From NCBI GenBank assembly GCA_044225365.1, contig JBGAIQ010000014.1, positions 1 through 64,000 on the forward strand: a stretch of 64,000 nt of DNA, written 5' to 3'. The DNA is from Planctomycetota bacterium. Its GTDB lineage: Bacteria; Planctomycetota; B15-G4; JADJEK01. Made by a program: the position numbers and the translations under genes. A model generated the notes under the pieces. The model saw only the letters and a program-made list of their open reading frames with translations, was not told the DNA's origin and did no database searches. Shown here in pieces: positions 1-64,000 of this stretch (the first letter of the stretch is position 1; each line of letters starts with the position of its first letter).

Positions 1-672
1 GTCGACGGCGACGCGGTCTCGGTCACATTGCGCCCCTTCTTCATCGCGAAGTACGAGATGACCCAGGGCCAGTGGCTGCGGCTCTCCGGTTCGAACCCGT
101 CGTTCTGGGTATCGCAGTATCCGAAGCTGACAGGCCTCGATCGTCCGATCGACAACGTGTCGTGGGACGAGTGTTTTGGCCTCTGCGGTCGGTTTGGTCT
201 CGAACTGCCGACCGAGGCGCGTTGGGAATACGCCTGCCGTGCGGGAACCTCGACCGCGTTCTCGTTCGGCGCGCAGGACGAACAGATGGCAACGCACGGC
301 AACGTACGCGACACTGTTTACGCGAAGACGTTCAGTAACACCGACCCAGCGTCCTGCGATCCGTTCGACGACGGCGAATCGATCCCGTGTGCAGGGGGTC
401 ACTATGCTCCGAACGCCTTCGGGCTCTACGACATGCACGGCAATGTCTGGGAATGGTGCCAAGACGAATTCGGCCGGTACTCGACGAATGCACGTGAAGG
501 GGACGGTCTACGCCAACCTGCGGGGACATCGATGAAGGTCGACCGCGGCGGCAGCTACTTCGATCGCGCGGTCCATGCACGTTCGGCGGGCCGCTCCCGC
601 GACGTTCCCGATTGCCGCAACAGCATCCTCGGGGTCCGTTTCGCCAGGACCCTCGATCGTGATTGGAAATGA
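1..672 (+). CDS. FGE-sulfatase (SUMF1) domain protein, 5'-partial
   Basis: Frame open from base 1. Motifs FFIAKYEMTQGQW, LPTEARWEYACRAG, PNAFGLYDMHGNVWEWC, RGGSY, GVRFAR. Confidence 0.9.
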   Translation, partial: VDGDAVSVTLRPFFIAKYEMTQGQWLRLSGSNPSFWVSQYPKLTGLDRPIDNVSWDECFGLCGRFGLELPTEARWEYACRAGTSTAFSFGAQDEQMATHGNVRDTVYAKTFSNTDPASCDPFDDGESIPCAGGHYAPNAFGLYDMHGNVWEWCQDEFGRYSTNAREGDGLRQPAGTSMKVDRGGSYFDRAVHARSAGRSRDVPDCRNSILGVRFARTLDRDWK

Positions 673-760
673 GCAATGGGCGGCGATTCCGTAGAATCGC
701 AACGACGGCTGAACCAGCCGTTTGCCCCCGCCGTCCGCGCTCCGACGATCAGGAAGGACC

Positions 761-2413
761 ATGAAGAATTCCATTCCGCGCGTCGCATGGCTCGTCGTCT
801 TTCTCTCGCCGCTCGGCTCCGCCGAGGTCCCGAAGGTCGTGATCGCCCAGAACTTCGCCCTCCCGGGCGTCGCGCCGCCGGAAATCGTCACGTCGATCGG
901 AACGCCCGCGACCAACGGCCTGGATCGGTTCGCCGTCGTCGCACGCTCGACGGGGACGAATGGACCCCATTCGTATCTCTGGGGCGGGGTGAGCGGCGGA
1001 GCAGTCGGGGTCCTGCGCACGACGCAGACGATCGGCACGCTCGCACAGACCGACTTCGGTGACGACTGCGGCGTCGCCGATTCCGGCTCGCTTTGCTATC
1101 GCGCGACGGTGAACGATCTCGCCTCCAGCGCCCTCGGCCTTTCGAGCATCTGGCTCGATTCGACGCCGCTGGCCGTCGAAGGCAAAGCGATCGCAGGCCT
1201 TCCGGGCCGGAAGTTCGGCGCGGTCGATTCGCCGAGTATCTCGCGTGCGGGCGTTCCGCACTTCACCGCGCAGATCCGCGACGCGGCGAGCGATGCCCTA
1301 CTCGGAGTCGGGCTGTTCTTGGGCACGAACGTCCAGTGCATCGCGAAGTCCGGGGATCTGTTGCCGGGATTCCCCGGGCCGCTCGCGCTCGACCCATTCG
1401 TGGCGCCTCCGCGCTTCTCGGCGAACGGACTGCATTGGATCGCGGTGGCGCGGATCCTGCTGCCTTCGCAGATCACTCGAGGATGGATCGTGCGCGACGG
1501 CGCGATCGTGCCGTCCTTGCTCGGCGCCTGGGCCGAAGGGCAAGCGCTCGCCGTCACGGAGAGCGGGCTGAACGGCGCCGCGATCGAACACCTCACGGAC
1601 GCCGCCGTCGACGATCTCGGCCGCTTCGCCGCGACCGGCGACACGACCGGATCGGACACGGCGGACGACTTCGTCGCCGTGAACGGCAAACTGAGCTACG
1701 TGGAGGTCAAGGGCACGAATCTCGGTCTCCCGGTCGGACCCGCGACGGGAGTGCGACTCACGGGCGGGGGAGACGTCAGCTATCTCTCGCATCAAGCGAC
1801 GATCGCGAATCCGTTCCTGAATTCCGTCGTGTTCTTCGGCGATCGCTTGACGGTCGGCGCGGGTCTGCTGTTCGACCTCGATGGCGACGGCGTGACCGAT
1901 CCAGAATTGTTCTTCGACTTCGACAGCGCCGTCCGCACGGCCGAAGGTTCGGGGTTCATCCGCGGCCGCTACAACCTGGCGACGTGGCCCCCGCCGGGGA
2001 TCTACCAGGTGCTGCTGCGCGTCGCGACAGGCTGTGCGCGCGCGGAGCGCGTGGGAGTGGGTTGTCCCGGCGCGAACGGTGTGCCTCCCCTGCTCTTCGG
2101 CGTCATCAACTGCGGTGGAACCGGCAGCACACTCGGAGTCACCTTGATCCACGCCCTCCCCGGCGCGACGCACCTCCTCGCGATCGCACCGTCCGTCGGT
2201 GAGGCATCGCTCGGCGGCGGCTGCACCCTGAATCTCCTGCCTCCGCTCGCGGCCTTCGGGATCCTCCCGATCTCCGGCGACTCCCCGACGCTTTCGCTGA
2301 ACCTCACACCTGCCGTCTCCGGCCTCGAGGTCTCCGTGCAGGAATTCGCAAGCGATCCCGGAGCGCCGCTCGGTTTCGTCGCCACCAATGCCGTGACGAT
2401 CGGCGTGCGATGA
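761..2413 (+). CDS. Secreted hypothetical protein (beta-rich body plus ~120-aa C-terminal domain)
   Basis: AGGAAGG RBS before ATG 761. Signal peptide MKNSIPRVAWLVVFLSPLGSA. C-terminus ends Q..SDPGAPLGFVATNAVTIGVR. Confidence 0.75.
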   Translation: MKNSIPRVAWLVVFLSPLGSAEVPKVVIAQNFALPGVAPPEIVTSIGTPATNGLDRFAVVARSTGTNGPHSYLWGGVSGGAVGVLRTTQTIGTLAQTDFGDDCGVADSGSLCYRATVNDLASSALGLSSIWLDSTPLAVEGKAIAGLPGRKFGAVDSPSISRAGVPHFTAQIRDAASDALLGVGLFLGTNVQCIAKSGDLLPGFPGPLALDPFVAPPRFSANGLHWIAVARILLPSQITRGWIVRDGAIVPSLLGAWAEGQALAVTESGLNGAAIEHLTDAAVDDLGRFAATGDTTGSDTADDFVAVNGKLSYVEVKGTNLGLPVGPATGVRLTGGGDVSYLSHQATIANPFLNSVVFFGDRLTVGAGLLFDLDGDGVTDPELFFDFDSAVRTAEGSGFIRGRYNLATWPPPGIYQVLLRVATGCARAERVGVGCPGANGVPPLLFGVINCGGTGSTLGVTLIHALPGATHLLAIAPSVGEASLGGGCTLNLLPPLAAFGILPISGDSPTLSLNLTPAVSGLEVSVQEFASDPGAPLGFVATNAVTIGVR

Positions 2414-2460
2414 AGCAGCTTCGTTCCTACGGGTGAACCGGTTCGGATACGAGAACGAGT

Positions 2461-2856
2461 TCAGCGAGCGGCCGACTCGCTCCGCCCGGGAACGTCGTTC
2501 GGAGCGACGCCCTTCTCGCCCGCGTCGATTCGCGCGCCCGGCATCCGGATGTGGCCGAGGATGGCGGTGAAGTGACGAACCCATGCGAGTCCGAAGCGGT
2601 GGCGTCGACCCGTCGACGACGCATGCCCGACGACTTCGACCGACGTTTCGATCTCCCCCACGAAGTCGCCGTTCGCGTCCTTGACCCAGTGAAACGTCTG
2701 GCGCACGAGCTGGAGCTGGCTCAAGGGTCCTTCGATCCGATCGAGAGCGGCGGCGGACGCGTTCGCGCTCGCTGGAGCGCTCGCGGTCCGAGCCCGCGCG
2801 ATGGCGGCGCCCACGGGCAGGGAATTGGACGGGTCGGATGGGACGTTCAAACTCAT
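2461..2856 (-). CDS. Hypothetical protein, 131 aa
   Basis: ATG-started ORF filling the gap downstream of the response regulator on the same strand. No recognised motif. Confidence 0.45.
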   Translation of the reverse strand: MSLNVPSDPSNSLPVGAAIARARTASAPASANASAAALDRIEGPLSQLQLVRQTFHWVKDANGDFVGEIETSVEVVGHASSTGRRHRFGLAWVRHFTAILGHIRMPGARIDAGEKGVAPNDVPGRSESAAR

Positions 2857-2971
2857 GACGCGGTCTCGCGATCCAGGCTCCTTGGGGTATTCGTCGCCTG
2901 CCGTTGTCGTCCCGCCACGCCGAACGTTGCACGACGCCCGTGAGCGCTCGGAGCACTCGCCGAGCTCGTTC

Positions 2972-3622
2972 TCAGATCCAGCCGAGTTCGAGCCCCTTCA
3001 GAACTGCGTGCGTGCGGTCGCGTGCGCCGAGCTTGGAGAGGAGATTCGATACGTGGTTCTTCACCGTTCCGTCGGCGAGATCGAGCGCATGCGCGATCTC
3101 CCGATTCGAGAGACCGCCGGACAGGAGTCGCAGGATCTCGACCTCTCGCTGCGTGAGCGCGTCGGGATGAGGCAGGCAGGGCGGCGCCGGCGGAAGCGTT
3201 GCGATCCCGCGAAGCACGCGCTCGGTGATGGCCGGTTGGATCATGGTGCCCCCGCCGGCGAGCGTCCTGATGCCGCACATCAATTGTTCGAGCGTGGCGT
3301 CCTTCAGGAGATAACCGCGAGCGCCGGCACGAATGGCATCGAGGACGAGATCGGTGTCGTCGAAAGTCGTGAGGACGAGGACCGGTGGAGCATCGGCCCG
3401 ATTCTGCATCGCGCGCAGCACCGCGATACCGTCGAGGCGCGGCATCTTGAGATCGAGCAGAACGACATCGGGCGAGCAGGCCGCGAGCATTCGCAACGCC
3501 TCTCTCCCGTCCGCCGCTTCTCCCACGAGTTGGATCTCGGGCGAGAGTGCGAGCAGACTGCGGATTCCCTGACGCACGAGCGTCTGGTCGTCGACGACTA
3601 GAACCCGGATCACGGAAGCCAT
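2972..3622 (-). CDS. NarL/LuxR-family response regulator
   Basis: REC domain (VLVVDD, DVVLLDLKMP, GYLLKD) plus LuxR HTH (LTQREVEILRLL..GLSNREIA..TVKNHVSNLLSKLG). Confidence 0.96.
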   Translation of the reverse strand: MASVIRVLVVDDQTLVRQGIRSLLALSPEIQLVGEAADGREALRMLAACSPDVVLLDLKMPRLDGIAVLRAMQNRADAPPVLVLTTFDDTDLVLDAIRAGARGYLLKDATLEQLMCGIRTLAGGGTMIQPAITERVLRGIATLPPAPPCLPHPDALTQREVEILRLLSGGLSNREIAHALDLADGTVKNHVSNLLSKLGARDRTHAVLKGLELGWI

Positions 3623-4752
3623 GCGGTCACCGCGAAGCCCCCGCCACGATTCGTCGCGAGAGCGACTCGTCCGCCGAGACGCTCGAACCGCTCGGCGAGG
3701 CCATTCAGACCCATCCCGCGCACCACGCGATCGGCTCCATCTCCGTCATCGCGCGCGGAGAGAACGATTCCGGGTTCCGCGGGCTTCAAGTCGATCCAGA
3801 GATTCTCCCCGTTCGAATGCCTCGCCGCGTTCGTGATCGCTTCCTGGGCGCAACGAATCAACGCCTCTGCGTATCGCGGATCCGCGATCACTCGCACCGC
3901 GGGATCGACCACGACGTGAATGACTGGAGCGGGCATGTCCGCAGCGAGCTTCGCGAGCGCACTCTCCAGGTCGTAGCCGTTCTCGCGGCGCAGCTCGGTG
4001 ACGACTTCGCGTACATCGCCGAGCAACTCGCGAGCGATGTTCCGCGCGCGATCCACGTGCGTCTTCGCGACGTCCGTCGTGAGGTGCGATGCGACTTCGA
4101 GATTGAGGCTCATCGCGGCGAGGTGATGCCCGAGCACGTCGTGGAGATCCTGTCCGATCCGCGAACGGTCCGCGAGACGCTGGCTCTCGGCAAGGAGCGC
4201 GTCCTTCGCCCGTAGTTCGAGCTGGGATCGTGCGAAATCGTCCCTCGCCTCGGCCTCGTTGAGCGCGGCGCGGACGATCATGTACGAGAACGCCTGGAAG
4301 CCGAGATAGACCGCGATGTACGACTGGGCTTCCCAGGCGGGAACGATCCGGGCATAGACCCAACCCATCGCCGCGCTCTGCGCGAGGATCCAGAACACGG
4401 CGATACGCGGTCGCAGGAGGCCCGCCATCTGCGCCGCCACGAGCGTGAGGAAGATGAATCCGACGGGCTTCTTCGGCAGTCCCGCGATCGCGAGCGCGCT
4501 GACGGATTCCGCGAGAAGGGCCGCGATGCGCGCGCCTCGGCCACGAGAACCGCTCGACGGCGACGTGTCGGCCCAGAACAGAACGATGAAGCCGAGGAAC
4601 GCCGTTGCGAAACAGGAGATCGGAAGCGCGTCCGCGAGAGGCGGGTCCTGAACGAAGAACATCGCGAATGCACAGCCGATGACGAACCAGGTGATCGCCC
4701 CGGCGATTCGTAACCAGCGATGAACGACTCGACTCGTGCGCACGACCTGCAT
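3610..4752 (-). CDS. Membrane sensor histidine kinase (HisKA_3, DesK-like)
   Basis: Several TM helices, H-box RIGQDLHDVLGHHL, QEAITNAARHS, DDGDG, GMGLNGL. Overlaps the regulator start. Start ATG 4752 is uncertain. Confidence 0.93.
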   Translation of the reverse strand: MQVVRTSRVVHRWLRIAGAITWFVIGCAFAMFFVQDPPLADALPISCFATAFLGFIVLFWADTSPSSGSRGRGARIAALLAESVSALAIAGLPKKPVGFIFLTLVAAQMAGLLRPRIAVFWILAQSAAMGWVYARIVPAWEAQSYIAVYLGFQAFSYMIVRAALNEAEARDDFARSQLELRAKDALLAESQRLADRSRIGQDLHDVLGHHLAAMSLNLEVASHLTTDVAKTHVDRARNIARELLGDVREVVTELRRENGYDLESALAKLAADMPAPVIHVVVDPAVRVIADPRYAEALIRCAQEAITNAARHSNGENLWIDLKPAEPGIVLSARDDGDGADRVVRGMGLNGLAERFERLGGRVALATNRGGGFAVTAWLP

Positions 4753-4965
4753 GGTATCAGCCTGGTCTCTACGTTCGTGATGCCGCGAGCGAGCGGGGAC
4801 GATCTCACGGGAGGAAGCCAGAACGCCGATTCTCGTCGTCGCGACCTTCGTGCCCAGAGATCTTCGCAGAGGACGCGCGTTCCGCACCCGTGCCGAAAGT
4901 CATGCTCCGAGCACCCTGACCCTCGGCACAGGTGACGAGAGCGGGTTCGCCGTAGCTTCCTCGGC

Positions 4966-6321
4966 ATGAGCGAACCCCAACTCCAACGAGCCCTCGGACC
5001 CTTCGCACTCGTCATGCTCGGAATCGGCGCCGTGATCGGCACCGGGATCTTCACGCTCACCGGCCAGGCCGCAGCGATGCACGCCGGACCCGCGATCGTG
5101 ATCTCGATGCTCGTCGCGGGCGTCGCCGCGGCGCTTGCCGGCCTCTGCTACTCCGAACTCGCGACGATGTTCCCCATCGCGGGCTCCGCGTATACGTACT
5201 GTCGCGCCGCGTTCGGGGAGACGATCGGATTCGTCATCGGCTGGGACCTGATCCTCGAGTACGCGCTGAGCGTGTCGACAGTTGCCGTGGGCTGGTCGGC
5301 GAACCTGCGCTCGCTGCTGCTGGATTTCGGGATCCATCTCGGGAGGGGGAGAGTCGACGTGGCGGCGATGCTCGCCGTGATCGCGGTGACGCTGCTCCTC
5401 GTGCGCGGCGTCGCAAAGACCGCGAGCGTCAACAACGCCATCGTCGGCATCAAGGTGGCCGTGATCCTCGTGGTGATCGGCTGCGGAGCCGCATACGTCG
5501 ATCCTGGACTCTGGCATCCTTTCGTCCCCGCGAACACGGGTCGGTTCGGCGAGTTCGGATGGAGTGGAGTCCTGCGCGGGGCGGCCGTGATCTTCTTCGC
5601 GTACATCGGTTTCGATTCGGTGTCGACGGCGGCTCAGGAGTGCAGGAAGCCGAGCCGCGACGTTCCCATCGGGCTCCTCGGCTCGCTCGCGATCTGCACC
5701 GTGCTCTACGTCCTCGTGTCCATCGTGATGGTCGGCTTGAAGTCGTACACCGAGCTCGAGGATCCGGCGCCGATGGCGCTCGCGGTCGATTCGATTCGCG
5801 CTCGCGCCGCGGGATCGACCTTCGCGCCGATCGCAAGCGGCCTCGCGCTCCTGGTGAAGCTCGGAACGTTGCTCGGTCTCAGCTCCACGATGGTCGTCAC
5901 ATTGCTCGGTCAGTCGCGTGTGTTCTACGCGATGGCGCAGGACGGGCTCCTCCCCGCGGCGGCCGCGCGCATCCATGAGCGCTTCCACACGCCTCACATC
6001 ACGACTCTCGTCGTGGGCGGCGCGTGCGCCCTCGTCGCGGGATTGACTCCCATCGACGTGCTCTCGGAGCTCGTGAGCATCGGAACGTTGTTCGCATTCG
6101 TCCTCGTCTCGATCGGTGTCCTCGTACTTCGACGGCGCGCGCCGGACGCCGCTCGTCCGTTCCGAACGCCCGGTGTGCCGTTCGTCCCCATTGCCGCGGC
6201 CGCGATCAGCTTCGTCCTGATGCTCGGACTCCCGCTCGCGACCTGGCAACGACTCTTCGTGTGGATGGCGATCGGGGGCTGCGTCCTCCTCGTCATCCGA
6301 CGACGGAGGGTGCGACGATGA
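4966..6321 (+). CDS. APC-superfamily amino acid permease
   Basis: GIGAVIGTGIF, CYSELATMFPIAGSAYTY, FFAYIGFDSVST, about 12 TM helices. Confidence 0.95.
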   Translation: MSEPQLQRALGPFALVMLGIGAVIGTGIFTLTGQAAAMHAGPAIVISMLVAGVAAALAGLCYSELATMFPIAGSAYTYCRAAFGETIGFVIGWDLILEYALSVSTVAVGWSANLRSLLLDFGIHLGRGRVDVAAMLAVIAVTLLLVRGVAKTASVNNAIVGIKVAVILVVIGCGAAYVDPGLWHPFVPANTGRFGEFGWSGVLRGAAVIFFAYIGFDSVSTAAQECRKPSRDVPIGLLGSLAICTVLYVLVSIVMVGLKSYTELEDPAPMALAVDSIRARAAGSTFAPIASGLALLVKLGTLLGLSSTMVVTLLGQSRVFYAMAQDGLLPAAAARIHERFHTPHITTLVVGGACALVAGLTPIDVLSELVSIGTLFAFVLVSIGVLVLRRRAPDAARPFRTPGVPFVPIAAAAISFVLMLGLPLATWQRLFVWMAIGGCVLLVIRRRRVRR

Positions 6322-7604
6322 ACCGCCATCCCGACGGCCTCGCGACGCTGTTCCTCACCGAAGCGTGGGAACGCTTCAGCTACTACGGCATGCGCGCCCT
6401 GCTCGTCCTCTTCCTCACCGCGCCTCGCGCGAATGGAGGACTCGAGTTCGACCTGAAGCGCGCGACGACGATCTACGGGCTCTACACGTCGAGCGTTTAC
6501 ATCACTGCCCCGCTCGGTGGGTTCCTCGCCGACCGTTTCCTCGGTGCGACCCGCGCCGTGATCCTCGGTGGGCTCCTGATCCTCGTCGGACAGATCCTGC
6601 TGACCACGCTCTCCTGGCCGCCGTTCTGCGCGGGCATGGGAGCGATCGCGATCGGATCGGGTCTGCTCAAGCCAAACGTGAGCGCTCTCGTCGGCTCGCT
6701 CTACGACTCCGCGGATCCGCGCCGTGACGCCGGTTTCTCGCTGTTCTACATGGGTATCAACCTCGGCGCGACGCTCGCGCCTCTCGTCTGTGGCGCGCTC
6801 GCGCAGGGGTTGAACTCATGGCGCCTCGGATTCGCCGCGGCGGGGCTCGGGATGGCGATCGGGCTCGTCGGGTTCGTTCGAAGACGAGGCCGGTTCGCGG
6901 CAACGTCTCGGTCGGCGAGGGACGTCGAGATCACGACGGACGCAGGCACGGATCCTGCGTTTGCGCGGCCGTCGCGCGCGGGAGTCATCCTCGCGTTCTG
7001 CGCGGCATGCGTGATCTTCTTCACGGTCTTCGAACAGAGCGGGTCGAGTCTCACTCTCTTCGCCGATCGTCGGACTCGTCACTCCCTCTTCGGCGTCGCG
7101 TTCCCCTCGTCGTGGTTCCAATCGGTGAATGCGGTCTTCATCCTGATGCTTGCTCCGGCGTTCTCTTCGCTGTGGAACGCCTGGGGCCCGCGCGCTCCGC
7201 GCAGTCCATGGAAGTTCTCGATCGGACTCCTGCTCGCCGGACTCGGCTACGTGCTCCTGCTCCCCGCCGCGAGCGCGAGTGCGGGCGGACTCGTGAGCCC
7301 GTTGTGGCTGATCGGACTCTACCTGCTCCACACGCTCGGCGAATTGTGCCTCTCCCCGGTCGGCCTCGCGACCATGAGCAAACTCGCGCCGGCGCGCCAC
7401 ACGGGGCGGATCCTCGGGCTCTGGCTGATCTCCATCGCGATCGGAAACTACCTCGCAGGAGTCTGCGCCGGTGCGTTCGACCCCGATCAGCCTCACACCG
7501 GCTTCGTGTTGTTCGCATCGCTCGCGGCGCTCTCGATCTTCGGAAGTATCGCGATGGCGCTCTCGGCGCGAACGATCGTGCGCCGCATGGGCGACGTCCA
7601 CTGA
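6318..7604 (+). CDS. POT/PTR-family proton-dependent oligopeptide transporter
   Basis: EAWERFSYYGMR (ExxERFxYY), FYMGINLG, GELCLSPVG. ATGA overlap with the permease stop. Confidence 0.95.
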   Translation: MNRHPDGLATLFLTEAWERFSYYGMRALLVLFLTAPRANGGLEFDLKRATTIYGLYTSSVYITAPLGGFLADRFLGATRAVILGGLLILVGQILLTTLSWPPFCAGMGAIAIGSGLLKPNVSALVGSLYDSADPRRDAGFSLFYMGINLGATLAPLVCGALAQGLNSWRLGFAAAGLGMAIGLVGFVRRRGRFAATSRSARDVEITTDAGTDPAFARPSRAGVILAFCAACVIFFTVFEQSGSSLTLFADRRTRHSLFGVAFPSSWFQSVNAVFILMLAPAFSSLWNAWGPRAPRSPWKFSIGLLLAGLGYVLLLPAASASAGGLVSPLWLIGLYLLHTLGELCLSPVGLATMSKLAPARHTGRILGLWLISIAIGNYLAGVCAGAFDPDQPHTGFVLFASLAALSIFGSIAMALSARTIVRRMGDVH

Positions 7605-7607
7605 GGC

Positions 7608-8870
7608 TCAGCGTCGCGCGAGCGCGGCTGCTCTCCGAAGCAGATGGTCTCGCTCGACGCCGTTCGTCGCGAGGGCTGCGGCGGCCCGATATTCGTCGCC
7701 GGCTGCCGCATGATCGCCCGCGAGTTCGAGGAGATGGGCGCGAACCGACGCGACGCGATGATGGCGGGAAATCCGCTCGTCGCCCTCCAGCGCGGCGAGG
7801 AGCGAGAGGCCGTGCCGCGGTCCGTGCACCATCGCAGCGGCAACGATGCGATTGAGATCCACCATGGGATTGTTCGAGATCCTCGACCACTGCTCGTAGA
7901 GGCCGAGGATCTGCGGCCAAGGCGTCTCGCCCGCGGTGCGAGCTTCGTCGTGGAGCGCCGCGATGGACGCCTGAATCCGATAGACGCCGAATCCCAGCTT
8001 CAAGAACGTCGACTCGAGCAGCGCGATTCCCTCCGCGATCTGCACGCGATCCCACGATGCCCGGTCCTGTTCCTCGAGCGGAATCGGCTCGCCGTTCGAG
8101 CGTTCGCGCGCACATCGACGAGCATCGGTCAGGAGCATGAGCGAGAGCAGTCCGGTCGTCTCGACGTCTTCGGGTTCGAGCCGATGAAGCAGACGCGCGA
8201 GTCGGATCGCTTCGGTCGCGAGCTCGACCCGCTGGAGTTTCGAGCCATGGCTGCTCGCGTAGCCTTCGTTGAAGAGCAGGTAGAGGACGTGCCGGACCGC
8301 GCCGAGCCGCTCCTCTCGTTCGGATCGCGTGGGCTCGACCAGGGGCAGGTCCGATTCGGCGATCGTCTCCTTCGCGCGGGAGATCCGCTGCGCCATCGTC
8401 GCCTCGGAAACGAGGAATCCGCTCGCGATCTGGGCGGTCGTCAATCCTCCGACGGCGCGAAGAGTCAATGCGATCGCCGACGCCGCGGAGAGCGACGGAT
8501 GACAGCAGGTGAACAGGATCCGAAGCGTGTCGTCGCGTTCCTCCGCAGAACGAAGGTCGAACGAGTCCGTCGGGTCCGCGGCCTGCTCCACGTCCATCGC
8601 GACGAGCGATTCACGTCGTTTCCTCGCCTTCTCGCTCGAGCCGTGATCGCACAGGCGGCGATGAGCGACGCGGTACAACCAGCCGCCCGGATTCTCGGGA
8701 AGCCCGTCCTTCCGCCAGGCCGCATCGGCGGCGATCCACGCTTCTTGAACGGCATCCTCCACCGCGGCGAAGTCCCGCGCACGGGAAACCAACGCGCCCA
8801 GGACCCGCGGTGCGAGCTCGCGGAGAAGGCCCTCGATCCGCTCCGATTCCGGCGCGTCGAACACGCTCAC
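7608..8870 (-). CDS. ECF42-type RNA polymerase sigma factor with C-terminal TPR extension
   Basis: VEDAVQEA, DDTLRILFTCCHPSL, TMAQRISRAK, YLLFNEGY, LEEQDRASWD. GTGA overlap with the upstream DGPF/YciI gene. Confidence 0.92.
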   Translation of the reverse strand: MSVFDAPESERIEGLLRELAPRVLGALVSRARDFAAVEDAVQEAWIAADAAWRKDGLPENPGGWLYRVAHRRLCDHGSSEKARKRRESLVAMDVEQAADPTDSFDLRSAEERDDTLRILFTCCHPSLSAASAIALTLRAVGGLTTAQIASGFLVSEATMAQRISRAKETIAESDLPLVEPTRSEREERLGAVRHVLYLLFNEGYASSHGSKLQRVELATEAIRLARLLHRLEPEDVETTGLLSLMLLTDARRCARERSNGEPIPLEEQDRASWDRVQIAEGIALLESTFLKLGFGVYRIQASIAALHDEARTAGETPWPQILGLYEQWSRISNNPMVDLNRIVAAAMVHGPRHGLSLLAALEGDERISRHHRVASVRAHLLELAGDHAAAGDEYRAAAALATNGVERDHLLRRAAALARR

Positions 8871-9256
8871 ACCTTGGGTGCGCTCATGATCTGGCGGACT
8901 TCGATCGGAATGCTCATCGGGACTCCTCCCTTTCCAGGCGCCGCCGAAGCCTCCGCTGCGATCGCGATCGCTCGCTCCTTCGAATCGCACTCGACGATCC
9001 AGAAACCGACGAGGAACTCCTTCGTCTCCGGAAACGGTCCGTCCGTGATCGCCGGAGCGCCATCCGGTCGAGCTCGGACGATCTTCGTGTTCGCGGGGAC
9101 ATCGAGGCCTTCCGCGAGCACGAGTTCGCCGAGAGCCGCGAGCTTCTTCGCGAAGGCGATCATGAACTCGATGTGCGCCTTGAACTCGGCGGGCGTCCAG
9201 GTCGCGAGCGATTCGAAGCCCGACTGGGTGCCCTGCATCGTCAACATGAACTTCAT
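8867..9256 (-). CDS. YciI/DGPF-family protein
   Basis: MKFMLTM start, ITDGPFPETKEFLVGFWIVEC, IEVRQI. Canonical ECF42 neighbour. Confidence 0.93.
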   Translation of the reverse strand: MKFMLTMQGTQSGFESLATWTPAEFKAHIEFMIAFAKKLAALGELVLAEGLDVPANTKIVRARPDGAPAITDGPFPETKEFLVGFWIVECDSKERAIAIAAEASAAPGKGGVPMSIPIEVRQIMSAPKV

Positions 9257-9315
9257 GATGCGTCTTTCTCCTTCGATCGGGGAACCAACCTCAGCCGTGC
9301 GAGCGAGACTCGAGA

Positions 9316-9858
9316 TCACTTCTTGCGAGTGAACTCGATTCGAAGCTGCTGCATCTCCTCGCCATCGGGGCCTTTGCCGTAGAGGGCGTACGTGTAGTGA
9401 TCGTCGTCCTGGTAATGGGTCACCGTGCGGCAGGGCTCGAGCTTTCCGCTCATCCCGAAGCATTCCCCCGCGAGAGTCAATTCCCGCTTCTTGGCGTCGT
9501 AGTCACCGAACAACATGAGCGGCGTCGGCGTCATCGAGTCGGTCCACATCGTGAAGAACTTCTTTCGAAGCGGGCAGTATCCGCTCATCCCGTGACCCTC
9601 GAACTTCATTCCCATGAGTTCACCTTCGAAGGTCTCGATCGTGTGGAAGCTCGCGTGACGCGTCGTGGTGCCGACTCCTTTCGTGCGCACTTCCGCGCCG
9701 CTCGGGTCCTTCACGATGATGACGGCATCCCAAGTGCCGACCCGCTTCGCCAGGAGTTCGTGTTCGGGTCCAGGCTTCAGGAGAGCCTCGTCCTGGAACG
9801 AGAAGGCGATGCTCGAGATCACCGCGAGACCGAAGAGCGCTGCGACGAGAATCTTCAT
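9316..9858 (-). CDS. DUF1579-family secreted protein
   Basis: Signal peptide, KPGPEHELL..VGTWD, FEGHGMSGYC..KKFFTMWTDSM. Confidence 0.85.
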   Translation of the reverse strand: MKILVAALFGLAVISSIAFSFQDEALLKPGPEHELLAKRVGTWDAVIIVKDPSGAEVRTKGVGTTTRHASFHTIETFEGELMGMKFEGHGMSGYCPLRKKFFTMWTDSMTPTPLMLFGDYDAKKRELTLAGECFGMSGKLEPCRTVTHYQDDDHYTYALYGKGPDGEEMQQLRIEFTRKK

Positions 9859-9907
9859 GCTGGTTTCCTTTGCGAACCGTAGGAATCAAAACCTCGGACG
9901 ACGACGA

Positions 9908-9934
9908 GTCGGAGCCGTCCCGCGATTCTCGACA
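9908..9934 (-). promoter_or_regulatory. Putative ECF42-dependent promoter (TGTCGA-N17-CGAC)
   Basis: Minus strand reads TGTCGA gaatcgcgggacggctc CGAC, about 50 nt upstream of the DUF1579-DGPF-ECF42 operon. Fits the ECF42 consensus TGTCGA / CG(A/T)C. Confidence 0.6.
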
Positions 9935-10107
9935 TTCCACCCAGGAAAAGAACGCGTCCTCATTCCTGAATCTCCAGGTTTCGATCGCGCTCGAACGGAC
10001 CTCGGCGAATTCCAGGGCGCAACCTCGGATCCTGGCGGCATACTCTCCCCGCGCCGGCGAGCGGAGAGAGTCACGGGCGGCGCGTGTGTCCCCGCGGATC
10101 CCGCCGG

Positions 10108-13044
10108 ATGATCGATTCGAACGACGAAATCGAAGGAACGCCCGGTACCGGGCGCGTGAGCATTCGGGAGGCATTGCTCGCGCTCGCCGCTTACGTGGCG
10201 ATCGGCATCGCGATCCTGTGGCCCGCGATCCCGTCGGTCGTCACCGGTCAAGTCCTGTCGTGCAGTGCTCAGCTCGTCGCGAACGGGCCGTACCCCGAGG
10301 ACGTGCGCAACCCGGCGCCGCCGAGCACCGACATCCTCAGCGATTCGATGCTGGCCTACGAGCCGTGGCTCCTCTACCAGGCCGAGTGGATGGCGAAGAA
10401 TGGGCGCATCCCGCGCTGGATCGACTCAGTGTATTGCGGAGCGCCGTTCATCGGGAACTCGCAGTCGGCGGTCTTCTATCCGCTGAACTACGTGATGGCG
10501 CTGCTCGGCGCCCCGCCGGCCGCGCTCGCCTGGGCCGTCCTCGCGAAGCTCTGCGCCGCGGCCCTCGGAACCTACCTGCTCGCGCGGCACCTGCGAATGA
10601 GCCGCCTCGGCTCGTTCGTCGCAGGATGCACGTTCGGCTTCGGCGGGTTCTCGATCCTCTACGTCACGTTCTCGGTGTCGAACGTCGCGGCGCTCCTGCC
10701 GTGGCTCGTGCTCGCGTGCGACCGATGCGTGCTCGATCCCTGCGCGCGAAGAATCCTGCCGATCGCGATCCTGACCGGGCTCCAGCACCTCGGCGGGCAT
10801 CCCGAGACCGAGTTCCACACGCAGGTCTTCGCGGCGGCGATGGTCCTCGTTCGCGCGTTCTCGCTCGGCGGAATTCGATTCCAAACGCTGTTCTCCTCGC
10901 GAGTGCTCGTCCCCGCGAGCGGTTTCGTCCTCGGGTTCGTTCTCGCTGGTGTGCAGCTCGTCCCATTCTTCGAGTACCTGCTGCGCAGCGCCGCACTCTC
11001 CCAGCGCACGAAGAGCGCTCCGACCTATCAAAGCCTCCTTCCGAGCCTCGAGTTCAAGCTCTACCCGTTCGCGCTCCTGCTCGCATTCTTCGCCGCGCGC
11101 TCGCTCCTTCGCGGGCCGCGCCTCGTCGTCCCAGCGCTCCTCTTCGCACTCGGGAGCAGCCTCGCCCTCGCTCTCGGAAGTCACGACGGCTTCGACGCTC
11201 CGCTCGTGCTGCAATTCGCGCCCGACTGGACGGGGTCGAAGAACACGCACATCGGGATGGTCGACTACATCGCGGCGAACGGTGGCTACGCCGCCGCCGC
11301 GTTGCCGCTCGCGATCTTCGGCGCACTCGCGTCGAGTCGCCGAGCGCTCGCTCGCGGCCTCGCGTGGATCTACTTCGTCACGCTCCTGCTCGGTCACCGC
11401 GATCCACTCGTGACGACGCTGATCGAGACGTTGCCCGTCTTCCACATCGCGGCGAACTACCGCTTCCAATGCGGCGAACTCCTCGCCTGCGCGATGCTCG
11501 CGGCACTCGGGATCGAGTCGCTCGGGCGCGCTTCGTTTCCCGTACGACTGCGATCTCGATTCGTCGCGTTCGTCCTCATCCTCTCGGCGGCCGCGCTGAT
11601 CGGTCGCGGGACATCGATCGCGCGCGGGGACCCGCAGACTCGACGCGTCGCCGCGGCGATCCGCGGTTCGGAGCCGCTACGGGCGGAGAGCCGGCGCGTC
11701 GAGATCCCCAAGGGTGTCACGGGGCTTCGCTTCGTGGGCGGCTGGATCGCGGCCGGCGCCGAGCTGAGATCCGCAGCCATGCTCGAGGCCGATGGGAGCA
11801 TTCGGCCGACGAAGCTCGTGGAGTTGACTCCGCAGGCGCGCGCGATCGATCCGAGCGTCAAGGACGTGGCGGGTCCGATCTACGCGTACAAAGCCACCTC
11901 GCCGCGATCGCAGGACGGGCGCGAGCGGAAACGAGAACCGCCCTACCGCATCCTCGCGACGACCGCGGATGGAAGGACATTCCTCTCGCCGATGCTCGAG
12001 CGGCCGGAGGGCTTTCCGGATTGGCTCCTATCGCTCACGAAACCGTTCGCCGGCGACGCCAATCGCCAGATCGCGTTCGTCGCGATCGCCTTCCTCGTGC
12101 TGTTGTTCGCGATCGGCCGCACTGGGAGGTCGCTCATCGTCGTGCGCGCGCTGCTGACGGCAATCGTGATCGTGTCGTTCGTCTCGTTCGGGTCGCGTTT
12201 CCTGCCGAAGATGAAGAGCGATCTCTTCTACCCGCGTTCGCCGATGATCGATCGACTCGCGGCGCTGCGACCCGAGCGCTTCGTCCTCGCGCCGGGATCT
12301 CTCGTCACGTTCGGCGCCGACATCGGTGCCGCATTCGGGTTGCTCGAACCCACGGGCTACGACGCGGTGGAGGATCGCCGTTTCCGGCAAGTCCTCGATT
12401 CGGCGATGCAGCGGGAGACCGACGACATCTTCGCGATCGAGTCGAGACCGCTCACGTTCGACCGGCGACTGCTCGGGCTCATGGGCGTTCGAGCGATCCT
12501 TCATTCGCCGGAGATCGCGGTGCCGGGGCGTGAGATCGCTAGGGAAGGTGCGCGCGTGCTCCTCACCGCGAATCCCGAGCACCTGCCGCGCGCCCGCATC
12601 GTGCATCGATTCTTGGTAGCGAATGACTCCGCCGCGCTCGAGAAGCTCGAGGACCCGAAGTTCGATATTGCGGGCACGTGCATCCTCGAAGAGCCGCCGG
12701 GAGACTTCGTCGCCGGAACGCGCGGCGCCGCGGAGATCACAACGCTCACGCCCGACCTTCTCAGCGTGACGCTTCGCGATCACGACGGCGGACTCCTCGT
12801 CCTCGCCGACACGTTTTTTCCGGGATGGCACGCGCGCGTCGATGGCAAGGAGCGTCCGATCCTGCGCGCGAACGTCGCCTTCCGCGCCGTCCCGATCGCG
12901 CCGCAGGATCGAGTCGTCGAGTTCTCCTACGAGCCGGACTCGCTCGTCATCGGCGCACGAGTCTCGGCCGCGGGTGGCATCGTGTTCCTGCTCCTGGCGG
13001 CGCGGTCGTGGATGCGCCGCCCGTCTGCGGACCGCGTACGATGA
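10108..13044 (+). CDS. YfhO-family polytopic membrane protein (GT-C glycosyltransferase-like)
   Basis: W....YCGAPFIGNSQSAVFYPLN, LGGHPE, many TM helices, C-terminal LLVLADTFFPGWHARVDG..ILRANVAFRAV..VEFSYEP. Confidence 0.88.
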   Translation: MIDSNDEIEGTPGTGRVSIREALLALAAYVAIGIAILWPAIPSVVTGQVLSCSAQLVANGPYPEDVRNPAPPSTDILSDSMLAYEPWLLYQAEWMAKNGRIPRWIDSVYCGAPFIGNSQSAVFYPLNYVMALLGAPPAALAWAVLAKLCAAALGTYLLARHLRMSRLGSFVAGCTFGFGGFSILYVTFSVSNVAALLPWLVLACDRCVLDPCARRILPIAILTGLQHLGGHPETEFHTQVFAAAMVLVRAFSLGGIRFQTLFSSRVLVPASGFVLGFVLAGVQLVPFFEYLLRSAALSQRTKSAPTYQSLLPSLEFKLYPFALLLAFFAARSLLRGPRLVVPALLFALGSSLALALGSHDGFDAPLVLQFAPDWTGSKNTHIGMVDYIAANGGYAAAALPLAIFGALASSRRALARGLAWIYFVTLLLGHRDPLVTTLIETLPVFHIAANYRFQCGELLACAMLAALGIESLGRASFPVRLRSRFVAFVLILSAAALIGRGTSIARGDPQTRRVAAAIRGSEPLRAESRRVEIPKGVTGLRFVGGWIAAGAELRSAAMLEADGSIRPTKLVELTPQARAIDPSVKDVAGPIYAYKATSPRSQDGRERKREPPYRILATTADGRTFLSPMLERPEGFPDWLLSLTKPFAGDANRQIAFVAIAFLVLLFAIGRTGRSLIVVRALLTAIVIVSFVSFGSRFLPKMKSDLFYPRSPMIDRLAALRPERFVLAPGSLVTFGADIGAAFGLLEPTGYDAVEDRRFRQVLDSAMQRETDDIFAIESRPLTFDRRLLGLMGVRAILHSPEIAVPGREIAREGARVLLTANPEHLPRARIVHRFLVANDSAALEKLEDPKFDIAGTCILEEPPGDFVAGTRGAAEITTLTPDLLSVTLRDHDGGLLVLADTFFPGWHARVDGKERPILRANVAFRAVPIAPQDRVVEFSYEPDSLVIGARVSAAGGIVFLLLAARSWMRRPSADRVR

Positions 13045-13064
13045 ACGGCGCAGCGCGTAGCGTC

Positions 13065-15479
13065 TCACGGCGTCTTCAGGAGTAGACCGTTGCTCGCCGC
13101 CGCGCCGAAGATCGCCGCGGGATCGAGAATCCACATCTGCATCACCGCGACGTTGCCGGTCGCGATTCCGCTCGGCCATCCCGTCGCCAGCGTGATGCGA
13201 CCGTTGCCGTCCGTCATGAGTCCGGAGAACACGAGTTGTGGGTAGGGCACGAGCGTGCCGCCGAGCAAAGGAACGTTCGCGACGGAGGCGCCGAGGAAGA
13301 AGAAAGCGGGTGCGTTCTCCCTCGCGTCGAGAAGCCGCAACGTCGCCGGATCACCCGGTACGAAAGAACTGCTGCCTCCGAGCTGAGGAATTCCGTGACC
13401 TCCCGCGAGGCCCTTTCCGAGATCGCTCCACGGGTTCGGTGCGCCGCGATTCAGGAGAACGGTCACGGTGCTCGACTCGCCGTTCGCCACGACGAGATCC
13501 GGCGCGTTGTCGCCGTCGATGTCGCCCATCGTCACGCTCGACGCCTCCGCGGGCACCGTATAGGTCTCGAGGGGCAGCAGTCCGCCGCTCACCGTGTTGC
13601 TCGATCGACGCAGCGACATTGTGTAGGCGTGATATCCGACCGCGACGAGGTCCTGATCGCCATCGGCGTCGAGATCCGCGACGAGCGGCGATCGCGGCGC
13701 AAGATCCGTGGCGACGTGTTGCGGAGCCAGGAAGCCGCCGCTGCCGTCTCCCGCGAACACGATGCATTCGGCGGGTGTCGTATGGGAGACGACGACGTCG
13801 TGAACACCGTCGTTCGTGAGATCTCCGATCGTGACGCCGGAGATCGCCGCCCCGCTCGCGAGCGTAACGGGCGGCAGGAAGCCACCGGTGCCGTCGTTGT
13901 GGAGCACGAGGAGATTCGCACCCGAGTACGTCGCGAGGTCGGGAGATGCGTCGCTGTCGAGTTGGCCGACCGCAAAGCTCGTCGCCCCGGGAACCGCGAT
14001 CGCGTTCGGCGCGGCGAACGTACCCCCACCGAGGCCGCGCGCCACGTCGATCTGCCCGCCGCCTGCTGTGAGGATGTCGAGCCTGCCATCGCGATCGACG
14101 TCCGCGAGTTCGATGTCGTAGGCGAGCACGGGCCACCCCACCGACGCGCCCGGCGCGAAGTTCCCCGCCCCGTCGCCCGTGAAGACTCGCACCTGCGAAC
14201 TCGTGTACATCGCCATCACGAGGTCGCGATGACCGTCGCCGTTCACATCGCCGCTCTTCACGACGTAAGCGCCCGATGTGCCGGGAATCAGTGCCTGCGT
14301 TCCGAGTGTTCCGTTCGCCTTGCCTCGCAGCAGCGAGACTCCGCCGGCGTGGACGACGGCGACATCGCCGTACGAGTCGGCATCGAAGCGCGCGACGGCG
14401 ACGGACAGCGCGATGCCTCCACCCACGCCAAAGCTCTTCGAGGTGAGGAAGGTGCCGTCGCCCTCGTTCAGCACGATCGACAGTCCGAGCAACCCCGAGA
14501 CGAAGAGCAAATCGGGACGCCCATCGCCGTTGAAGTCCGCCGCGGCGAGGTCGTACGACTGCGCGCCCGCGAGCGAGAGCGATTGCGGCGCGAAGCTGAA
14601 CGAACCCGAGTTCGTGAACAGCGAGACCGCGGTGTCGAGGACGACGAGGTCGAGAAAGCCGTTGCCATCGACGTCCGTCGCGACGATCGCGCTCGGCAGA
14701 CCGCCGGACGATAGCGTCGCCGCGACGGCAAGAGCCCCGCTCGCCGTTCCCAGGTTCTCGAGCACGGTCGCGTTTCCGGGGCCGGAGTTCGCAACGGCGA
14801 CATCGAGGCGGCCGTCGTTGTCGAGATCGGCCACGACGGCGCCGGTCGGTGTCAGTCCGACCGTGTAGTTCGTCGCCGCGCCGAAGGTGCCGCCCGGACC
14901 GCCGAGGCGAACGGCGAGATCGCTCGAGCCCGTATCGACGACGATCAGATCGAGACGTCCGTCCGCGTTCAGGTCGCCGAGTTTCACGTCGTTCGGATTC
15001 ACTCCCGTGGGCAGTGTCGCCGCCAACACGAATCCACCCGCGCCGTTGCCGATCAGGACCGAAAGCGTATTCGAGGTCCAGTTCGCCGCGACGATGTCGA
15101 GCTTGCCGTCGTTGTTGACGTCTCCCAGGGTCACGGCCCGGGGATCGGCGCCCACGGTGAAGTGCGATGCGGCCGAGAATCCTCCGGCACCATTGCCGAG
15201 GAGCACGGCGACGTCGTTCGCGCCGTCCTTGCCCGCGACGAGATCGATCTTGCCGTCACCGTTGAGATCTCCGGCTGCAACCGCGATTCCATACAGTCCG
15301 ATCGGGTAATCGACCTTCGGAGCAAAGCCGCCCGCGCCATTCCCGAGCAAGATCGAAACGGTTCCCACGCCGTAGTTCGCCGTGGCGACATCCATGCGTC
15401 CGTCGTTGTCGAAATCCGCGCACACGAGGGCATTCGGCCCGATGCCCGTATCGAAGTTCGAACTTCGTGCAATCGACAT
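13065..15479 (-). CDS. FG-GAP/VCBS repeat protein (secreted adhesin-like) with C-terminal domain
   Basis: More than 10 repeats of type DxNxDGxxDl(v)..N...VSvLlGnG.GgF. Start uncertain and may lie up to ~80 nt upstream. Confidence 0.9.
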   Translation of the reverse strand: MSIARSSNFDTGIGPNALVCADFDNDGRMDVATANYGVGTVSILLGNGAGGFAPKVDYPIGLYGIAVAAGDLNGDGKIDLVAGKDGANDVAVLLGNGAGGFSAASHFTVGADPRAVTLGDVNNDGKLDIVAANWTSNTLSVLIGNGAGGFVLAATLPTGVNPNDVKLGDLNADGRLDLIVVDTGSSDLAVRLGGPGGTFGAATNYTVGLTPTGAVVADLDNDGRLDVAVANSGPGNATVLENLGTASGALAVAATLSSGGLPSAIVATDVDGNGFLDLVVLDTAVSLFTNSGSFSFAPQSLSLAGAQSYDLAAADFNGDGRPDLLFVSGLLGLSIVLNEGDGTFLTSKSFGVGGGIALSVAVARFDADSYGDVAVVHAGGVSLLRGKANGTLGTQALIPGTSGAYVVKSGDVNGDGHRDLVMAMYTSSQVRVFTGDGAGNFAPGASVGWPVLAYDIELADVDRDGRLDILTAGGGQIDVARGLGGGTFAAPNAIAVPGATSFAVGQLDSDASPDLATYSGANLLVLHNDGTGGFLPPVTLASGAAISGVTIGDLTNDGVHDVVVSHTTPAECIVFAGDGSGGFLAPQHVATDLAPRSPLVADLDADGDQDLVAVGYHAYTMSLRRSSNTVSGGLLPLETYTVPAEASSVTMGDIDGDNAPDLVVANGESSTVTVLLNRGAPNPWSDLGKGLAGGHGIPQLGGSSSFVPGDPATLRLLDARENAPAFFFLGASVANVPLLGGTLVPYPQLVFSGLMTDGNGRITLATGWPSGIATGNVAVMQMWILDPAAIFGAAASNGLLLKTP

Positions 15480-15701
15480 GGGCGAGAACTCCAGCAGGGC
15501 GGCGAGGAACGATGTCGCTGAAGCTCGACGCAACGACCGCGCCTCGACCCGCGACGGAGTTTCCACCCGGCAACGTCGATTCCTGCGGCGCTCGCGCGGG
15601 ATGAGTTCCCGGTGGAACCGCGCGAATCCCCAGCGCGCTTTCGTTCCGATCTTGGAATCGAACGCTTCTGTCATCGACGCGCGAGCGAGCGCCGAGTCGT
15701 T

Positions 15702-17012
15702 TCAGCGCTCGACGAGGTGGTTCTCGACGAGGAACTCCTCGATCGCCTGGGCGGCGACGCGATGACCCGAGCCGTCCCAATGGCCCTCTGTATCCGTGAT
15801 CTTGCCGGCGCGGCGCTCGTTCTGGAATCGCTCGCGCGCCGAGAATCCGAGCACGTCGGGATGAGCTTTCAGGAAATCGAGCAGCAGCGGCTCGCCGCGA
15901 CCTGCGACGCCTTCCGCCGCGATCTCGAAGCCGACGGGGAGATGCACGAACACCGGCTTCGCGCCCGCGCGCTTCGTCGTCTCCGCGATGCGCACGAGGA
16001 GACGTCTCGTGACCTCCTTCTCTTGATCTCGCAGCGACGACGACGCAAAGCTCACGCGATATCGCACCACCGCGAGCAGGTCGAGAATTCGCGGATGCAC
16101 GATGTCGAATCGCAGGATCTCGTCGGGCGCGGGAACGGGCGAGTGCGAGAGCAACAGGCCGTCGCCGTCGCCCTCGAGTTCGAACCGCGGCTTCGCATAG
16201 TCGCGGAACGAGAGCAGATTGCGATCGATGTCCACCTGCACGAAACCGAGCAGCACGATGTCGGGTCGATAGCGCAATCCCGACTCGACGAGATGGATGG
16301 CCATCTGATCGTGCGCGTATCCATGAACTCCAAGGTTCAAGATCTCCGCGTTGGGCAACGCGTCCTGCAGACGCGACGCGTACACGTCTTCGTCGCTCAC
16401 CTCCTCGCCGAACGTGAACGAATCGCCGAGGACGACGATCCTCGTCTTTCCAGCGACACGCTCGACGGGATACTCGCGCTTCCCGCGCATCCCGACGGAA
16501 TTGGTGTTCAGTCGCTTGGTGCCAAATGCGAGCGCGTCATGGACGTTTGGCTTCACGATCCAGCCCCGCAACGGGTCGTAGCGATCGAATTCGAAGTTGA
16601 ATTCGGCTCCGGACCGATGTCGAGACACCCACATCCTCCGCCAGGATGCGGATTCGTTCGCCCACAGCCGATCGGCGATGGGCGGCACGGAGAAGGCGAG
16701 ACGCGACACGCCTTCGAACAGGAGGAACAGGAAGAGTCCGTAGCAGGCGATCGCAAGCCCACGCCGACCCGTTCGCGGTCGTCCCGCGCTCCGAATCGCC
16801 GGAATGCGACACAAGCCGAACGCGACGACCGCGACGATTGCGAGGATCCACGTCACGCGGTCCAGCCCACCGCGAAGGTCCGCACCGACCGCACGATCCG
16901 GCTCGAAATGGAGCGCCAAGAGAATAGTCGCCATCACCGCGGAACTCGCCGCCGCGAGCGTCGCGATCAGGAGCAGGGCGGATCGAACGAGACTCAGCAA
17001 GCCATTCCTCAC
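15702..17012 (-). CDS. Membrane-anchored SGNH/GDSL hydrolase-family protein
   Basis: N-terminal TM helices, NTNSVGMRG, RIVVLGDSFTFG, NLGVHGY, EGHWDGSGH. Start uncertain (17012-17048). Confidence 0.88.
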   Translation of the reverse strand: MRNGLLSLVRSALLLIATLAAASSAVMATILLALHFEPDRAVGADLRGGLDRVTWILAIVAVVAFGLCRIPAIRSAGRPRTGRRGLAIACYGLFLFLLFEGVSRLAFSVPPIADRLWANESASWRRMWVSRHRSGAEFNFEFDRYDPLRGWIVKPNVHDALAFGTKRLNTNSVGMRGKREYPVERVAGKTRIVVLGDSFTFGEEVSDEDVYASRLQDALPNAEILNLGVHGYAHDQMAIHLVESGLRYRPDIVLLGFVQVDIDRNLLSFRDYAKPRFELEGDGDGLLLSHSPVPAPDEILRFDIVHPRILDLLAVVRYRVSFASSSLRDQEKEVTRRLLVRIAETTKRAGAKPVFVHLPVGFEIAAEGVAGRGEPLLLDFLKAHPDVLGFSARERFQNERRAGKITDTEGHWDGSGHRVAAQAIEEFLVENHLVER

Positions 17013-17032
17013 GCGTGGATTTCGAGCCGGAT

Positions 17033-18580
17033 TCACCCGGCGAAGCAACTCGCGAGCGACTCGAGGGCGTCGTGCATCATGACGTCCTCGGGCTTCGTCG
17101 AGTCGACGACGAATACACGACCAGCGCCGAATTCGCCATCTCCGACCGGCGGCTCGAATCGGGCCTTCGCCGAAAGATGGACCGAGAGGTCCGCATCGGA
17201 TGGCTCGAGGAGGTCCTTCGCGCGATGCTCGAGTCGTGCGCGTACCACGGATTCGTCGGCGACGACGTGTGCGCAGACGACCCTGCGGGTCGAGGACTTC
17301 GCGCCATCGACGAATCGCGCCCGACGTTGCCGCGTGGGAAACGTCGCGTCGACGATCACACTGTGCCCCGTGGAAAGTTGCTCCAGAGCCCGGCGAAACA
17401 GTTCGTCGTACAGACGGTCACTCGCCTCCGGCGTGTAGATGCCGGAGAGATCTCCCTCCTTGCTGCGCTCGCTCGCGCTCATCCCGTGGAGCTCCTTGCG
17501 CACGACATCGCTGCGCAGCACGGTCGCATGCAATCGCCGCGCGATGGCGGCCGCGAACGTGCTCTTGCCACTCGCGGGCAAGCCGCATGTGAGGAGGAGC
17601 AACGGCGGAAGGGCCCGCGACGTCGCGAGGTCGATGTACCGTTTCGCAGTGGCGACCGCGTCCGCGCCGCCGCGAAGCATCGCGACCTTCGCGCGCACGA
17701 TCGCGTAGTGGACGAAGTAGAGGGGGACGAGCGAAGTGAGGACCGTGTCCTTCAGGACGATTCCCGCCCGCTTCACGAGCCACGCGCCGAACGCGGGATA
17801 GCCGCGCGCTTCGATGTCCATCGCGAGGAACGCGATCTCGGCGGCGGGATCGAGACAGCGCAATCGAGGGTCGAACTCGATGCAGTCGTAGGCCACGATC
17901 CGATCCCCGAGATCGCAGAGATTGCCCGCATGCAGGTCGCCGTGGCCCTCGCGGATCCGTCCTTCGCTCACTCGGGATTCGATCGCATCGCGATGCGCGG
18001 AGAAGTAAGTCTCGAAGAAGGCGTGGAGGAACTTCGTCCGCGACGCCGAAAGCACGGACTTCGCAGCGACGCTTGCCTCGTCGAGATTGCCGAGCATCAG
18101 GGACGAGAGTTCGGCCAGGTCGCCATGCCGCGAGATCGACTCGCTACGGGCGGCCTCGCGTTCGAATCGAGCGAGGCGGTCGATCACTCGCTCGAGCAGT
18201 GCGTTGTCGACACGACCTTCGTCGAGCATTCGGTCGAGGAGCCCCGAGGCCGGCAGGCGGCGCATCTTCACCGCGTAGTCGAGGATCTCGCCTTCGCCCT
18301 CCCCCACGCGAAGGCGACCCATGGGATCGCGGAAGATCGGCACGACGCCGCAATAGACGTCGCCCGCGAATCGTCGCCCGAGTCGCACCTCCTCCTCGCA
18401 GAACTGCCGCCGCAACTCGATCGTCGAGTAGTCGAGGAAGGGCAAGGCCACGGGCTTCTTCACCTTGAACACGTACGGCCCGACGAAGAACAGCCACGAG
18501 ATATGCGTTTCGAGCCTCTCCACGGGACCCGGGAGCGCGAAGGCACCGGCATCGAGCAGCGCTTCTTGGAGGGTCGACAT
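17033..18580 (-). CDS. Bifunctional aminoglycoside-phosphotransferase-like / AAA_33 P-loop kinase protein
   Basis: ETHISWLF..KVKKPV.LPFLDYST, EGHGDLHAGN, DCIEF, P-loop GLPASGKST, SDVVRKEL, DATF. Confidence 0.92.
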   Translation of the reverse strand: MSTLQEALLDAGAFALPGPVERLETHISWLFFVGPYVFKVKKPVALPFLDYSTIELRRQFCEEEVRLGRRFAGDVYCGVVPIFRDPMGRLRVGEGEGEILDYAVKMRRLPASGLLDRMLDEGRVDNALLERVIDRLARFEREAARSESISRHGDLAELSSLMLGNLDEASVAAKSVLSASRTKFLHAFFETYFSAHRDAIESRVSEGRIREGHGDLHAGNLCDLGDRIVAYDCIEFDPRLRCLDPAAEIAFLAMDIEARGYPAFGAWLVKRAGIVLKDTVLTSLVPLYFVHYAIVRAKVAMLRGGADAVATAKRYIDLATSRALPPLLLLTCGLPASGKSTFAAAIARRLHATVLRSDVVRKELHGMSASERSKEGDLSGIYTPEASDRLYDELFRRALEQLSTGHSVIVDATFPTRQRRARFVDGAKSSTRRVVCAHVVADESVVRARLEHRAKDLLEPSDADLSVHLSAKARFEPPVGDGEFGAGRVFVVDSTKPEDVMMHDALESLASCFAG

Positions 18581-18708
18581 GAGAGTTCCTCGTCGCGGGA
18601 TTCCCCGCTTGGCGCTCATTCCTGCGCAGCCTGGTACCAAGCGCGAACGCGCCGCACGGCGAGTGCCGCGCGACGCGTTCGATCGAGACTCAGGAAAGGA
18701 GCGCAGGC

Positions 18709-20463
18709 TCAGTTGCCGCCTTTTCCGTCCTTGCCGTCGCCACCACCCTGACCCGGCTTCTTCTTCTTCGGATCCGGCGGGCCATCGTTCTTGCCGCCCT
18801 TCGGGCCATTGTCGTTCTTACCGCCCTTTGGGCCGTTGTTGTCGCGATTGCCCGGTCCGTCGTTCTTTCCCTTCGGTCCATTGTCGTTACGACCACCGGG
18901 GCCGTTGTCGTTCTTGCCGCCCTTCGGGCCGTCGTTGTCCCGATTGCCCGGGCCGTCGTTCTTGCCCTTCGGGCCGTTGTCGTTGCGACCGCCGGGGCCA
19001 TTGTCGTTCTTGCCCTTCGGACCGTTGTCATTGCGGCCGCCCGGACCGTTGTCGTTCTTGCCGCCCTTCGGGCCGTTGTTGTCACGGTTGCCGTCGTTGC
19101 GGCCGCCGTCGTTGTCCCGATTGCCCGGGCCATCGTTCTTGCCCTTCGGACCGTTGTCGTTGCGACCGCCGGGGCCGTTGTCGTTCTTGCCGCCCTTCGG
19201 GCCATTGTTGTCGCGGTTGCCGTCGTTGCGACCGTTGTTGTCGCGATTGCCCGGGCCGTCGTTCTTGCCCTTCGGGCCGTTGTTGTCGCGGTTGCCGTTG
19301 TTGTCACGGTTCCCGTTCTTGCCATCGCCGTCGCGGTTGCCGTTGTTGTCACGGTTCCCGTTCTTGCCATCGCCGTCGTTTCGCGCGCGCTTGATCTCGT
19401 CGTCGCGCTTCTCGACGATTCGCTTGTAGTCGTCCTTGTTGCGGCCACTGCGCTCGGGCAACTGCGACTTCCACGCGGGGCGACCGTTGTTATTGCCCTT
19501 GTCGACGACACCGATCACTTCGGCGCGCTTCTTCGACCAGGCCTCGTTCTTGACCTTGATCTTGTCGGGGTTGCCGTTGAAGGACTCGCCGTGCTTGTGG
19601 TTCTTGCCGTCTTTGTAGACGATCTTGTTCTCGATATTGATGTCGATGTCGATGTCGACCTTCTTGCCGCCCTTGTAGTGCGGAGGATGACCCCAAGCCA
19701 CGTGGTGGTGATCCCAGTCACAGTGGATCTCATCGAACATCGCGTTGAACATCGCGCCCATCATCATCGCGGCGCCGAACTGCATCATCGATGCGGCGAC
19801 GACGCCCGGCGGGGGCGGCAGGAACACGACGTGGGGATCGTACATCGGGCAGAAGAACACGCCCGGCTGCGGCGGCTGGATGACGATCACCGGTCCTGCG
19901 ACCTCGACGACCATCTGCGGACCGCTCTGGAGATACCCATGCTGCCACGCGCGGGCGCGCAGCATCTGGACCGTGTTCATCAGCGCTTCGGCCTGAGTGA
20001 CGTAGCAGTGGCCGAGCTGTTCCGTCCACGCCATGCTTCCACTCATGAGGAAGAGGGCGTCCGGAACCTGCGCAACCGCGATCACGCTCGGTTCGAAATC
20101 CTGATTCTCGAGCGAATTCGGGGACGCGCCACGGTTCAGCATGTCGGCGGCCGCTGCGATGTCGCTGGGATAGAGCGACGCGGCGAGCACGTTGGCGAGT
20201 AGCTGGTCCGGATAGAGCGCGATCGGTCCGACGAGTTCTTCGAGATCCGGAGGCGGCAGGAGATTCTGCGGAGGAGGCGGGGGCGGGAGACTGGGGCCCG
20301 AGGACGGGGGACCCGAATTGTTGTACCCCGGATTCGAGGGCGGATTGACCACGACCACCGGTGGGGACGGCATCGGAGGATGTCCCGGCGGATGCGGCGC
20401 CTCGAAGAAGCACCCGTTGGAGGCGAGCAACGCGAGAGGAGCGAGGATCAGACGGGTTTTCAT
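18709..20463 (-). CDS. DUF3300-domain putative lipoprotein with G/N/D/K-rich repetitive tail
   Basis: LEELVGPIALYPDQLLANVLAASLYP is the DUF3300 signature. Possible lipobox LASNGC. The last ~220 aa are low-complexity repeats. Confidence 0.88.
   Translation of the reverse strand: MKTRLILAPLALLASNGCFFEAPHPPGHPPMPSPPVVVVNPPSNPGYNNSGPPSSGPSLPPPPPPQNLLPPPDLEELVGPIALYPDQLLANVLAASLYPSDIAAAADMLNRGASPNSLENQDFEPSVIAVAQVPDALFLMSGSMAWTEQLGHCYVTQAEALMNTVQMLRARAWQHGYLQSGPQMVVEVAGPVIVIQPPQPGVFFCPMYDPHVVFLPPPPGVVAASMMQFGAAMMMGAMFNAMFDEIHCDWDHHHVAWGHPPHYKGGKKVDIDIDINIENKIVYKDGKNHKHGESFNGNPDKIKVKNEAWSKKRAEVIGVVDKGNNNGRPAWKSQLPERSGRNKDDYKRIVEKRDDEIKRARNDGDGKNGNRDNNGNRDGDGKNGNRDNNGNRDNNGPKGKNDGPGNRDNNGRNDGNRDNNGPKGGKNDNGPGGRNDNGPKGKNDGPGNRDNDGGRNDGNRDNNGPKGGKNDNGPGGRNDNGPKGKNDNGPGGRNDNGPKGKNDGPGNRDNDGPKGGKNDNGPGGRNDNGPKGKNDGPGNRDNNGPKGGKNDNGPKGGKNDGPPDPKKKKPGQGGGDGKDGKGGN
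18720..19380 (-). repeat. Coding tandem repeats (NDNGPKG(G)K / NDGPGNRD / NDNGPGGR units)
   Basis: Recurrent gccgttgtcgttcttgccgcccttcgg-type units on the + strand. Confidence 0.9.
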
Positions 20464-20850
20464 GGTTCTACCTTGGAGCGGGTCTTCGCACCTTGAATTG
20501 GAGATGTTGGGAGAAGCACCCACAAGCAATTTCCAGCCCGGGGTCAAAAACCAAACCGAAGACCATTCCTATGACCAAGTTAGGCGAATCGCGCCGATTT
20601 CGCCGTTGTCTTGGAAGTCTGCCGAACACCAACTTTGTAAGACTTGCGGGCGCTTTCGTAGAAGAGTCGACTCGGGTTGGGGCGAACACGGGGGCGAACA
20701 AAGCCGGGCGGATCGACGACCCCTTGCCCCGTGCGGAGGAGAGTGGGAACGGCCGCAAGGTGCTCGTCGCAGTCTGCGCCCCAGCCTGCATTTGCTTCCG
20801 CGTTACCGCGGAAGGCGCGGAATAATGGCGAGAATCGAAGCGAGTTCCGT

Positions 20851-20869
20851 TACTTTGTTACGCAAAGTA
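20851..20869. promoter_or_regulatory. Operator-like inverted repeat TACTTTG-N5-CAAAGTA
   Basis: Perfect AT-rich 7-bp arms, 25 nt upstream of ATG 20895, in an otherwise GC-rich genome. Confidence 0.55.
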
Positions 20870-20894
20870 CTTCGCCATGACTGGGAGATGAACG

Positions 20895-21668
20895 ATGTGG
20901 CGCGACCTGATTCGGACGATCGACGGGGTACTCCGCGGACGCTTCACACGACGGGAGACGCTCTCGAGTGGACGCATCGATGTTCCCGGGGTGCCGATCG
21001 CATTGGCCTCGATCCTGCTCGGCTGCGCGTACGGCTGCTTCATGGGGCTGTTCGCCCTCTTCACTCCTGGCAAGCCCCACCATGCGATCGACCAGTTCCT
21101 CGCGACGGTCGTGAAGGTACCTCTGCTCTTCCTCCTGACGCTCGTCGTCACGTTCCCGTCGCTCTACGTCGTATCGGCCCTGTTCGATTCACGCCTCGAA
21201 TTCCGCGCGACGCTTCGCCTCCTCGTGATCGCCATCCTGGTGGATCTCGCCCTGCTCGCGAGCTTCGGCCCCGTGACCGGGTTCTTCACCCTCTCGACGA
21301 CGAGCTACCCGTTCATGGTGATCCTGAACGTCGTATTGTTCGGAGTCTCGGGTCTCGTCGGACTCGGTTTCCTGCGCCGCGCGCTCGACGGAGTCTTCGG
21401 CCGGGGCGCTCCGCCGTCATTGAACGATGAGACGTCGAACTCGGCCCTCGAGAATCCGCCCGAAGCCGGGCCGTCGAACCAAGGACCCCAGCCGGCGTCG
21501 CGCATCTTCACGATCTGGATCCTGATCTACGCCGTCGTCGGCGCGCAGATGGGCTGGATCCTGCGACCGTTCATCGGCAATCCCAATCTGCCGTTCCAGT
21601 TCTTCCGTCCGCGTGGATCGAACTTCTTCGAAGCCGTGATGAACGCGCTCCACCAGTTGACGCGCTGA
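20895..21668 (+). CDS. Five-TM membrane protein (Yip1-like), paralog A
   Basis: KVPLLFLLTLVVTFPSLYV; C-terminal IYAVVGAQMGWILRPFIGNP...FFRPRGSNFF. Confidence 0.82.
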   Translation: MWRDLIRTIDGVLRGRFTRRETLSSGRIDVPGVPIALASILLGCAYGCFMGLFALFTPGKPHHAIDQFLATVVKVPLLFLLTLVVTFPSLYVVSALFDSRLEFRATLRLLVIAILVDLALLASFGPVTGFFTLSTTSYPFMVILNVVLFGVSGLVGLGFLRRALDGVFGRGAPPSLNDETSNSALENPPEAGPSNQGPQPASRIFTIWILIYAVVGAQMGWILRPFIGNPNLPFQFFRPRGSNFFEAVMNALHQLTR

Positions 21669-21675
21669 GCACGAA

Positions 21676-22332
21676 GTGCGCTCGGTCCTCACGGAAGTCG
21701 ACGATCTCCTGCGCGCGAGCGGGCCCTATGGCTTCGCGACGCGGGGTGTACCCGTCCTTCGACTCCTCGCCGTCATCCTCATCGGAGGGTTCGTATACGG
21801 CGCGACGATGGGGTCGTATGCCGGGAGGCCGCTGCAGTCGCTGTATTCGGGCTTCAAGGTCCCCCTCCTGCTACTCGGCACCAGTGCGATCGTCCTGCCG
21901 AACTTCTTCGTCCTGAATACGCTGCTCGGACTCCGCGATGATTTCGCGGGCGCCTTGCGCGGAGTCTTCGCGGCCCAATCCGTCGTTGCGGTCACGCTCA
22001 CGGCGCTCGCCCCCGTCACGCTCGTCGGGTACGCGTCGGGCGTCGACTATGCGGGGGCCACGCGGCTCAACTTCGTGTGCTTCGGACTCGCGACGCTCGC
22101 CGGACACCTCGGCTGCGAGAAGTTCTATCGTCCGCTCGTGGAACGCGATCCCAGGCATCAGCTCGCTCGCTACGCGTGGACGGTGCTCTACGTGTTCGTC
22201 GGTGTCCAACTCGCGTGGGTGTTCCGTCCCTTCGTCGGGGATCCCAGGATGCCCACTGCGTTCTTCCGCGCGGATGCGTGGAGCAATGCCTACCTCGTCG
22301 TCTTCCACCAGGTGTTCGGGCTCGGCTACTGA
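21676..22332 (+). CDS. Five-TM membrane protein (Yip1-like), paralog B
   Basis: KVPLLLLGTSAIVLPNFFV; LYVFVGVQLAWVFRPFVGDP...FFRADAWSNAY. Starts 7 nt after paralog A. Confidence 0.82.
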   Translation: MRSVLTEVDDLLRASGPYGFATRGVPVLRLLAVILIGGFVYGATMGSYAGRPLQSLYSGFKVPLLLLGTSAIVLPNFFVLNTLLGLRDDFAGALRGVFAAQSVVAVTLTALAPVTLVGYASGVDYAGATRLNFVCFGLATLAGHLGCEKFYRPLVERDPRHQLARYAWTVLYVFVGVQLAWVFRPFVGDPRMPTAFFRADAWSNAYLVVFHQVFGLGY

Positions 22333-22399
22333 ATCGCGCGATGCAATGCGCGCGGGCGACGCCATTCGATGCGTCGCCCGCGATGTTCGATCGCTTCGC

Positions 22400-22876
22400 T
22401 CAGATCGCGAAGACGGCCTTGAACTTGGTGAACATCGCCGCGAGGGACTTCGCGAGCGAGAACGGTTCGGGATCGGGGTGCGGCGGGCCGCCGAGCGGAA
22501 TCGCAGCCTCCTTGGGCGGGAGCGGCTGCGGATTCAGCGCGACGTCGTCGAAGTGCCCCATGTATTCCATCGCGTAGGTCTTGGGCGGTAGAGGCTGGGG
22601 ATTGAGAGCGACCGCGTCGAGCGGATTCTTCGCGCCACCGATCGTCTTTCCGATCGACGTTCCGATGAGCGGACCGCTGAAGAGGGTTCCGAAGCTCTGC
22701 CACTTCGATGCGGCTTCCTTCGGCGGCAGGGGCTGCGGGTTGATCGCGCGGGGTCCGATCGGATCCTTGACGATTCCGACGAGCGCTTTCGGCGGCAGCG
22801 GTTGAGGATTGAGCGCGCGCGGACCGAGGAGGTCTTTCTTCGCGAACGCCGATTGGGCGAGGGTCTTGAGATTCAT
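22400..22876 (-). CDS. Small protein with four A(L/I)NPQPLPPK motifs
   Basis: AGGAG RBS before ATG 22876; 158 aa. The motif is conserved at peptide level while codons differ synonymously. Confidence 0.8.
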   Translation of the reverse strand: MNLKTLAQSAFAKKDLLGPRALNPQPLPPKALVGIVKDPIGPRAINPQPLPPKEAASKWQSFGTLFSGPLIGTSIGKTIGGAKNPLDAVALNPQPLPPKTYAMEYMGHFDDVALNPQPLPPKEAAIPLGGPPHPDPEPFSLAKSLAAMFTKFKAVFAI

Positions 22877-22953
22877 GGCTTGGCTCCTGGTTCGGAAGCC
22901 TGGTTCTCGGGTCGTGACGCTCGCCGTTGCAGCCTTTCCCGTTCCCCGCGAAT

Positions 22954-24570
22954 TCAACCGCGCTTCACGACGCGCATGCCGGTGAGATCGAAGCGCGCCG
23001 CGCCCTTCTTCGCGCGCAGTTCGACGACGAGTTCGACGAGCCGAGTCTCTTCGAGCACCTCGAACTCGACCTTCGTCGGTTGCCACGGCTTGCCTCCCAC
23101 TTGTCGCGGTGGACCTTCGGCGCCCGAAACGTGGATTCCCATCCCGCTCGCGGGATCATCCGGCAGCGCCTCGACGCCTTCGATCGCCGCAATCGCCTCG
23201 AAGGTGTACTTGCCCTTTGGCAACATCACCTTCTTCCGCCAAGACGCCACGCACGGTTCCTTGCCGCACACGATCTCGTAGACGCGTCGCCCCTTGAAAA
23301 CGGCCTGCTCGATCTTCGGATCGCCGGCCTCGCCATGCGCCGCGAACCCGGTGATGTGCGCCTGTGCCTTGGCGTCGAACGACAGCGTCTTCGGTTCGGG
23401 TCGCCGGATCTGGTCGCGCAGGTTCTTGTCGCGATCCTCGATCCGCGAGATCAACTCCTTCACGCGTTGCTCGTGCTCGCTCGCGAACTGCGGGTCCATT
23501 GCTTTCAAGATGGGTTCGAGCCGCTTCTGGACGGCGCGCGCCTTCTGGGTCGCGCGCTCCTTGAGGTGCAAGGTGAGCACGAGATCGGACAGCGTCTTGC
23601 GATAGCGTGCGCGCCATTCCGGATTGCGCATCACGGAATCAGCGACCAGCGCATTCGGATAGTCGAGGACCGAGAACTCGGGATCCTGGAAGACCTGATC
23701 CATGCCGTGCGCGAGAAAGTAGGCGCGATTCGTCGTCGGCTCGACGTAGAGGCGATAGTTGTTCGTGTTCTGCGCGTAGCCGTCCCAGTGCCCGATCACG
23801 AGTTCCATCGCGACGAAGGTGAGGAAGGCGTCGACATCGAGTCGCTGCTCGATCTTCTGCCAACGCGTGCTCGGATCCTGTTCACGGCAGGCCTCCGCGA
23901 TCGCCGCGAGGTCGCTCTTGTCGTCGACGCCCTTTCCGGTGTCCTTCTCGAGGCCGGCGTCGACCTCCTGGCAGAAACCACCGTCGTAGAGATTGCCCGT
24001 CGGCTTCTGGAAGAAGCGCGCGAGCAGTTGTCGATCGAAGCTCTCCTTCAAGACGTAGAGGCCGAGATCGCGACCGTTCAGCCAGACTCGTGCGTGCGTG
24101 ACGCGCGGAGTCGGCACGCCCGCGGCGCGCATCAGGTCGGAGCACAGATACTCGTCGAGATACGTGTCGTCCTGAACCGAGTTGTTGAGATGGAACTTCT
24201 TCAGATCGTGGAAGCGCAGCTTCTCGTCGAACTTGTCGACGTTGATCGTGAACGCCGGCTTGTCGTCGAGTTCGCGAAAGCTGCCCGCTGCACCCTTCAG
24301 TTTGAGCGCGACGTCCTTGTAGATCGTCTTGTCGTTCTCCTTGAGGGTCGCCTGCACGTAGGTTCGCGCGTCGTTCTTCAGCATCGCGGCTTGATCGTCC
24401 GCCAACTCGATCGCGATCCGCGGAATCTCGCCTTTCTCGAAGAAGGCGTCGCTCGCGTCCCTCGGGCGGTCCTTCGCGAACACGCTCGCTTGCGACGCCG
24501 CCTCCTTCTGCGCGAACGCGAGAGCCGGGACTGCGAGAACGGCGAAGAAGCAGACGCTGCGGAACTTCAC
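22954..24570 (-). CDS. CotH kinase-family secreted protein
   Basis: Signal peptide, LKLKGAAGSFR, KPAFTINVDKF, LNNSVQDDTY..E, GLYVLKE, WDGY..NTNNYRLY, HGMDQ. GTGA overlap with the upstream gene. Confidence 0.92.
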   Translation of the reverse strand: MKFRSVCFFAVLAVPALAFAQKEAASQASVFAKDRPRDASDAFFEKGEIPRIAIELADDQAAMLKNDARTYVQATLKENDKTIYKDVALKLKGAAGSFRELDDKPAFTINVDKFDEKLRFHDLKKFHLNNSVQDDTYLDEYLCSDLMRAAGVPTPRVTHARVWLNGRDLGLYVLKESFDRQLLARFFQKPTGNLYDGGFCQEVDAGLEKDTGKGVDDKSDLAAIAEACREQDPSTRWQKIEQRLDVDAFLTFVAMELVIGHWDGYAQNTNNYRLYVEPTTNRAYFLAHGMDQVFQDPEFSVLDYPNALVADSVMRNPEWRARYRKTLSDLVLTLHLKERATQKARAVQKRLEPILKAMDPQFASEHEQRVKELISRIEDRDKNLRDQIRRPEPKTLSFDAKAQAHITGFAAHGEAGDPKIEQAVFKGRRVYEIVCGKEPCVASWRKKVMLPKGKYTFEAIAAIEGVEALPDDPASGMGIHVSGAEGPPRQVGGKPWQPTKVEFEVLEETRLVELVVELRAKKGAARFDLTGMRVVKRG

Positions 24571-25259
24571 GGATGCGGCTCGATCTCGACGTGCTGGATG
24601 CCATCGAGCTTCATGAGATCGACGAGCACGGCGCCGGCGTCGTTCGGATCGCGGAGGTCGACGTCGTAGCGCGCCTCGATCGCCGTGCCTTGCTTGCTGG
24701 TCGCGATCGCGACGAGGGCGTGAGTCCGTGCGTGACGTTCGAGGCTCGCCTCGAGCAATGCGTCGGGATCGACGCCCAGCGCAACTCGCACGACGAGCCG
24801 ATGCGACGACGCGATCCTTCGACCTCCGCTGTTCTCGAGCGTCCGGGCGAGCGCGTACGCCACCACCGCCACGATCGGCGTCCCGATGGCGCAGACCATC
24901 ACCTCACCGGCACCCGCGGCCATTCCGGCAACGACGGCGAAGATGACGAAGGCCGTATCGCGCGTGTCCTCGACGATCGTCCGAAATCGCACGATCGAGA
25001 GCGCGCCGACGAGACCGAAGGCCCGAGCAACGCTGGAGCCGATCACGATCGCGGTCCACGCGACGAGGACGGTGAGCAGGACGAGCGTGGTGATGAACTC
25101 CGCGAGACGCGCACGCTCCTGTTGGCGCGCCGTGCGGTAGACGAAGGCCACGATGCCGCCGGCGACCAAGGCGAGCGCAAGGCGCGCCGCGATCGCACCG
25201 GATGCCAGTGCTCCAGCTTCTCCGCTTCCGCCGAAGAGACTCGTGAAATCCATCGTCAT
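24567..25259 (-). CDS. DUF4956-family membrane protein with C-terminal ACT-like domain
   Basis: IVIGSSVARAFGLVGALSIVRFRTIVEDTRDTAFVIFAVVAGMAAGAG. ATGA overlap with the VTC gene stop. Confidence 0.92.
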   Translation of the reverse strand: MTMDFTSLFGGSGEAGALASGAIAARLALALVAGGIVAFVYRTARQQERARLAEFITTLVLLTVLVAWTAIVIGSSVARAFGLVGALSIVRFRTIVEDTRDTAFVIFAVVAGMAAGAGEVMVCAIGTPIVAVVAYALARTLENSGGRRIASSHRLVVRVALGVDPDALLEASLERHARTHALVAIATSKQGTAIEARYDVDLRDPNDAGAVLVDLMKLDGIQHVEIEPHP

Positions 25260-26116
25260 CGCCGATTCGAGGGCGCGTCCTCGTCGAACCGTCCGAGGAG
25301 CCGTGACATCGTAGCGCGGTACTTCGACGCCGAGGACAGCACGAGACCAAAGTGTGCGATGAGATGCTTGAACATCGACGGCATCGAATCGTCGAACTTC
25401 AACTCGCAGATCGCCCGGCCGACGAAGGGTGCGACAGGGTCGCCCTCCGCGTCGAACGACCATTCCCGGGTTCGCTGTCCCATGACATTGCGATCGAGCG
25501 TGAGCCGAGACGGACGATTCGGATCGCGCGCAAAGAACGCAGTGCGCTCGTACGAGAGGACGCAGGTGGGCACGAGACCGAGGTCGCACACGGCCCGCTC
25601 GAAATCGTCGCGCGAGGCCGAACCCGACGCGACCTTCGCCGACATCGCGAGCCGGTTTCTCCAGCCCGCTTCGGCGCGCACGCGCAGTTTGCGTACGCGG
25701 TCGCGTCGCCGAAACTTCTCCTCGAGGAAGATGTGACCGCACGCGTCGTAGCGACGCACGCGGTGCTTCTTGTGCTGCATCGTCTCGCTGCGTGAGAAGA
25801 CCGCGAGGTCGTGCGTGTCGAGGTAGAGAGTCGTGGTGCGGTATCGGCCCGATCCCGGGGTCTCGCCGTGAGGGTCGACTTCGAGGTGTGCGCGCGCCCA
25901 TTCCTCGATCTGCGCAGCAACGCCCTCGGTGACGAGGAACTTCAACTCGAACGCCGAGGACGGCTCGTCGCTCGCGCTCCGCTCTCGCAGCGAGGGCGAA
26001 AGCGAAGCCGGCGAATGAGGCGCAAGAGGCGGCTGCAATGGAGGGAGTTCGCCGGCCTCATGGCTGGGCATGGGTCGCGCCTCGTCCGGTTCTGATCGCT
26101 CGCCGTCCGTCGTCAT
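25256..26116 (-). CDS. VTC-domain (polyphosphate polymerase-like, CYTH/TTM fold) protein
   Basis: FELKFLV, YRTTTLYLDT, KHRVRRY, FLEEK, YERTAF, RLTLDRNV, ICELKF, SKY. Start is 26116 or 26071. Confidence 0.9.
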   Translation of the reverse strand: MTTDGERSEPDEARPMPSHEAGELPPLQPPLAPHSPASLSPSLRERSASDEPSSAFELKFLVTEGVAAQIEEWARAHLEVDPHGETPGSGRYRTTTLYLDTHDLAVFSRSETMQHKKHRVRRYDACGHIFLEEKFRRRDRVRKLRVRAEAGWRNRLAMSAKVASGSASRDDFERAVCDLGLVPTCVLSYERTAFFARDPNRPSRLTLDRNVMGQRTREWSFDAEGDPVAPFVGRAICELKFDDSMPSMFKHLIAHFGLVLSSASKYRATMSRLLGRFDEDAPSNRR

Positions 26117-26307
26117 GGTGGGGCCATGCGGTCCTTTCGGCTCGAAAGGACCGCGCGAGTTAGAGGATCGCGTGGGAAAGGTAACGATTGCCGTCGCGAC
26201 TTCGATGCGAGAGCTGCAACTCCTCGAGATTCTCGAAACGGAGGCGGTCCCGGTTCGCACTCCATTGGAAGTTGCAAGGCAGGTCGAGACGTCGTGGAGT
26301 GATTGCC

Positions 26308-29300
26308 GTGGAAGACAGCACGCAAGACCTGGTTCGGCGAGTCGCGATCGTGCACCGCATGGCTCGTGATCTCGCCGGCAACGCGCACGAGGGCGAAGAC
26401 GCGGCGCAGGAGGCATTCGTCGCCGCGATCGAGAAGCCCCCGCGCGAATCGCGTTCGCTGCGAGCCTGGTTCGCGACGGTCTTGCGCCGGAAGATCCTGC
26501 GCTCGAAGCTCGAGCAGTCGTCGCGCCGCACGCGCGAGATGCATGCCGCCGGCACCGAAGAAGGCGCGGATCCCGGCGCGATCGCCGCCGAACGCGACCT
26601 CGTGAAGCTCGTCATCGACGCCGTGTACGACCTCGACGAGCCCTATCGTCGAACGATGCTGCTGCGTTACCTCGAGGATCGCGAGATCGCCGACGTCGCG
26701 CGCGAGCTCTCCGTTCCGAGCGAGACGGTCCGCACGCGGATCAAGCGCGGCCTCGATCGCGTGCGCGCGCGACTCGACCGTGAGCACCCGTCGCGTGCCG
26801 CGTGGCTCGTCCCACTCGTTCGAATCCAAGGGGCCATCGAGACCAGTGCAGTCGTCGGAACCACGATCGGTCTACGCATGGTCGTCGCGGCGGTCGCGGT
26901 GGCCGCAGCGCTCTTCTACGCGAGCGTTCACGAGTTCGATGGCCGCGCGCGCGGAACGGCGGTCCCGCTTCCTCCGCCAAAAGCCCCCGAGCTCGCGATC
27001 ACGGCGAATCCGCAGAGCGTGGAGCGCAACGAAGTCGAGCTGCCGAAGGACGCGGGCGAAGTACTCGATCCGCTCGCGGGTCGAATCGTCGATGCCTCGC
27101 ATCGCCCGATCCCGAACGCATCGCTGCGCCTGCTCCTCGGCGACCTGTCCGACGCGGGAGCCTCGACCTCGGCCCCGTTGCTCACTGCGAAGTGCGATGA
27201 CGACGGTCGCTTCTCCCTGCCCGGGATCTCCGGCCAGGACTACGTACTCGCGATCGAAGCGAAGGGCTTCTCCGCGCGCGTGGTGCCCGTGACGGGCCAT
27301 GCCGACCTCGGCGACGTGATGCTGCGCAAGAGCTTCGCGATCCACGGCGTCGTGCGGGACCTGAAGAACCGCCCGGTCGCGGGAGCTACGGTGAGGTTCA
27401 AGACGGTCCAGAGCGTCTTCTATCGCGAACTCTCGGCACAGAGCGCGAGCGACGGCTCGTATCGCATCGACGACGCGTCGGATCCCGCGAAGGATGCGAT
27501 CCGGAAGGACGCGTGGACCAGCAACTCCACGTCTCAATTCCTGGTCGAGCACTCGGCGTATGCGCCGCTCGAAGTGAACCTGTTCTCCCTCCTCGGATTC
27601 GACGAAGCCGGCGACCTGCGATTCGATCCGTTCCTGACGCGCGGCGCAACGCTCGTCGGAACCGCGATCGACGCGGAGACGCACGAAGGACTTCGCGGCG
27701 CGACGATCACGCTGCGGTCGATCGGTGCGGTCAACCTCATGAACGGCAGCCGATATCTGGAGTACCCGTTCAAGAACCAGGCGCTCGAGACGGCACAGAC
27801 CGACGATCTGGGCCGCTTCTCCATCGCGCGTATCCCGGCGTGGAGTGTCCAGGACATCGGAATGCACTCAGTGGGCGAAGGACAACGTCTCCTCGGCTCT
27901 CTGGACCTCGCGCTTCCCGGATTTGCCGCGATCGACGTGAACCATCTCGCCTCGCAGATCCGCGTCCCCGACGAAGGACAGACGATCGAGTTCGACATCA
28001 AGGCGCTGCCGACGGGCACGCTCCGCGGACGCGTCGTCGATGCGAACGGAAATCCGATCGAGGGCGCGGAGGTCGGAATCGGACTGGATGCGATCTCGGA
28101 CTCCGAGGGTCGCCTCATCGCAACGACACGATCGAGCGGATCGACGACCGACGCGTCGGGCGCGTTCGAGTTCTCCGTTGCGCTCCTGCGCAACCTCGAC
28201 TCGCGCGGCGAATTGTCGGTCAACGGCGAATCGATCGAACCGCGCACTCTTCCCGTCGAAGGCCTGCGCGCAAGCTCGATCCGCGACCTGGGCGAGATCG
28301 CGACGGCGCGGCGAACGAGTCGTCCTCCGCTCGCGCGTCTGCTCGTCACCGACGAAGGCGGGCGCCCGGTGGCGCGGGCGCGGGTCGAGGTCCTCGCCGT
28401 CGACAACGAAACGAACTTCGATGGCCCGGACGCGTGCACGCTGAGGACCGATTCGGCCGGTGAAGCGGTGATGACGTCGATGCGCAACGACCTCGTCGAT
28501 CCTCTCCTGAAGGCGCGAGTCATCGCGAGCGGATTCGAGACGAAGTACTCCGGAGTGTTCAGGGCCGGGGTCGAGAAGCCACCGACCATTCGGGTCGCGC
28601 TCGCGCCTTTGCGAAATCTCTCGCTCGATGTCGAACCCGCCAAGGTGAAGAGTCCGCTCGCGGCCACCATCGAGGTGACGGTGCTCGATGCGACGACGAG
28701 CGAACCGATCGTGCACGTTCATCACCTGTCGGCGAGCGACGGACATGGTCACGGCTGCGACGGCGTCGAGATCTCGCCCGGGGTCTATCGGCTCTCTCCC
28801 ACCGCGCTCGGAGAGTGGTCGCTCTACGTTCGAGTCGAAGGGTTTGCCGCGCACGCGCGACAGACCGTCGTCCTCGACAGCATGGACGCCGTCGTTCCGG
28901 TGACGATTCGCCTCGAACGCGGCGCGAAGCTGCGCGTCCACGTCACCGCGAGCGACGGCAGCCATCTTGCGGGAAACGACGTGTGGCTCGCCCCGCTCTC
29001 GTCCGGGCGGACGCAGACTGCGAAACTCGACGCGAACCAGCGTTTCGAGGCGAGCGGTTTCCGCGCGGGTGAACGCTACGAACTCACGATCGCCGCTTTC
29101 CCGAGCATGAAGTGGTTCACACCGGCGAACAAGTCGCCGATCGTCATTCCCACCACTTGCGAACAAGACCTCGAGGTCCGCGTCGTGCCGAGCGGCTACG
29201 CCTTCGTGACGTCGACGGACCCGCGTCTCGGCATGCCCAGTTCGATCGGGGGAGAGAACGCGGCGATGAAGGAGTTCGATTCGAAGAGCTTCCTCGCCGT

Positions 29301-29481
29301 TCGCGACTCTTCGGGCAACGAGGTCGTTCGGCACGCCTTGTCCCCCTGCACGGGCATCCCGGTCATGATCCCGTACGGCACGTACGTGTTCCGCCTCGAA
29401 GTCTTCGGCGATGCACCGAAGGAGAAGACGATCACGATCGACCGCTCGGACCAGACGAACGTCGAGTTCGACGTCGATTGA
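26308..29481 (+). CDS. ECF sigma factor fused through a TM helix to carboxypeptidase-regulatory-like (Cna-B type) repeats
   Basis: GEDAAQEAF, LRAWF, region 4 VPSETVRTRIKRGL, TM VVAAVAVAAALFY, repeated G.V.D..G.P..GA.V...TD..G.F modules. GGAG RBS before GTG 26308. Confidence 0.88.
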   Translation: MEDSTQDLVRRVAIVHRMARDLAGNAHEGEDAAQEAFVAAIEKPPRESRSLRAWFATVLRRKILRSKLEQSSRRTREMHAAGTEEGADPGAIAAERDLVKLVIDAVYDLDEPYRRTMLLRYLEDREIADVARELSVPSETVRTRIKRGLDRVRARLDREHPSRAAWLVPLVRIQGAIETSAVVGTTIGLRMVVAAVAVAAALFYASVHEFDGRARGTAVPLPPPKAPELAITANPQSVERNEVELPKDAGEVLDPLAGRIVDASHRPIPNASLRLLLGDLSDAGASTSAPLLTAKCDDDGRFSLPGISGQDYVLAIEAKGFSARVVPVTGHADLGDVMLRKSFAIHGVVRDLKNRPVAGATVRFKTVQSVFYRELSAQSASDGSYRIDDASDPAKDAIRKDAWTSNSTSQFLVEHSAYAPLEVNLFSLLGFDEAGDLRFDPFLTRGATLVGTAIDAETHEGLRGATITLRSIGAVNLMNGSRYLEYPFKNQALETAQTDDLGRFSIARIPAWSVQDIGMHSVGEGQRLLGSLDLALPGFAAIDVNHLASQIRVPDEGQTIEFDIKALPTGTLRGRVVDANGNPIEGAEVGIGLDAISDSEGRLIATTRSSGSTTDASGAFEFSVALLRNLDSRGELSVNGESIEPRTLPVEGLRASSIRDLGEIATARRTSRPPLARLLVTDEGGRPVARARVEVLAVDNETNFDGPDACTLRTDSAGEAVMTSMRNDLVDPLLKARVIASGFETKYSGVFRAGVEKPPTIRVALAPLRNLSLDVEPAKVKSPLAATIEVTVLDATTSEPIVHVHHLSASDGHGHGCDGVEISPGVYRLSPTALGEWSLYVRVEGFAAHARQTVVLDSMDAVVPVTIRLERGAKLRVHVTASDGSHLAGNDVWLAPLSSGRTQTAKLDANQRFEASGFRAGERYELTIAAFPSMKWFTPANKSPIVIPTTCEQDLEVRVVPSGYAFVTSTDPRLGMPSSIGGENAAMKEFDSKSFLAVRDSSGNEVVRHALSPCTGIPVMIPYGTYVFRLEVFGDAPKEKTITIDRSDQTNVEFDVD

Positions 29482-29555
29482 CCCTCCTGGTCGCCCTCGC
29501 GACGGCGTGATACTCTGGCGCTTCGTTCCGTCATCCCCGTTCGCATGAGGCCAGG

Positions 29556-31238
29556 ATGCTGTTCGTCCCCACCCTCGTTCTGTTCGCTCTCGCCACGGCC
29601 GACGACGCACCTGCCGCGAAGGTCGACTTCGCGAAGGACATCCAGCCGATCCTCGAAGGTCGCTGCATCGAGTGCCACGGGCCGAAGAAGGCGAAGGGAC
29701 GATTGCGGCTCGATCAGAAGGACTCGGTCTTCCATCCGCCCGGCAACAAGAAGCCCCGTATCGTTCCCGGCAAACCGGATCAGTCGTCGCTCTTCAAGCT
29801 CGTGACGCTCCCGAAGGACGATCCCGACGTGATGCCCGCCGAGGGCGAGAAGCTGACGAACGACCAGATCGCGCTGCTGAAGGCGTGGATCGAGCAAGGA
29901 GCCGTCTGGCCGGACGCGGCGGCGACTCCCGATTCGGCGGGCAAGCCGGCGACTGCGCCGGAGACGAAGACGCCCGAGGGCGCTCCGCCGGCTCATCCGG
30001 ACGATCTCGGCCTGCATCCCCTCAGCGACGCCGAGCGCGCCGCCGAGGACGCAGCGATGGCCAAGATCTCGGAGCGCGGTGGACTCGCGCTCAAGATCGC
30101 TTCGAACAGCGCCGCGGTCGAGGTGAACTTCAGTCTGCTCGGCGCCGACGTCAAGGACGGTGATCTCGCGCTCCTGTCGGGCGTCCAGCACGATCTCATC
30201 TGGCTCAACCTCGCGCGCACGAGCGTCACCGATGCCGGACTCGCGGCGCTCGCGAACCTGAAGGAACTGCGTCGCCTCAATCTCTCGAACACGAAGATCG
30301 GCGACGCCGGCCTCGCCGCGCTGCTCGGCTTCTCGAACCTCGAATACCTGAATCTCTACGGCACCGGTGTCACCGATGCCGGAATCGCTGCGCTCGCGAA
30401 GCTGCCGAAATTGCGCGATCTCTACGTCTGGCAGACGGCCGTCACGGATGCCGGAGCGAAGGCGCTCGTCGGCGCGAACTCGAAGCTACGCGTCGATCGC
30501 GGCGTGTACGAGCCGGCGAAGTCCGAACCGATCGCGGAGCTCGTCAAGCCCGCGCCGATCAACAAGACCTGTCCCGTCTCCGGCAAACCGGTCGACGCCA
30601 ACGTCACCTCGACGGTCGACGATCAAGTGATCGCATTCTGCTGCGCCAACTGCAAAGCCGAGTTCGACAAGAATCCGCAGGCCCTGCTCGGGAAGATCGC
30701 GGAGTTCAAGCCCAAGGGCGCCCCCGCGGCACAGGCGGCCGCAACGGTCGCCCTCGCCTCGGACGAGTTCTTCGCGGGCAAGCTCACGGATCTCGACGGC
30801 AAGGAAGTCGACCTCGCGAAGTACAAGGGCAAGGTCGTGCTCGTCGTGAACACCGCGAGCACGGGCCGCTACGCGGGTCAGTTCAGAGGGCTCCAGCAGA
30901 TCTACGCCGACTATCAGGGCAAGGGCTTCGAGATCCTCGCGTTCCCGAGCAACGACTTCGGCAATCAGGAACTCGGCGATGCGAAGGCGATTTCGGATTT
31001 CGCCCGGCGTCAATTCGGTGCGCAGTTCACGCTCCTGTCGAAGACGAGCTTGAAATCGGATTCACCGCACAGCGCTTGGCTCGGGAAGATCGGCAACGCC
31101 GGTGGCGGATTGCCGACGTGGAACTTCACGAAGTATCTCGTCGCCAAGGACGGCAAGACCGTTCAACGATTCCTCCCGAAGGTGACCCCCGACGGCGCCG
31201 AGATGCGCGCGGCGATCGAGCAAGCGCTCGCGCGCTGA
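29556..31238 (+). CDS. Secreted fusion: planctomycete cytochrome c + LRR + YHS-like + glutathione-peroxidase-like domain
   Basis: VDFAKDIQPILEGRCIECHG..MP..WIEQGA; LxxLNLxxTxVTDAG repeats; CPVSG...FCCANC; YKGKVVLVVNTAS..FPSNDFGNQE..WNFTKYLV. Confidence 0.9.
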   Translation: MLFVPTLVLFALATADDAPAAKVDFAKDIQPILEGRCIECHGPKKAKGRLRLDQKDSVFHPPGNKKPRIVPGKPDQSSLFKLVTLPKDDPDVMPAEGEKLTNDQIALLKAWIEQGAVWPDAAATPDSAGKPATAPETKTPEGAPPAHPDDLGLHPLSDAERAAEDAAMAKISERGGLALKIASNSAAVEVNFSLLGADVKDGDLALLSGVQHDLIWLNLARTSVTDAGLAALANLKELRRLNLSNTKIGDAGLAALLGFSNLEYLNLYGTGVTDAGIAALAKLPKLRDLYVWQTAVTDAGAKALVGANSKLRVDRGVYEPAKSEPIAELVKPAPINKTCPVSGKPVDANVTSTVDDQVIAFCCANCKAEFDKNPQALLGKIAEFKPKGAPAAQAAATVALASDEFFAGKLTDLDGKEVDLAKYKGKVVLVVNTASTGRYAGQFRGLQQIYADYQGKGFEILAFPSNDFGNQELGDAKAISDFARRQFGAQFTLLSKTSLKSDSPHSAWLGKIGNAGGGLPTWNFTKYLVAKDGKTVQRFLPKVTPDGAEMRAAIEQALAR

Positions 31239-31266
31239 CGCTCGCAACGATAATTTCCTTCCGCGC

Positions 31267-31345
31267 TGGGACCGCCGGGCTCCAGCCCGGCACTTCTCCC
31301 TCGAGCAGCGTCCATCCGGAGCCGGGCGCACGCCCGCCGGTCCCA
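31267..31345. repeat. Inverted pair of 25-nt REP-like palindromes (REPIN-like)
   Basis: tgggaccgccgggctccagcccggc (31267-31291) and the reverse complement of 31321-31345 match at 20/25 positions. Each carries an internal hairpin. Confidence 0.65.
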
Positions 31346-31485
31346 CGAACATCCCCACGATCGCGGTCTCGCTTTTCTTAAATCTTGGTCATTCGCCGCG
31401 TGCGGAAATCGCACGTCGGCGCTTCCCACGACCCCGCCTCTTGCTGCAAAATGCCGGGTCAACGTCCACGTTCGAGGTGAATGAG

Positions 31486-33042
31486 ATGGCGAACGGTCGA
31501 CAGGTCCTCGTTGCAGTCGTTCTCGCGGTCGCAGGCGGCGGAATCGCCGCGAAACACTTCTACATCGACAACCCTCCCGCGCGCGTCGCGAAGGCGCTCG
31601 CCGAGACGTTCCCGGTGCACACGGCGGACTCGGCGGCGAGTGACGTCGCGATCTACACGCACCCGTCGGATCCTGCGAAGAGCCTGATCCTCGCCACCGA
31701 CCGGCGCAAGGGAATCGCGATCTACGACCTGAAAGGCAGCGAAGTCGACTTCGACGCGATCGGCACGGTCACGGACATCGACCTCCGCTCCAACGTCAAG
31801 CTCGGCGATCGCGAGATCACGCTCGTCGCCGTCGCGGCGGGCGACAAGAAGGACCTCCAACTCTTCGAACTGAAGAACGAGAAGCCCTATCTCCATGCGC
31901 TCGACGGGGGCTCCTTCCATCACGACGACATCCAGGCCGACGACGTCTGCCTGTATCGGAATCCCAAGACCGGCGAGGCGTCGGTCTACCTGATCGGGCG
32001 TGAGCGCGACGTCGTCGCGGAAGCGAAAGCCGGCCTCGCCCAGCTCAAGAAACTCGCGACGCTGACCTCGAGCGAGTCGGACAAGAAGAGCAAGAAGGAC
32101 GAGAAGAAGGAGAACAAGGTCGTGGCCCCCGTGGGCGACGTGCCGCCTGCGCCTACGACGTCGAATCCGACGTCCGAACCGACGACTACGCCCGCGCCTG
32201 CAGCGGGCGAGAAGTCCGAGCCGGCGAAGACCGAGGGCGCGGAGAAGTCGGACAAGAAGAAGCACAAGGACGGCTCCTCCTCCGAATCGGACGCTGCGAA
32301 GTCGTCGAAGAAGGAGAAGAACGCCGAGCACGCCAAGGCGGACTCGCACGCGAAGAACGACAAGAAGAGCGAGAAGAAGGACAAGAAGGCGCAGGAGTCG
32401 ACGAAGCTCTCTCCTGAGGCCGAGAAGCTCGCGAAGATCGCGACGAGCAAGGACAACGAGAAGAAGGCGCGCGGCGTGTTCGCCGTTCAGATGCGCCTCG
32501 GCGTCGGAAGCGACAACGCGCTCGCGTTGACCGAATCTCGCCGCATCAAGCTCGAAGGCAAGTCGGAAGGTTCCGTCGTCGACGACGAGAACGGCACGCT
32601 CTTCGTCTCCGAGGCGAAGAAAGGCATCTGGAAATTCCAGGCCGATGGCGGCAAGGACACCGTCGATGTCGGAACCCTGATCTGCAAGGTTGGCTTCCCG
32701 AATCCGCTGCGTCCGGATGTCGAAGGGATCGCGCTCTATCGCGGCGAGAACGGCGCGGGATATCTCGTCGCCGCATCCGAAGGCAGCAAGGACTTCGTCG
32801 TGTTGAAGCGCGCGGCACCCTACGAATACGTCGGTCGCTTCAAGATCGAAGGCAACGGCACGGTCGACGCCGTCGACGACTCCGGCGGACTCGCGGTCGC
32901 GAGTGGCAATTTCGGCGGCGAACTCGGCAGCGGTGTCGTCGTCCTGCAGGACGAGAAGAACGAGAACGCGTCGGGCGGCGTCGAGAACCAGAACTTCAAG
33001 ATCGTGCCCTGGTCCGAGGTCGCGAAGACGCTCCAGCCGTGA
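31486..33042 (+). CDS. Beta-propeller phytase-like protein with a low-complexity insertion
   Basis: AIYTHPSDPAKSLILATD..G..IYDL.G, EGSVVDDE, DVEGIALY..GYLVAAS.G, QNFKIVPW. K/E/S/A/P-rich insert at about 32010-32475. Confidence 0.85.
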   Translation: MANGRQVLVAVVLAVAGGGIAAKHFYIDNPPARVAKALAETFPVHTADSAASDVAIYTHPSDPAKSLILATDRRKGIAIYDLKGSEVDFDAIGTVTDIDLRSNVKLGDREITLVAVAAGDKKDLQLFELKNEKPYLHALDGGSFHHDDIQADDVCLYRNPKTGEASVYLIGRERDVVAEAKAGLAQLKKLATLTSSESDKKSKKDEKKENKVVAPVGDVPPAPTTSNPTSEPTTTPAPAAGEKSEPAKTEGAEKSDKKKHKDGSSSESDAAKSSKKEKNAEHAKADSHAKNDKKSEKKDKKAQESTKLSPEAEKLAKIATSKDNEKKARGVFAVQMRLGVGSDNALALTESRRIKLEGKSEGSVVDDENGTLFVSEAKKGIWKFQADGGKDTVDVGTLICKVGFPNPLRPDVEGIALYRGENGAGYLVAASEGSKDFVVLKRAAPYEYVGRFKIEGNGTVDAVDDSGGLAVASGNFGGELGSGVVVLQDEKNENASGGVENQNFKIVPWSEVAKTLQP

Positions 33043-33070
33043 CGATCTCGCGATCACGCAAAGGCGCGGT

Positions 33071-33319
33071 ATGACGTTCGGCGCCAGCATGGGATACGGT
33101 CACGGCGATCCGACGATCCCATCGGCCTGCGTGCGAGCGCACGCGGAAGCGATCGAACGCGGGCAGCGCTTCTATCTCGACCCGGCCTCGGGCATGTACG
33201 TCATGACGACGCTGAAGCTCCTCGAGAACGGCGGTTGCTGCGGCACCGGTTGTCGCCATTGCCCCTATCCCGGGCCCGCCCAGCGGCGCGCGGGGCGACC
33301 GGTCTGCCGACCGCAGTGA
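33071..33319 (+). CDS. DUF5522-like small Cys-rich protein
   Basis: H..A...G...YLDPASG.YVMT...L...G.CCGTGCRHCPY. Start 33071 or 33089. Confidence 0.8.
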   Translation: MTFGASMGYGHGDPTIPSACVRAHAEAIERGQRFYLDPASGMYVMTTLKLLENGGCCGTGCRHCPYPGPAQRRAGRPVCRPQ

Positions 33320-33409
33320 GCGGCGATTCCGGTGCGGGGATCCTCGGCCCTTTTCGCGTGAATGGAAAAAGCGAGGTATGATCCTCTCCGCTCATCACGG
33401 AGTGCACGC

Positions 33410-33919
33410 ATGAATCGCAGGTTGTTCGTTTCGCTGGGTCTCGTCTGCGCCGTCCTTGGGTGGAGCGGCTGCAGCAAGAATGAAGAGAAGTCCGCCGCCG
33501 GCGCGCAGGGCAAAGCTCCCGGCGCTCCGAAGAGCGCGGACGCGGGGAAGCCGCCGGCGCCGAAAGCCCCCGTCAAGCCCCAGGGGCCGCTGCAGTCGGT
33601 CACGGGCACGCGCACGGCGCGACTCGAAGTGAACCCGACGGGGCGATTCTTCATCACCGTTCTCGCGGCGAATCGGCGCGACCCCGAGCCCATCGACGCC
33701 AAGGAACTCGACTGCTCGCTGATGCGCGCCGGCACGAACGAAGGCCTGAAGCTCACGCCGAAGCCGCTCGACACCGAGAAGGACGGCAAGTGCTCGCGCT
33801 ACACCGGATTCTCGAAGCTGCTGCTCGACGGCAAACCGATCGAGGTCGTCGTCAAGTTCCCCGAAGGGGAGAAGAAGATGGCGAGCTTCAAGGTCCCCGA
33901 GAACTACAAGTCGTACTGA
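33410..33919 (+). CDS. Hypothetical lipoprotein
   Basis: GGAG RBS, MNRRLFVSLGLVCAVLGWSGC lipobox, Ala/Pro/Lys linker, then a globular domain. Confidence 0.8.
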   Translation: MNRRLFVSLGLVCAVLGWSGCSKNEEKSAAGAQGKAPGAPKSADAGKPPAPKAPVKPQGPLQSVTGTRTARLEVNPTGRFFITVLAANRRDPEPIDAKELDCSLMRAGTNEGLKLTPKPLDTEKDGKCSRYTGFSKLLLDGKPIEVVVKFPEGEKKMASFKVPENYKSY

Positions 33920-33922
33920 ACC

Positions 33923-36112
33923 TCAGCGAGGGGCTGCGAACTCTCGCAACCGAATCTCGAGCGCGAGGGTGATGAGCGCGGTCGTCGTCACGGGATGGTC
34001 GCCGCCGAAGGAGCCGGCTTCGGCTCCGTCGCGTCGTTGCTCGATCAAAGCGTTCTCGAGCGCAAGGGACACCCACGCATCGTGGGAGGACAACTTCCGC
34101 TGATGCCGAGCGAGAGTCGCGAAGTAGATCGATCGCGCGGAGCGAACTTCGTTCGGATGGGGCACGGCGAGATCACTGCTGATCGCGCTCTCTGGTGACT
34201 TCTCTCTCGCCATCAGGAACATCTCGATGCACTCCGCCGCGAAGGCGCGAGATGCCGCGCTCTCGGCGTCGTCGTCGGAGTTCGCGGCCTCCTTCAACGA
34301 CGCGAGAACGAGTTCATCGATCGACGTGTCGTAGACGACTCCGGCGTGTTTCGCCGAGCGCAAGGCAACACTCGACCAGAATCGGAACTCGATCGTCGAC
34401 TCGGAAACCGTTCGCGGATTCCTCCACTCCTCGATGAGTCGCCCCAGAGCGCGCTCGAGTACGAGCAACGACTCGGCGCGTGCCTTTTCGGGCGGACTCT
34501 TCATGGTGAGACCCGCGTACTCGGCAAGCGCGGCCACCACGAGGGCCGTGGCGACGCCATGATCCGCATTGTCGCTCGACGCGGCGTGCCGCGTCAGGAA
34601 CGCGATCGACTTCTCGACATCCAAGGAAGGTTCGCCCGATCCCATCAGTGCGAGGGTAGCGATTGCGGATTCCTCGATGTCGCCGAACGAACCATCCGCG
34701 CGCTGTTGGCGCTGCAGGTATTCCCTTCCGGATCGCACCCGGCGACGAATCTCGTCCTCTTTGTCCGAGATCCAACCGGCAAACGTGACGTGCGACGCTC
34801 CCGCCTCACGCAGGCACTCCAAGATCGTTTGGACCGCGCGATAGGGCGCCGCTTCCTGTACGTGGAGATCGACCACGGCCGTCCCGTCCTTCGTCATCGA
34901 GTCCTTCGCGGCACCGGACACTTCATCGATGGTGACCGATTTGCCGTGCAGGTAGGCCTGGCTCGAGGCGTCGATCAGGAGAGTGAGTCCCGGCGCCTTC
35001 GTGCCGGACTGGAGTTCGACGCTCTGTCTCGCCTCGGATCTCGCAAACGGAAGCAATGCGAGACCGACGATCAGCACGAGACACGCCTGGAACACCGTGC
35101 GAATCACTCCGGACCTGTGCTCGGACAGGACTCGCGCGAATCGACGGACGAGACCGTGCCGTCCGCCATGCATCGGCGAGGCCGCTGCGAGCGAGAGGTT
35201 GCTCCACCGATCGGACGATCGTTGCGCGATGCGAGCGACCTCGAGAAGCACCGAGCAGTACGAGGACGCCGACACGGAGCGACGCGCGATCACTTCGTCG
35301 TCGCACCAGTCTTCCTGGATTCGTCGCGTCTCTCGCAGGAGCCACCACGCGAGCGGATGGAACCACCAGATCGCGGTGATCGCGAGCGCGAGAAGATTCG
35401 CGGCGTAGTCTCGATGGCGAAGATGGGTCGACTCGTGCGCGAGGACGATGTCGAGTCCCCGACGGTCGAGAGAGTCCTTCAGACCCATGGGAAGAAGGAT
35501 CGTCCTTGGAGAGAAACCGTAGGCGAGCGGTCCTCGGACATTCGCGCACTCGAGGATTCGCGTGTTCCCGTCGAACCCGAGTCGGGTTCCGGAGCGGGCG
35601 ATCCGTTCCAGCCGAACACGGTCCTTCACCGACGCGAGCACGACCCCCAATGCCCCAAGGACATGGAACATCATCCACCACGACGTAGTTTCCGATTCGC
35701 GCGAATCGTCGTCCGATGTTCGCCGAGCGTCCACGGATGCCACGGCGCCCGCCGCATTCTCTTGATGTGAGTCAAAGCCCGCGACTTCGTCCTCCCACAT
35801 CGCGAGCGACGAGAATCGTCGCATCGCCGACGCATTCGTTCCTACGGGCTTCGCATCTCGATCCACGCCGAGAATCCGCTCGAGGCCCGATCCACCCTCT
35901 TCCGCCGCCACGAACACGCTCGTCCCGGCCGTGAAGGACGGCGGAAGCACGAACTTGAGCCACGCGATCGCCATCAGCGCGTAGCGCAATCGCGGGTCGG
36001 CGCGACGAAGCAGATGGAGAGCCACCAGCACCACGAGCGCGACGATCGTGGCCTGCACACCGACTCGCGTGACCCAATGCGACCACGTCGCCGCGCAATT
36101 CGAGAGCGTCAT
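33923..36112 (-). CDS. BlaR1/M56 peptidase fused to an ExbD-like domain and a prenyltransferase/squalene-cyclase-like helical domain
   Basis: LAHESTHLRHRD, WWFHPLAW, EDWCDD; LLIDASSQAYLHG..APYRAVQTILECLREAG; EYLQRQQRADGSF, QRRDG.EAGSF..TTALITLALE. Confidence 0.88.
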   Translation of the reverse strand: MTLSNCAATWSHWVTRVGVQATIVALVVLVALHLLRRADPRLRYALMAIAWLKFVLPPSFTAGTSVFVAAEEGGSGLERILGVDRDAKPVGTNASAMRRFSSLAMWEDEVAGFDSHQENAAGAVASVDARRTSDDDSRESETTSWWMMFHVLGALGVVLASVKDRVRLERIARSGTRLGFDGNTRILECANVRGPLAYGFSPRTILLPMGLKDSLDRRGLDIVLAHESTHLRHRDYAANLLALAITAIWWFHPLAWWLLRETRRIQEDWCDDEVIARRSVSASSYCSVLLEVARIAQRSSDRWSNLSLAAASPMHGGRHGLVRRFARVLSEHRSGVIRTVFQACLVLIVGLALLPFARSEARQSVELQSGTKAPGLTLLIDASSQAYLHGKSVTIDEVSGAAKDSMTKDGTAVVDLHVQEAAPYRAVQTILECLREAGASHVTFAGWISDKEDEIRRRVRSGREYLQRQQRADGSFGDIEESAIATLALMGSGEPSLDVEKSIAFLTRHAASSDNADHGVATALVVAALAEYAGLTMKSPPEKARAESLLVLERALGRLIEEWRNPRTVSESTIEFRFWSSVALRSAKHAGVVYDTSIDELVLASLKEAANSDDDAESAASRAFAAECIEMFLMAREKSPESAISSDLAVPHPNEVRSARSIYFATLARHQRKLSSHDAWVSLALENALIEQRRDGAEAGSFGGDHPVTTTALITLALEIRLREFAAPR

Positions 36113-36510
36113 GATCGGTCCTCCGCCTTGCGGGCCCTCTTGTGTTCCGCGAGGAGCTTCTCGAGTTCGCGGATCTCGTCGAGCGAAGGCGGGCGCGTCT
36201 CGAACAGAGAACTCACGAGCGCGACGCTGCTGCCTGCGAACAGTCGCTCCATGAGATCACCCGCTTTCTCGCGCAGCGTCGCGTTGGGCTTGACCTTCGC
36301 CCGATAGAGGAACGCCTTGCCGATCTTCCTGCCGCTCCGGGCAATGAGTCCCTTCTCCTCGAGTCGGGTGATGAGCGCGAAGGTCGCTCCGTGGCTCATC
36401 GGTCGCCGCTCGAGCAGCGCCTCGCGCACGTCTCGCGCGGTCGATTCACCGCGTTGCCAGAGGACGGACAGAACATCGAGTTCGGCCGGGGGGAGATTGG
36501 GAAGTGACAT
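36109..36510 (-). CDS. BlaI/MecI/CopY-family repressor
   Basis: LPPAELDVLSVLWQRGESTARDV, ITRLEEKGLI, AFLY, LFAGS..LV. ATGA overlap with the M56 gene. Confidence 0.95.
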   Translation of the reverse strand: MSLPNLPPAELDVLSVLWQRGESTARDVREALLERRPMSHGATFALITRLEEKGLIARSGRKIGKAFLYRAKVKPNATLREKAGDLMERLFAGSSVALVSSLFETRPPSLDEIRELEKLLAEHKRARKAEDRS

Positions 36511-36522
36511 CGAAGGAGACTC

Positions 36523-36592
36523 CGTATGGATCGGCGCCGATCCATACGCGAGTATATTTCAAGCCCACCGACCGGCAACCATACATCCGTAT
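36523..36592. promoter_or_regulatory. Probable BlaI operator region
   Basis: Perfect 26-bp palindrome cgtatggatcggcgccgatccatacg (36523-36548). TACA-TC-CGTA (36582-36591) and TACG-CG-AGTA (36545-36554) resemble the BlaI/CopY box TACA-NN-TGTA. Confidence 0.6.
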
Positions 36593-36608
36593 TTTTTTCT
36601 TCGAGGCG

Positions 36609-36890
36609 CTACCGGCTCCCGAGTCGATCGATCGCGAGCGCGAAAGTGAAGTCCTTGGTCGTCAGCCCTCCGGCGTCATGGGTCGTGATCTCGATCGCCA
36701 CCCGATTCCATACGTTCTTCCATTCCGGATGATGGCCCATCTTCTCCGCAACGAAGGCCACGCGCGTCATGAATGCGAACGCCTCGCTGAAATCCGCGAA
36801 CACGAACGAGCGACGGAGTTTGTCGTCGAATCTGCGCCACTTGGGAATCGTCTTCAGCTTGCTCTCGATCGCCTGCTTGCCGAGTTTCAT
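36609..36890 (-). CDS. phhB: Pterin-4-alpha-carbinolamine dehydratase
   Basis: AGGAGG RBS; [43 protein letters not shown]. Confidence 0.93.
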
Positions 36891-36900
36891 GTCGCCTCCT

Positions 36901-39900
36901 TCAGTGAACATCGAGTACGCCGAACCACCGCTCGCTGCCCGCCGCTTCACCGACCACTTCGAGGAGAGCGCCTTCTCCCTTCTTCAGCCAGGAGTCCGCG
37001 ATCTCGATCGTGAGGACTCCCGTCGCGTCCTCCGAATTCTTCGCCTGCACGTACCACGTCATCACGACGTCGCCGTCGTTGCGACTCACCGTCGCGTCGT
37101 CGATCTTCACGTCGAACTTCATTGCCTCGCGGCCGTTCACGAGCAGGGTGAATCCCTTCCCCGGTTGCGAGTTCCAGCCCATCGCCGCAGCGAGCCGGAA
37201 CCGCATCTTCGCTCCCTCGCGCAGGGTGTCCGGGACGATCGCGGTCTTCCACGCCACGCGCGAGCGCCCATCGGTCTGTCGACAGAAGCGCATCGGCGTG
37301 GGCCCGAGGAAGCTGTTCTGCGCGGGAAGCACCTGTCCATCGAGGATCTCGAGACAGCCATTGGCGCTGCCCTGGAGGAACTTCGCCCTCGCGTCGGCAC
37401 ACTCGGCTTCCGTCAGCGCGTCGAGTCTCTTCGGTGCGGTCTGCAAGAACGCGATGAGATCGGCGACTTCTTGATGCGAGAGTCCGAGGACGAGCCCTTC
37501 CGGCATCAGCGAGCGGCCCGTTGCATGGAACGCCAGGATCTCGCTGCGTGGGATCGATTCGTGAACGCCGCCCTGGAGTCGCAGGTTGATCGCGGTGCTC
37601 GATTCGCCCTCGACGATTCCGAGCAACTTGCGATGTTCGCTCGTTTCAAGATCGTAGGCCTGATACCGCACGTCGACGGCTGCGTTCGGATCGACGATCG
37701 AGAGCAGAAGGTACTGCGACGAACGATCCGTCAGTCCCGAGAGGTCCGCCCCCACTTCGTTGCCGCGGCCACGGAACGAATGACACGAAGCACAGAGATG
37801 ATCGAAGTGCGCCGCGCCCCGCGCGCGATCGCCCGCGAGCGCGAGAACCGGCGTGAGATTCTCGAGTACGGCCTTTGCCGAGGACGGCTTGCCGAAGAGG
37901 GTCACCGCACGCGGGCCGACGCGTGGATCCGGATTCGACACGAGCCGTTCGCGACGCAGCGCGTCGATGGCGGAGATCGGTACGTGGCGATTCTCGATCG
38001 CGTCGAGCAGGACGACACAGTCGATGTCGCGCTCGAGGAAGCGATCGAGCAATTCGCCCCGCAGATCGGGGCCGAGCGACGAGAACGCGTTCAGCAGGAT
38101 CGTGAACGATGCTGCTGCATTCGCATCGAAGAGCCGCAGCATCGCGGCTCGCTGCAGGATCGGATCGATGCTGGGGTCGAGGAGATTGCCGAGGAGGGCG
38201 AGGTCCTGCACGCGGTTCGCAGGAGTCCGCACGAGCATCTCGCACGCCGCCGCTCGCTCTTCGAGCGGACGCCCCGCATCCGCGACGATCGAATACGCCG
38301 AGTCGACGAGCCGCGCGATCGTCTCCTCGTTCGCTTGCGGCGTGGACGAGTAGACGTTTGGCAGATGCGAGATGTCGACGTGGAGATGGTCGCACGTCTC
38401 GAGCGCCCTAGCGAGCATGCGCCACGGCACCGGCCGGCGTTCGGCGCCGTCGTCCGAACGCACGCTCGAGATGACGCTCGAGAGCGCCAGCGCGGCGAGC
38501 AGATTCTCGTTCCGACCCTCCGCCGTCGCGCACATGCCCTCGGCGAACGTCTCGAACCGATCGAGCACGTCGATCGATTCGCCCGGCTCGAACTTGGGGA
38601 GCTTGAACATGGGCGCGAACTTCTTGGCGTCGATCGTCGAGAGCAGGAGAGTGACTCCGTAAGGGTCCACCGCGACGGTATTGGCAACGCCGAGGCCGCC
38701 CATCCAATCCGGTCGCAGTGCGCGGCACTCCGGCAACGTCAGCAGGACCTGCCTCGCGACGACGAAGTCCTGAGCGTCCTTCGCGAGCTGCGTGACGCGT
38801 CGCTCGAGTTGCCCGCGTGGGTTCTTCGCGAGGCGCGGCTCCGCGAGCCGGACCGCGTGCGCCCTCACCCACGATTCGTTCGACAGGATCGCGAAGTCGA
38901 GCATCGGGTCCGTGAGTCCTCCGAGCTGATCGAGCGCGTACATGGCCTGCACTCGCGCCGCGGCGGACGCGTCGCTCGCAATGATTCCGGCGAGCAACGA
39001 AGCGGGAGCCGCATCGTTTCGCCGCAGCAATTCCGCGTGCGCGATGTCGCGAAGCGCGCCGTTCGTCGAGCGCATCGCGGCGACGACGTCTTCGATCTTC
39101 GCCGTCGCGAGGTCGGGCACGTGCTTGCGATGATCGGCCGCCCGCAACACTCGCCAGATCCTTCCGAGATGTTCTCCCGCGCGGATGTCGATGTGCGCGA
39201 GTTGTTCCGCGCCGACCCACCGCGGATGCTCGATGAGGAAACGCGCCATGTCGACGACGTAGAGCGCGCCGTCCGGTCCCGCCTTCGCCGCCACCGGGCG
39301 AAACCAGTTGGAGTGCGACGCCATGAAATCGCGGTCGAGCGCGTCCTCGGGGCGGGTTGCCGAATACGTCGCGCCGTTGCGCTTCAGCACGTAGCGCATC
39401 ACCACGTTGCCGACCGGCTCGCAGCAGAACGCATTGTCGCGATAGTCGTCGCCGAGCGTGTCGTCGCGGTAGATCTCGAGTCCGCACGCCGACGTCACGT
39501 GGTTCTCGTGGTCGTAGTCGTTGTAGCGCTGGAGATGCGGACTGATCGGGAACACGCGCCGCGGGTCGCCGTCCGCCGCTTCGATCGCGATGTGATTGCC
39601 GGGCGGCGGCGAGAGGAAGGGATTGCGCGCGAGATACGCATCCTCGAGCGGGAAGTCGAATACGGGAATGTTGGAGTCGCAGCCGAACCACTCTCCGAAG
39701 TCGTTCCGCGCGCGGCCCTGTTGCGAGATACCGGAGATCGCCTCGATCTTCCCCCGCTTCGGATCGATGCGGAAGTCGCGGCCGTGGACGTCGACGACCT
39801 CGCCAGTCTTCGTCGACGTGATCGCACCGCCGAAGAGACCGCTCGCGCCGTAGATCCAGCCATCGAGTCCGAGACGCAGAGAGTTGGGGCGCGCTTGCTC

Positions 39901-41652
39901 GTTCTCCGCCGGAAAGCCCGTGAACAGCACCTCGCGCGAGTCCGCGATCCCGTCGCCATCGACATCGCGTGCGAAGAGGATGTCGGGCGCCGCGCACACG
40001 AGGACGCCCCCGCCGTAGGCCATGACTCCGGTCGGGAACGCGATGCCGTCGAGGAACACGCTGCTCTGGTCGAAGACGCCGTCGTCGTCGACATCGACGA
40101 GTCGCCGGATCCTTCCGCCCGGTTCGAGATTCCCCTTCATTCCGTTCGGATAGTCGCGCATCTCAGCGACGAACATCGCGCGATCGGGCGCGAAGTCGAT
40201 CGCGACCGGCGATTCGACGAGGGGCTCGCTCGCCGCGAGCTCGACGCGCAGGCCGCGGTCCACCTCGATCGCGGCGAGCGCTTCCTCGGGCGACGGCGGC
40301 GGCGGGAATTCGGCGAGCGATACGTCGCTCACGAACGAGAGCGGCAGTTGCGCTCGCACCGCGCGGACGATGATGTCCTCGACGACGGGCGCGAACTTCG
40401 TCGGCTGCCGGTAGTACGTCATCGCGCTCTCGCCCTCGTAGCCTCCCTCCTGGAGGATCCTTCGCGACGGGATGTAGCACGGCAGATCGTTCGAATACGC
40501 TGCGAGGAACAGCTTCTCGCTCTTCAACTCGCGCTTCAGGCGAAGCGCGTAGTCGACGACGACCTCGCCCGCGAGGAAGGCCATCGCGAGCTGCTCGCCG
40601 AAGCGAATCGTCTCGACGGGATACGGGATCGCATCGGGAATGGGTTCGTTCGCTTCGAGCTTGCCGAGGAAGTACTCCGCGTGATGTGCGACGGCGCCGC
40701 CTTGCTTCTTCCGCGCCTCCCACTCCTCGCGCGTTCGCGGCACGCCGAACGGCAAGGTGATCGAGTCGAACCGCGTCGTCGGAGCGGCATCGATCGGCGC
40801 GAGGTTCGTCGCAGCGAGTCGCTCGATCTCCGCCGCGAGCTCACGACCGTGCTGCTGGCTGTTCTCGAGCGTTCCCCCGGGCGACGGATTCTGATCCGCA
40901 CCACAACCGATCGCGATGAGTGCGATCGAGCCGGGATGCGCCGTCTCGAGCGTCTCGGACGCATAGCCGGCCCAATCGCCACAGCAGAAGTTCTGCGCGG
41001 GGCCGAGGGTCGTGCAATGGCAAGCGTACGCCGCGAGCGTCGCGATGCGCTCCCCCTTCGCGTCGCGCACGAGCAGCAGCGGCACGTCGTGATCCACGGG
41101 GCCGCCCTTCGTGCGGCGATTCGCGCCGAAGCTCGCTTCGCCGTGTCCGAAGGCGAGTGTCGCCGGCTGCATCGCCGCGAGCGCGTCGTGGATCGCCGAT
41201 GCCGCTCCCTCGATCACGTGCTCCGTGTATGCACCGATCCGTTCGACCTGATCCTGCGGCAACTCCATCCCGAACATGTTCGGGATCGCGCTGGCGAGGT
41301 GCGGCGCATTGTGATCGTGCGTCGCGCAGAACGCGAGATGATCGCGCGCGATGCCGTCGCTTCCGAGCGCCTTCTTCGCAATCGCGTCGCAGACCACCGC
41401 GGGCAATCCGATCGCGTCGATCGTGACGACGACCACCGCGCTCGTGCGATCCTCCCCCATCGCGAGCGCCCGCGCGAAGATCGGCTGCTCGATCCGATCG
41501 CTCTCGGTCGTCCGCGCCGCGTAACCGGAGAGCCGAATCGGCGTCGTCGGCGAGACGTCGACCTTCGCCGCGCCGGCGAGCAGCGCCGCGTGAGCGAAGG
41601 TCGCTCCCAACCCCCACGCCGCGATCATCGAGACAGGCAGCAGCGTACGCAT
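36901..41652 (-). CDS. Neutral-ceramidase-N-like domain fused to a PVC-type membrane-bound dehydrogenase / heme-binding CxxCH protein
   Basis: [31 protein letters not shown]; [26 protein letters not shown]...[29 protein letters not shown]. Confidence 0.92.
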
Positions 41653-41727
41653 GGCGACCTCCGACGAGAACGCAGGCCGCCGATCGTATCCGAGATTCCC
41701 CGGCCCCGTAACGCGGCTCGGTGTTCG

Positions 41728-41783
41728 TGGGACCGCCGGGCTTCAAGTCGGTCCCCTCCTCACTGGGAGCGCCGGGCTCCCAG
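41728..41783. repeat. Two further degenerate copies of the tgggaccgccgggct REP-like motif
   Basis: tgggaccgccgggcttcaagtcggtccc and ctgggagcgccgggctcccag are both hairpin-forming and share the 5' part of the 31267 element. Confidence 0.55.
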
Positions 41784-42170
41784 TTTAGGGGGGCGGCGAT
41801 TCGTCTTTCGCCTCGCAATGCCGCGCGGTACTTCTTCACCGCGCGCGTCTGATGCTCGGGGTCGACGTGGCGCACGAGGAGATCGAGGTCGAGGTTGGTG
41901 ATCAGTTCGCTCTTTTGGATCGACCCATCGTCTACCATGCGCGAGGCGGGAGGATTCGTCACCGTTCGGGTCACCGGAGCGAGCGTCTCAAAGGACGAGA
42001 ATGCTGCGGGGGATCGGTGGCATCCTGGATTTGCGCGATTCTCATCGGCGGCCAGAAGGCATCGCGGCAAACGGACCGAGCGATGAAACACTCGGGACGG
42101 AACTCGCCCGAATCAGCACTCGTCGAAGGAGCCCTGTTGTGGGTGAAGCTCGTTCTCGGCGGGGTGCGGA

Positions 42171-42455
42171 ATGCTCGAACTCAAGATCCTCGATCAGTTG
42201 CGGCGGCGACCCGACTGCACGTTCTCAGGAACGGACGAGGAGTGGCGCGCCCTGCTCGACGCGGCCGATTACACCGAAGTTCATCAGGCCTTGACGGCCT
42301 TGAGCCAGCACAACCTCATCCTCTGGTTGCGCATGTCGGGTGGCCGATCGAATACGGCGATCCTGAAAGTGACGGCACTGGTGCCGAGCGAGCCGAGCGA
42401 GCCCGAGCGGCCCGAAGTCGTCTGGTACGACGTCTCTCCCACCATGGCGCGCTGA
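42171..42455 (+). CDS. Hypothetical protein, 94 aa
   Basis: ATG ORF with protein-like composition that fills the gap and ends convergently 1 nt from the next gene. No recognised motif. Confidence 0.5.
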   Translation: MLELKILDQLRRRPDCTFSGTDEEWRALLDAADYTEVHQALTALSQHNLILWLRMSGGRSNTAILKVTALVPSEPSEPERPEVVWYDVSPTMAR

Positions 42456-42456
42456 G

Positions 42457-44214
42457 TTACCGGGGAACTCGAAAGATCAGATTCGATGTCCCCGCTCGGT
42501 AGTTTCCGCCGCCGCCGAGTCCGTGGCCGTCCTTCGTAATCACGATCGAGTAGTCGGCACCCGGCTCGACGGGCGCGAGGACGAAGGAGCCTTCCGCACT
42601 GGTCGTCGCGCGGATCAGGGTCGGGTTCGACTCTCCGATGCGCCGGCACTCCACCGTGACGCCACCGACTCCGGGCTCGTCCTCGGCAGCTTGGGCAGCT
42701 TGGGCATCTTGGGCATTTAGGGCACCTTGGGCGACGACTCGCCCGGCGAGACGGCTGGTGTCGGCATCGAGATCGAATTCGACGACGGGCTCGGCGCGGG
42801 GCTGCAAGAGAACGGGCCGCTTCGCGGTGACTCCGATCGGACGCGACGTCGCTTCGAGCAGGATCGCGCCGAGTTCGGGTACGTGGATCTCGAACGCGCC
42901 GTCCACCCCGGCACTCACCGCACCGTGGTACGTCGTACTCTTCCATTCGATTCGCGCCTCCGTCGGCGCACCGTTCAATCGCACATGGCCGCGGATCACG
43001 GCCGCATCCGGCGGCGGCTTGAGGTCGAGGGTGATGTGCTGCCCCGGCCGCTCGAAGCGCGGTCCGGGTGCGACGGTCTCCCACCCGTGGGACGATTGCA
43101 CCGTGACCGTGTCGTACTCGATCGGGAACAGACGATCGAAGCGGTACCGTCCCCTTCCATCCGTCCAGACCTCTTCGCTCGACCCCTCACCGTTGTCGGT
43201 GTCGACTTCGAGTCGCAGTCCCCGAACGGCTTCGATTCCGAGCGCCTGAGTGATCGCCTGGAGCGGATCGACGCGTCGATGTAGGACCAGTTTCGTCGGG
43301 GCGGACCGGCCGCGCTCGTCCTCCGTCGATCCCTCGAGGACACACGTTTCGCCGACGAAGAGCACCGCGGAATGGGCCGTGGGGACCTCGGTCTGTTGGA
43401 ACGAGATCGACGATCCGAAGCCGCCCCTCTTGGTGACCCGCACCGAGATGTTCCCGAAGCGCGACGACGGTCCGCGGATCGTGAAGCGTCCGCTCGGATC
43501 GAGTCTCCCCGCCGGAACCCACGGAATGCGTGCGCCGGGCGAGTGCATCGACACGATGACGTCCTGCGTCGCCGGACGGCGAGTCGCAAGGTCGAGCACC
43601 ACGCCTTCGATCGACTCCGAACGATCGAGTCGAAAGATCCGCGTGTTCGTTCCGGGCTCGATCTGCATCAGCGGGATCGTGGTCTCGACCTCCAGCGGCG
43701 CGTCGATGCGCGCTTCGAGATCGCTCCGCACGGGGATGCCCTCGATGCGGTAATGACCATCGAGATCCGTGACGACCTGCGGCGGCAATGGGTCGAGTCG
43801 GACCGCGCCCTTCGGCAAGGAGATCTTCGATCTCGGAGCGAGCGGATCGTCGATGACGTCGGGCCCCTCCACCCTCCCGTACTCGATCGCGATCCTCTCT
43901 CCGGGCAGCGGGTTTCCGGTCCTCGATTCGAGAACGTAGCCTTCGAGCGTCGCTACGGTCGCGGATACGGGTGCGGATTCTCGCTGCACGATCTCGCTCG
44001 GCCCCGACAGTGAGCCATCCGACTGCGTCGAATGCGCGAGTTCGGTCGGTTTCGTTTCGACCCCCGGCCCAATCCGGTCGTGGCTCGGCGGAATCGACGC
44101 CGCCCCGACGTCACGGTCGATCGCATCACGACGGGCGAACAAGACGGCGGCCACCGCGCCGGCAATCAGGACGATTGCGATCGCGAACGATGGGAGGAGC
44201 GCTCTTTCCGCCAT
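42457..44214 (-). CDS. Membrane-anchored carboxypeptidase-regulatory-like repeat protein
   Basis: N-terminal TM, repeated EG.V....TG.P....TD.DG.Y.I modules. ATG immediately follows the M16 stop. Confidence 0.8.
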   Translation of the reverse strand: MAERALLPSFAIAIVLIAGAVAAVLFARRDAIDRDVGAASIPPSHDRIGPGVETKPTELAHSTQSDGSLSGPSEIVQRESAPVSATVATLEGYVLESRTGNPLPGERIAIEYGRVEGPDVIDDPLAPRSKISLPKGAVRLDPLPPQVVTDLDGHYRIEGIPVRSDLEARIDAPLEVETTIPLMQIEPGTNTRIFRLDRSESIEGVVLDLATRRPATQDVIVSMHSPGARIPWVPAGRLDPSGRFTIRGPSSRFGNISVRVTKRGGFGSSISFQQTEVPTAHSAVLFVGETCVLEGSTEDERGRSAPTKLVLHRRVDPLQAITQALGIEAVRGLRLEVDTDNGEGSSEEVWTDGRGRYRFDRLFPIEYDTVTVQSSHGWETVAPGPRFERPGQHITLDLKPPPDAAVIRGHVRLNGAPTEARIEWKSTTYHGAVSAGVDGAFEIHVPELGAILLEATSRPIGVTAKRPVLLQPRAEPVVEFDLDADTSRLAGRVVAQGALNAQDAQAAQAAEDEPGVGGVTVECRRIGESNPTLIRATTSAEGSFVLAPVEPGADYSIVITKDGHGLGGGGNYRAGTSNLIFRVPR

Positions 44215-47064
44215 TCACCCGCCGTCGTCGGTGGACTCTTTCGGCTTCTGGGTCTCGGCGTTCGCCTTCGGTTTTCCGTTCTCATCGACGGTGGTGACGG
44301 GGGCGATCGCCTTCAGGCCTTCTTCGATCTTCGAGGCGTCTCCCACCACCACGATCGTGAGATGATCGGGATCGATCACTTCGCGCGCGAGCTTCTGAAC
44401 GTCGTCCGCCGTCGTCTTGACGATCCCGTCGAGATAACGATCGATGTAGTCGAGCGTCATGCCGTCGAGTTCGAGGCCGAAGAGCTGCGAGACGATCGAC
44501 TCCGGCGTCTCGTGATCGCCGGCGAACGATCCGACGAGGTACGACTTCGCCTGCGACAACTCCTTCTCGCTCGGCGGTTCGTTCTGCATGCGCTTCACTT
44601 CTTCGAGGATCGCGGCGACGGCTTCGACCGTCGTCTTCGTTTTGCTGAACGTCGAGACCGTGAATCGACCGGCGAAGCGCTGCGCGGAGAGGCCGCCACT
44701 CGCGCCATAGGTGAGGCCCTTCTTGACGCGAATCGTCTCGTTCAGGCGACTGTTGAACGCGCCGCCGAAGATCTGCGTGAGGACCTTGCCGGTGAACCAA
44801 CGCGAATCATCGCGCTCGATTCCGCGATGTCCGACGCGGATCTGGCTCTGGATGGCGCCCGGGACGTCGACGAGCAGGATGTGGGTCTTCTCTTGCGGCG
44901 GGAATGCATCGAGCTTCTCGCCCGGAGACTTCCCGTCACTCGTCCAGTCCGAGAACAACGCCTCCGCGAGATCGAATGCGTTCTGCGCGGAGATGTCGCC
45001 CGCGACGTAGAGCACCGCGAGATCGGGGCGCCCGTACTGCTTCCACCATGCAATCGCGTCCTTCACCTTCAGATTCTCGAGGTCGCCCGACAGCCCTCCC
45101 GACGGACGGCCGTAGGGATGCGTTCCGAACAATGCCTTGGCGAATTCACGATCCGCGATCGCGGCGGGCTGCTTCTCGCCGATCTTCTTGCCCGTGATGC
45201 CCTGTCGCTTCAACTTGCCGAATTCCTTCTCGGGGAAGATCGGATCCTTGACGACGTCGGCGAGCGTCTTGAACAAGAGCGTCGTCTGCGCCTTCAGCGC
45301 GCTGCCGCTCACGGTGCAGGAATCGAGGCTCGCGTTCGCACCGAGCTGGATCGCGTTGCTCTCGAGCACTTCCGCGATCTGCTGCGCGGACTTCGTGGCG
45401 GTGCCCTTCATGAGCATCTCCATCGCCATCGACGCCGTACCGGGCTTGCCCTTGGGCTCGGAGAATTCGCCGTCCTTGAAGCCGAGCGTCACCGAGACCT
45501 TCGGAAGCTCGTGGTTCTCGACGACGACGACGCGCAGTCCGTTCTCCAACGTTTTGCTTTGCGACGCAAAGTCGACGTGCGTCTTCTCGAGCGGCGCGAC
45601 CGGCGCGCTCTCGGGATACCCCGCGGGTCGCTTCGCCGAGGCTTTCGGTCCCATGCGCTGCGGTCCGGGATCGTTCGCGGCGATCTCCTTCTTCGGCGCA
45701 GCTTCTTCGCCTTCTGCCTCGCCCTTGCCACCGAGGAGCGTGCGGAGCATGCCGCCGACGGTCGGCTCGATCTTCACGATCACCTTGCGCTCGGGGACGA
45801 AATACTCGTTGGCCACGCGCTTCAGATCGTCCAACGTGATCGCTTCGATCTCCTTCGGCCGATCGTTCAGTTTGCTCACTCCGCCTTCGAAGAGCGCCGC
45901 GTTGCCGAGTTGGTCGCACTTCTTCGCGACCGTCTGCGAAGATTCGACGAGCTTGCGCAGGTAGTTGGTCTTCGCCTTCTTCAATTCCGCGTCGGTGACG
46001 CCGTCCTTCTTCACCTTGTCGAGTTCGACATCGATCATGGCGAGCGGCTTGTCCATGTTCGACAGCGGCATCAACACCGCGCCCGCGCCAGCGAAGCCCT
46101 CCTGTTCGAGCGACATCGCAGCGCCCATGGCGAGGACGGCGATTTCGGCGTCGTCGACGAGCGCCCGGTAGAGTCGACTCGTCTCGCCGCCGCCCACGAT
46201 CGACATGAGGAGTTCGAGCGGCAGCGCGTCCTTGTCGCCCTGCCCGACGGTTCGATACCCGATCGCGACGATCGGTACGGGACCTCGCGTCTCCTCGATC
46301 GTGATGGTCTTCGGCTTGTCGAACAGCGGCTCTTTCGCGGTGATCCGCGGCGGATCCGCGCACTTCGGGATCCACCCGAACGCCTTGTCAGCTTCCTTCT
46401 CGACCTGATCGTGCGTGACGTCGCCGACGACGACGAGCGTCGCATTGTTCGGAACGTAGAACGTCTCCCAGAACCGCAGGAGCTCTTCCGCCGTGGCGCG
46501 GCGCAGGTGTTCGATGTTGCCGATCGGCGACCATCGATACGGGTGGACCTTGAAGACCTGCGCGAGGAGCTTTTCCGGGACCGATCCGTAGGGCTGATTG
46601 AGCCCGAGCCTGCGTTCCTCCTCGACGACCGCGCGCTCCGTCTCGAAGCCCGCGCGATCGACCTTGAGCGACGCCATCCGCTCGGCCTCGAGCCAGAGCA
46701 CCATCGGGAGCTGCTCCTTCGGCGCCTCGTTCTCGTAGACGGTCTGGTCGAAGGCAGTGTGCGCGTTGCACTCTCCGCCCGACGCGCGGATGTACTCGAA
46801 GTGCGCTTCCGGCCCGAGCCGGTCGGTGCCGCGGAACATCATGTGTTCGAACATGTGCGCGAAGCCGGTGCGCTCCGCGTTCTCGTCCTTGCTTCCGACG
46901 TGATACCACACCTGCACCGCGATGATCGGGCAGGAGTGGTCCTCGAGCGTGACGACTCGCAGGCCGTTCGCGAGGACGTGCTCGTAGATCGCGGCGTCCG
47001 CGGCGCGCGATGCAGGGCTCGCGAGGGCGAGGAGAGCGAGGCCGAGGATGAGGGACGTGCGCAT
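44215..47064 (-). CDS. Secreted M16 (pitrilysin-family) zinc peptidase, two-module
   Basis: Signal peptide, VWYHVGSKDE...TGFAHMFEHMMFRGT (HxxEH), SRLNETIRVKKGLTYG. Confidence 0.95.
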   Translation of the reverse strand: MRTSLILGLALLALASPASRAADAAIYEHVLANGLRVVTLEDHSCPIIAVQVWYHVGSKDENAERTGFAHMFEHMMFRGTDRLGPEAHFEYIRASGGECNAHTAFDQTVYENEAPKEQLPMVLWLEAERMASLKVDRAGFETERAVVEEERRLGLNQPYGSVPEKLLAQVFKVHPYRWSPIGNIEHLRRATAEELLRFWETFYVPNNATLVVVGDVTHDQVEKEADKAFGWIPKCADPPRITAKEPLFDKPKTITIEETRGPVPIVAIGYRTVGQGDKDALPLELLMSIVGGGETSRLYRALVDDAEIAVLAMGAAMSLEQEGFAGAGAVLMPLSNMDKPLAMIDVELDKVKKDGVTDAELKKAKTNYLRKLVESSQTVAKKCDQLGNAALFEGGVSKLNDRPKEIEAITLDDLKRVANEYFVPERKVIVKIEPTVGGMLRTLLGGKGEAEGEEAAPKKEIAANDPGPQRMGPKASAKRPAGYPESAPVAPLEKTHVDFASQSKTLENGLRVVVVENHELPKVSVTLGFKDGEFSEPKGKPGTASMAMEMLMKGTATKSAQQIAEVLESNAIQLGANASLDSCTVSGSALKAQTTLLFKTLADVVKDPIFPEKEFGKLKRQGITGKKIGEKQPAAIADREFAKALFGTHPYGRPSGGLSGDLENLKVKDAIAWWKQYGRPDLAVLYVAGDISAQNAFDLAEALFSDWTSDGKSPGEKLDAFPPQEKTHILLVDVPGAIQSQIRVGHRGIERDDSRWFTGKVLTQIFGGAFNSRLNETIRVKKGLTYGASGGLSAQRFAGRFTVSTFSKTKTTVEAVAAILEEVKRMQNEPPSEKELSQAKSYLVGSFAGDHETPESIVSQLFGLELDGMTLDYIDRYLDGIVKTTADDVQKLAREVIDPDHLTIVVVGDASKIEEGLKAIAPVTTVDENGKPKANAETQKPKESTDDGG

Positions 47065-47176
47065 GTTCGAGATCTCGAGCAACGAGGTGGCGATGGGGAC
47101 GCGGGACAATCTACCCGAGTGCGCGAACGGGAAGGTCCGGCGATCGGGAGTCCAGCGAACGTGAAAGCGATTCGTT

Positions 47177-49192
47177 TCAGTGCGCTCCGTGCGGTTCCTT
47201 CCCGCTCGCCTCGGCGAGCGCGGCGAGGGCCATCGCCCGCACCGAGTGTCGGGCGGCTTCTTCGGGCTTGAAGTTCGCTTCGACGCGCGCGACAGCGGTT
47301 TCAAAGGCCTTCTTCGCGCCCGCCTCATCGCCCTTCGCCGCGCAGGCGCGTCCCAATGTGAACCAGCCGAAAGGATCTTCGGGATGGATCTCGACGACGA
47401 CGCGGGCGAGGGCGAGCGCCGCGTCGACGGGGCCGTCGTCGATCCATCGCATCGTCATGTAGGTCATTCGATCCGGATTGACGAGCCGATCACTGGGGTC
47501 CGCTTTCGCCATCGCGCGGTAGAGAGCCGCGCCCTCGTCGAGCTTCGACGCGCCATACGCCTCGCAGGGCGTCATCGCATCGTCTTGGAGCCGCTCGAGG
47601 TACTTCGCGTCCTTGCCCTCGCCGAGATACGCGTCCTCGAATCCCTTGTCGCCCGGTTCGTCGAAGCGGATGTGGATGCGGCGATCCATCGAGTAGTACG
47701 TGCGCGGGCCGACCCGGTACAAGCGGTCCTGGTACGTCACGGGATCTGGCGGGAACTGGACGAAGAGTCGATCGCCTTCGGCGCGGATCACCATGGTCTC
47801 GTCGGCCGAGATCTCGTAGCGGCCGGGTGCTGCTTTCAATTCCTCGGCCTCGGCGGCGGGATCGGGCTTCGCGAGCGCGATCGGATCGGTCGGGAAGAAG
47901 GTCGGCCAGGCGTAGACCTCCGCGACGGCATTCACGACTTCGGGGAGCAGGTCCTCGCCGCCGTCGGAGTTGGTGAGCACGACCACGCCGCAGCCCTTGT
48001 CGCGATGGCTGAAGAAAGCGTTGCGGAAGCCGACGTTCGCTCCGTTGTGCGCGAAGTAGATGTCGCCGCGGTGATCCTCGACGAACACACCGAGGCCGGT
48101 CGGTCCGCCGCCGACGGGCGTCGTCATGCGGCGGACGGTGTCCTGCGTCAGGACCTTGCCAGAGTCGTCGCGCAGCGATCGCTGCAGATCGATGACGATC
48201 TTCGCGAGGTCTTCGGCAGAGACCCAGAGTCCGGCAGCGCAGAGTTCGGGATGGACGTGGAAGCTCCCGGGCGTCGGTTTGCCATCGATGAGGTGCGCCG
48301 CGCTGTGATCCGGGAATCGACTCACGGGGAGCGGTTGTTCGTAGGTGCTGTGGGAGAGCCCGAGCGGATCGAATACGAGCGATTTCAACGTGGCGGGGAA
48401 TGGCGCGCCGGTCACGTCGAGGATCGCTTGCTGCAGGATCGTGGTGCCGCCGCCGGCGTAGCGGAACGGACCTCCCGGCTGCGTGTCGACGAAGATCGGC
48501 GGCGAGTTCGCGGGGAGGGTTCCATCGAGGATCTGGGGGACGGTCGGAATCGCTTCGTAGCGCGTGTACCCGAGGAAGCCGTGGACCGTCACACCGCCCG
48601 TGTGCGAGAGGATGTGCGCCATCGTCAGGGGCACGGCCTTCGTGAATTCGTTCTCGGGCAGCGTCCACGACTTCAAGTACTTCGCGATCGGAGCGTCGAG
48701 CGCGAGCTTGCCGGTCTGCATGAGCGCGAGCGCACCCATCGCTGCGACGGGCTTGCTGATCGATCCGGCTTGGAAGACCGTGTCCTTCGTGACGGGCTGC
48801 GCAGTGGCGGCGTTCGAGGTGTCGCGGACACCGAATCCCGCGACCCAGTCGATCTCGAAGTTCGAGATCACCGCGATCGCGACGCCAGGTACATGGTGAC
48901 GCGCCATCCGCTCGGCGAGCGTCCAGTGGGCGCCCGCGGGGGCCATCTGCGGCCGCAGACTCTCGAGGACCCGCTGTTGGCGTTGCGCCGCGCCGGTCGG
49001 ATCCGCGGCGGCTCGCGGGTCGAGGGAGACGACGATGGCCAAGACGGCGGCGGCGGCTGCGATCCGTATCCGCCGGGTCGACGAATGGGCGCGGGTGGCG
49101 GCGGCGGCTGCGATCCGTATCCGCCGGGTCGACGTATGGGCGCGGGTGGCGGCGGCGGCTGCGATCCGTATCCGCCGGGTGGAGTCGGCCAT
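47177..49192 (-). CDS. Serine hydrolase (beta-lactamase class C-like) with C-terminal TPR and a repeat-expanded signal region
   Basis: VPGVAIAVI, FQAGSISKP (SxxK), LSHTGG, FRYAGGG, HNGAN.GF. The true start is well inside the 1431-aa ORF-track frame. Confidence 0.9.
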   Translation of the reverse strand: MADSTRRIRIAAAAATRAHTSTRRIRIAAAAATRAHSSTRRIRIAAAAAVLAIVVSLDPRAAADPTGAAQRQQRVLESLRPQMAPAGAHWTLAERMARHHVPGVAIAVISNFEIDWVAGFGVRDTSNAATAQPVTKDTVFQAGSISKPVAAMGALALMQTGKLALDAPIAKYLKSWTLPENEFTKAVPLTMAHILSHTGGVTVHGFLGYTRYEAIPTVPQILDGTLPANSPPIFVDTQPGGPFRYAGGGTTILQQAILDVTGAPFPATLKSLVFDPLGLSHSTYEQPLPVSRFPDHSAAHLIDGKPTPGSFHVHPELCAAGLWVSAEDLAKIVIDLQRSLRDDSGKVLTQDTVRRMTTPVGGGPTGLGVFVEDHRGDIYFAHNGANVGFRNAFFSHRDKGCGVVVLTNSDGGEDLLPEVVNAVAEVYAWPTFFPTDPIALAKPDPAAEAEELKAAPGRYEISADETMVIRAEGDRLFVQFPPDPVTYQDRLYRVGPRTYYSMDRRIHIRFDEPGDKGFEDAYLGEGKDAKYLERLQDDAMTPCEAYGASKLDEGAALYRAMAKADPSDRLVNPDRMTYMTMRWIDDGPVDAALALARVVVEIHPEDPFGWFTLGRACAAKGDEAGAKKAFETAVARVEANFKPEEAARHSVRAMALAALAEASGKEPHGAH
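49046..49176 (-). repeat. Three copies of a 29-nt imperfect palindrome with 51-nt period, inside the CDS
   Basis: ggcggcggcggctgcgatccgtatccgcc at 49046, 49097 and 49148, separated by near-identical 22-nt linkers. Encodes STRRIRIAAAAA three times. Confidence 0.95.
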
Positions 49193-49459
49193 GGAAATCG
49201 TCCTCGCGGATTCGGGCGATGGGGATGATGGGACCGGATCGTAACGGGTCACCCGCTGAATCCTCGTCGGAGCAGGACGACTTCGATCGCTTGTTACACA
49301 ACTTTGGAGCCGGGAGGCGGGACTCGAGAGTAGGATCGTGGGCCGGACTTGCGAGGATTCGGCGCGCTTCCGAAGAAGGCCCGGAGTTCGGGATCGGAAG
49401 GATCGGGACGAAACCGAGAAGCGGCCGGTCGGGTTGGAGACGCGAGAAGAGGAGCTGCT

Positions 49460-51784
49460 GTGAATCGGGAAAGCCGTCGATCGATCGGAATCATGTTCAC
49501 GAGTGTCGCTTTGATCGCAGGAACGGCCTTCGCCGGCGACGACCACACGTTGCCCCCGAGCCGCACGCAGGTCTTCCCGCGGCCCGCGCCGGTTGTCGTC
49601 TTCCCGCCCGTCGATCACAAAGTCCTTTTGAAGGACGACGAATCCCGCGACCCGTGGTTGCCCTATCGCTTCGGGATCGAACTTCCCGCCGACCTCAACC
49701 CGCTGAATTCCGGCGAGTGGACCAACCTCGGAACCGAGCGCGCGTGGCGCCTGCGAATCGAGACGGACGGAGCGTTCTCGATCAATCTCATGTTCTCCGC
49801 GTTCAAGCTGGCGCCGGGTGGACGCCTCTACATCACGAACGATGCCGGTCGCGTGCTCGGCCCGTTCACCGACCGGGACAACCGACCCGACGGCATCTTC
49901 GCAACGCGACCGCTCGCCGGTTCGGCGACGACGCTCGAGTACATCGAGCCGAATGGCAAGGTGCACGGCGTCTTCAACGTGAGCCACGTCGTCCACGCCT
50001 ATCGCGATTTCTTCGGCTACTTCGCCGGAACCGCGAACGCCTCCGCCCCCTGTCACATCGACATCAATTGCCCCGTCGGTCAGCCCTACCAGAACGAGAA
50101 GCGCGCGGTGATGGTGCTCATCGCGGGCGGAGGCGGCTGTACGGCGGAATTGCTCAACAACACGCAACTCGACGGCAAGCAGTACTTCCTCACCGCGAAT
50201 CACTGCTTCGTCGGCCTCGGCGGTCCCGCCGGCTGGGTGTTCACATTCAACTACGAAGCACCGACCTGCAACGGCAATCCGGGAACGATGAGCGATAGCG
50301 TCACCGGTGCGACCGTCCTCGCGAACAGCACGATCTCCGACTTCTGCGTCGGCAAGATCGATGCGCCCATCGCACCTTGGTACAACCCCTACTTCCTGGG
50401 CTGGGACGTCACGGGCAATCCCGTCCAGTCCAGCGTGGCGATCCATCACCCGAAGCTCGACATCAAGAAGATCACGCTCGACAACGATCCCGCCGCGAAG
50501 GTGACGGCCTTCCAGGGCTCGCTCGCCTGGCAGATGCTCACCCTCGAAGGAGGAGCGTTCGAAGGCGGGTCGTCGGGCTCCGCGATGCTCGATCAGAACC
50601 ACCATGTGGTCGGGCAATGCATCGGCGGCAGCGTCGCCAATTGCGTTCCGCAGGAAACCGAGTGGTTCGGCCGCTTCGACGTCTCGTGGGGCATCGGCGT
50701 GACGCCCTACCTCGATCCCAATGGAATCACGACCGGCACGCTCGACGGCATCGACGGCGCGGGCCTCCTCAGCGTCGATCTCGGTGCGCTCGGTGCGTCG
50801 GGACAGCCCACCGCGGAAGTCGGATCGCTCATCTCCATCACTACGGACGTCGCCTCGCTCGGCACCTATCCGCCGCCGACGTTCGCGTATCAGATCCGAT
50901 TGTCGACCGACAACGTCATCGACGCCAACGACCTCGTGATCGACTCCGGTGCGGAGAGCCAGTACGGCCCGGTCGTCCACGACATCCAACTGCCCTTCAC
51001 GCTGGCGCCCGGCGACTACTTCCTCGGCCTCACGGTCGACCCTGCGCAGACCGAAGGCAACGTGCTCAACAACCTCGTGCTCGGTGACCCGATCAAGCTC
51101 GTCGAGAGCACGTTGCCGAATCTGACCGCCGTCGCCGTCGGGGGTCCCGCATCGGCGGACAAGGGCGAGACGATCCCCGTCACGTTCAAGGTCGCGGGAA
51201 ATGCCTACGCGCCGACGAGCTACTCGGTGGAAGTGCATCTCTCGTCCGACGAGATCATCTCGGCGAACGATCCGATGCTCGGCACGCTCACGATCAACGG
51301 ACTCGGCGACGCGCAGGGCAACGTGAAGATCCCGCCGCTGATGCCCGCGGGCGATTGGTTCCTCGGGCTCCTCGTGAAGCCCGCCGTCGAAGAAGGATAT
51401 CTCGACGACAACACCCTCCTCGGCGCCGTGCTCACCGTCACGACGCCCGCGGTCCCGCCGCCGGACGTCCACGTCGACTCGGTGAAGGGCCCGAAGAAGA
51501 GCAAGGTCGGCAAGAAGGCGAAGCTCACGATCGACATCGAGAAGGACACGTTTGCCGGCAAGCTGCCGTATACCGTGCGCCTCAGCCTCGACCCCGAGAT
51601 CACGCAGGACGACATCGTCGTGGGTACATTCAAGGCGAAGAAGTCGGGTCAGCAGAAGATCCAGCCGAAGGTCCCCTCGATCGCGCCCGGCGTCTACTAC
51701 TGGGGCGTGACGATCGACGGCATCTCGAACGAGCTCGAACTCACCAACAACTCGCTCGCCGGCGGCACCGTCACGATTCCGTAG
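49460..51784 (+). CDS. Secreted trypsin-like (lysyl-endopeptidase-like, S1) protease with three C-terminal Ig/CARDB-like domains, paralog 1
   Basis: GAGGAG RBS before GTG 49460, propeptide, YFLTANHC, SDF, IHHP..DIKKI, FEGGSSGSAM. Confidence 0.9.
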   Translation: MNRESRRSIGIMFTSVALIAGTAFAGDDHTLPPSRTQVFPRPAPVVVFPPVDHKVLLKDDESRDPWLPYRFGIELPADLNPLNSGEWTNLGTERAWRLRIETDGAFSINLMFSAFKLAPGGRLYITNDAGRVLGPFTDRDNRPDGIFATRPLAGSATTLEYIEPNGKVHGVFNVSHVVHAYRDFFGYFAGTANASAPCHIDINCPVGQPYQNEKRAVMVLIAGGGGCTAELLNNTQLDGKQYFLTANHCFVGLGGPAGWVFTFNYEAPTCNGNPGTMSDSVTGATVLANSTISDFCVGKIDAPIAPWYNPYFLGWDVTGNPVQSSVAIHHPKLDIKKITLDNDPAAKVTAFQGSLAWQMLTLEGGAFEGGSSGSAMLDQNHHVVGQCIGGSVANCVPQETEWFGRFDVSWGIGVTPYLDPNGITTGTLDGIDGAGLLSVDLGALGASGQPTAEVGSLISITTDVASLGTYPPPTFAYQIRLSTDNVIDANDLVIDSGAESQYGPVVHDIQLPFTLAPGDYFLGLTVDPAQTEGNVLNNLVLGDPIKLVESTLPNLTAVAVGGPASADKGETIPVTFKVAGNAYAPTSYSVEVHLSSDEIISANDPMLGTLTINGLGDAQGNVKIPPLMPAGDWFLGLLVKPAVEEGYLDDNTLLGAVLTVTTPAVPPPDVHVDSVKGPKKSKVGKKAKLTIDIEKDTFAGKLPYTVRLSLDPEITQDDIVVGTFKAKKSGQQKIQPKVPSIAPGVYYWGVTIDGISNELELTNNSLAGGTVTIP

Positions 51785-51914
51785 TCCGACGGAGCCTCGT
51801 TACAAGCCACTCCGAATCGGGTAGTCTGCGCGACCGCTGCCACGGGAAGTCGCGCCGCTCGATTCCGAATCGGGCCGGCAGGGATGCCCAAGCTAGACGT
51901 TCGAGGAGTGGATC

Positions 51915-54263
51915 GTGATCGATTGGTGTCGCGCGGCTCGTGTGTCGATTCGAATCCCGTGCATGCTCGCGTTTGCCCTGCTCGGCTCTTCGGTCCTCGC
52001 CGGCGAAACGAAGACCCAGCCGCCGGGATTGCTCCACGTGCTCCCAGGCGACGTCCCGACCGTCATCCTTCCGCCCGCCGATCACGCTGCCCTGATCGCG
52101 AGCGACGAAGGTCGCGACCCGTGGCTGCCCTATCGCTTCGGCGTCGAGGTACCGCTGGACATCGCGCCCGTCGGCGCGATGGATCTCGGTCAATGGATCG
52201 ATCGCGGAGACGAGAGACTGTGGCGGCTGCGCATCGAATCGCCCGGCGCCTTCTCGCTCCATCTCATGATGGACTCGTTCCGCCTCGTTCCTGGATCGCG
52301 CCTCTACGTCTACAACGATCAGCATCGCGTGCTCGGTCCGTTCAGCGACCGCCAGAATCGCAAGGATGGTTTGTTCGCGACGCAACCGCTCCCGGGTGAC
52401 GCGCTCACGATCGAATACGTCGAGCCGTCCTTCGGGCCGCGCGGGGTATTCAACGTCCACGAAGTCGTCCATGCCTATCGCGATGTCTTCGGCTTCAAAG
52501 CAGGCACCGCGAATGCGTCGGGCTCCTGCAACATCAACGTCAACTGCCCGCTCGGCGCGAATTTCCAGAACGAGAAGCGGGCCGTCGCGATGCTGGTGCT
52601 CGGCGGCGGCCTGTGCACCGCGCAACTCCTGAACGACGCCGCGAGCGACGGCGCCCAGTACTTTCTCACCGCGAACCACTGCGCCGTCAGCGGCGGAGCC
52701 GGCGGCTGGAGTTTCGTCTTCAACTACGAAGCAGCGACCTGCACCGGCACTTCGGGTCCGCAGAGCGACAGCGTGACCGGCGCGACCGTCCTGAACCAGA
52801 GCAATCAGTCGGACTACGCGATCGGCACGATCGACGCCCCGATCCCGCCGTGGTTCAACGTGTACTTCCTCGGTTGGGACAACACCGGGGCGCCGTTCAC
52901 GAACAGCAACTGCATCCACCATCCGCTCGGCGACATCAAGAAGATCAGCGGCGACAACGATCCCGCCGCCAAGTCGACCGCGTGGCAGGGCACGCTCGCC
53001 TGGCAGATCCTGAAGTGGGATGCTGGCACGACGGAGCCTGGGTCGTCCGGCTCGGCGCTGCTCGACCCCAACCATCGCGTCGTCGGCCAACTGCTCGGCG
53101 GACAGGCCGCGTGCGGCAATTCGGTCAACGACTACTTCGGTCGCTTCGACGTGTCATGGCAGTTCGGCGCGTCGTTCGTGCTCGACCCCGCGCAGATCAC
53201 GAATGGCACGCAGAACGGACTCGATGGTTCACTCGTGCTGAGCGTCGACCTGCAGGCGCAGTCGATCTCTGCACCCGCGACCGCGGAGGTCGGTAGCGTC
53301 GTGTCGTTCGCAACCGACATCGAATCGAGCGGAACGTATCCGCCGCTGACGTTCGGCTACCAGATCCGGCTCTCGACGGACAACGTGATCGATTCCTCGG
53401 ACCCCGTGATCGCGACCGAGACGGGAACGCAATTCGGTCCCGTGAACGTCGACGCGACGCTCGGCTTCGATCTCGTCCCGGGCAATTACTTCATCGGCCT
53501 CACCGTCGATCCGGCGCAGACCGAGGCCAATGTCGCCGACAACGTGATACTCGGAACGCCGCTCACGCTCGTTCCCAGCACTTTGCCCGATCTCACGGCG
53601 GTCAGCATCGCGGGGCCGGCATCGGCGGACAAGGGCGCTTCGATCGGCGTCGACTTCGTCGTGAACGGCAACGCCTTCGCGCCGCAGACCTACACGGTGG
53701 ACGTCCATCTGTCGGCCGATTCCGACATCACCGACCTCGATCCGCTCCTCGGCTCGGTGGCGGTGCCCGCACTCGGAGCCAACACGGCTCTCGTCAAGAT
53801 TCCCGCGTTGATGCCGGTCGGGAACTACTACCTCGGTCTCGTCGTGAAGCCGGCGGTCGACGAAGGCAACCTCGCCGACAATGTCGTCGTGGGCCCGCTG
53901 CTCGAAGTCACGACGCCCCCTGTTCCGCCGCCGGACGTGAAGGTCGTCTCGATCACCGGCCCGGCGAAGGGAAAGGTCGGCAAGAAGGCGAAGATCGCGG
54001 TGCAGCTCGACAAGGGCAACTACACGGGCAAGGTCAGCTATACGGTTCGTCTCAGCACCGACGAGATCATTACCTCCGACGACATCGCCGTCGGGACCTT
54101 CAAGACGAAGAAGTCGGGAACGGTGAAGATCCAGCCCAAGGTCCCCGCCATCCCCGCGGGTATCTACTTCTGGGGCGTCACGCTCGACGGTGTGCCCGAT
54201 GAAGTCGACTTCACGAACAACTCCGTCGGCGGCGGCGGCGTGACGATCAAAGCGAAGAACTGA
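51915..54263 (+). CDS. Secreted trypsin-like (lysyl-endopeptidase-like, S1) protease with C-terminal Ig/CARDB-like domains, paralog 2
   Basis: YFLTANHC, SDY, IHHPLGDIKKI, TEPGSSGSAL. Colinear with paralog 1 over its whole length. Confidence 0.92.
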   Translation: MIDWCRAARVSIRIPCMLAFALLGSSVLAGETKTQPPGLLHVLPGDVPTVILPPADHAALIASDEGRDPWLPYRFGVEVPLDIAPVGAMDLGQWIDRGDERLWRLRIESPGAFSLHLMMDSFRLVPGSRLYVYNDQHRVLGPFSDRQNRKDGLFATQPLPGDALTIEYVEPSFGPRGVFNVHEVVHAYRDVFGFKAGTANASGSCNINVNCPLGANFQNEKRAVAMLVLGGGLCTAQLLNDAASDGAQYFLTANHCAVSGGAGGWSFVFNYEAATCTGTSGPQSDSVTGATVLNQSNQSDYAIGTIDAPIPPWFNVYFLGWDNTGAPFTNSNCIHHPLGDIKKISGDNDPAAKSTAWQGTLAWQILKWDAGTTEPGSSGSALLDPNHRVVGQLLGGQAACGNSVNDYFGRFDVSWQFGASFVLDPAQITNGTQNGLDGSLVLSVDLQAQSISAPATAEVGSVVSFATDIESSGTYPPLTFGYQIRLSTDNVIDSSDPVIATETGTQFGPVNVDATLGFDLVPGNYFIGLTVDPAQTEANVADNVILGTPLTLVPSTLPDLTAVSIAGPASADKGASIGVDFVVNGNAFAPQTYTVDVHLSADSDITDLDPLLGSVAVPALGANTALVKIPALMPVGNYYLGLVVKPAVDEGNLADNVVVGPLLEVTTPPVPPPDVKVVSITGPAKGKVGKKAKIAVQLDKGNYTGKVSYTVRLSTDEIITSDDIAVGTFKTKKSGTVKIQPKVPAIPAGIYFWGVTLDGVPDEVDFTNNSVGGGGVTIKAKN

Positions 54264-54281
54264 ACGTCTCGTTCGATACGA

Positions 54282-55895
54282 TCAAGGTCCGAGGAATTTG
54301 TTCATCGCGGCGATGTGACGCTCATTGAGCGCGTCGAACCCGAGTCCTTGATGGGCATCCTTGACCTTTTGGATCTTCTCGTGCGGCCATTCGCACCCGG
54401 TCGAAATGGCGGCGGAACCGAGCATCTTCCCTTCGAAGTATTGCGCCGCGCGATACGACTCGCAGAAGAGCGCTTCGATCCATACGAGGCTGCGATAGAA
54501 CGAAACCCAATTCGTCGCGTTCAGCTTCGAGACCGTCTTCAGGATCTTCATGACCGCCTCGGACCATAGGAAGTGGTATCCGCTGTCGGGGCAACGAACG
54601 CCCAACCGCAACGATATGTCTCCCTTCGGTTCGAGCGCGCCGATCGAATAACGCACGAATGCGTGTTCGAGCAGATCCCAACCCGAGCGGCCAAGGTGCT
54701 TGACGACGAGCTCTTCGAACCCCTGGGCAACGCTCGCCAGAGTGCACACGCTCGCCTTTTCTTCGTTGGCCTTCGCCAAAGAAGTCGATGCGAGCCCGGA
54801 TGTGGCACGCTTCGAACGGCTCAATTTCGCTCGCGCGACATGCAGCAGCTCGGCCCGCAGACTTGCTAGGTACCCCACCGTCGAACTGGGCGCCGAAGGC
54901 GGAAGAACGGAGTCCTCGATCGCTTTGAAGAAGGCTCGATACGCAACATCGTTGCACGGCGAGTCGAACCGAAGCGCAACGAGATCGTGGGTCGAAGGTC
55001 CGCCGTCCGCGGCACTCCCGGCTCCCGCCGGCGATCCCGAAAGACCGTAGTGACTGAGGATGTTCTTCGTGTCGGTGAATCCGGGGGGCAACGCGATGGG
55101 CTCCGGAACGAAACCCGAGCCGCTCTCCGCGAAGCGAAAGGCCGTGAAACGGTTGGCGTCCTTTGCGAGCGACGACTCGACGATGAGCAGCACCGGAGCC
55201 GTGCCCTCGCCCGATCCACCCACGACGAGAGGTCCTCCCACGCCTTCGCGATGGCGCAGTTCGCGCAAGTGTCCGAGGTCGCTGGCGTTCTCCTTCGACG
55301 AATCCTGTGGCATGACTCGTAGATCACGGGTCAAGAGCTGCCGAAATCCGGACCGACGAAGCACGATCGTCGCGGTCTGACCGGGCAGGAGCGCGGGCAG
55401 ATCGACCGCAAAGGAGAACTCGATGGGCTCCTTGGGGATCGCCGTCACGTAGTAAACGAAGAACGCATACGTACTCTCGTTGGCGGAGTAGATCTTCGCC
55501 AGGGAGTCCGTACTCCCGTCGAACACCGCGAGGACGGGCGACGCGAAGGGATCGTTGTCGTCGGGGATGAACTTCCAGGTTCCATCCGGCCGCACCACAT
55601 GCGTCGTGACCACGAGGCCATTCACCGTGCCCTTCAGTTGCTTTCGGATCAGATCGGCCAACTCGGCCGTCGTCATCCACGGCTCCGACCCTTGCAGGTC
55701 GGCGCCTTCGGATTGGGCGAGTTCCGCGTTTTGCTCGATCGGGAACTTCACGCCGAACGGAATGGCGCCGTTCATATGCGTCCACCCGATAGGATCGAAC
55801 GTCGGGAATTCGACCGGCGAATTCGCTTTCTTCTCCGCGGACGACAAACCGCAGAAGATCTTGAGCACGTAAGCAGGCGAAGGCATGTCGGGCAC
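54282..55895 (-). CDS. Hypothetical protein, about 535 aa
   Basis: Long ORF with balanced, non-shadow composition, 48 nt downstream of the kinase on the same strand. No recognised domain. Confidence 0.7.
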   Translation of the reverse strand: MPDMPSPAYVLKIFCGLSSAEKKANSPVEFPTFDPIGWTHMNGAIPFGVKFPIEQNAELAQSEGADLQGSEPWMTTAELADLIRKQLKGTVNGLVVTTHVVRPDGTWKFIPDDNDPFASPVLAVFDGSTDSLAKIYSANESTYAFFVYYVTAIPKEPIEFSFAVDLPALLPGQTATIVLRRSGFRQLLTRDLRVMPQDSSKENASDLGHLRELRHREGVGGPLVVGGSGEGTAPVLLIVESSLAKDANRFTAFRFAESGSGFVPEPIALPPGFTDTKNILSHYGLSGSPAGAGSAADGGPSTHDLVALRFDSPCNDVAYRAFFKAIEDSVLPPSAPSSTVGYLASLRAELLHVARAKLSRSKRATSGLASTSLAKANEEKASVCTLASVAQGFEELVVKHLGRSGWDLLEHAFVRYSIGALEPKGDISLRLGVRCPDSGYHFLWSEAVMKILKTVSKLNATNWVSFYRSLVWIEALFCESYRAAQYFEGKMLGSAAISTGCEWPHEKIQKVKDAHQGLGFDALNERHIAAMNKFLGP

Positions 55896-55943
55896 TCCGG
55901 TGTGGGAAACGAATGCGCGGCTCTCGTGGACGAATTCTCACGG

Positions 55944-58547
55944 TCACGGATTCGCGGTGCGCACACACCGGAAACCGTTCTGGATCTGGTGACTCTCCGC
56001 ATTCGGTACGTCGAACCCGTACGAATCGAGAGTGGTGTCGGGATCGGAGAGGAAGGATCCACCGAGAGTCGGTCGCTGCTGAGCCATCACGAGGAACGAT
56101 CCGTCCTTCTGCTGGACGACCGCGGGGCCGGCGGCGTACTCGGCGACATTTCCCAACATGTGAAGCACGCCCGTCGGAGTGCCCGCGAGCGGCGCCGCGG
56201 TCGCCGCGACGACGCAATCGCAGTAGGCCTTCCAATCCGCCTCGTCGCTCGTGTCGGCGCGCGCCGAAGCCCCACGCAGCACCGCGCCGGACGCTTCGAC
56301 GGTCAGCCCATTCGCCCACGGGGTGAGCCGAAACGCCGACGAACGCGCGGCGAGTTCCCATTCGGCGTGGCTCGGCAAGCGCTTGTTCACGTATCGCGCA
56401 TAATCGACGGCGTCGTACCACGAGATGCCGACGACCGGTCGATCGAGCACGCTCGCGGACTCATACTTCTGCAGGTAGTAAGGCCGGGCGTGACCCGTGG
56501 CCGCGCAGAAGGCGAGGTACTCCTGATTCGTCACCTCGTGACGATCGATGTAGTACGCCGGGATGTCGATGGTCGTCTTCGACAGCGGACACGTCCATGA
56601 GTCGGGAAACGTGACCCGTTCCGACGGAATGAGCGTCATGTCGGAGTTCGTGTCGTCAGGGGATGCGAGTCCGACGACGAGGTGATCGTCGCGCGGTTCG
56701 ATCCCCGGCGCGGCATCGGTCTCGACGATCTCGCCGGTGGGAAACCGAATTTGGAGGCGATAGAAGCCCGGTGCAACTCCGATGCCAGCGGTCCCCGTAC
56801 TGCCCATGTCGACGAAGTCGCGTGGCAATCCGGATGCGGCTTCGATCTCGGCGATTCGCACCGTCGCGAGGACCGTCGCGTCCGATCGATCCTTCGCCTC
56901 GACCGTGATGCGCGGGGACGAGAGCTTGCGGATCTCGGCGGCCTTCTTCGCGAAGTCCTCTTGGTTCGGATCCAGCGACACGATTTCGTCGGCGATCGCG
57001 GCCGCTCGAGTTCGATGCCAGGCAATCGACTCCGCCAATTCGGCTGGACGCATTGCGCGTGCGAGGTGATCGTCGATCTCGTGAGTCCAGCGCTCGAGTT
57101 GGTCTCGGACTCGAGACTCGAACGCGGCGATCTCGTCGCCCTCTGACACGGACAACGGAGCATCCTTCCCGAGCAGATCGTTGGACAGATCGATTGCACG
57201 GCGGACAACGAGGAGATCGACGCTCTCCCATGGATCGATGGCCATTGCAGTGCGAACGGCATCGAGGCCGTCGATCCTTCGTCGCTGCCGCGCCCAGGCG
57301 TCTCGCGCGAGCGAGAGCACGAGCAAGATCGCCACGACGCCGATCGTGAATCCAGCCGGGTGCCGCCGTACCACTGCGATCGTCCTGCGCACGATCGTCG
57401 GAGGTCGAGCGAGGACGGTTTCGTGACGCAGGAAGCGGCGCAGATCAGCGGCGAACTCTCCCGCGGACGCGTATCGATCGTCGCGACGCTTCTCGATCGC
57501 CTTGCCGCAAAGAACCACGAGATCTCGCGGAATTCGTGAGTCGACGCGATCGAGCGGAGGGGGCAATTCGTGGAGCACCGAATCCGTCGTCGCGAGATGA
57601 TCGTCTCGCTCGAACGGCTGGACTCCGGTGAGGCTCTCGTAGAGGACCACTCCAAGCGAGTACACGTCGCTTCGACCGTCGATCGCAGATCCCTTCGATT
57701 CGATCTGCTCGGGACTCATGTACCCGGGAGTCCCCGGCGCGATTCCGGTCCGTGTGAGGGTCGCCTGGTTACGCTCCCGCGCGATCCCGAAGTCGACGAT
57801 GCGCACGGTTCCCGACACTCGATCGAGCAAGAGGTTCGCCGGTTTCACGTCGCGGTGGACGATTCCACATTCGTGTGCCGCCTGAAGCGCATCCGCGACC
57901 TCTGCGATGATCGTCACGACGCGTCGCACGTACTCGTCGCTGCGATACGGCGGCAGCGTCGCGCCGAAAGGTCGGGCTCCGGTGCGGATCGCTCCGATCT
58001 CGTCGGCGAGACTGGTGCCGTCGACGAACTCCATCGCGAGATAGGCCCGTCCGTGGTCCGTACCGACCGAAAGGACCTTCACGATCCCCGGATGATCGAT
58101 CTTCGCGAGCGACTTCGCCTCACGGTCGAAACGCTCGAGCTCGCCGGGCCCCGCGCCGAACGGGAGGAGCTTGAGCGCGACTCGCCGATCGAGTCGACGG
58201 TCGCGCGCCACGTACACCTCGCCCATTCCGCCGCGAGCAACGAAACGCTCCACGACGAATCCGCCGAACTCCGAGAGGGGAGGGATACTCGCAAGCGGAT
58301 CGTTCGCCACGCCAGCGGCCAGGATCGGAATCGGATCGAGGGGAGACCTCGGATCCTCGGCGAGAGCGAGGATCTGATCGATCTCCCTGCGGAGTTCGAG
58401 GTTCTCGCCACACACCCCGCGCAGGAACCCCTCCCGCGCGCCGCCAACGAGTTCGAGCGCCCGCTCGGCGATGTCTCGGACCTGACGCTGCTCGTCGTCG
58501 CTCAGCGAGCAAGGAACCTTCGCAGCATCGCGCATGCGAGCCTCCAT
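55944..58547 (-). CDS. Ser/Thr protein kinase - TM - FGE-sulfatase-domain protein
   Basis: RGGMGEVY, VALK, HRDVKPAN, DFGIA, GTPGYMSPEQ, SDVYSLG; TM helix; IDRHEVTNQEY, RLPSHAEWELAAR, MLGNVAEY, GFRCVR. Start 58547 or 58535. Confidence 0.94.
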   Translation of the reverse strand: MEARMRDAAKVPCSLSDDEQRQVRDIAERALELVGGAREGFLRGVCGENLELRREIDQILALAEDPRSPLDPIPILAAGVANDPLASIPPLSEFGGFVVERFVARGGMGEVYVARDRRLDRRVALKLLPFGAGPGELERFDREAKSLAKIDHPGIVKVLSVGTDHGRAYLAMEFVDGTSLADEIGAIRTGARPFGATLPPYRSDEYVRRVVTIIAEVADALQAAHECGIVHRDVKPANLLLDRVSGTVRIVDFGIARERNQATLTRTGIAPGTPGYMSPEQIESKGSAIDGRSDVYSLGVVLYESLTGVQPFERDDHLATTDSVLHELPPPLDRVDSRIPRDLVVLCGKAIEKRRDDRYASAGEFAADLRRFLRHETVLARPPTIVRRTIAVVRRHPAGFTIGVVAILLVLSLARDAWARQRRRIDGLDAVRTAMAIDPWESVDLLVVRRAIDLSNDLLGKDAPLSVSEGDEIAAFESRVRDQLERWTHEIDDHLARAMRPAELAESIAWHRTRAAAIADEIVSLDPNQEDFAKKAAEIRKLSSPRITVEAKDRSDATVLATVRIAEIEAASGLPRDFVDMGSTGTAGIGVAPGFYRLQIRFPTGEIVETDAAPGIEPRDDHLVVGLASPDDTNSDMTLIPSERVTFPDSWTCPLSKTTIDIPAYYIDRHEVTNQEYLAFCAATGHARPYYLQKYESASVLDRPVVGISWYDAVDYARYVNKRLPSHAEWELAARSSAFRLTPWANGLTVEASGAVLRGASARADTSDEADWKAYCDCVVAATAAPLAGTPTGVLHMLGNVAEYAAGPAVVQQKDGSFLVMAQQRPTLGGSFLSDPDTTLDSYGFDVPNAESHQIQNGFRCVRTANP

Positions 58548-59092
58548 CGGCGCTCCGCGGTTCGCAAGGAAAGCGCCATGACCTCCGCCGTTTCCTCCAT
58601 CGAGAGCCCTCCGAAGTGTCGCAATTCCACGATCCGCTCGAGGGCGGGATCGATCGTTCCGATCCACGAGAGCGCCTCGTGAATCACGAGTGGATCGATC
58701 TGCAACTCCGAATACTGGTCCAGGGCGATCTCGAGTTCTTCTCGTTTCCCGGGCGGACGGCGGCGCTGCCTTCCATGGCGACGAACGTAGTCCACGACGA
58801 TCGTTCGCATCGCACGCGAACAGAAGCAGAGGAAGTGATTCGTGTCCTGGAACTCGACGTCGACCTTGAGCAACTTCACGATCGCCTCGCTCACGAGTGC
58901 GGTGGGCTGCAAGGCCTGGGTGTTGCGCAACGAATGCAGGTGCGAGCGCGCGAGTTCCCTTAGTTGTGGAAAGAGTCGGACGAGCACCTCGTCACCCGCG
59001 TCGCGATCGCCATCACGAAATGCGCGGTTCAACAACTCCGTGTTCTTCAGATCTGCGTTCTTCGTGTTCTCCGGACGAAGCCCCTCGTGCAT
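58502..59092 (-). CDS. ECF-type sigma factor of the kinase-associated planctomycete type
   Basis: LRELARSHL, LQPTALVSEA, RAMRTIVVDY.R, IVELRHFGGLS.EETA..SLRTAERRW. Overlaps the kinase start. Confidence 0.92.
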   Translation of the reverse strand: MHEGLRPENTKNADLKNTELLNRAFRDGDRDAGDEVLVRLFPQLRELARSHLHSLRNTQALQPTALVSEAIVKLLKVDVEFQDTNHFLCFCSRAMRTIVVDYVRRHGRQRRRPPGKREELEIALDQYSELQIDPLVIHEALSWIGTIDPALERIVELRHFGGLSMEETAEVMALSLRTAERRWRLACAMLRRFLAR

Positions 59093-59567
59093 CTCGACTC
59101 CCCTGAGGATTCGCACTTCTCCCGAACCTTGGCGCCGGCGAAGCAGCGGTTCGATGTACGAATTGAACGTCGAGATCCGAAATTCGTCAAGAGGGCTCCT
59201 CTGGCGGCGGACGCCATAGACGCGATGTGGAGCAGGCGTCCTTCGCGATCGATCGAGGGATTGGACATTCATGGAGATGCCGCGTGGAGGAGCGGCGAAG
59301 CGATTTCGCACGTAGGAGGCTCCGCGAACGAACGGGCCGAACGCGAGACGCTTTCGTATCGTGTCCCGCATCGAGTACGTCGCGGCAACATCGCGTCCGC
59401 CATACTTCTGACCGGGAATCCGAATGACCGTTCACGAGGTGGTGCAGTTACCAACGAACACGCAGAATCGTGAACGGTCACTTCGAGTTCGGTGAGATCG
59501 ACGCCACCGAACGGTCGGACGCCGTTGCCCACTCCCTTCCCGGGTCGACTTCGATACCCTCTTGCGC

Positions 59568-60308
59568 ATGCTGCGTGAGCACTTCTTCCACAAGGTCGCG
59601 CCGACCGATTCCGAGTTTCGCTGGCGCGGAATGCATGTCTCGCGGATCGAGAGCTTGACGGACGCGGTGTTCGCGTTCGCGATCACGCTGCTCGTCATCA
59701 CGATCGAGGCGCCGAAGACGTCGGAACAGATGTGGCTCGCAGTGAAGCAGGTGCCCGCCTTCGCGGTGTGCTTCTTCATGCTCACCATGCTGTGGTTCTT
59801 CCACTTCCAGTTCTTCCGACGCTTCGGACTCGAAGACTTCCCGACGCTGATGATCAACAGCGTCTTCCTTTTCGTCGTGTTGATCTACGTGTACCCGCTG
59901 CGCCTGTTGTTCACGTGGCTCGTGAATCCCCTGTTCGGTATCTCGCGAAGCGTCCAGCTCGAGAACGGCGAGAGCGTGCCGATGATCCCGGCCTCCGACA
60001 TGCGCGGCCTCATGATCTTCTACAGCGCGGGTTGCGCGTTGGCGTTTCTCTGCCTCGGGCTTCTCTATCTACAGGGATTCCGTCGCCGACACGATCTCGA
60101 GCTCGACGCCGTCGAATTGCTCGTCACCAAATCGTCGATCGGGTCGCACCTTATCGTCGTTCTGATCGCGCTCCTCGCGATGACGCTTGCGATCCTCCGT
60201 TATCCCGGGCTCGGAGGAATGTCGTACTTCGCTGTCGCGCCCGTGCAGGCGATCCACGGGACGTATTGGGGACGCCGCATCGACCGGGCGCGAAGAGTCT
60301 CCAATTAG
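59568..60308 (+). CDS. TMEM175/DUF1211-family channel protein
   Basis: SRIESLTDAVFAFAITLLV, W..H..FFRRF, about 6 TM helices. Confidence 0.88.
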   Translation: MLREHFFHKVAPTDSEFRWRGMHVSRIESLTDAVFAFAITLLVITIEAPKTSEQMWLAVKQVPAFAVCFFMLTMLWFFHFQFFRRFGLEDFPTLMINSVFLFVVLIYVYPLRLLFTWLVNPLFGISRSVQLENGESVPMIPASDMRGLMIFYSAGCALAFLCLGLLYLQGFRRRHDLELDAVELLVTKSSIGSHLIVVLIALLAMTLAILRYPGLGGMSYFAVAPVQAIHGTYWGRRIDRARRVSN

Positions 60309-60841
60309 CGGAGTCCTCGCACGGCATTGCGGAGCATCTCGATCTGCGCAGGGTCGAGCACGTCGCGAACGAGCAGGATCGAATCCACGCGTTTCTTCAA
60401 CTCGCTGCGACGCGCATCGCACAATCGATCGACGAGTTCGTCGACCTTTGCGCGGTCGATCGTTTTTTCCGCGATCGCGGCTTCGAGGCTCGCGAGCACG
60501 GAATCCGTCGATTTCTCGAGCGCCATCATCTCGGCGCAACAATCGCTGCAGGTCGTGTTGAGCTTCGACATCTGCTCGGACGAGAGCGGCATCGCGCTGA
60601 CGCAGCACGCGACCGCGTTCTTCTGCGCGTCGCCGACATTCAAAGCGGTCGCGTCGTAGACCGACGGTGGCGCGCTCGAATCCTGTGCGGCGAGTTCGCG
60701 CTGGGCACGCACCTGCATCTCCGCCGCACGAGCCCGCTCCGCCTGAGCAAGCGCTTCCCTCGTGCGCAGGAAGAACAGCGTCGCGACGACCAGCGAACCG
60801 AGCAGGAGCCACGGCAGGCCGAAGAATACGAATCGTTTCAT
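60305..60841 (-). CDS. Periplasmic helical sensor (CnrX/Spy-CpxP-like), Cys-rich
   Basis: N-terminal TM, LSSEQ.., IDRAKVDELVDRL..R, VRDVLDPAQ. ATGA overlap with the upstream gene. Confidence 0.75.
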   Translation of the reverse strand: MKRFVFFGLPWLLLGSLVVATLFFLRTREALAQAERARAAEMQVRAQRELAAQDSSAPPSVYDATALNVGDAQKNAVACCVSAMPLSSEQMSKLNTTCSDCCAEMMALEKSTDSVLASLEAAIAEKTIDRAKVDELVDRLCDARRSELKKRVDSILLVRDVLDPAQIEMLRNAVRGLR

Positions 60842-61227
60842 CGAGGAATCTCCGTGCCGGATTGGGACGAACGGATGAGCACCATCTCGGGCCGCAGATC
60901 GAGTGCCGCGATTTGGCGATCTTCGATCTTGCCCGACTCGAAGTACGGCGCGGCGAGAACGAAATGTTCGGTGAGCGCCGTCAGGGCCGCCGCATCGGAG
61001 GGGCGCGATCCCGAATCGAAGTGGTCGAGGCTCTCCGCGATCCCGGCATAGACGGCGGCGCCCGCGGCGACGGCCGCGAGGCGCGCCGGCCAGGAGAACG
61101 GTGCGGGTTTCTCCTCGACGGCGTTCTGAATGCTCCGCCAGAGATGCGCGGGCGCGACGATCGTACGACCGATCGCGAGGCGCGAGCGAGCAGATGCGTC
61201 GAACTCGGAATCCTGGGGTTCGTTCAT
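60838..61227 (-). CDS. Putative single-TM anti-sigma factor
   Basis: AP..LWRSI motif followed by TM LAAVAAGAAVYAGIA. Lies between the sigma and the sensor with ATGA overlaps on both sides. Confidence 0.65.
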   Translation of the reverse strand: MNEPQDSEFDASARSRLAIGRTIVAPAHLWRSIQNAVEEKPAPFSWPARLAAVAAGAAVYAGIAESLDHFDSGSRPSDAAALTALTEHFVLAAPYFESGKIEDRQIAALDLRPEMVLIRSSQSGTEIPR

Positions 61228-61808
61228 GGCAGACTCTCCGACGGCAGGGCGCTCGGTGCGATCTTCGTCTCCAGGTTCGCCGCGAGCGCGGAACGAGCAC
61301 GAGACAATCGCGACATCACGGTCCCTTCTGGAATATTCAGGATCTGCCCGATCTCGGCATACTCGAGGCCGATGATCTCGCGGAGGGCGAGAACGGCGCG
61401 CTGGGGGCGCGGTAGCGAACGAAGCAGACGATCGACCTCCTCGCGCGCCTCGACCTGCGACTCGGTCCTTGCGCCGTTGGCGGCTCGATCTTCGACCCGA
61501 AGGGTGGCGTCCTCGCCGAGGAGTCGCGGCCAGCGGAGGAGACGCCGTCGCAGGTTCAGACACTGATTCACGGTGAGTCGGTAGATCCACGTCGAGAGCT
61601 TCGATCGGCCTTCAAACGTCGCGATCTTCTTGAAAACGCGCAAGAAGACCTCCTGCGTCGCATCCTCGGCCTCGTGATCGTCTCCAAGAACGCTTCGACA
61701 CAGACGAAATACGCGATCGCCGAAGGCGCGGTAGATCGCCTCCAGCCCCACGACGTCGCCCGCCATGCAGCGTGCGATGTCCTGCGCGAGTGCTGTTTCG
61801 TCCGTCAT
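61224..61808 (-). CDS. ECF RNA polymerase sigma factor (RpoE-like)
   Basis: AEDATQEVF, FEGRSKLSTWIYRLTVN.CL, GLEYAEI..L.IPEGTVMSRLSRAR. Start 61808 or 61868. Confidence 0.94.
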   Translation of the reverse strand: MTDETALAQDIARCMAGDVVGLEAIYRAFGDRVFRLCRSVLGDDHEAEDATQEVFLRVFKKIATFEGRSKLSTWIYRLTVNQCLNLRRRLLRWPRLLGEDATLRVEDRAANGARTESQVEAREEVDRLLRSLPRPQRAVLALREIIGLEYAEIGQILNIPEGTVMSRLSRARSALAANLETKIAPSALPSESLP

Positions 61809-61973
61809 CGAATCAAGGACATCCAGGCGCCCATCGATGGATTCGCGGCGTTCGACACGAGACGTCATGGCCGCGCTTCCGAGAAATCTTCGCTCTTCGA
61901 AATCGCGTTGGAAAGCGGCGTCCCCATTAGAATGCTTGGGCCGCCCGTGCTTCGATTCGAGGGAGACCGCGAC

Positions 61974-62972
61974 ATGTTCGACCGATTGGCCTCTTGGGCA
62001 GGCCTCGCCCTGTTCGTGATGGGAGTTCAGGACCTCGCACTCGGGGGCCAGGACGACGTAAAGACCGCCCCCGCCGAAACGGAGCCGCTTTCCGGCGTCC
62101 GCTTCCTGTGCGGCGACTGGCGGGACTCCCAAGACGGACTCGGGCTCTTCGAGGAGCACTGGTCGCTGCCCGCGCATGGATCGATGCAGGGGATGTTCCG
62201 TTGGGTCGGCGACGACGGGGCGATCCGCATGAACGAATTGCTCGAGATCACGGTCGAGGGCGACAAGCCCGCGCTTCGCATCCGTCACTTCGATGGCAAG
62301 CTCACCCCGTGGCCGACCGAAGCGAACGGCGGCCCGCTCCTCACGCTCGCCGAATCCGGCGCGTCGCGCGCGCTCTTCAAGAACACCGATGCGAACGCTG
62401 GCCTCGCTTCGATCGAGTACGCCCTGAAAGCCGATGGCCACCTCGCCGCGGTCGTCTCGTTCAAGGACGACAAGCGACCCGCGCTGAAATACGATTTCGA
62501 ACCGATCGGCAAGGGCGACCCGAATCCCGTCACGCCCGAGCAGGCGAAGGCCGCCTACGACCGCCTGAAGAAGCTCGTCGGCGAATGGAACGCGGAGAGC
62601 ACGAAGGGCTGGACGGAGAAGGTCGAGTACAAACTGATCGCGAACGGATCGGCGCTGATGGAGATCTCGCATTCGCCGGACGATGTCGGCGGTATGGCAA
62701 CGCTTCTCCACCTCGACGGCGATCGCCTGCTCGCCACTCACTACTGCGGTGCGAAGAATCAGCCCCGCCTGCAGCTCACCCACGTGGAAGACGACGGGAA
62801 GCTGCTCGACTTCACGTTCCTCGACGCGACGAATCTCCCGTCGCGCGACAAGGGCCACATGGATCGCCTGAAGGTCCGCTTCATCGACGACCGCACGTTC
62901 GAAACGCAGTGGACGTGGTTCGAGAACGGGAAAGAGAACTGGATGGAGACGATCAAGAACGTCCGCCAGTGA
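61974..62972 (+). CDS. Secreted two-domain protein (DUF6265-like beta-barrel plus a second barrel)
   Basis: GAGGGAG RBS; FLCGDW..FEEHWS.P..GSMQGMFR..LRIRHF; LKKLVGEW..MAT..HLDG..L.ATHYC..KNQPRL. Confidence 0.8.
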   Translation: MFDRLASWAGLALFVMGVQDLALGGQDDVKTAPAETEPLSGVRFLCGDWRDSQDGLGLFEEHWSLPAHGSMQGMFRWVGDDGAIRMNELLEITVEGDKPALRIRHFDGKLTPWPTEANGGPLLTLAESGASRALFKNTDANAGLASIEYALKADGHLAAVVSFKDDKRPALKYDFEPIGKGDPNPVTPEQAKAAYDRLKKLVGEWNAESTKGWTEKVEYKLIANGSALMEISHSPDDVGGMATLLHLDGDRLLATHYCGAKNQPRLQLTHVEDDGKLLDFTFLDATNLPSRDKGHMDRLKVRFIDDRTFETQWTWFENGKENWMETIKNVRQ

Positions 62973-62976
62973 ATTC

Positions 62977-63092
62977 GGCGGATACGGATCGCAGCCGCCG
63001 CCGCCGGCGGATACGGATCGCAGCCGCCGCCGCCGGCGGATACGGATCGCAGCCGCCGCCGCCGGCGGATACGGATCGCAGCCGCCGCCGCC
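62977..63092 (+). repeat. Four perfect head-to-tail copies of the 29-nt unit ggcggatacggatcgcagccgccgccgcc
   Basis: Copies at 62977, 63006, 63035 and 63064. Exact reverse complement of the unit at 49046-49176. Starts 4 nt after the upstream stop. Confidence 0.97.
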
Positions 63093-63192
63093 GCTCTTGG
63101 CCCAGGGTTCTTGAAAGTGGATCCATCATCTCCCGCGATCCGTACGTACTCTGTCCCCGTCCGCACCCTTGCACCGATGCTTGGAGATTCGA

Positions 63193-64000
63193 ATGACCTT
63201 CAGTCGACGTGATTTCGTGAAGTCGGCGAGCCTCGCCGCAGCGGCTTCGGCCTTGGGCGCGGCGCGTTCGTTCGGACGCGAAGGCGAGAACGGCAAGCCG
63301 CAGAAGGTGCTGGTTCTCGGCGGCACGGCCTTCCTCGGCCCGCCGATCGTCGATGGTCTCGTCGCGGCGGGGCACACCGTCACGTTGTTCAATCGCGGGA
63401 AGACGAATCCGAAGTTGTTCCCCACGCTCGAGAAGCTCATCGGTGATCGTCATGCGGACGTGAAGTCGCTCGAGGGCCGAGAGTTCGACGTCGTCATCGA
63501 CACGAACGCCTACTTCCCGCGCGACGTGGTGAACCCGCTCGGCGCGCTGAAGAGCGTCGGTCACTACGTGCTCGTCTCCACCTGCTCGGTCTATCCCGGC
63601 ATGGCACAGGAGAAGCTCGACGAGTCGAGCGAAGTGGCGACGATCAGCGACGAAGAGATCGAATCCGCGACGAAGGCCAACAAGATCGGAATGCTCTACG
63701 GCGCGCTCAAGGTCGCGTGCGAACGCGCGGCGGAGAAAGCCCTGCCGGGCAAGGTCACGGTCGTGCGACCGGGACTCATCGTCGGCCCCGGCGATACGAC
63801 GGATCGATTCACGTACTGGCCAGTGCGCGTCGCCAAGGGCGGCGACATGATCGCGCCGGGCAAACCAGAATGGACGATCCAATTCACCGACGTTCGCGAC
63901 GTCGCCGATTTCTGCGTCCACACCGGTCTGAAGCGACTCGCGGGGATCTTCAACGTCAACGGCCTCGAGCGCCCCGTGCCGATGGGCAAGTTCCTCGAAG
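63193..64000 (+). CDS. Tat-exported NAD-dependent epimerase/dehydratase (atypical SDR), 3'-partial
   Basis: Absent from the ORF track because there is no stop in the window. GGAG RBS, MTFSRRDFVK Tat motif, VLVLGGTAFLG, TLFNRG, YGALK, VVRPGLIVGPGD.TDRFTYW. Confidence 0.92.
   Translation, partial: MTFSRRDFVKSASLAAAASALGAARSFGREGENGKPQKVLVLGGTAFLGPPIVDGLVAAGHTVTLFNRGKTNPKLFPTLEKLIGDRHADVKSLEGREFDVVIDTNAYFPRDVVNPLGALKSVGHYVLVSTCSVYPGMAQEKLDESSEVATISDEEIESATKANKIGMLYGALKVACERAAEKALPGKVTVVRPGLIVGPGDTTDRFTYWPVRVAKGGDMIAPGKPEWTIQFTDVRDVADFCVHTGLKRLAGIFNVNGLERPVPMGKFLE

Follow-up and report, generated by a model that had tools for sequence, protein, structure and literature searches.

Three overlapping genes on the minus strand of the window (the whole stretch of 64,000 nucleotides analysed here) encode a putative polyphosphate polymerase of the VTC family, a DUF4956 membrane protein and a CotH-family kinase with a signal peptide. 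In the best reading we can offer, to which we give a probability of roughly one in three, they make up a module connected with exopolysaccharide or the extracellular matrix, in which a VTC-DUF4956 core serves the exported CotH protein, probably directed at glycans, and passes polyphosphate outward to it. In the yeast VTC complex a Vtc4-type enzyme couples synthesis to membrane transit (bioRxiv 10.1101/2023.01.27.525886). Polyphosphate export feeding an exported kinase is plausible. In the core pair, a cytoplasmic Vtc4-like polymerase would cooperate with DUF4956 on the inner side of the membrane. Polyphosphate made from ATP by VTC would be taken up by a DUF4956 oligomer, which would carry the chain or its phosphoryl groups to the outside; there, where ATP is scarce, CotH would draw on it to phosphorylate a glycan or a matrix component. 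Regulation, the task of SPX domains in yeast, may fall to the ACT-like domain of DUF4956. The same trio had been picked out in a first-pass annotation, whose observation we confirm and whose interpretation (polyphosphate synthesis by VTC, translocation by DUF4956 and phosphoryl use by CotH outside the cytoplasm) is partly supported.

The VTC-domain protein gene occupies positions 25256..26116 (286 aa counted from the ATG at 26116), the DUF4956 gene 24567..25259 (230 aa) and the CotH gene 22954..24570 (538 aa, GTG start), all on the minus strand. Reading that strand directly bears out the two overlaps said to join them, ATGA at 25256..25259 and GTGA at 24567..24570. In the first, the VTC stop TGA (25258-25256) shares bases with the DUF4956 ATG (25259-25257); in the second, the DUF4956 stop TGA (24569-24567) shares bases with the CotH GTG (24570-24568). 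VTC, DUF4956 and CotH are real, translationally coupled genes, with a third-position GC of 0.79, 0.82 and 0.84, respectively, similar to that of other genes in the window. There are two candidates for the VTC start: the ATG at 26116, which is the first in-frame ATG past the upstream region, and another ATG 15 codons further downstream. A short divergent intergenic region (26117..26187, unstranded) separates VTC from an ECF-sigma fusion gene, as read from ORFs and Pfam. The promoter of the trio presumably lies here or within the neighbouring ORF; neither a sigma-70-like site nor an Rfam element was found in 26117..26187.

A possible fourth member of the module (22400..22876, minus strand, 158 aa) lies 77 nt downstream of CotH. 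AGGAG stands 7 nt before its ATG, and GC3 is 0.81 from the ATG versus 0.47 upstream. The product, which is without a signal peptide, carries the motif (A)LNPQPLPPK four times and has 235 representatives at E<=1e-3 in a library of 1.84 billion proteins, matched via the repeat units; the motif was found in 0/80 related loci. A scan of 35 ORFs across the 64-kb window identified neither pel-type genes nor DUF4832, and the window trio is not contiguous with pelDEA(DA)FG. No exopolysaccharide synthase adjoins it, and a comparison of the four proteins with the PADLOC anti-phage defence models gave no match.

The trio had been said to recur in bacteria, and the counts agree. We compared 80 related DUF4956 loci, the best-scoring 80 of at least 596 and biased to the DUF4956 subfamily of the window, which come from about ten phyla (Planctomycetota 21, Bacillota 32, Acidobacteriota 11, Verrucomicrobiota 5, Chloroflexota 3, and others). 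VTC occurs in 71/80 of these loci and directly adjoins DUF4956 on the same strand in 68/80, and CotH lies within 7 kb in 67/80. This pairing is far beyond chance. The order VTC-DUF4956-CotH occurs in 43 loci and CotH-VTC-DUF4956 in 12. Where VTC lies upstream (65 loci), a heuristic search placed the nearest in-frame DUF4956 start over the VTC stop in 25 loci and within -16 to +27 nt of it in 56; moreover, one VTC-DUF4956 fusion protein (505 aa) exists. CotH is absent from 7/80 loci with full flanks and VTC from 8 with a complete or informative upstream flank, and therefore parts of the module can work apart. Across 30 Gram-negative-type loci, pairwise identities of VTC and DUF4956 are correlated with a Spearman coefficient of 0.79, compared with 0.47 and 0.41 when either is set against CotH, and the window CotH shares 12-23% identity with most partner CotHs, against 42-55% between the window DUF4956 and its 39 closest database homologues. 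These values fit a fixed VTC-DUF4956 core with an exchangeable exported enzyme. No further gene is conserved around the trio in the Gram-negative-type loci, and in Planctomycetota, Acidobacteriota and Verrucomicrobiota the trio stands alone.

A link to exopolysaccharide synthesis comes from Clostridia, where a BcsA-like GT2+PilZ synthase follows the trio in 22 loci and a GGDEF protein lies upstream in 7. A c-di-GMP-I riboswitch was found immediately 5′ of VTC in 9/32 Firmicute loci, and no such aptamer was found in the window or in 10 Gram-negative-type loci. On the strength of these aptamer matches the trio is under c-di-GMP riboswitch control in Clostridia. The trio is already published as an accessory cassette of Pel operons. 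According to the available portion of one preprint (bioRxiv 10.1101/768473), streptococci, clostridia and bifidobacteria have it joined to their Pel operons. The available text of a study in Streptococcus intermedius (PMC12345266) reports that deletion of the CotH or DUF4956 gene alters Pel amount and aggregation, with less Pel in the CotH mutant and more in the DUF4956 mutant; for the VTC deletion, that text gives neither an aggregation nor a Pel phenotype, the amount of Pel being unchanged. The first-pass annotation knew of no functional characterisation, which is nearly right: it stands for biochemistry and fails for genetics, the trio having been described in print and deleted in that study.

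As far as the accessible text describes it, the Gram-positive Pel cassette comprises cotH, a poly-phosphate polymerase and DUF4956, plus DUF4832 or a DGC/PDE (S. intermedius SIR_1594/1593/1592, for example). It shares with the window trio the same three families in one operon, a CotH predicted to be secreted and a DUF4956 with MgtC-like TM and intracellular ACT domains. The window locus differs in being without pel genes and DUF4832, and its CotH ends in a carbohydrate-binding-module-like domain where the cassette protein has FN3. The cassette paper, in its available part, reports that the synteny was not found outside Pel loci, whereas here it occurs alone in three phyla and beside BcsA-like synthases in Clostridia.

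The membrane protein matches Pfam PF16316 (DUF4956; E 1.3e-11, 45 bits against a cut-off of 30.6, aa 36-150), as do 40/40 aligned relatives. Its AF2 model (pLDDT 85.3) has five predicted helices (20-44, 49-73, 77-95, 99-116 and 120-143), in line with its earlier description as multi-TM, and a predicted cytoplasmic, ACT-like C-terminal domain of beta-alpha-beta-beta-alpha-beta order (152-228). Lysine plus arginine per loop in 40 homologues came to 0.33, 2.98, 0, 3.0 and 0, then a basic linker, and the predicted topology has the N-terminus outside and the C-terminus inside. A near-invariant loop (R91-F-R93-T..D98-T-R100-D-T) is thereby placed on the cytoplasmic side, which is the side of VTC. 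The helices are without basic residues except at their ends.

Foldseek searches with the DUF4956 model returned just ferredoxin-like or ACT-like domains (E about 0.01), with the MgtC C-domain (7qa5) at rank 48; the VTC complexes 7ytj and 8i6v were absent among the matches listed. Pfam MgtC (PF02308) was weakly matched by 12/40 relatives (best E 0.00099, all below cut-off) and left unmatched by the window protein at E<=1, and relatives carry the JGI name 'YhiD'. We also considered DUF4956 as a relative of the Vtc1/DUF202 channel, a candidate rejected on a DUF202 match in 1/40 members at E 0.044 and no VTC complex among the fold matches listed. Judged from the model, DUF4956 resembles MgtC and not a Vtc1-type channel. 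Like MgtC/SapB/YhiD, it has five TM helices followed by a cytoplasmic ACT-like domain; unlike them, it has its own invariant motif (ARAFGLVGALSIVRFRTxxEDTRDT), and its MgtC matches all fall short of the Pfam cut-off. MgtC, the nearest known relative of DUF4956, is known as a regulator, not as a pore or transporter, and we know of no MgtC that partners with a polyphosphate enzyme. For the proposal that DUF4956 is the translocation channel no pore evidence was found; the MgtC-like architecture, the helices free of internal basic residues and the lack of a detectable relation to Vtc1/DUF202 count against it.

These features lend themselves to a regulatory and wholly cytoplasmic explanation, which we hold to be nearly as probable as the best reading. 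Polyphosphate would stay in the cytoplasm and DUF4956 would be an MgtC-like membrane anchor or regulator; through its ACT-like domain it would sense a metabolite and adjust VTC, a neighbouring synthase or phosphate signalling. CotH would act independently with another donor (e.g. released ATP) and share the operon only through a biofilm or matrix programme. The MgtC-like architecture, the weak MgtC matches and the naming of relatives as 'YhiD' point this way, and the S. intermedius authors write that polyphosphate may stay cytoplasmic (preprint 10.1101/2024.04.20.589940) and, in the available text of PMC12345266, describe DUF4956 as combining an MgtC TM domain with an ACT domain. That text also gives different or opposite phenotypes for the three deletions, which a strictly linear pathway from VTC through DUF4956 to CotH would not predict. 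Moreover, c-di-GMP control and synthase neighbours account for co-expression without a physical pathway. Such an explanation sits less easily with the tight VTC-DUF4956 adjacency (68/80) and overlapping codons, seen also in phyla without a neighbouring synthase. It gives no account of why an exported enzyme should stand beside a cytoplasmic, ATP-consuming polymerase (67/80), nor of where that exported kinase obtains its phosphate donor.

The VTC protein matches Pfam PF09359 (E 2.3e-26, 93.2 bits against a cut-off of 23, aa 56-273). VTC is its sole domain; SPX is absent and no Pfam CYTH model was matched at E<=0.01. Its hydrophilic N-terminus, about 55 aa rich in Pro and Ser, is without a signal peptide or TM segment, and by this reading the protein is cytoplasmic. 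A profile of 47 bacterial homologues reached 3g3q, the catalytic domain of yeast Vtc4, with an E of 4.1e-25, compared with 1e-11 for Vtc2 and about 1e-10 for Vtc3, the inactive paralogues. In the alignment, K59, R119, R121, K134, Y189, R191, E238, S264 and K265 correspond to Vtc4 K200, R264, R266, K281, Y359, R361, E426, S457 and K458, the residues listed for yeast Vtc4 as holding triphosphate and Mn2+ (bioRxiv 10.1101/2023.01.27.525886). All nine (9/9) are kept in the window protein and are either invariant or conserved to 90% or more across the 47 homologues, which agrees with the earlier description of a cytoplasmic VTC enzyme with intact basic and acidic motifs. At the position of K265 (Vtc4 K458) the inactive Vtc2 and Vtc3 have Ile or Leu. 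We regard the protein as a Vtc4-like member of the triphosphate-tunnel fold family and a putative polyphosphate polymerase.

At the position of Thr198 in yeast Vtc4, bacterial VTC proteins invariably carry Glu (E57), as part of an E-x-K motif. The Glu of this motif is typical of hydrolytic CYTH enzymes, and because of it a triphosphatase or other tunnel-enzyme activity of VTC keeps some probability. VTC would then be a triphosphatase, polyphosphatase or other triphosphate-tunnel enzyme, forming a signalling or phosphate-handling pair with DUF4956. We consider this improbable, given that none of the nine substrate-binding residues of Vtc4 is lost, not even the Lys by which active Vtc4 differs from inactive Vtc2/Vtc3, and given a match to Pfam VTC with no CYTH model at E<=0.01. 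Besides E57, it draws on the window protein alone having found no PDB relative and on literature searches that gave no assay of any bacterial VTC-domain protein.

The CotH protein begins with a Sec-type signal peptide, MKFRSVCFFAVLAVPALAFA|QK (24511..24570, minus strand; aa 1-20, read directly, cleavage after AFA), and matches Pfam PF08757 above the curated cut-off (E 1.6e-37, 130 bits, aa 92-383), as its description as a signal-peptide-bearing CotH kinase had it. From this peptide we judge that it is exported; a crude heuristic gave a signal peptide or anchor at the start of 59/74 related CotH ORFs. The AF2 model has a pLDDT of 91.6 overall and falls below 60 solely over the first ~26 residues. 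The kinase domain (23422..24297, minus strand; aa 92-383 by Pfam and Foldseek) is related to B. cereus CotH 5jd9 in sequence (E 1.3e-7, about 21% identity) and in fold (Foldseek E 2e-18, TM 0.81 normalised to the target). Invariant residues in the subfamily include K90, K92, G93, K125, H261-W-D263-G-Y, N270, N271 and G289-M-D291-Q. In the alignment, the aspartate of the DGF motif in B. cereus CotH stands opposite D263 (HWDGY). D291 (HGMDQ), likewise subfamily-invariant, is probably the conserved P-[HW]-D aspartate, the match being two residues off in alignments. The catalytic and metal-binding Asp of B. subtilis CotH are D228 and D251 (PMC7821199), and our comparison was made against the B. 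cereus sequence.

The C-terminal part of CotH (22957..23373, minus strand; aa ~400-538) is a beta-sandwich that resembles carbohydrate-binding modules in Foldseek, with PDB matches at E 1e-5 to 4e-4 to the hyaluronan-binding module 4d0q, CBM4-2 (1k42) and CBM61 (2xom) and to members of CBM35, CBM16 and CBM22; Pfam matched none of this domain. It is kept full-length in the subfamily (78-100% query coverage in the top 120 matches). CotH likely acts on a polysaccharide or matrix component outside the cytoplasm, and not on a spore coat. Like the Bacillus spore-coat Ser/Thr kinase (5JD9/5JDA), the window CotH has the kinase fold and the DG[FY] aspartate. The Bacillus enzyme acts in the mother cell on coat proteins with ATP, the donor of characterised CotH kinases (PMC7821199), whereas the window CotH has a signal peptide and a carbohydrate-binding-module-like domain.

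The latter domain, the two-residue offset of the second catalytic Asp and the many invariant basic residues of the subfamily (K90, K92, K125, K175, R185, R273, R320, R324, R380 and R445) could also suit another kind of phosphotransferase, or a role in binding or anchoring in which CotH would, for example, fix or retain polyphosphate on a surface polymer. That CotH is not a protein or glycan kinase seems to us still less probable than a non-polymerase VTC, with the fold matched at TM 0.81 and the HWDGY and NNY motifs and D291 invariant in the subfamily. Adjacency by chance or local operon drift, without common function, is effectively refuted by the co-occurrence counts, which hold in about ten phyla and two gene orders with no other conserved gene in Gram-negative-type loci, and has nothing in its favour but the loci missing one partner.

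We return to the reading of an outward-feeding VTC-DUF4956 core. Its nearest known counterpart is the eukaryotic VTC complex (Vtc4/Vtc3 or Vtc2/Vtc1), which couples the synthesis of polyphosphate to its translocation. Both have a homologous tunnel domain (profile E 4e-25) with 9/9 substrate-binding residues, a catalytic domain in the cytoplasm and an enzyme tied genetically to a small multi-helix membrane protein. Unlike the eukaryotic complex, the bacterial VTC is without SPX, a fused DUF202 three-helix TM domain or a Vtc1-like subunit, and its partner DUF4956 is unrelated, with five helices and an ACT-like domain; polyphosphate would be delivered to the periplasm or exterior and not to a vacuole. 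Animal secretory-pathway kinases (Fam20 family, POMK) also act outside the cytosol, some of them on glycans, and use ATP imported into the Golgi. To our knowledge there is no such ATP supply for the bacterial periplasm or exterior, and we know of no CotH that uses polyphosphate. The boldest form of the reading, which we think rather unlikely as a whole, is a bacterial minimal VTC machine in which a Vtc4-like polymerase docks on an unrelated DUF4956 oligomer and threads polyphosphate out, and exported CotH kinases use the polymer instead of ATP on exopolysaccharides or matrix proteins. In bacteria, PPK-independent extracellular polyphosphate exists and its source is unknown (PMC13484657). If true, this machine would supply extracellular polyphosphate without PPK, would be turned on by c-di-GMP in Clostridia, and would explain in general how bacterial kinases can act outside the cytoplasm.

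The three genes form a translationally coupled operon on the minus strand, in which a VTC gene (25256..26116) is followed by a DUF4956 gene (24567..25259) and a CotH gene (22954..24570). The four-base overlaps on which the first-pass annotation had based this coupling can be read directly in the sequence. At the VTC/DUF4956 junction the upstream frame closes with ...CGG CGA TGA and an ATG lies one base upstream (ATGA, 25256-25259), and at the DUF4956/CotH junction ...CAT CCG TGA runs into the next start, GTG AAG TTC (GTGA, 24567-24570). Numerous spurious ORFs overlap real genes in this window of 63-68% GC; the GC3 of the three genes (0.79, 0.82 and 0.84, in operon order) shows a coding-type codon bias. 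All three were assigned by Pfam (VTC, E = 2.3e-26; DUF4956, 1.3e-11; CotH, 1.6e-37), and no NCBIfam model was found for any of the three proteins. VTC starts at ATG 26116 or at an alternative ATG 15 codons downstream. Scans of 22000-26600 gave no promoter-like site and a single terminator-like site, on the wrong strand and fewer than in shuffled sequence, and no Rfam element was found in the window.

The surrounding genes carry families common in Planctomycetota (PSCyt1, DUF1579, Sigma70_ECF and DUF7133, by Pfam), and the closest DUF4956 relatives, among those with a source label, are from Planctomycetes. No pel or other exopolysaccharide synthase gene adjoins the trio among the window ORFs searched with Pfam. 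An ORF of 158 aa (22400-22876, minus strand; GC3 0.81) with an AGGAG ribosome-binding site begins 77 nt downstream of CotH. Its product lacks a signal peptide, contains the motif (A)LNPQPLPPK four times and belongs to an unnamed family of small repeat proteins, judging from 235 cluster representatives, mostly of 65-250 aa, that match via the repeat units. The possibility that this protein is a conserved fourth component of the module, or its substrate, was set aside because the NPQPLPP motif is absent from all 80 related DUF4956 loci. Divergent from the trio is a gene for a 1097-aa protein (26188-29481, plus strand) whose N-terminal part is an ECF sigma factor (regions 2 and 4); a hydrophobic segment, four CarboxypepD_reg-like repeats and Big_1 come after it. 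The protein has the appearance of a fusion between a sigma factor and a large extracytoplasmic domain, and it is a possible regulator of the adjoining operon. Further along the plus strand are a planctomycete cytochrome c/leucine-rich repeat/glutathione peroxidase fusion (29511-31238) and a beta-propeller phytase (31186-33042; Pfam Phytase, E = 1.5e-51), the latter a further phosphate-related gene 5 kb from the trio. On the minus strand lie a 1613-aa protein (36901-41742) in which DUF7133 (E = 2.4e-135) and a cytochrome c domain accompany a ceramidase-like domain at the N-terminus, and a Ser/Thr protein kinase fused to a formylglycine-generating-enzyme-like (FGE-sulfatase) domain (55944-58991), preceded by a planctomycete-type ECF sigma gene (58502-59431). 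A second FGE-sulfatase fragment occupies the window start (1-672).

The recurrence of the trio in bacteria, asserted earlier, was borne out by counting. When the GTDB set, with a single genome for each species, was searched with an alignment of 40 DUF4956 sequences (A1), at least 596 loci encoding a relative were found, and the best 80 were taken with 7-kb flanks. By record title, these came from Bacillota (32, including one 'Tenericutes' MAG), Planctomycetota (21), Acidobacteriota (11), Verrucomicrobiota (5), Chloroflexota (Caldilineae; 3), Actinomycetes (2), proteobacteria (2), Bdellovibrionota (1) and Bathyarchaeota (1). Iterated profile searches over all ORFs of the 80 loci placed VTC in 71 and CotH in 67, with VTC the direct same-strand neighbour of DUF4956 in 68 (65 upstream, 3 downstream). 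By a nearest-start heuristic, the DUF4956 start in the 65 VTC-upstream loci overlaps the VTC stop in 25 and lies within -16 to +27 nt of it in 56. The commonest order is VTC-DUF4956-CotH (43 loci), followed by CotH-VTC-DUF4956 (12), VTC-DUF4956 alone (7), DUF4956 alone (5) and CotH-DUF4956-VTC (3), with other orders in 10. Seven of the 13 loci lacking CotH have full flanks and six are cut by a contig end, while eight of the nine lacking VTC have an intact or informative upstream flank of unrelated genes (peptidase S9, secretin, DUF481, FtsK).

Across 30 Gram-negative-type loci the Spearman correlation of pairwise identities was 0.79 for VTC/DUF4956, 0.47 for DUF4956/CotH and 0.41 for VTC/CotH, values in which the pairs are non-independent and which shared ancestry inflates throughout. 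One partner CotH shares 49% identity with the window CotH and the other 38 aligned share 12-23%, whereas the window DUF4956 is 42-55% identical to its 39 aligned database homologues; the core is therefore paired with at least two deep CotH subfamilies. Searching for DUF4956 in longer, fused proteins turned up a single VTC-DUF4956 fusion of 505 aa, on one contig, which could be a frameshift artefact at the overlapping junction and is weak evidence. Taken together, the VTC-DUF4956 core is conserved from Planctomycetota to Clostridia, and an exported CotH partner, from differing subfamilies, is usually present. Two loci without CotH have another gene close by: in L067 (a Bathyarchaeota MAG) a lamin-tail-domain protein is encoded between DUF4956 and VTC, and in L072 (Sediminibacillus terrae) a Cthe_2159-family carbohydrate-binding protein is encoded downstream of DUF4956. 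Such variants point tentatively to a core that can work with exported partners other than CotH.

As a single query against PDB sequences the window VTC had no matches. A profile of 47 bacterial VTC homologues from related loci (A2) found the catalytic domain of yeast Vtc4 at E = 4.1e-25, and the inactive paralogues Vtc2 and Vtc3 at only 1e-11 to 1e-10. According to cryo-EM work on yeast VTC, triphosphate is held in Vtc4 by K200, R264, R266, K281, R361, K458, S457 and Y359, the Mn2+ ligand is E426, and among the key residues only K458 differs in Vtc2 and Vtc3 (10.1101/2023.01.27.525886). Counting along A2 and the profile alignment, in yeast native numbering (8i6v_E), the window equivalents are, in the same order, K59, R119, R121, K134, R191, K265, S264, Y189 and E238, all nine being invariant or at least 90% conserved in bacterial VTC proteins. 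The motifs that had been called intact are kept in the window protein, and its catalytic residues are intact by alignment. Neither an SPX domain nor a TM domain is present in the window VTC. A motif, (L/M)-S-P-S-(L), stands about 15 residues before the first VTC-domain strand in A2 (window aa ~38-46) and recurs in many Planctomycetota, Acidobacteriota and Verrucomicrobiota homologues. Its Met is probably the true start in several of these, which suggests that the window VTC may start after ATG 26116 or bear a conserved N-terminal tag.

The DUF4956 search scored 2326 relatives at E<=0.001, the best being 45-58% identical, and A1 contains an extremely conserved stretch, ARAFGLVGALSIVRFRTxVEDTRDTAFVIFAVVxGMAxGAG. 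In an AF2 model (pLDDT 85.3) the helices span 20-44, 49-73, 77-95, 99-116 and 120-143, and residues 152-228 then fold into a beta-alpha-beta-beta-alpha-beta domain. The mean number of Lys and Arg residues per segment over the 40 sequences is 0.33 in the N-tail, 2.98 and 3.0 in loops 1 and 3, and 0 in both loop 2 and loop 4; a basic linker comes after loop 4. From this distribution the N-terminus lies outside, and the R91-F-R93-T..D98-T-R100-D-T loop and the C-terminal domain are cytoplasmic; the invariant loop and C-terminal domain are on the VTC side of the membrane. Foldseek of the model against PDB had no match at E<=0.001 and none of informative value for the TM part; the weak matches, at E about 0.01-0.04, included ACT domains, ribosomal protein S6 and, at rank 48, the C-terminal domain of MgtC (7qa5). 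Pfam MgtC was hit in 12/40 members, all below threshold, and DUF202, the Vtc TM domain, in 1/40. Several relatives carry the JGI label 'YhiD', and the ESM Atlas returned DUF4956 clusters only, one with MgtC in 19% of members. The Streptococcus intermedius orthologue is described as an MgtC TM domain plus an ACT domain (PMC12345266). The architecture of DUF4956 is MgtC-like, and the protein is no relative of the yeast VTC channel subunits. A complex prediction of VTC residues 50-286 (A2) with DUF4956 (A1) scored 0.00 against a mark of 0.32, a result that, run without controls, speaks neither for nor against binding.

The CotH N-terminus reads MKFRSVCFFAVLAVPALAFA/QK, a Sec signal peptide, as the first-pass annotation had it. 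Among 74 CotH ORFs of the related loci, fragments included, a crude scan found a signal peptide or anchor in 59; Gram-negative-type proteins have A-x-A sites and then Gly/Pro-rich linkers, and clostridial ones a membrane anchor at the N-terminus. The window CotH is a member of a large subfamily, conserved over the full length (top 120 matches at 46-61% identity), with invariant K90, K92, G93, K125, H261-W-D263-G-Y, N270, N271 and G289-M-D291-Q. Its AF2 model (pLDDT 91.6) matches Bacillus cereus CotH (5jd9) at E = 2e-18, with a TM-score of 0.81 normalised to the target, in keeping with the kinase assignment. The catalytic residues of B. subtilis CotH are given as D228 and D251 (PMC7821199). D263 aligns with the DGF Asp and D291 falls two residues off the P-[HW]-D Asp in two alignments; because of that offset the equivalence of D291 is only probable, and the catalytic residues appear largely intact. 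In the model, residues ~400-538 form a beta-sandwich that is matched best in PDB by a hyaluronan-binding module and by carbohydrate-binding modules (E = 1e-5 to 4e-4), so that the predicted C-terminal domain resembles carbohydrate-binding modules.

When the other ORFs of at least 100 aa were clustered, no recurrent neighbour of the trio emerged in the Planctomycetota, Acidobacteriota and Verrucomicrobiota loci, where the trio is autonomous. Downstream of the trio in Clostridia we found a BcsA-like GT2 plus PilZ synthase (22 loci), an 808-aa protein that has no Pfam assignment (20 loci) and a ~400-aa protein with a weak, sub-threshold HEAT-repeat match (representative E = 1.9e-5; 19 loci). An MBOAT protein and an AlgX/DHHW-like protein follow in some clostridial loci, and a Cache-GGDEF protein lies upstream in seven. 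This downstream set, which spans loci L043-L077 (e.g. L065 9315-11657, L052 6374-8797, L058 11279-12472), looks like a cellulose-like exopolysaccharide system, possibly acylated. Moreover, a c-di-GMP-I riboswitch (Rfam, 60-73 bits; gathering score 35) immediately precedes VTC, in the same orientation, in 9/32 Firmicute loci (L050, L052, L058, L062, L063, L066, L068, L076 and L079), and Rfam found none in 10 Gram-negative-type loci or in the window. We found no published mention of such control for the trio.

The trio itself is already in print. In streptococci and clostridia, according to Whitfield et al., cotH, a 'poly-phosphate polymerase', DUF4956 and DUF4832 are accessory genes that directly adjoin pelDEA(DA)FG, a DGC/PDE gene replaces DUF4832 in bifidobacteria, and CotH is proposed as a possible regulator of Pel through protein phosphorylation (10.1101/768473, PMC7112168). 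In S. intermedius all three genes have been deleted: the CotH mutant has less Pel and less aggregation, the DUF4956 mutant has more Pel yet less aggregation, and the VTC mutant is wild-type-like (10.1101/2024.04.20.589940, PMC12345266). Other papers mention DUF4956 or the gene set in tables or passing remarks only. The earlier statement that the trio lacks functional characterisation is nearly right: the three genes have been deleted, but we found no biochemistry on a bacterial VTC protein in the open-access PMC and bioRxiv literature. Nor did we find there a paper in which VTC and DUF4956 are proposed to export polyphosphate, or CotH to take it as donor. The trio is repeatedly tied to c-di-GMP control and to exopolysaccharide systems that depend on a synthase, those of the Pel type being in print and the BcsA-like ones coming from our loci.

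The first-pass annotation proposed an export-and-donor mechanism, which accounts for a puzzle: in phylum after phylum, a cytoplasmic polymerase that consumes ATP stays paired with an exported kinase, and only a small membrane protein separates the two. VTC would make polyphosphate and dock on DUF4956, polyphosphate or its phosphoryl groups would get outside, CotH would use them and, in our reading, the acceptor would be a glycan or matrix component. Three points weaken this model: DUF4956 has no pore-like feature and no homology to the yeast channel, its nearest relative has a regulatory function, and the S. intermedius genetics are discordant. We therefore regard the full mechanism as rather improbable. 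The alternative in which polyphosphate stays cytoplasmic and DUF4956 is regulatory draws on the same points, and the S. intermedius preprint suggests that polyphosphate may remain in the cytoplasm (10.1101/2024.04.20.589940); on the other side stands the pairing with an exported kinase. A second alternative, that the VTC-domain protein is not a polymerase, has to face the retained Vtc4 residues. At one position, however, yeast has Thr198 and bacterial VTC an invariant Glu (E57, E-x-K), as in the ExExK motif of hydrolytic CYTH enzymes, and because of this resemblance sequence alone leaves the VTC chemistry unsettled. A role in anti-phage defence was rejected, there being no PADLOC match. We favour a looser reading, in which VTC and DUF4956 are the core of a matrix-related module whose parts are functionally coupled, and to this we give a probability of about 0.8.

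Since each protein belongs to a known family and the gene set has been described, the observation itself is not new. What is new is the breadth and autonomy of the module outside Pel loci, its BcsA-like and c-di-GMP-riboswitch contexts, the DUF4956 topology and the carbohydrate-binding-like domain predicted on CotH. Compared with the VTC system, the module is a variant whose membrane partner is unrelated and whose user enzyme is exported. We know of no ATP pool outside the bacterial cytoplasm, and the module bears on how a kinase can act there. It also bears on the origin of PPK-independent extracellular polyphosphate, reported in the Bacillus cereus group by a 2026 preprint that calls the pathway unknown and states that a VTC4 homologue is absent (PMC13484657); the module would therefore be a second, separate candidate route. 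Moreover, it bears on the role of the accessory genes in Pel and cellulose-like exopolysaccharide operons, and it is small and widespread, the DUF4956 gene occurring in at least 596 species-level genomes. Should the export idea fail, the module still marks a conserved, uncharacterised link between a polyphosphate enzyme and matrix biogenesis. If the mechanism is true, it would represent a new way to power extracellular phosphorylation and a new source of extracellular polyphosphate.
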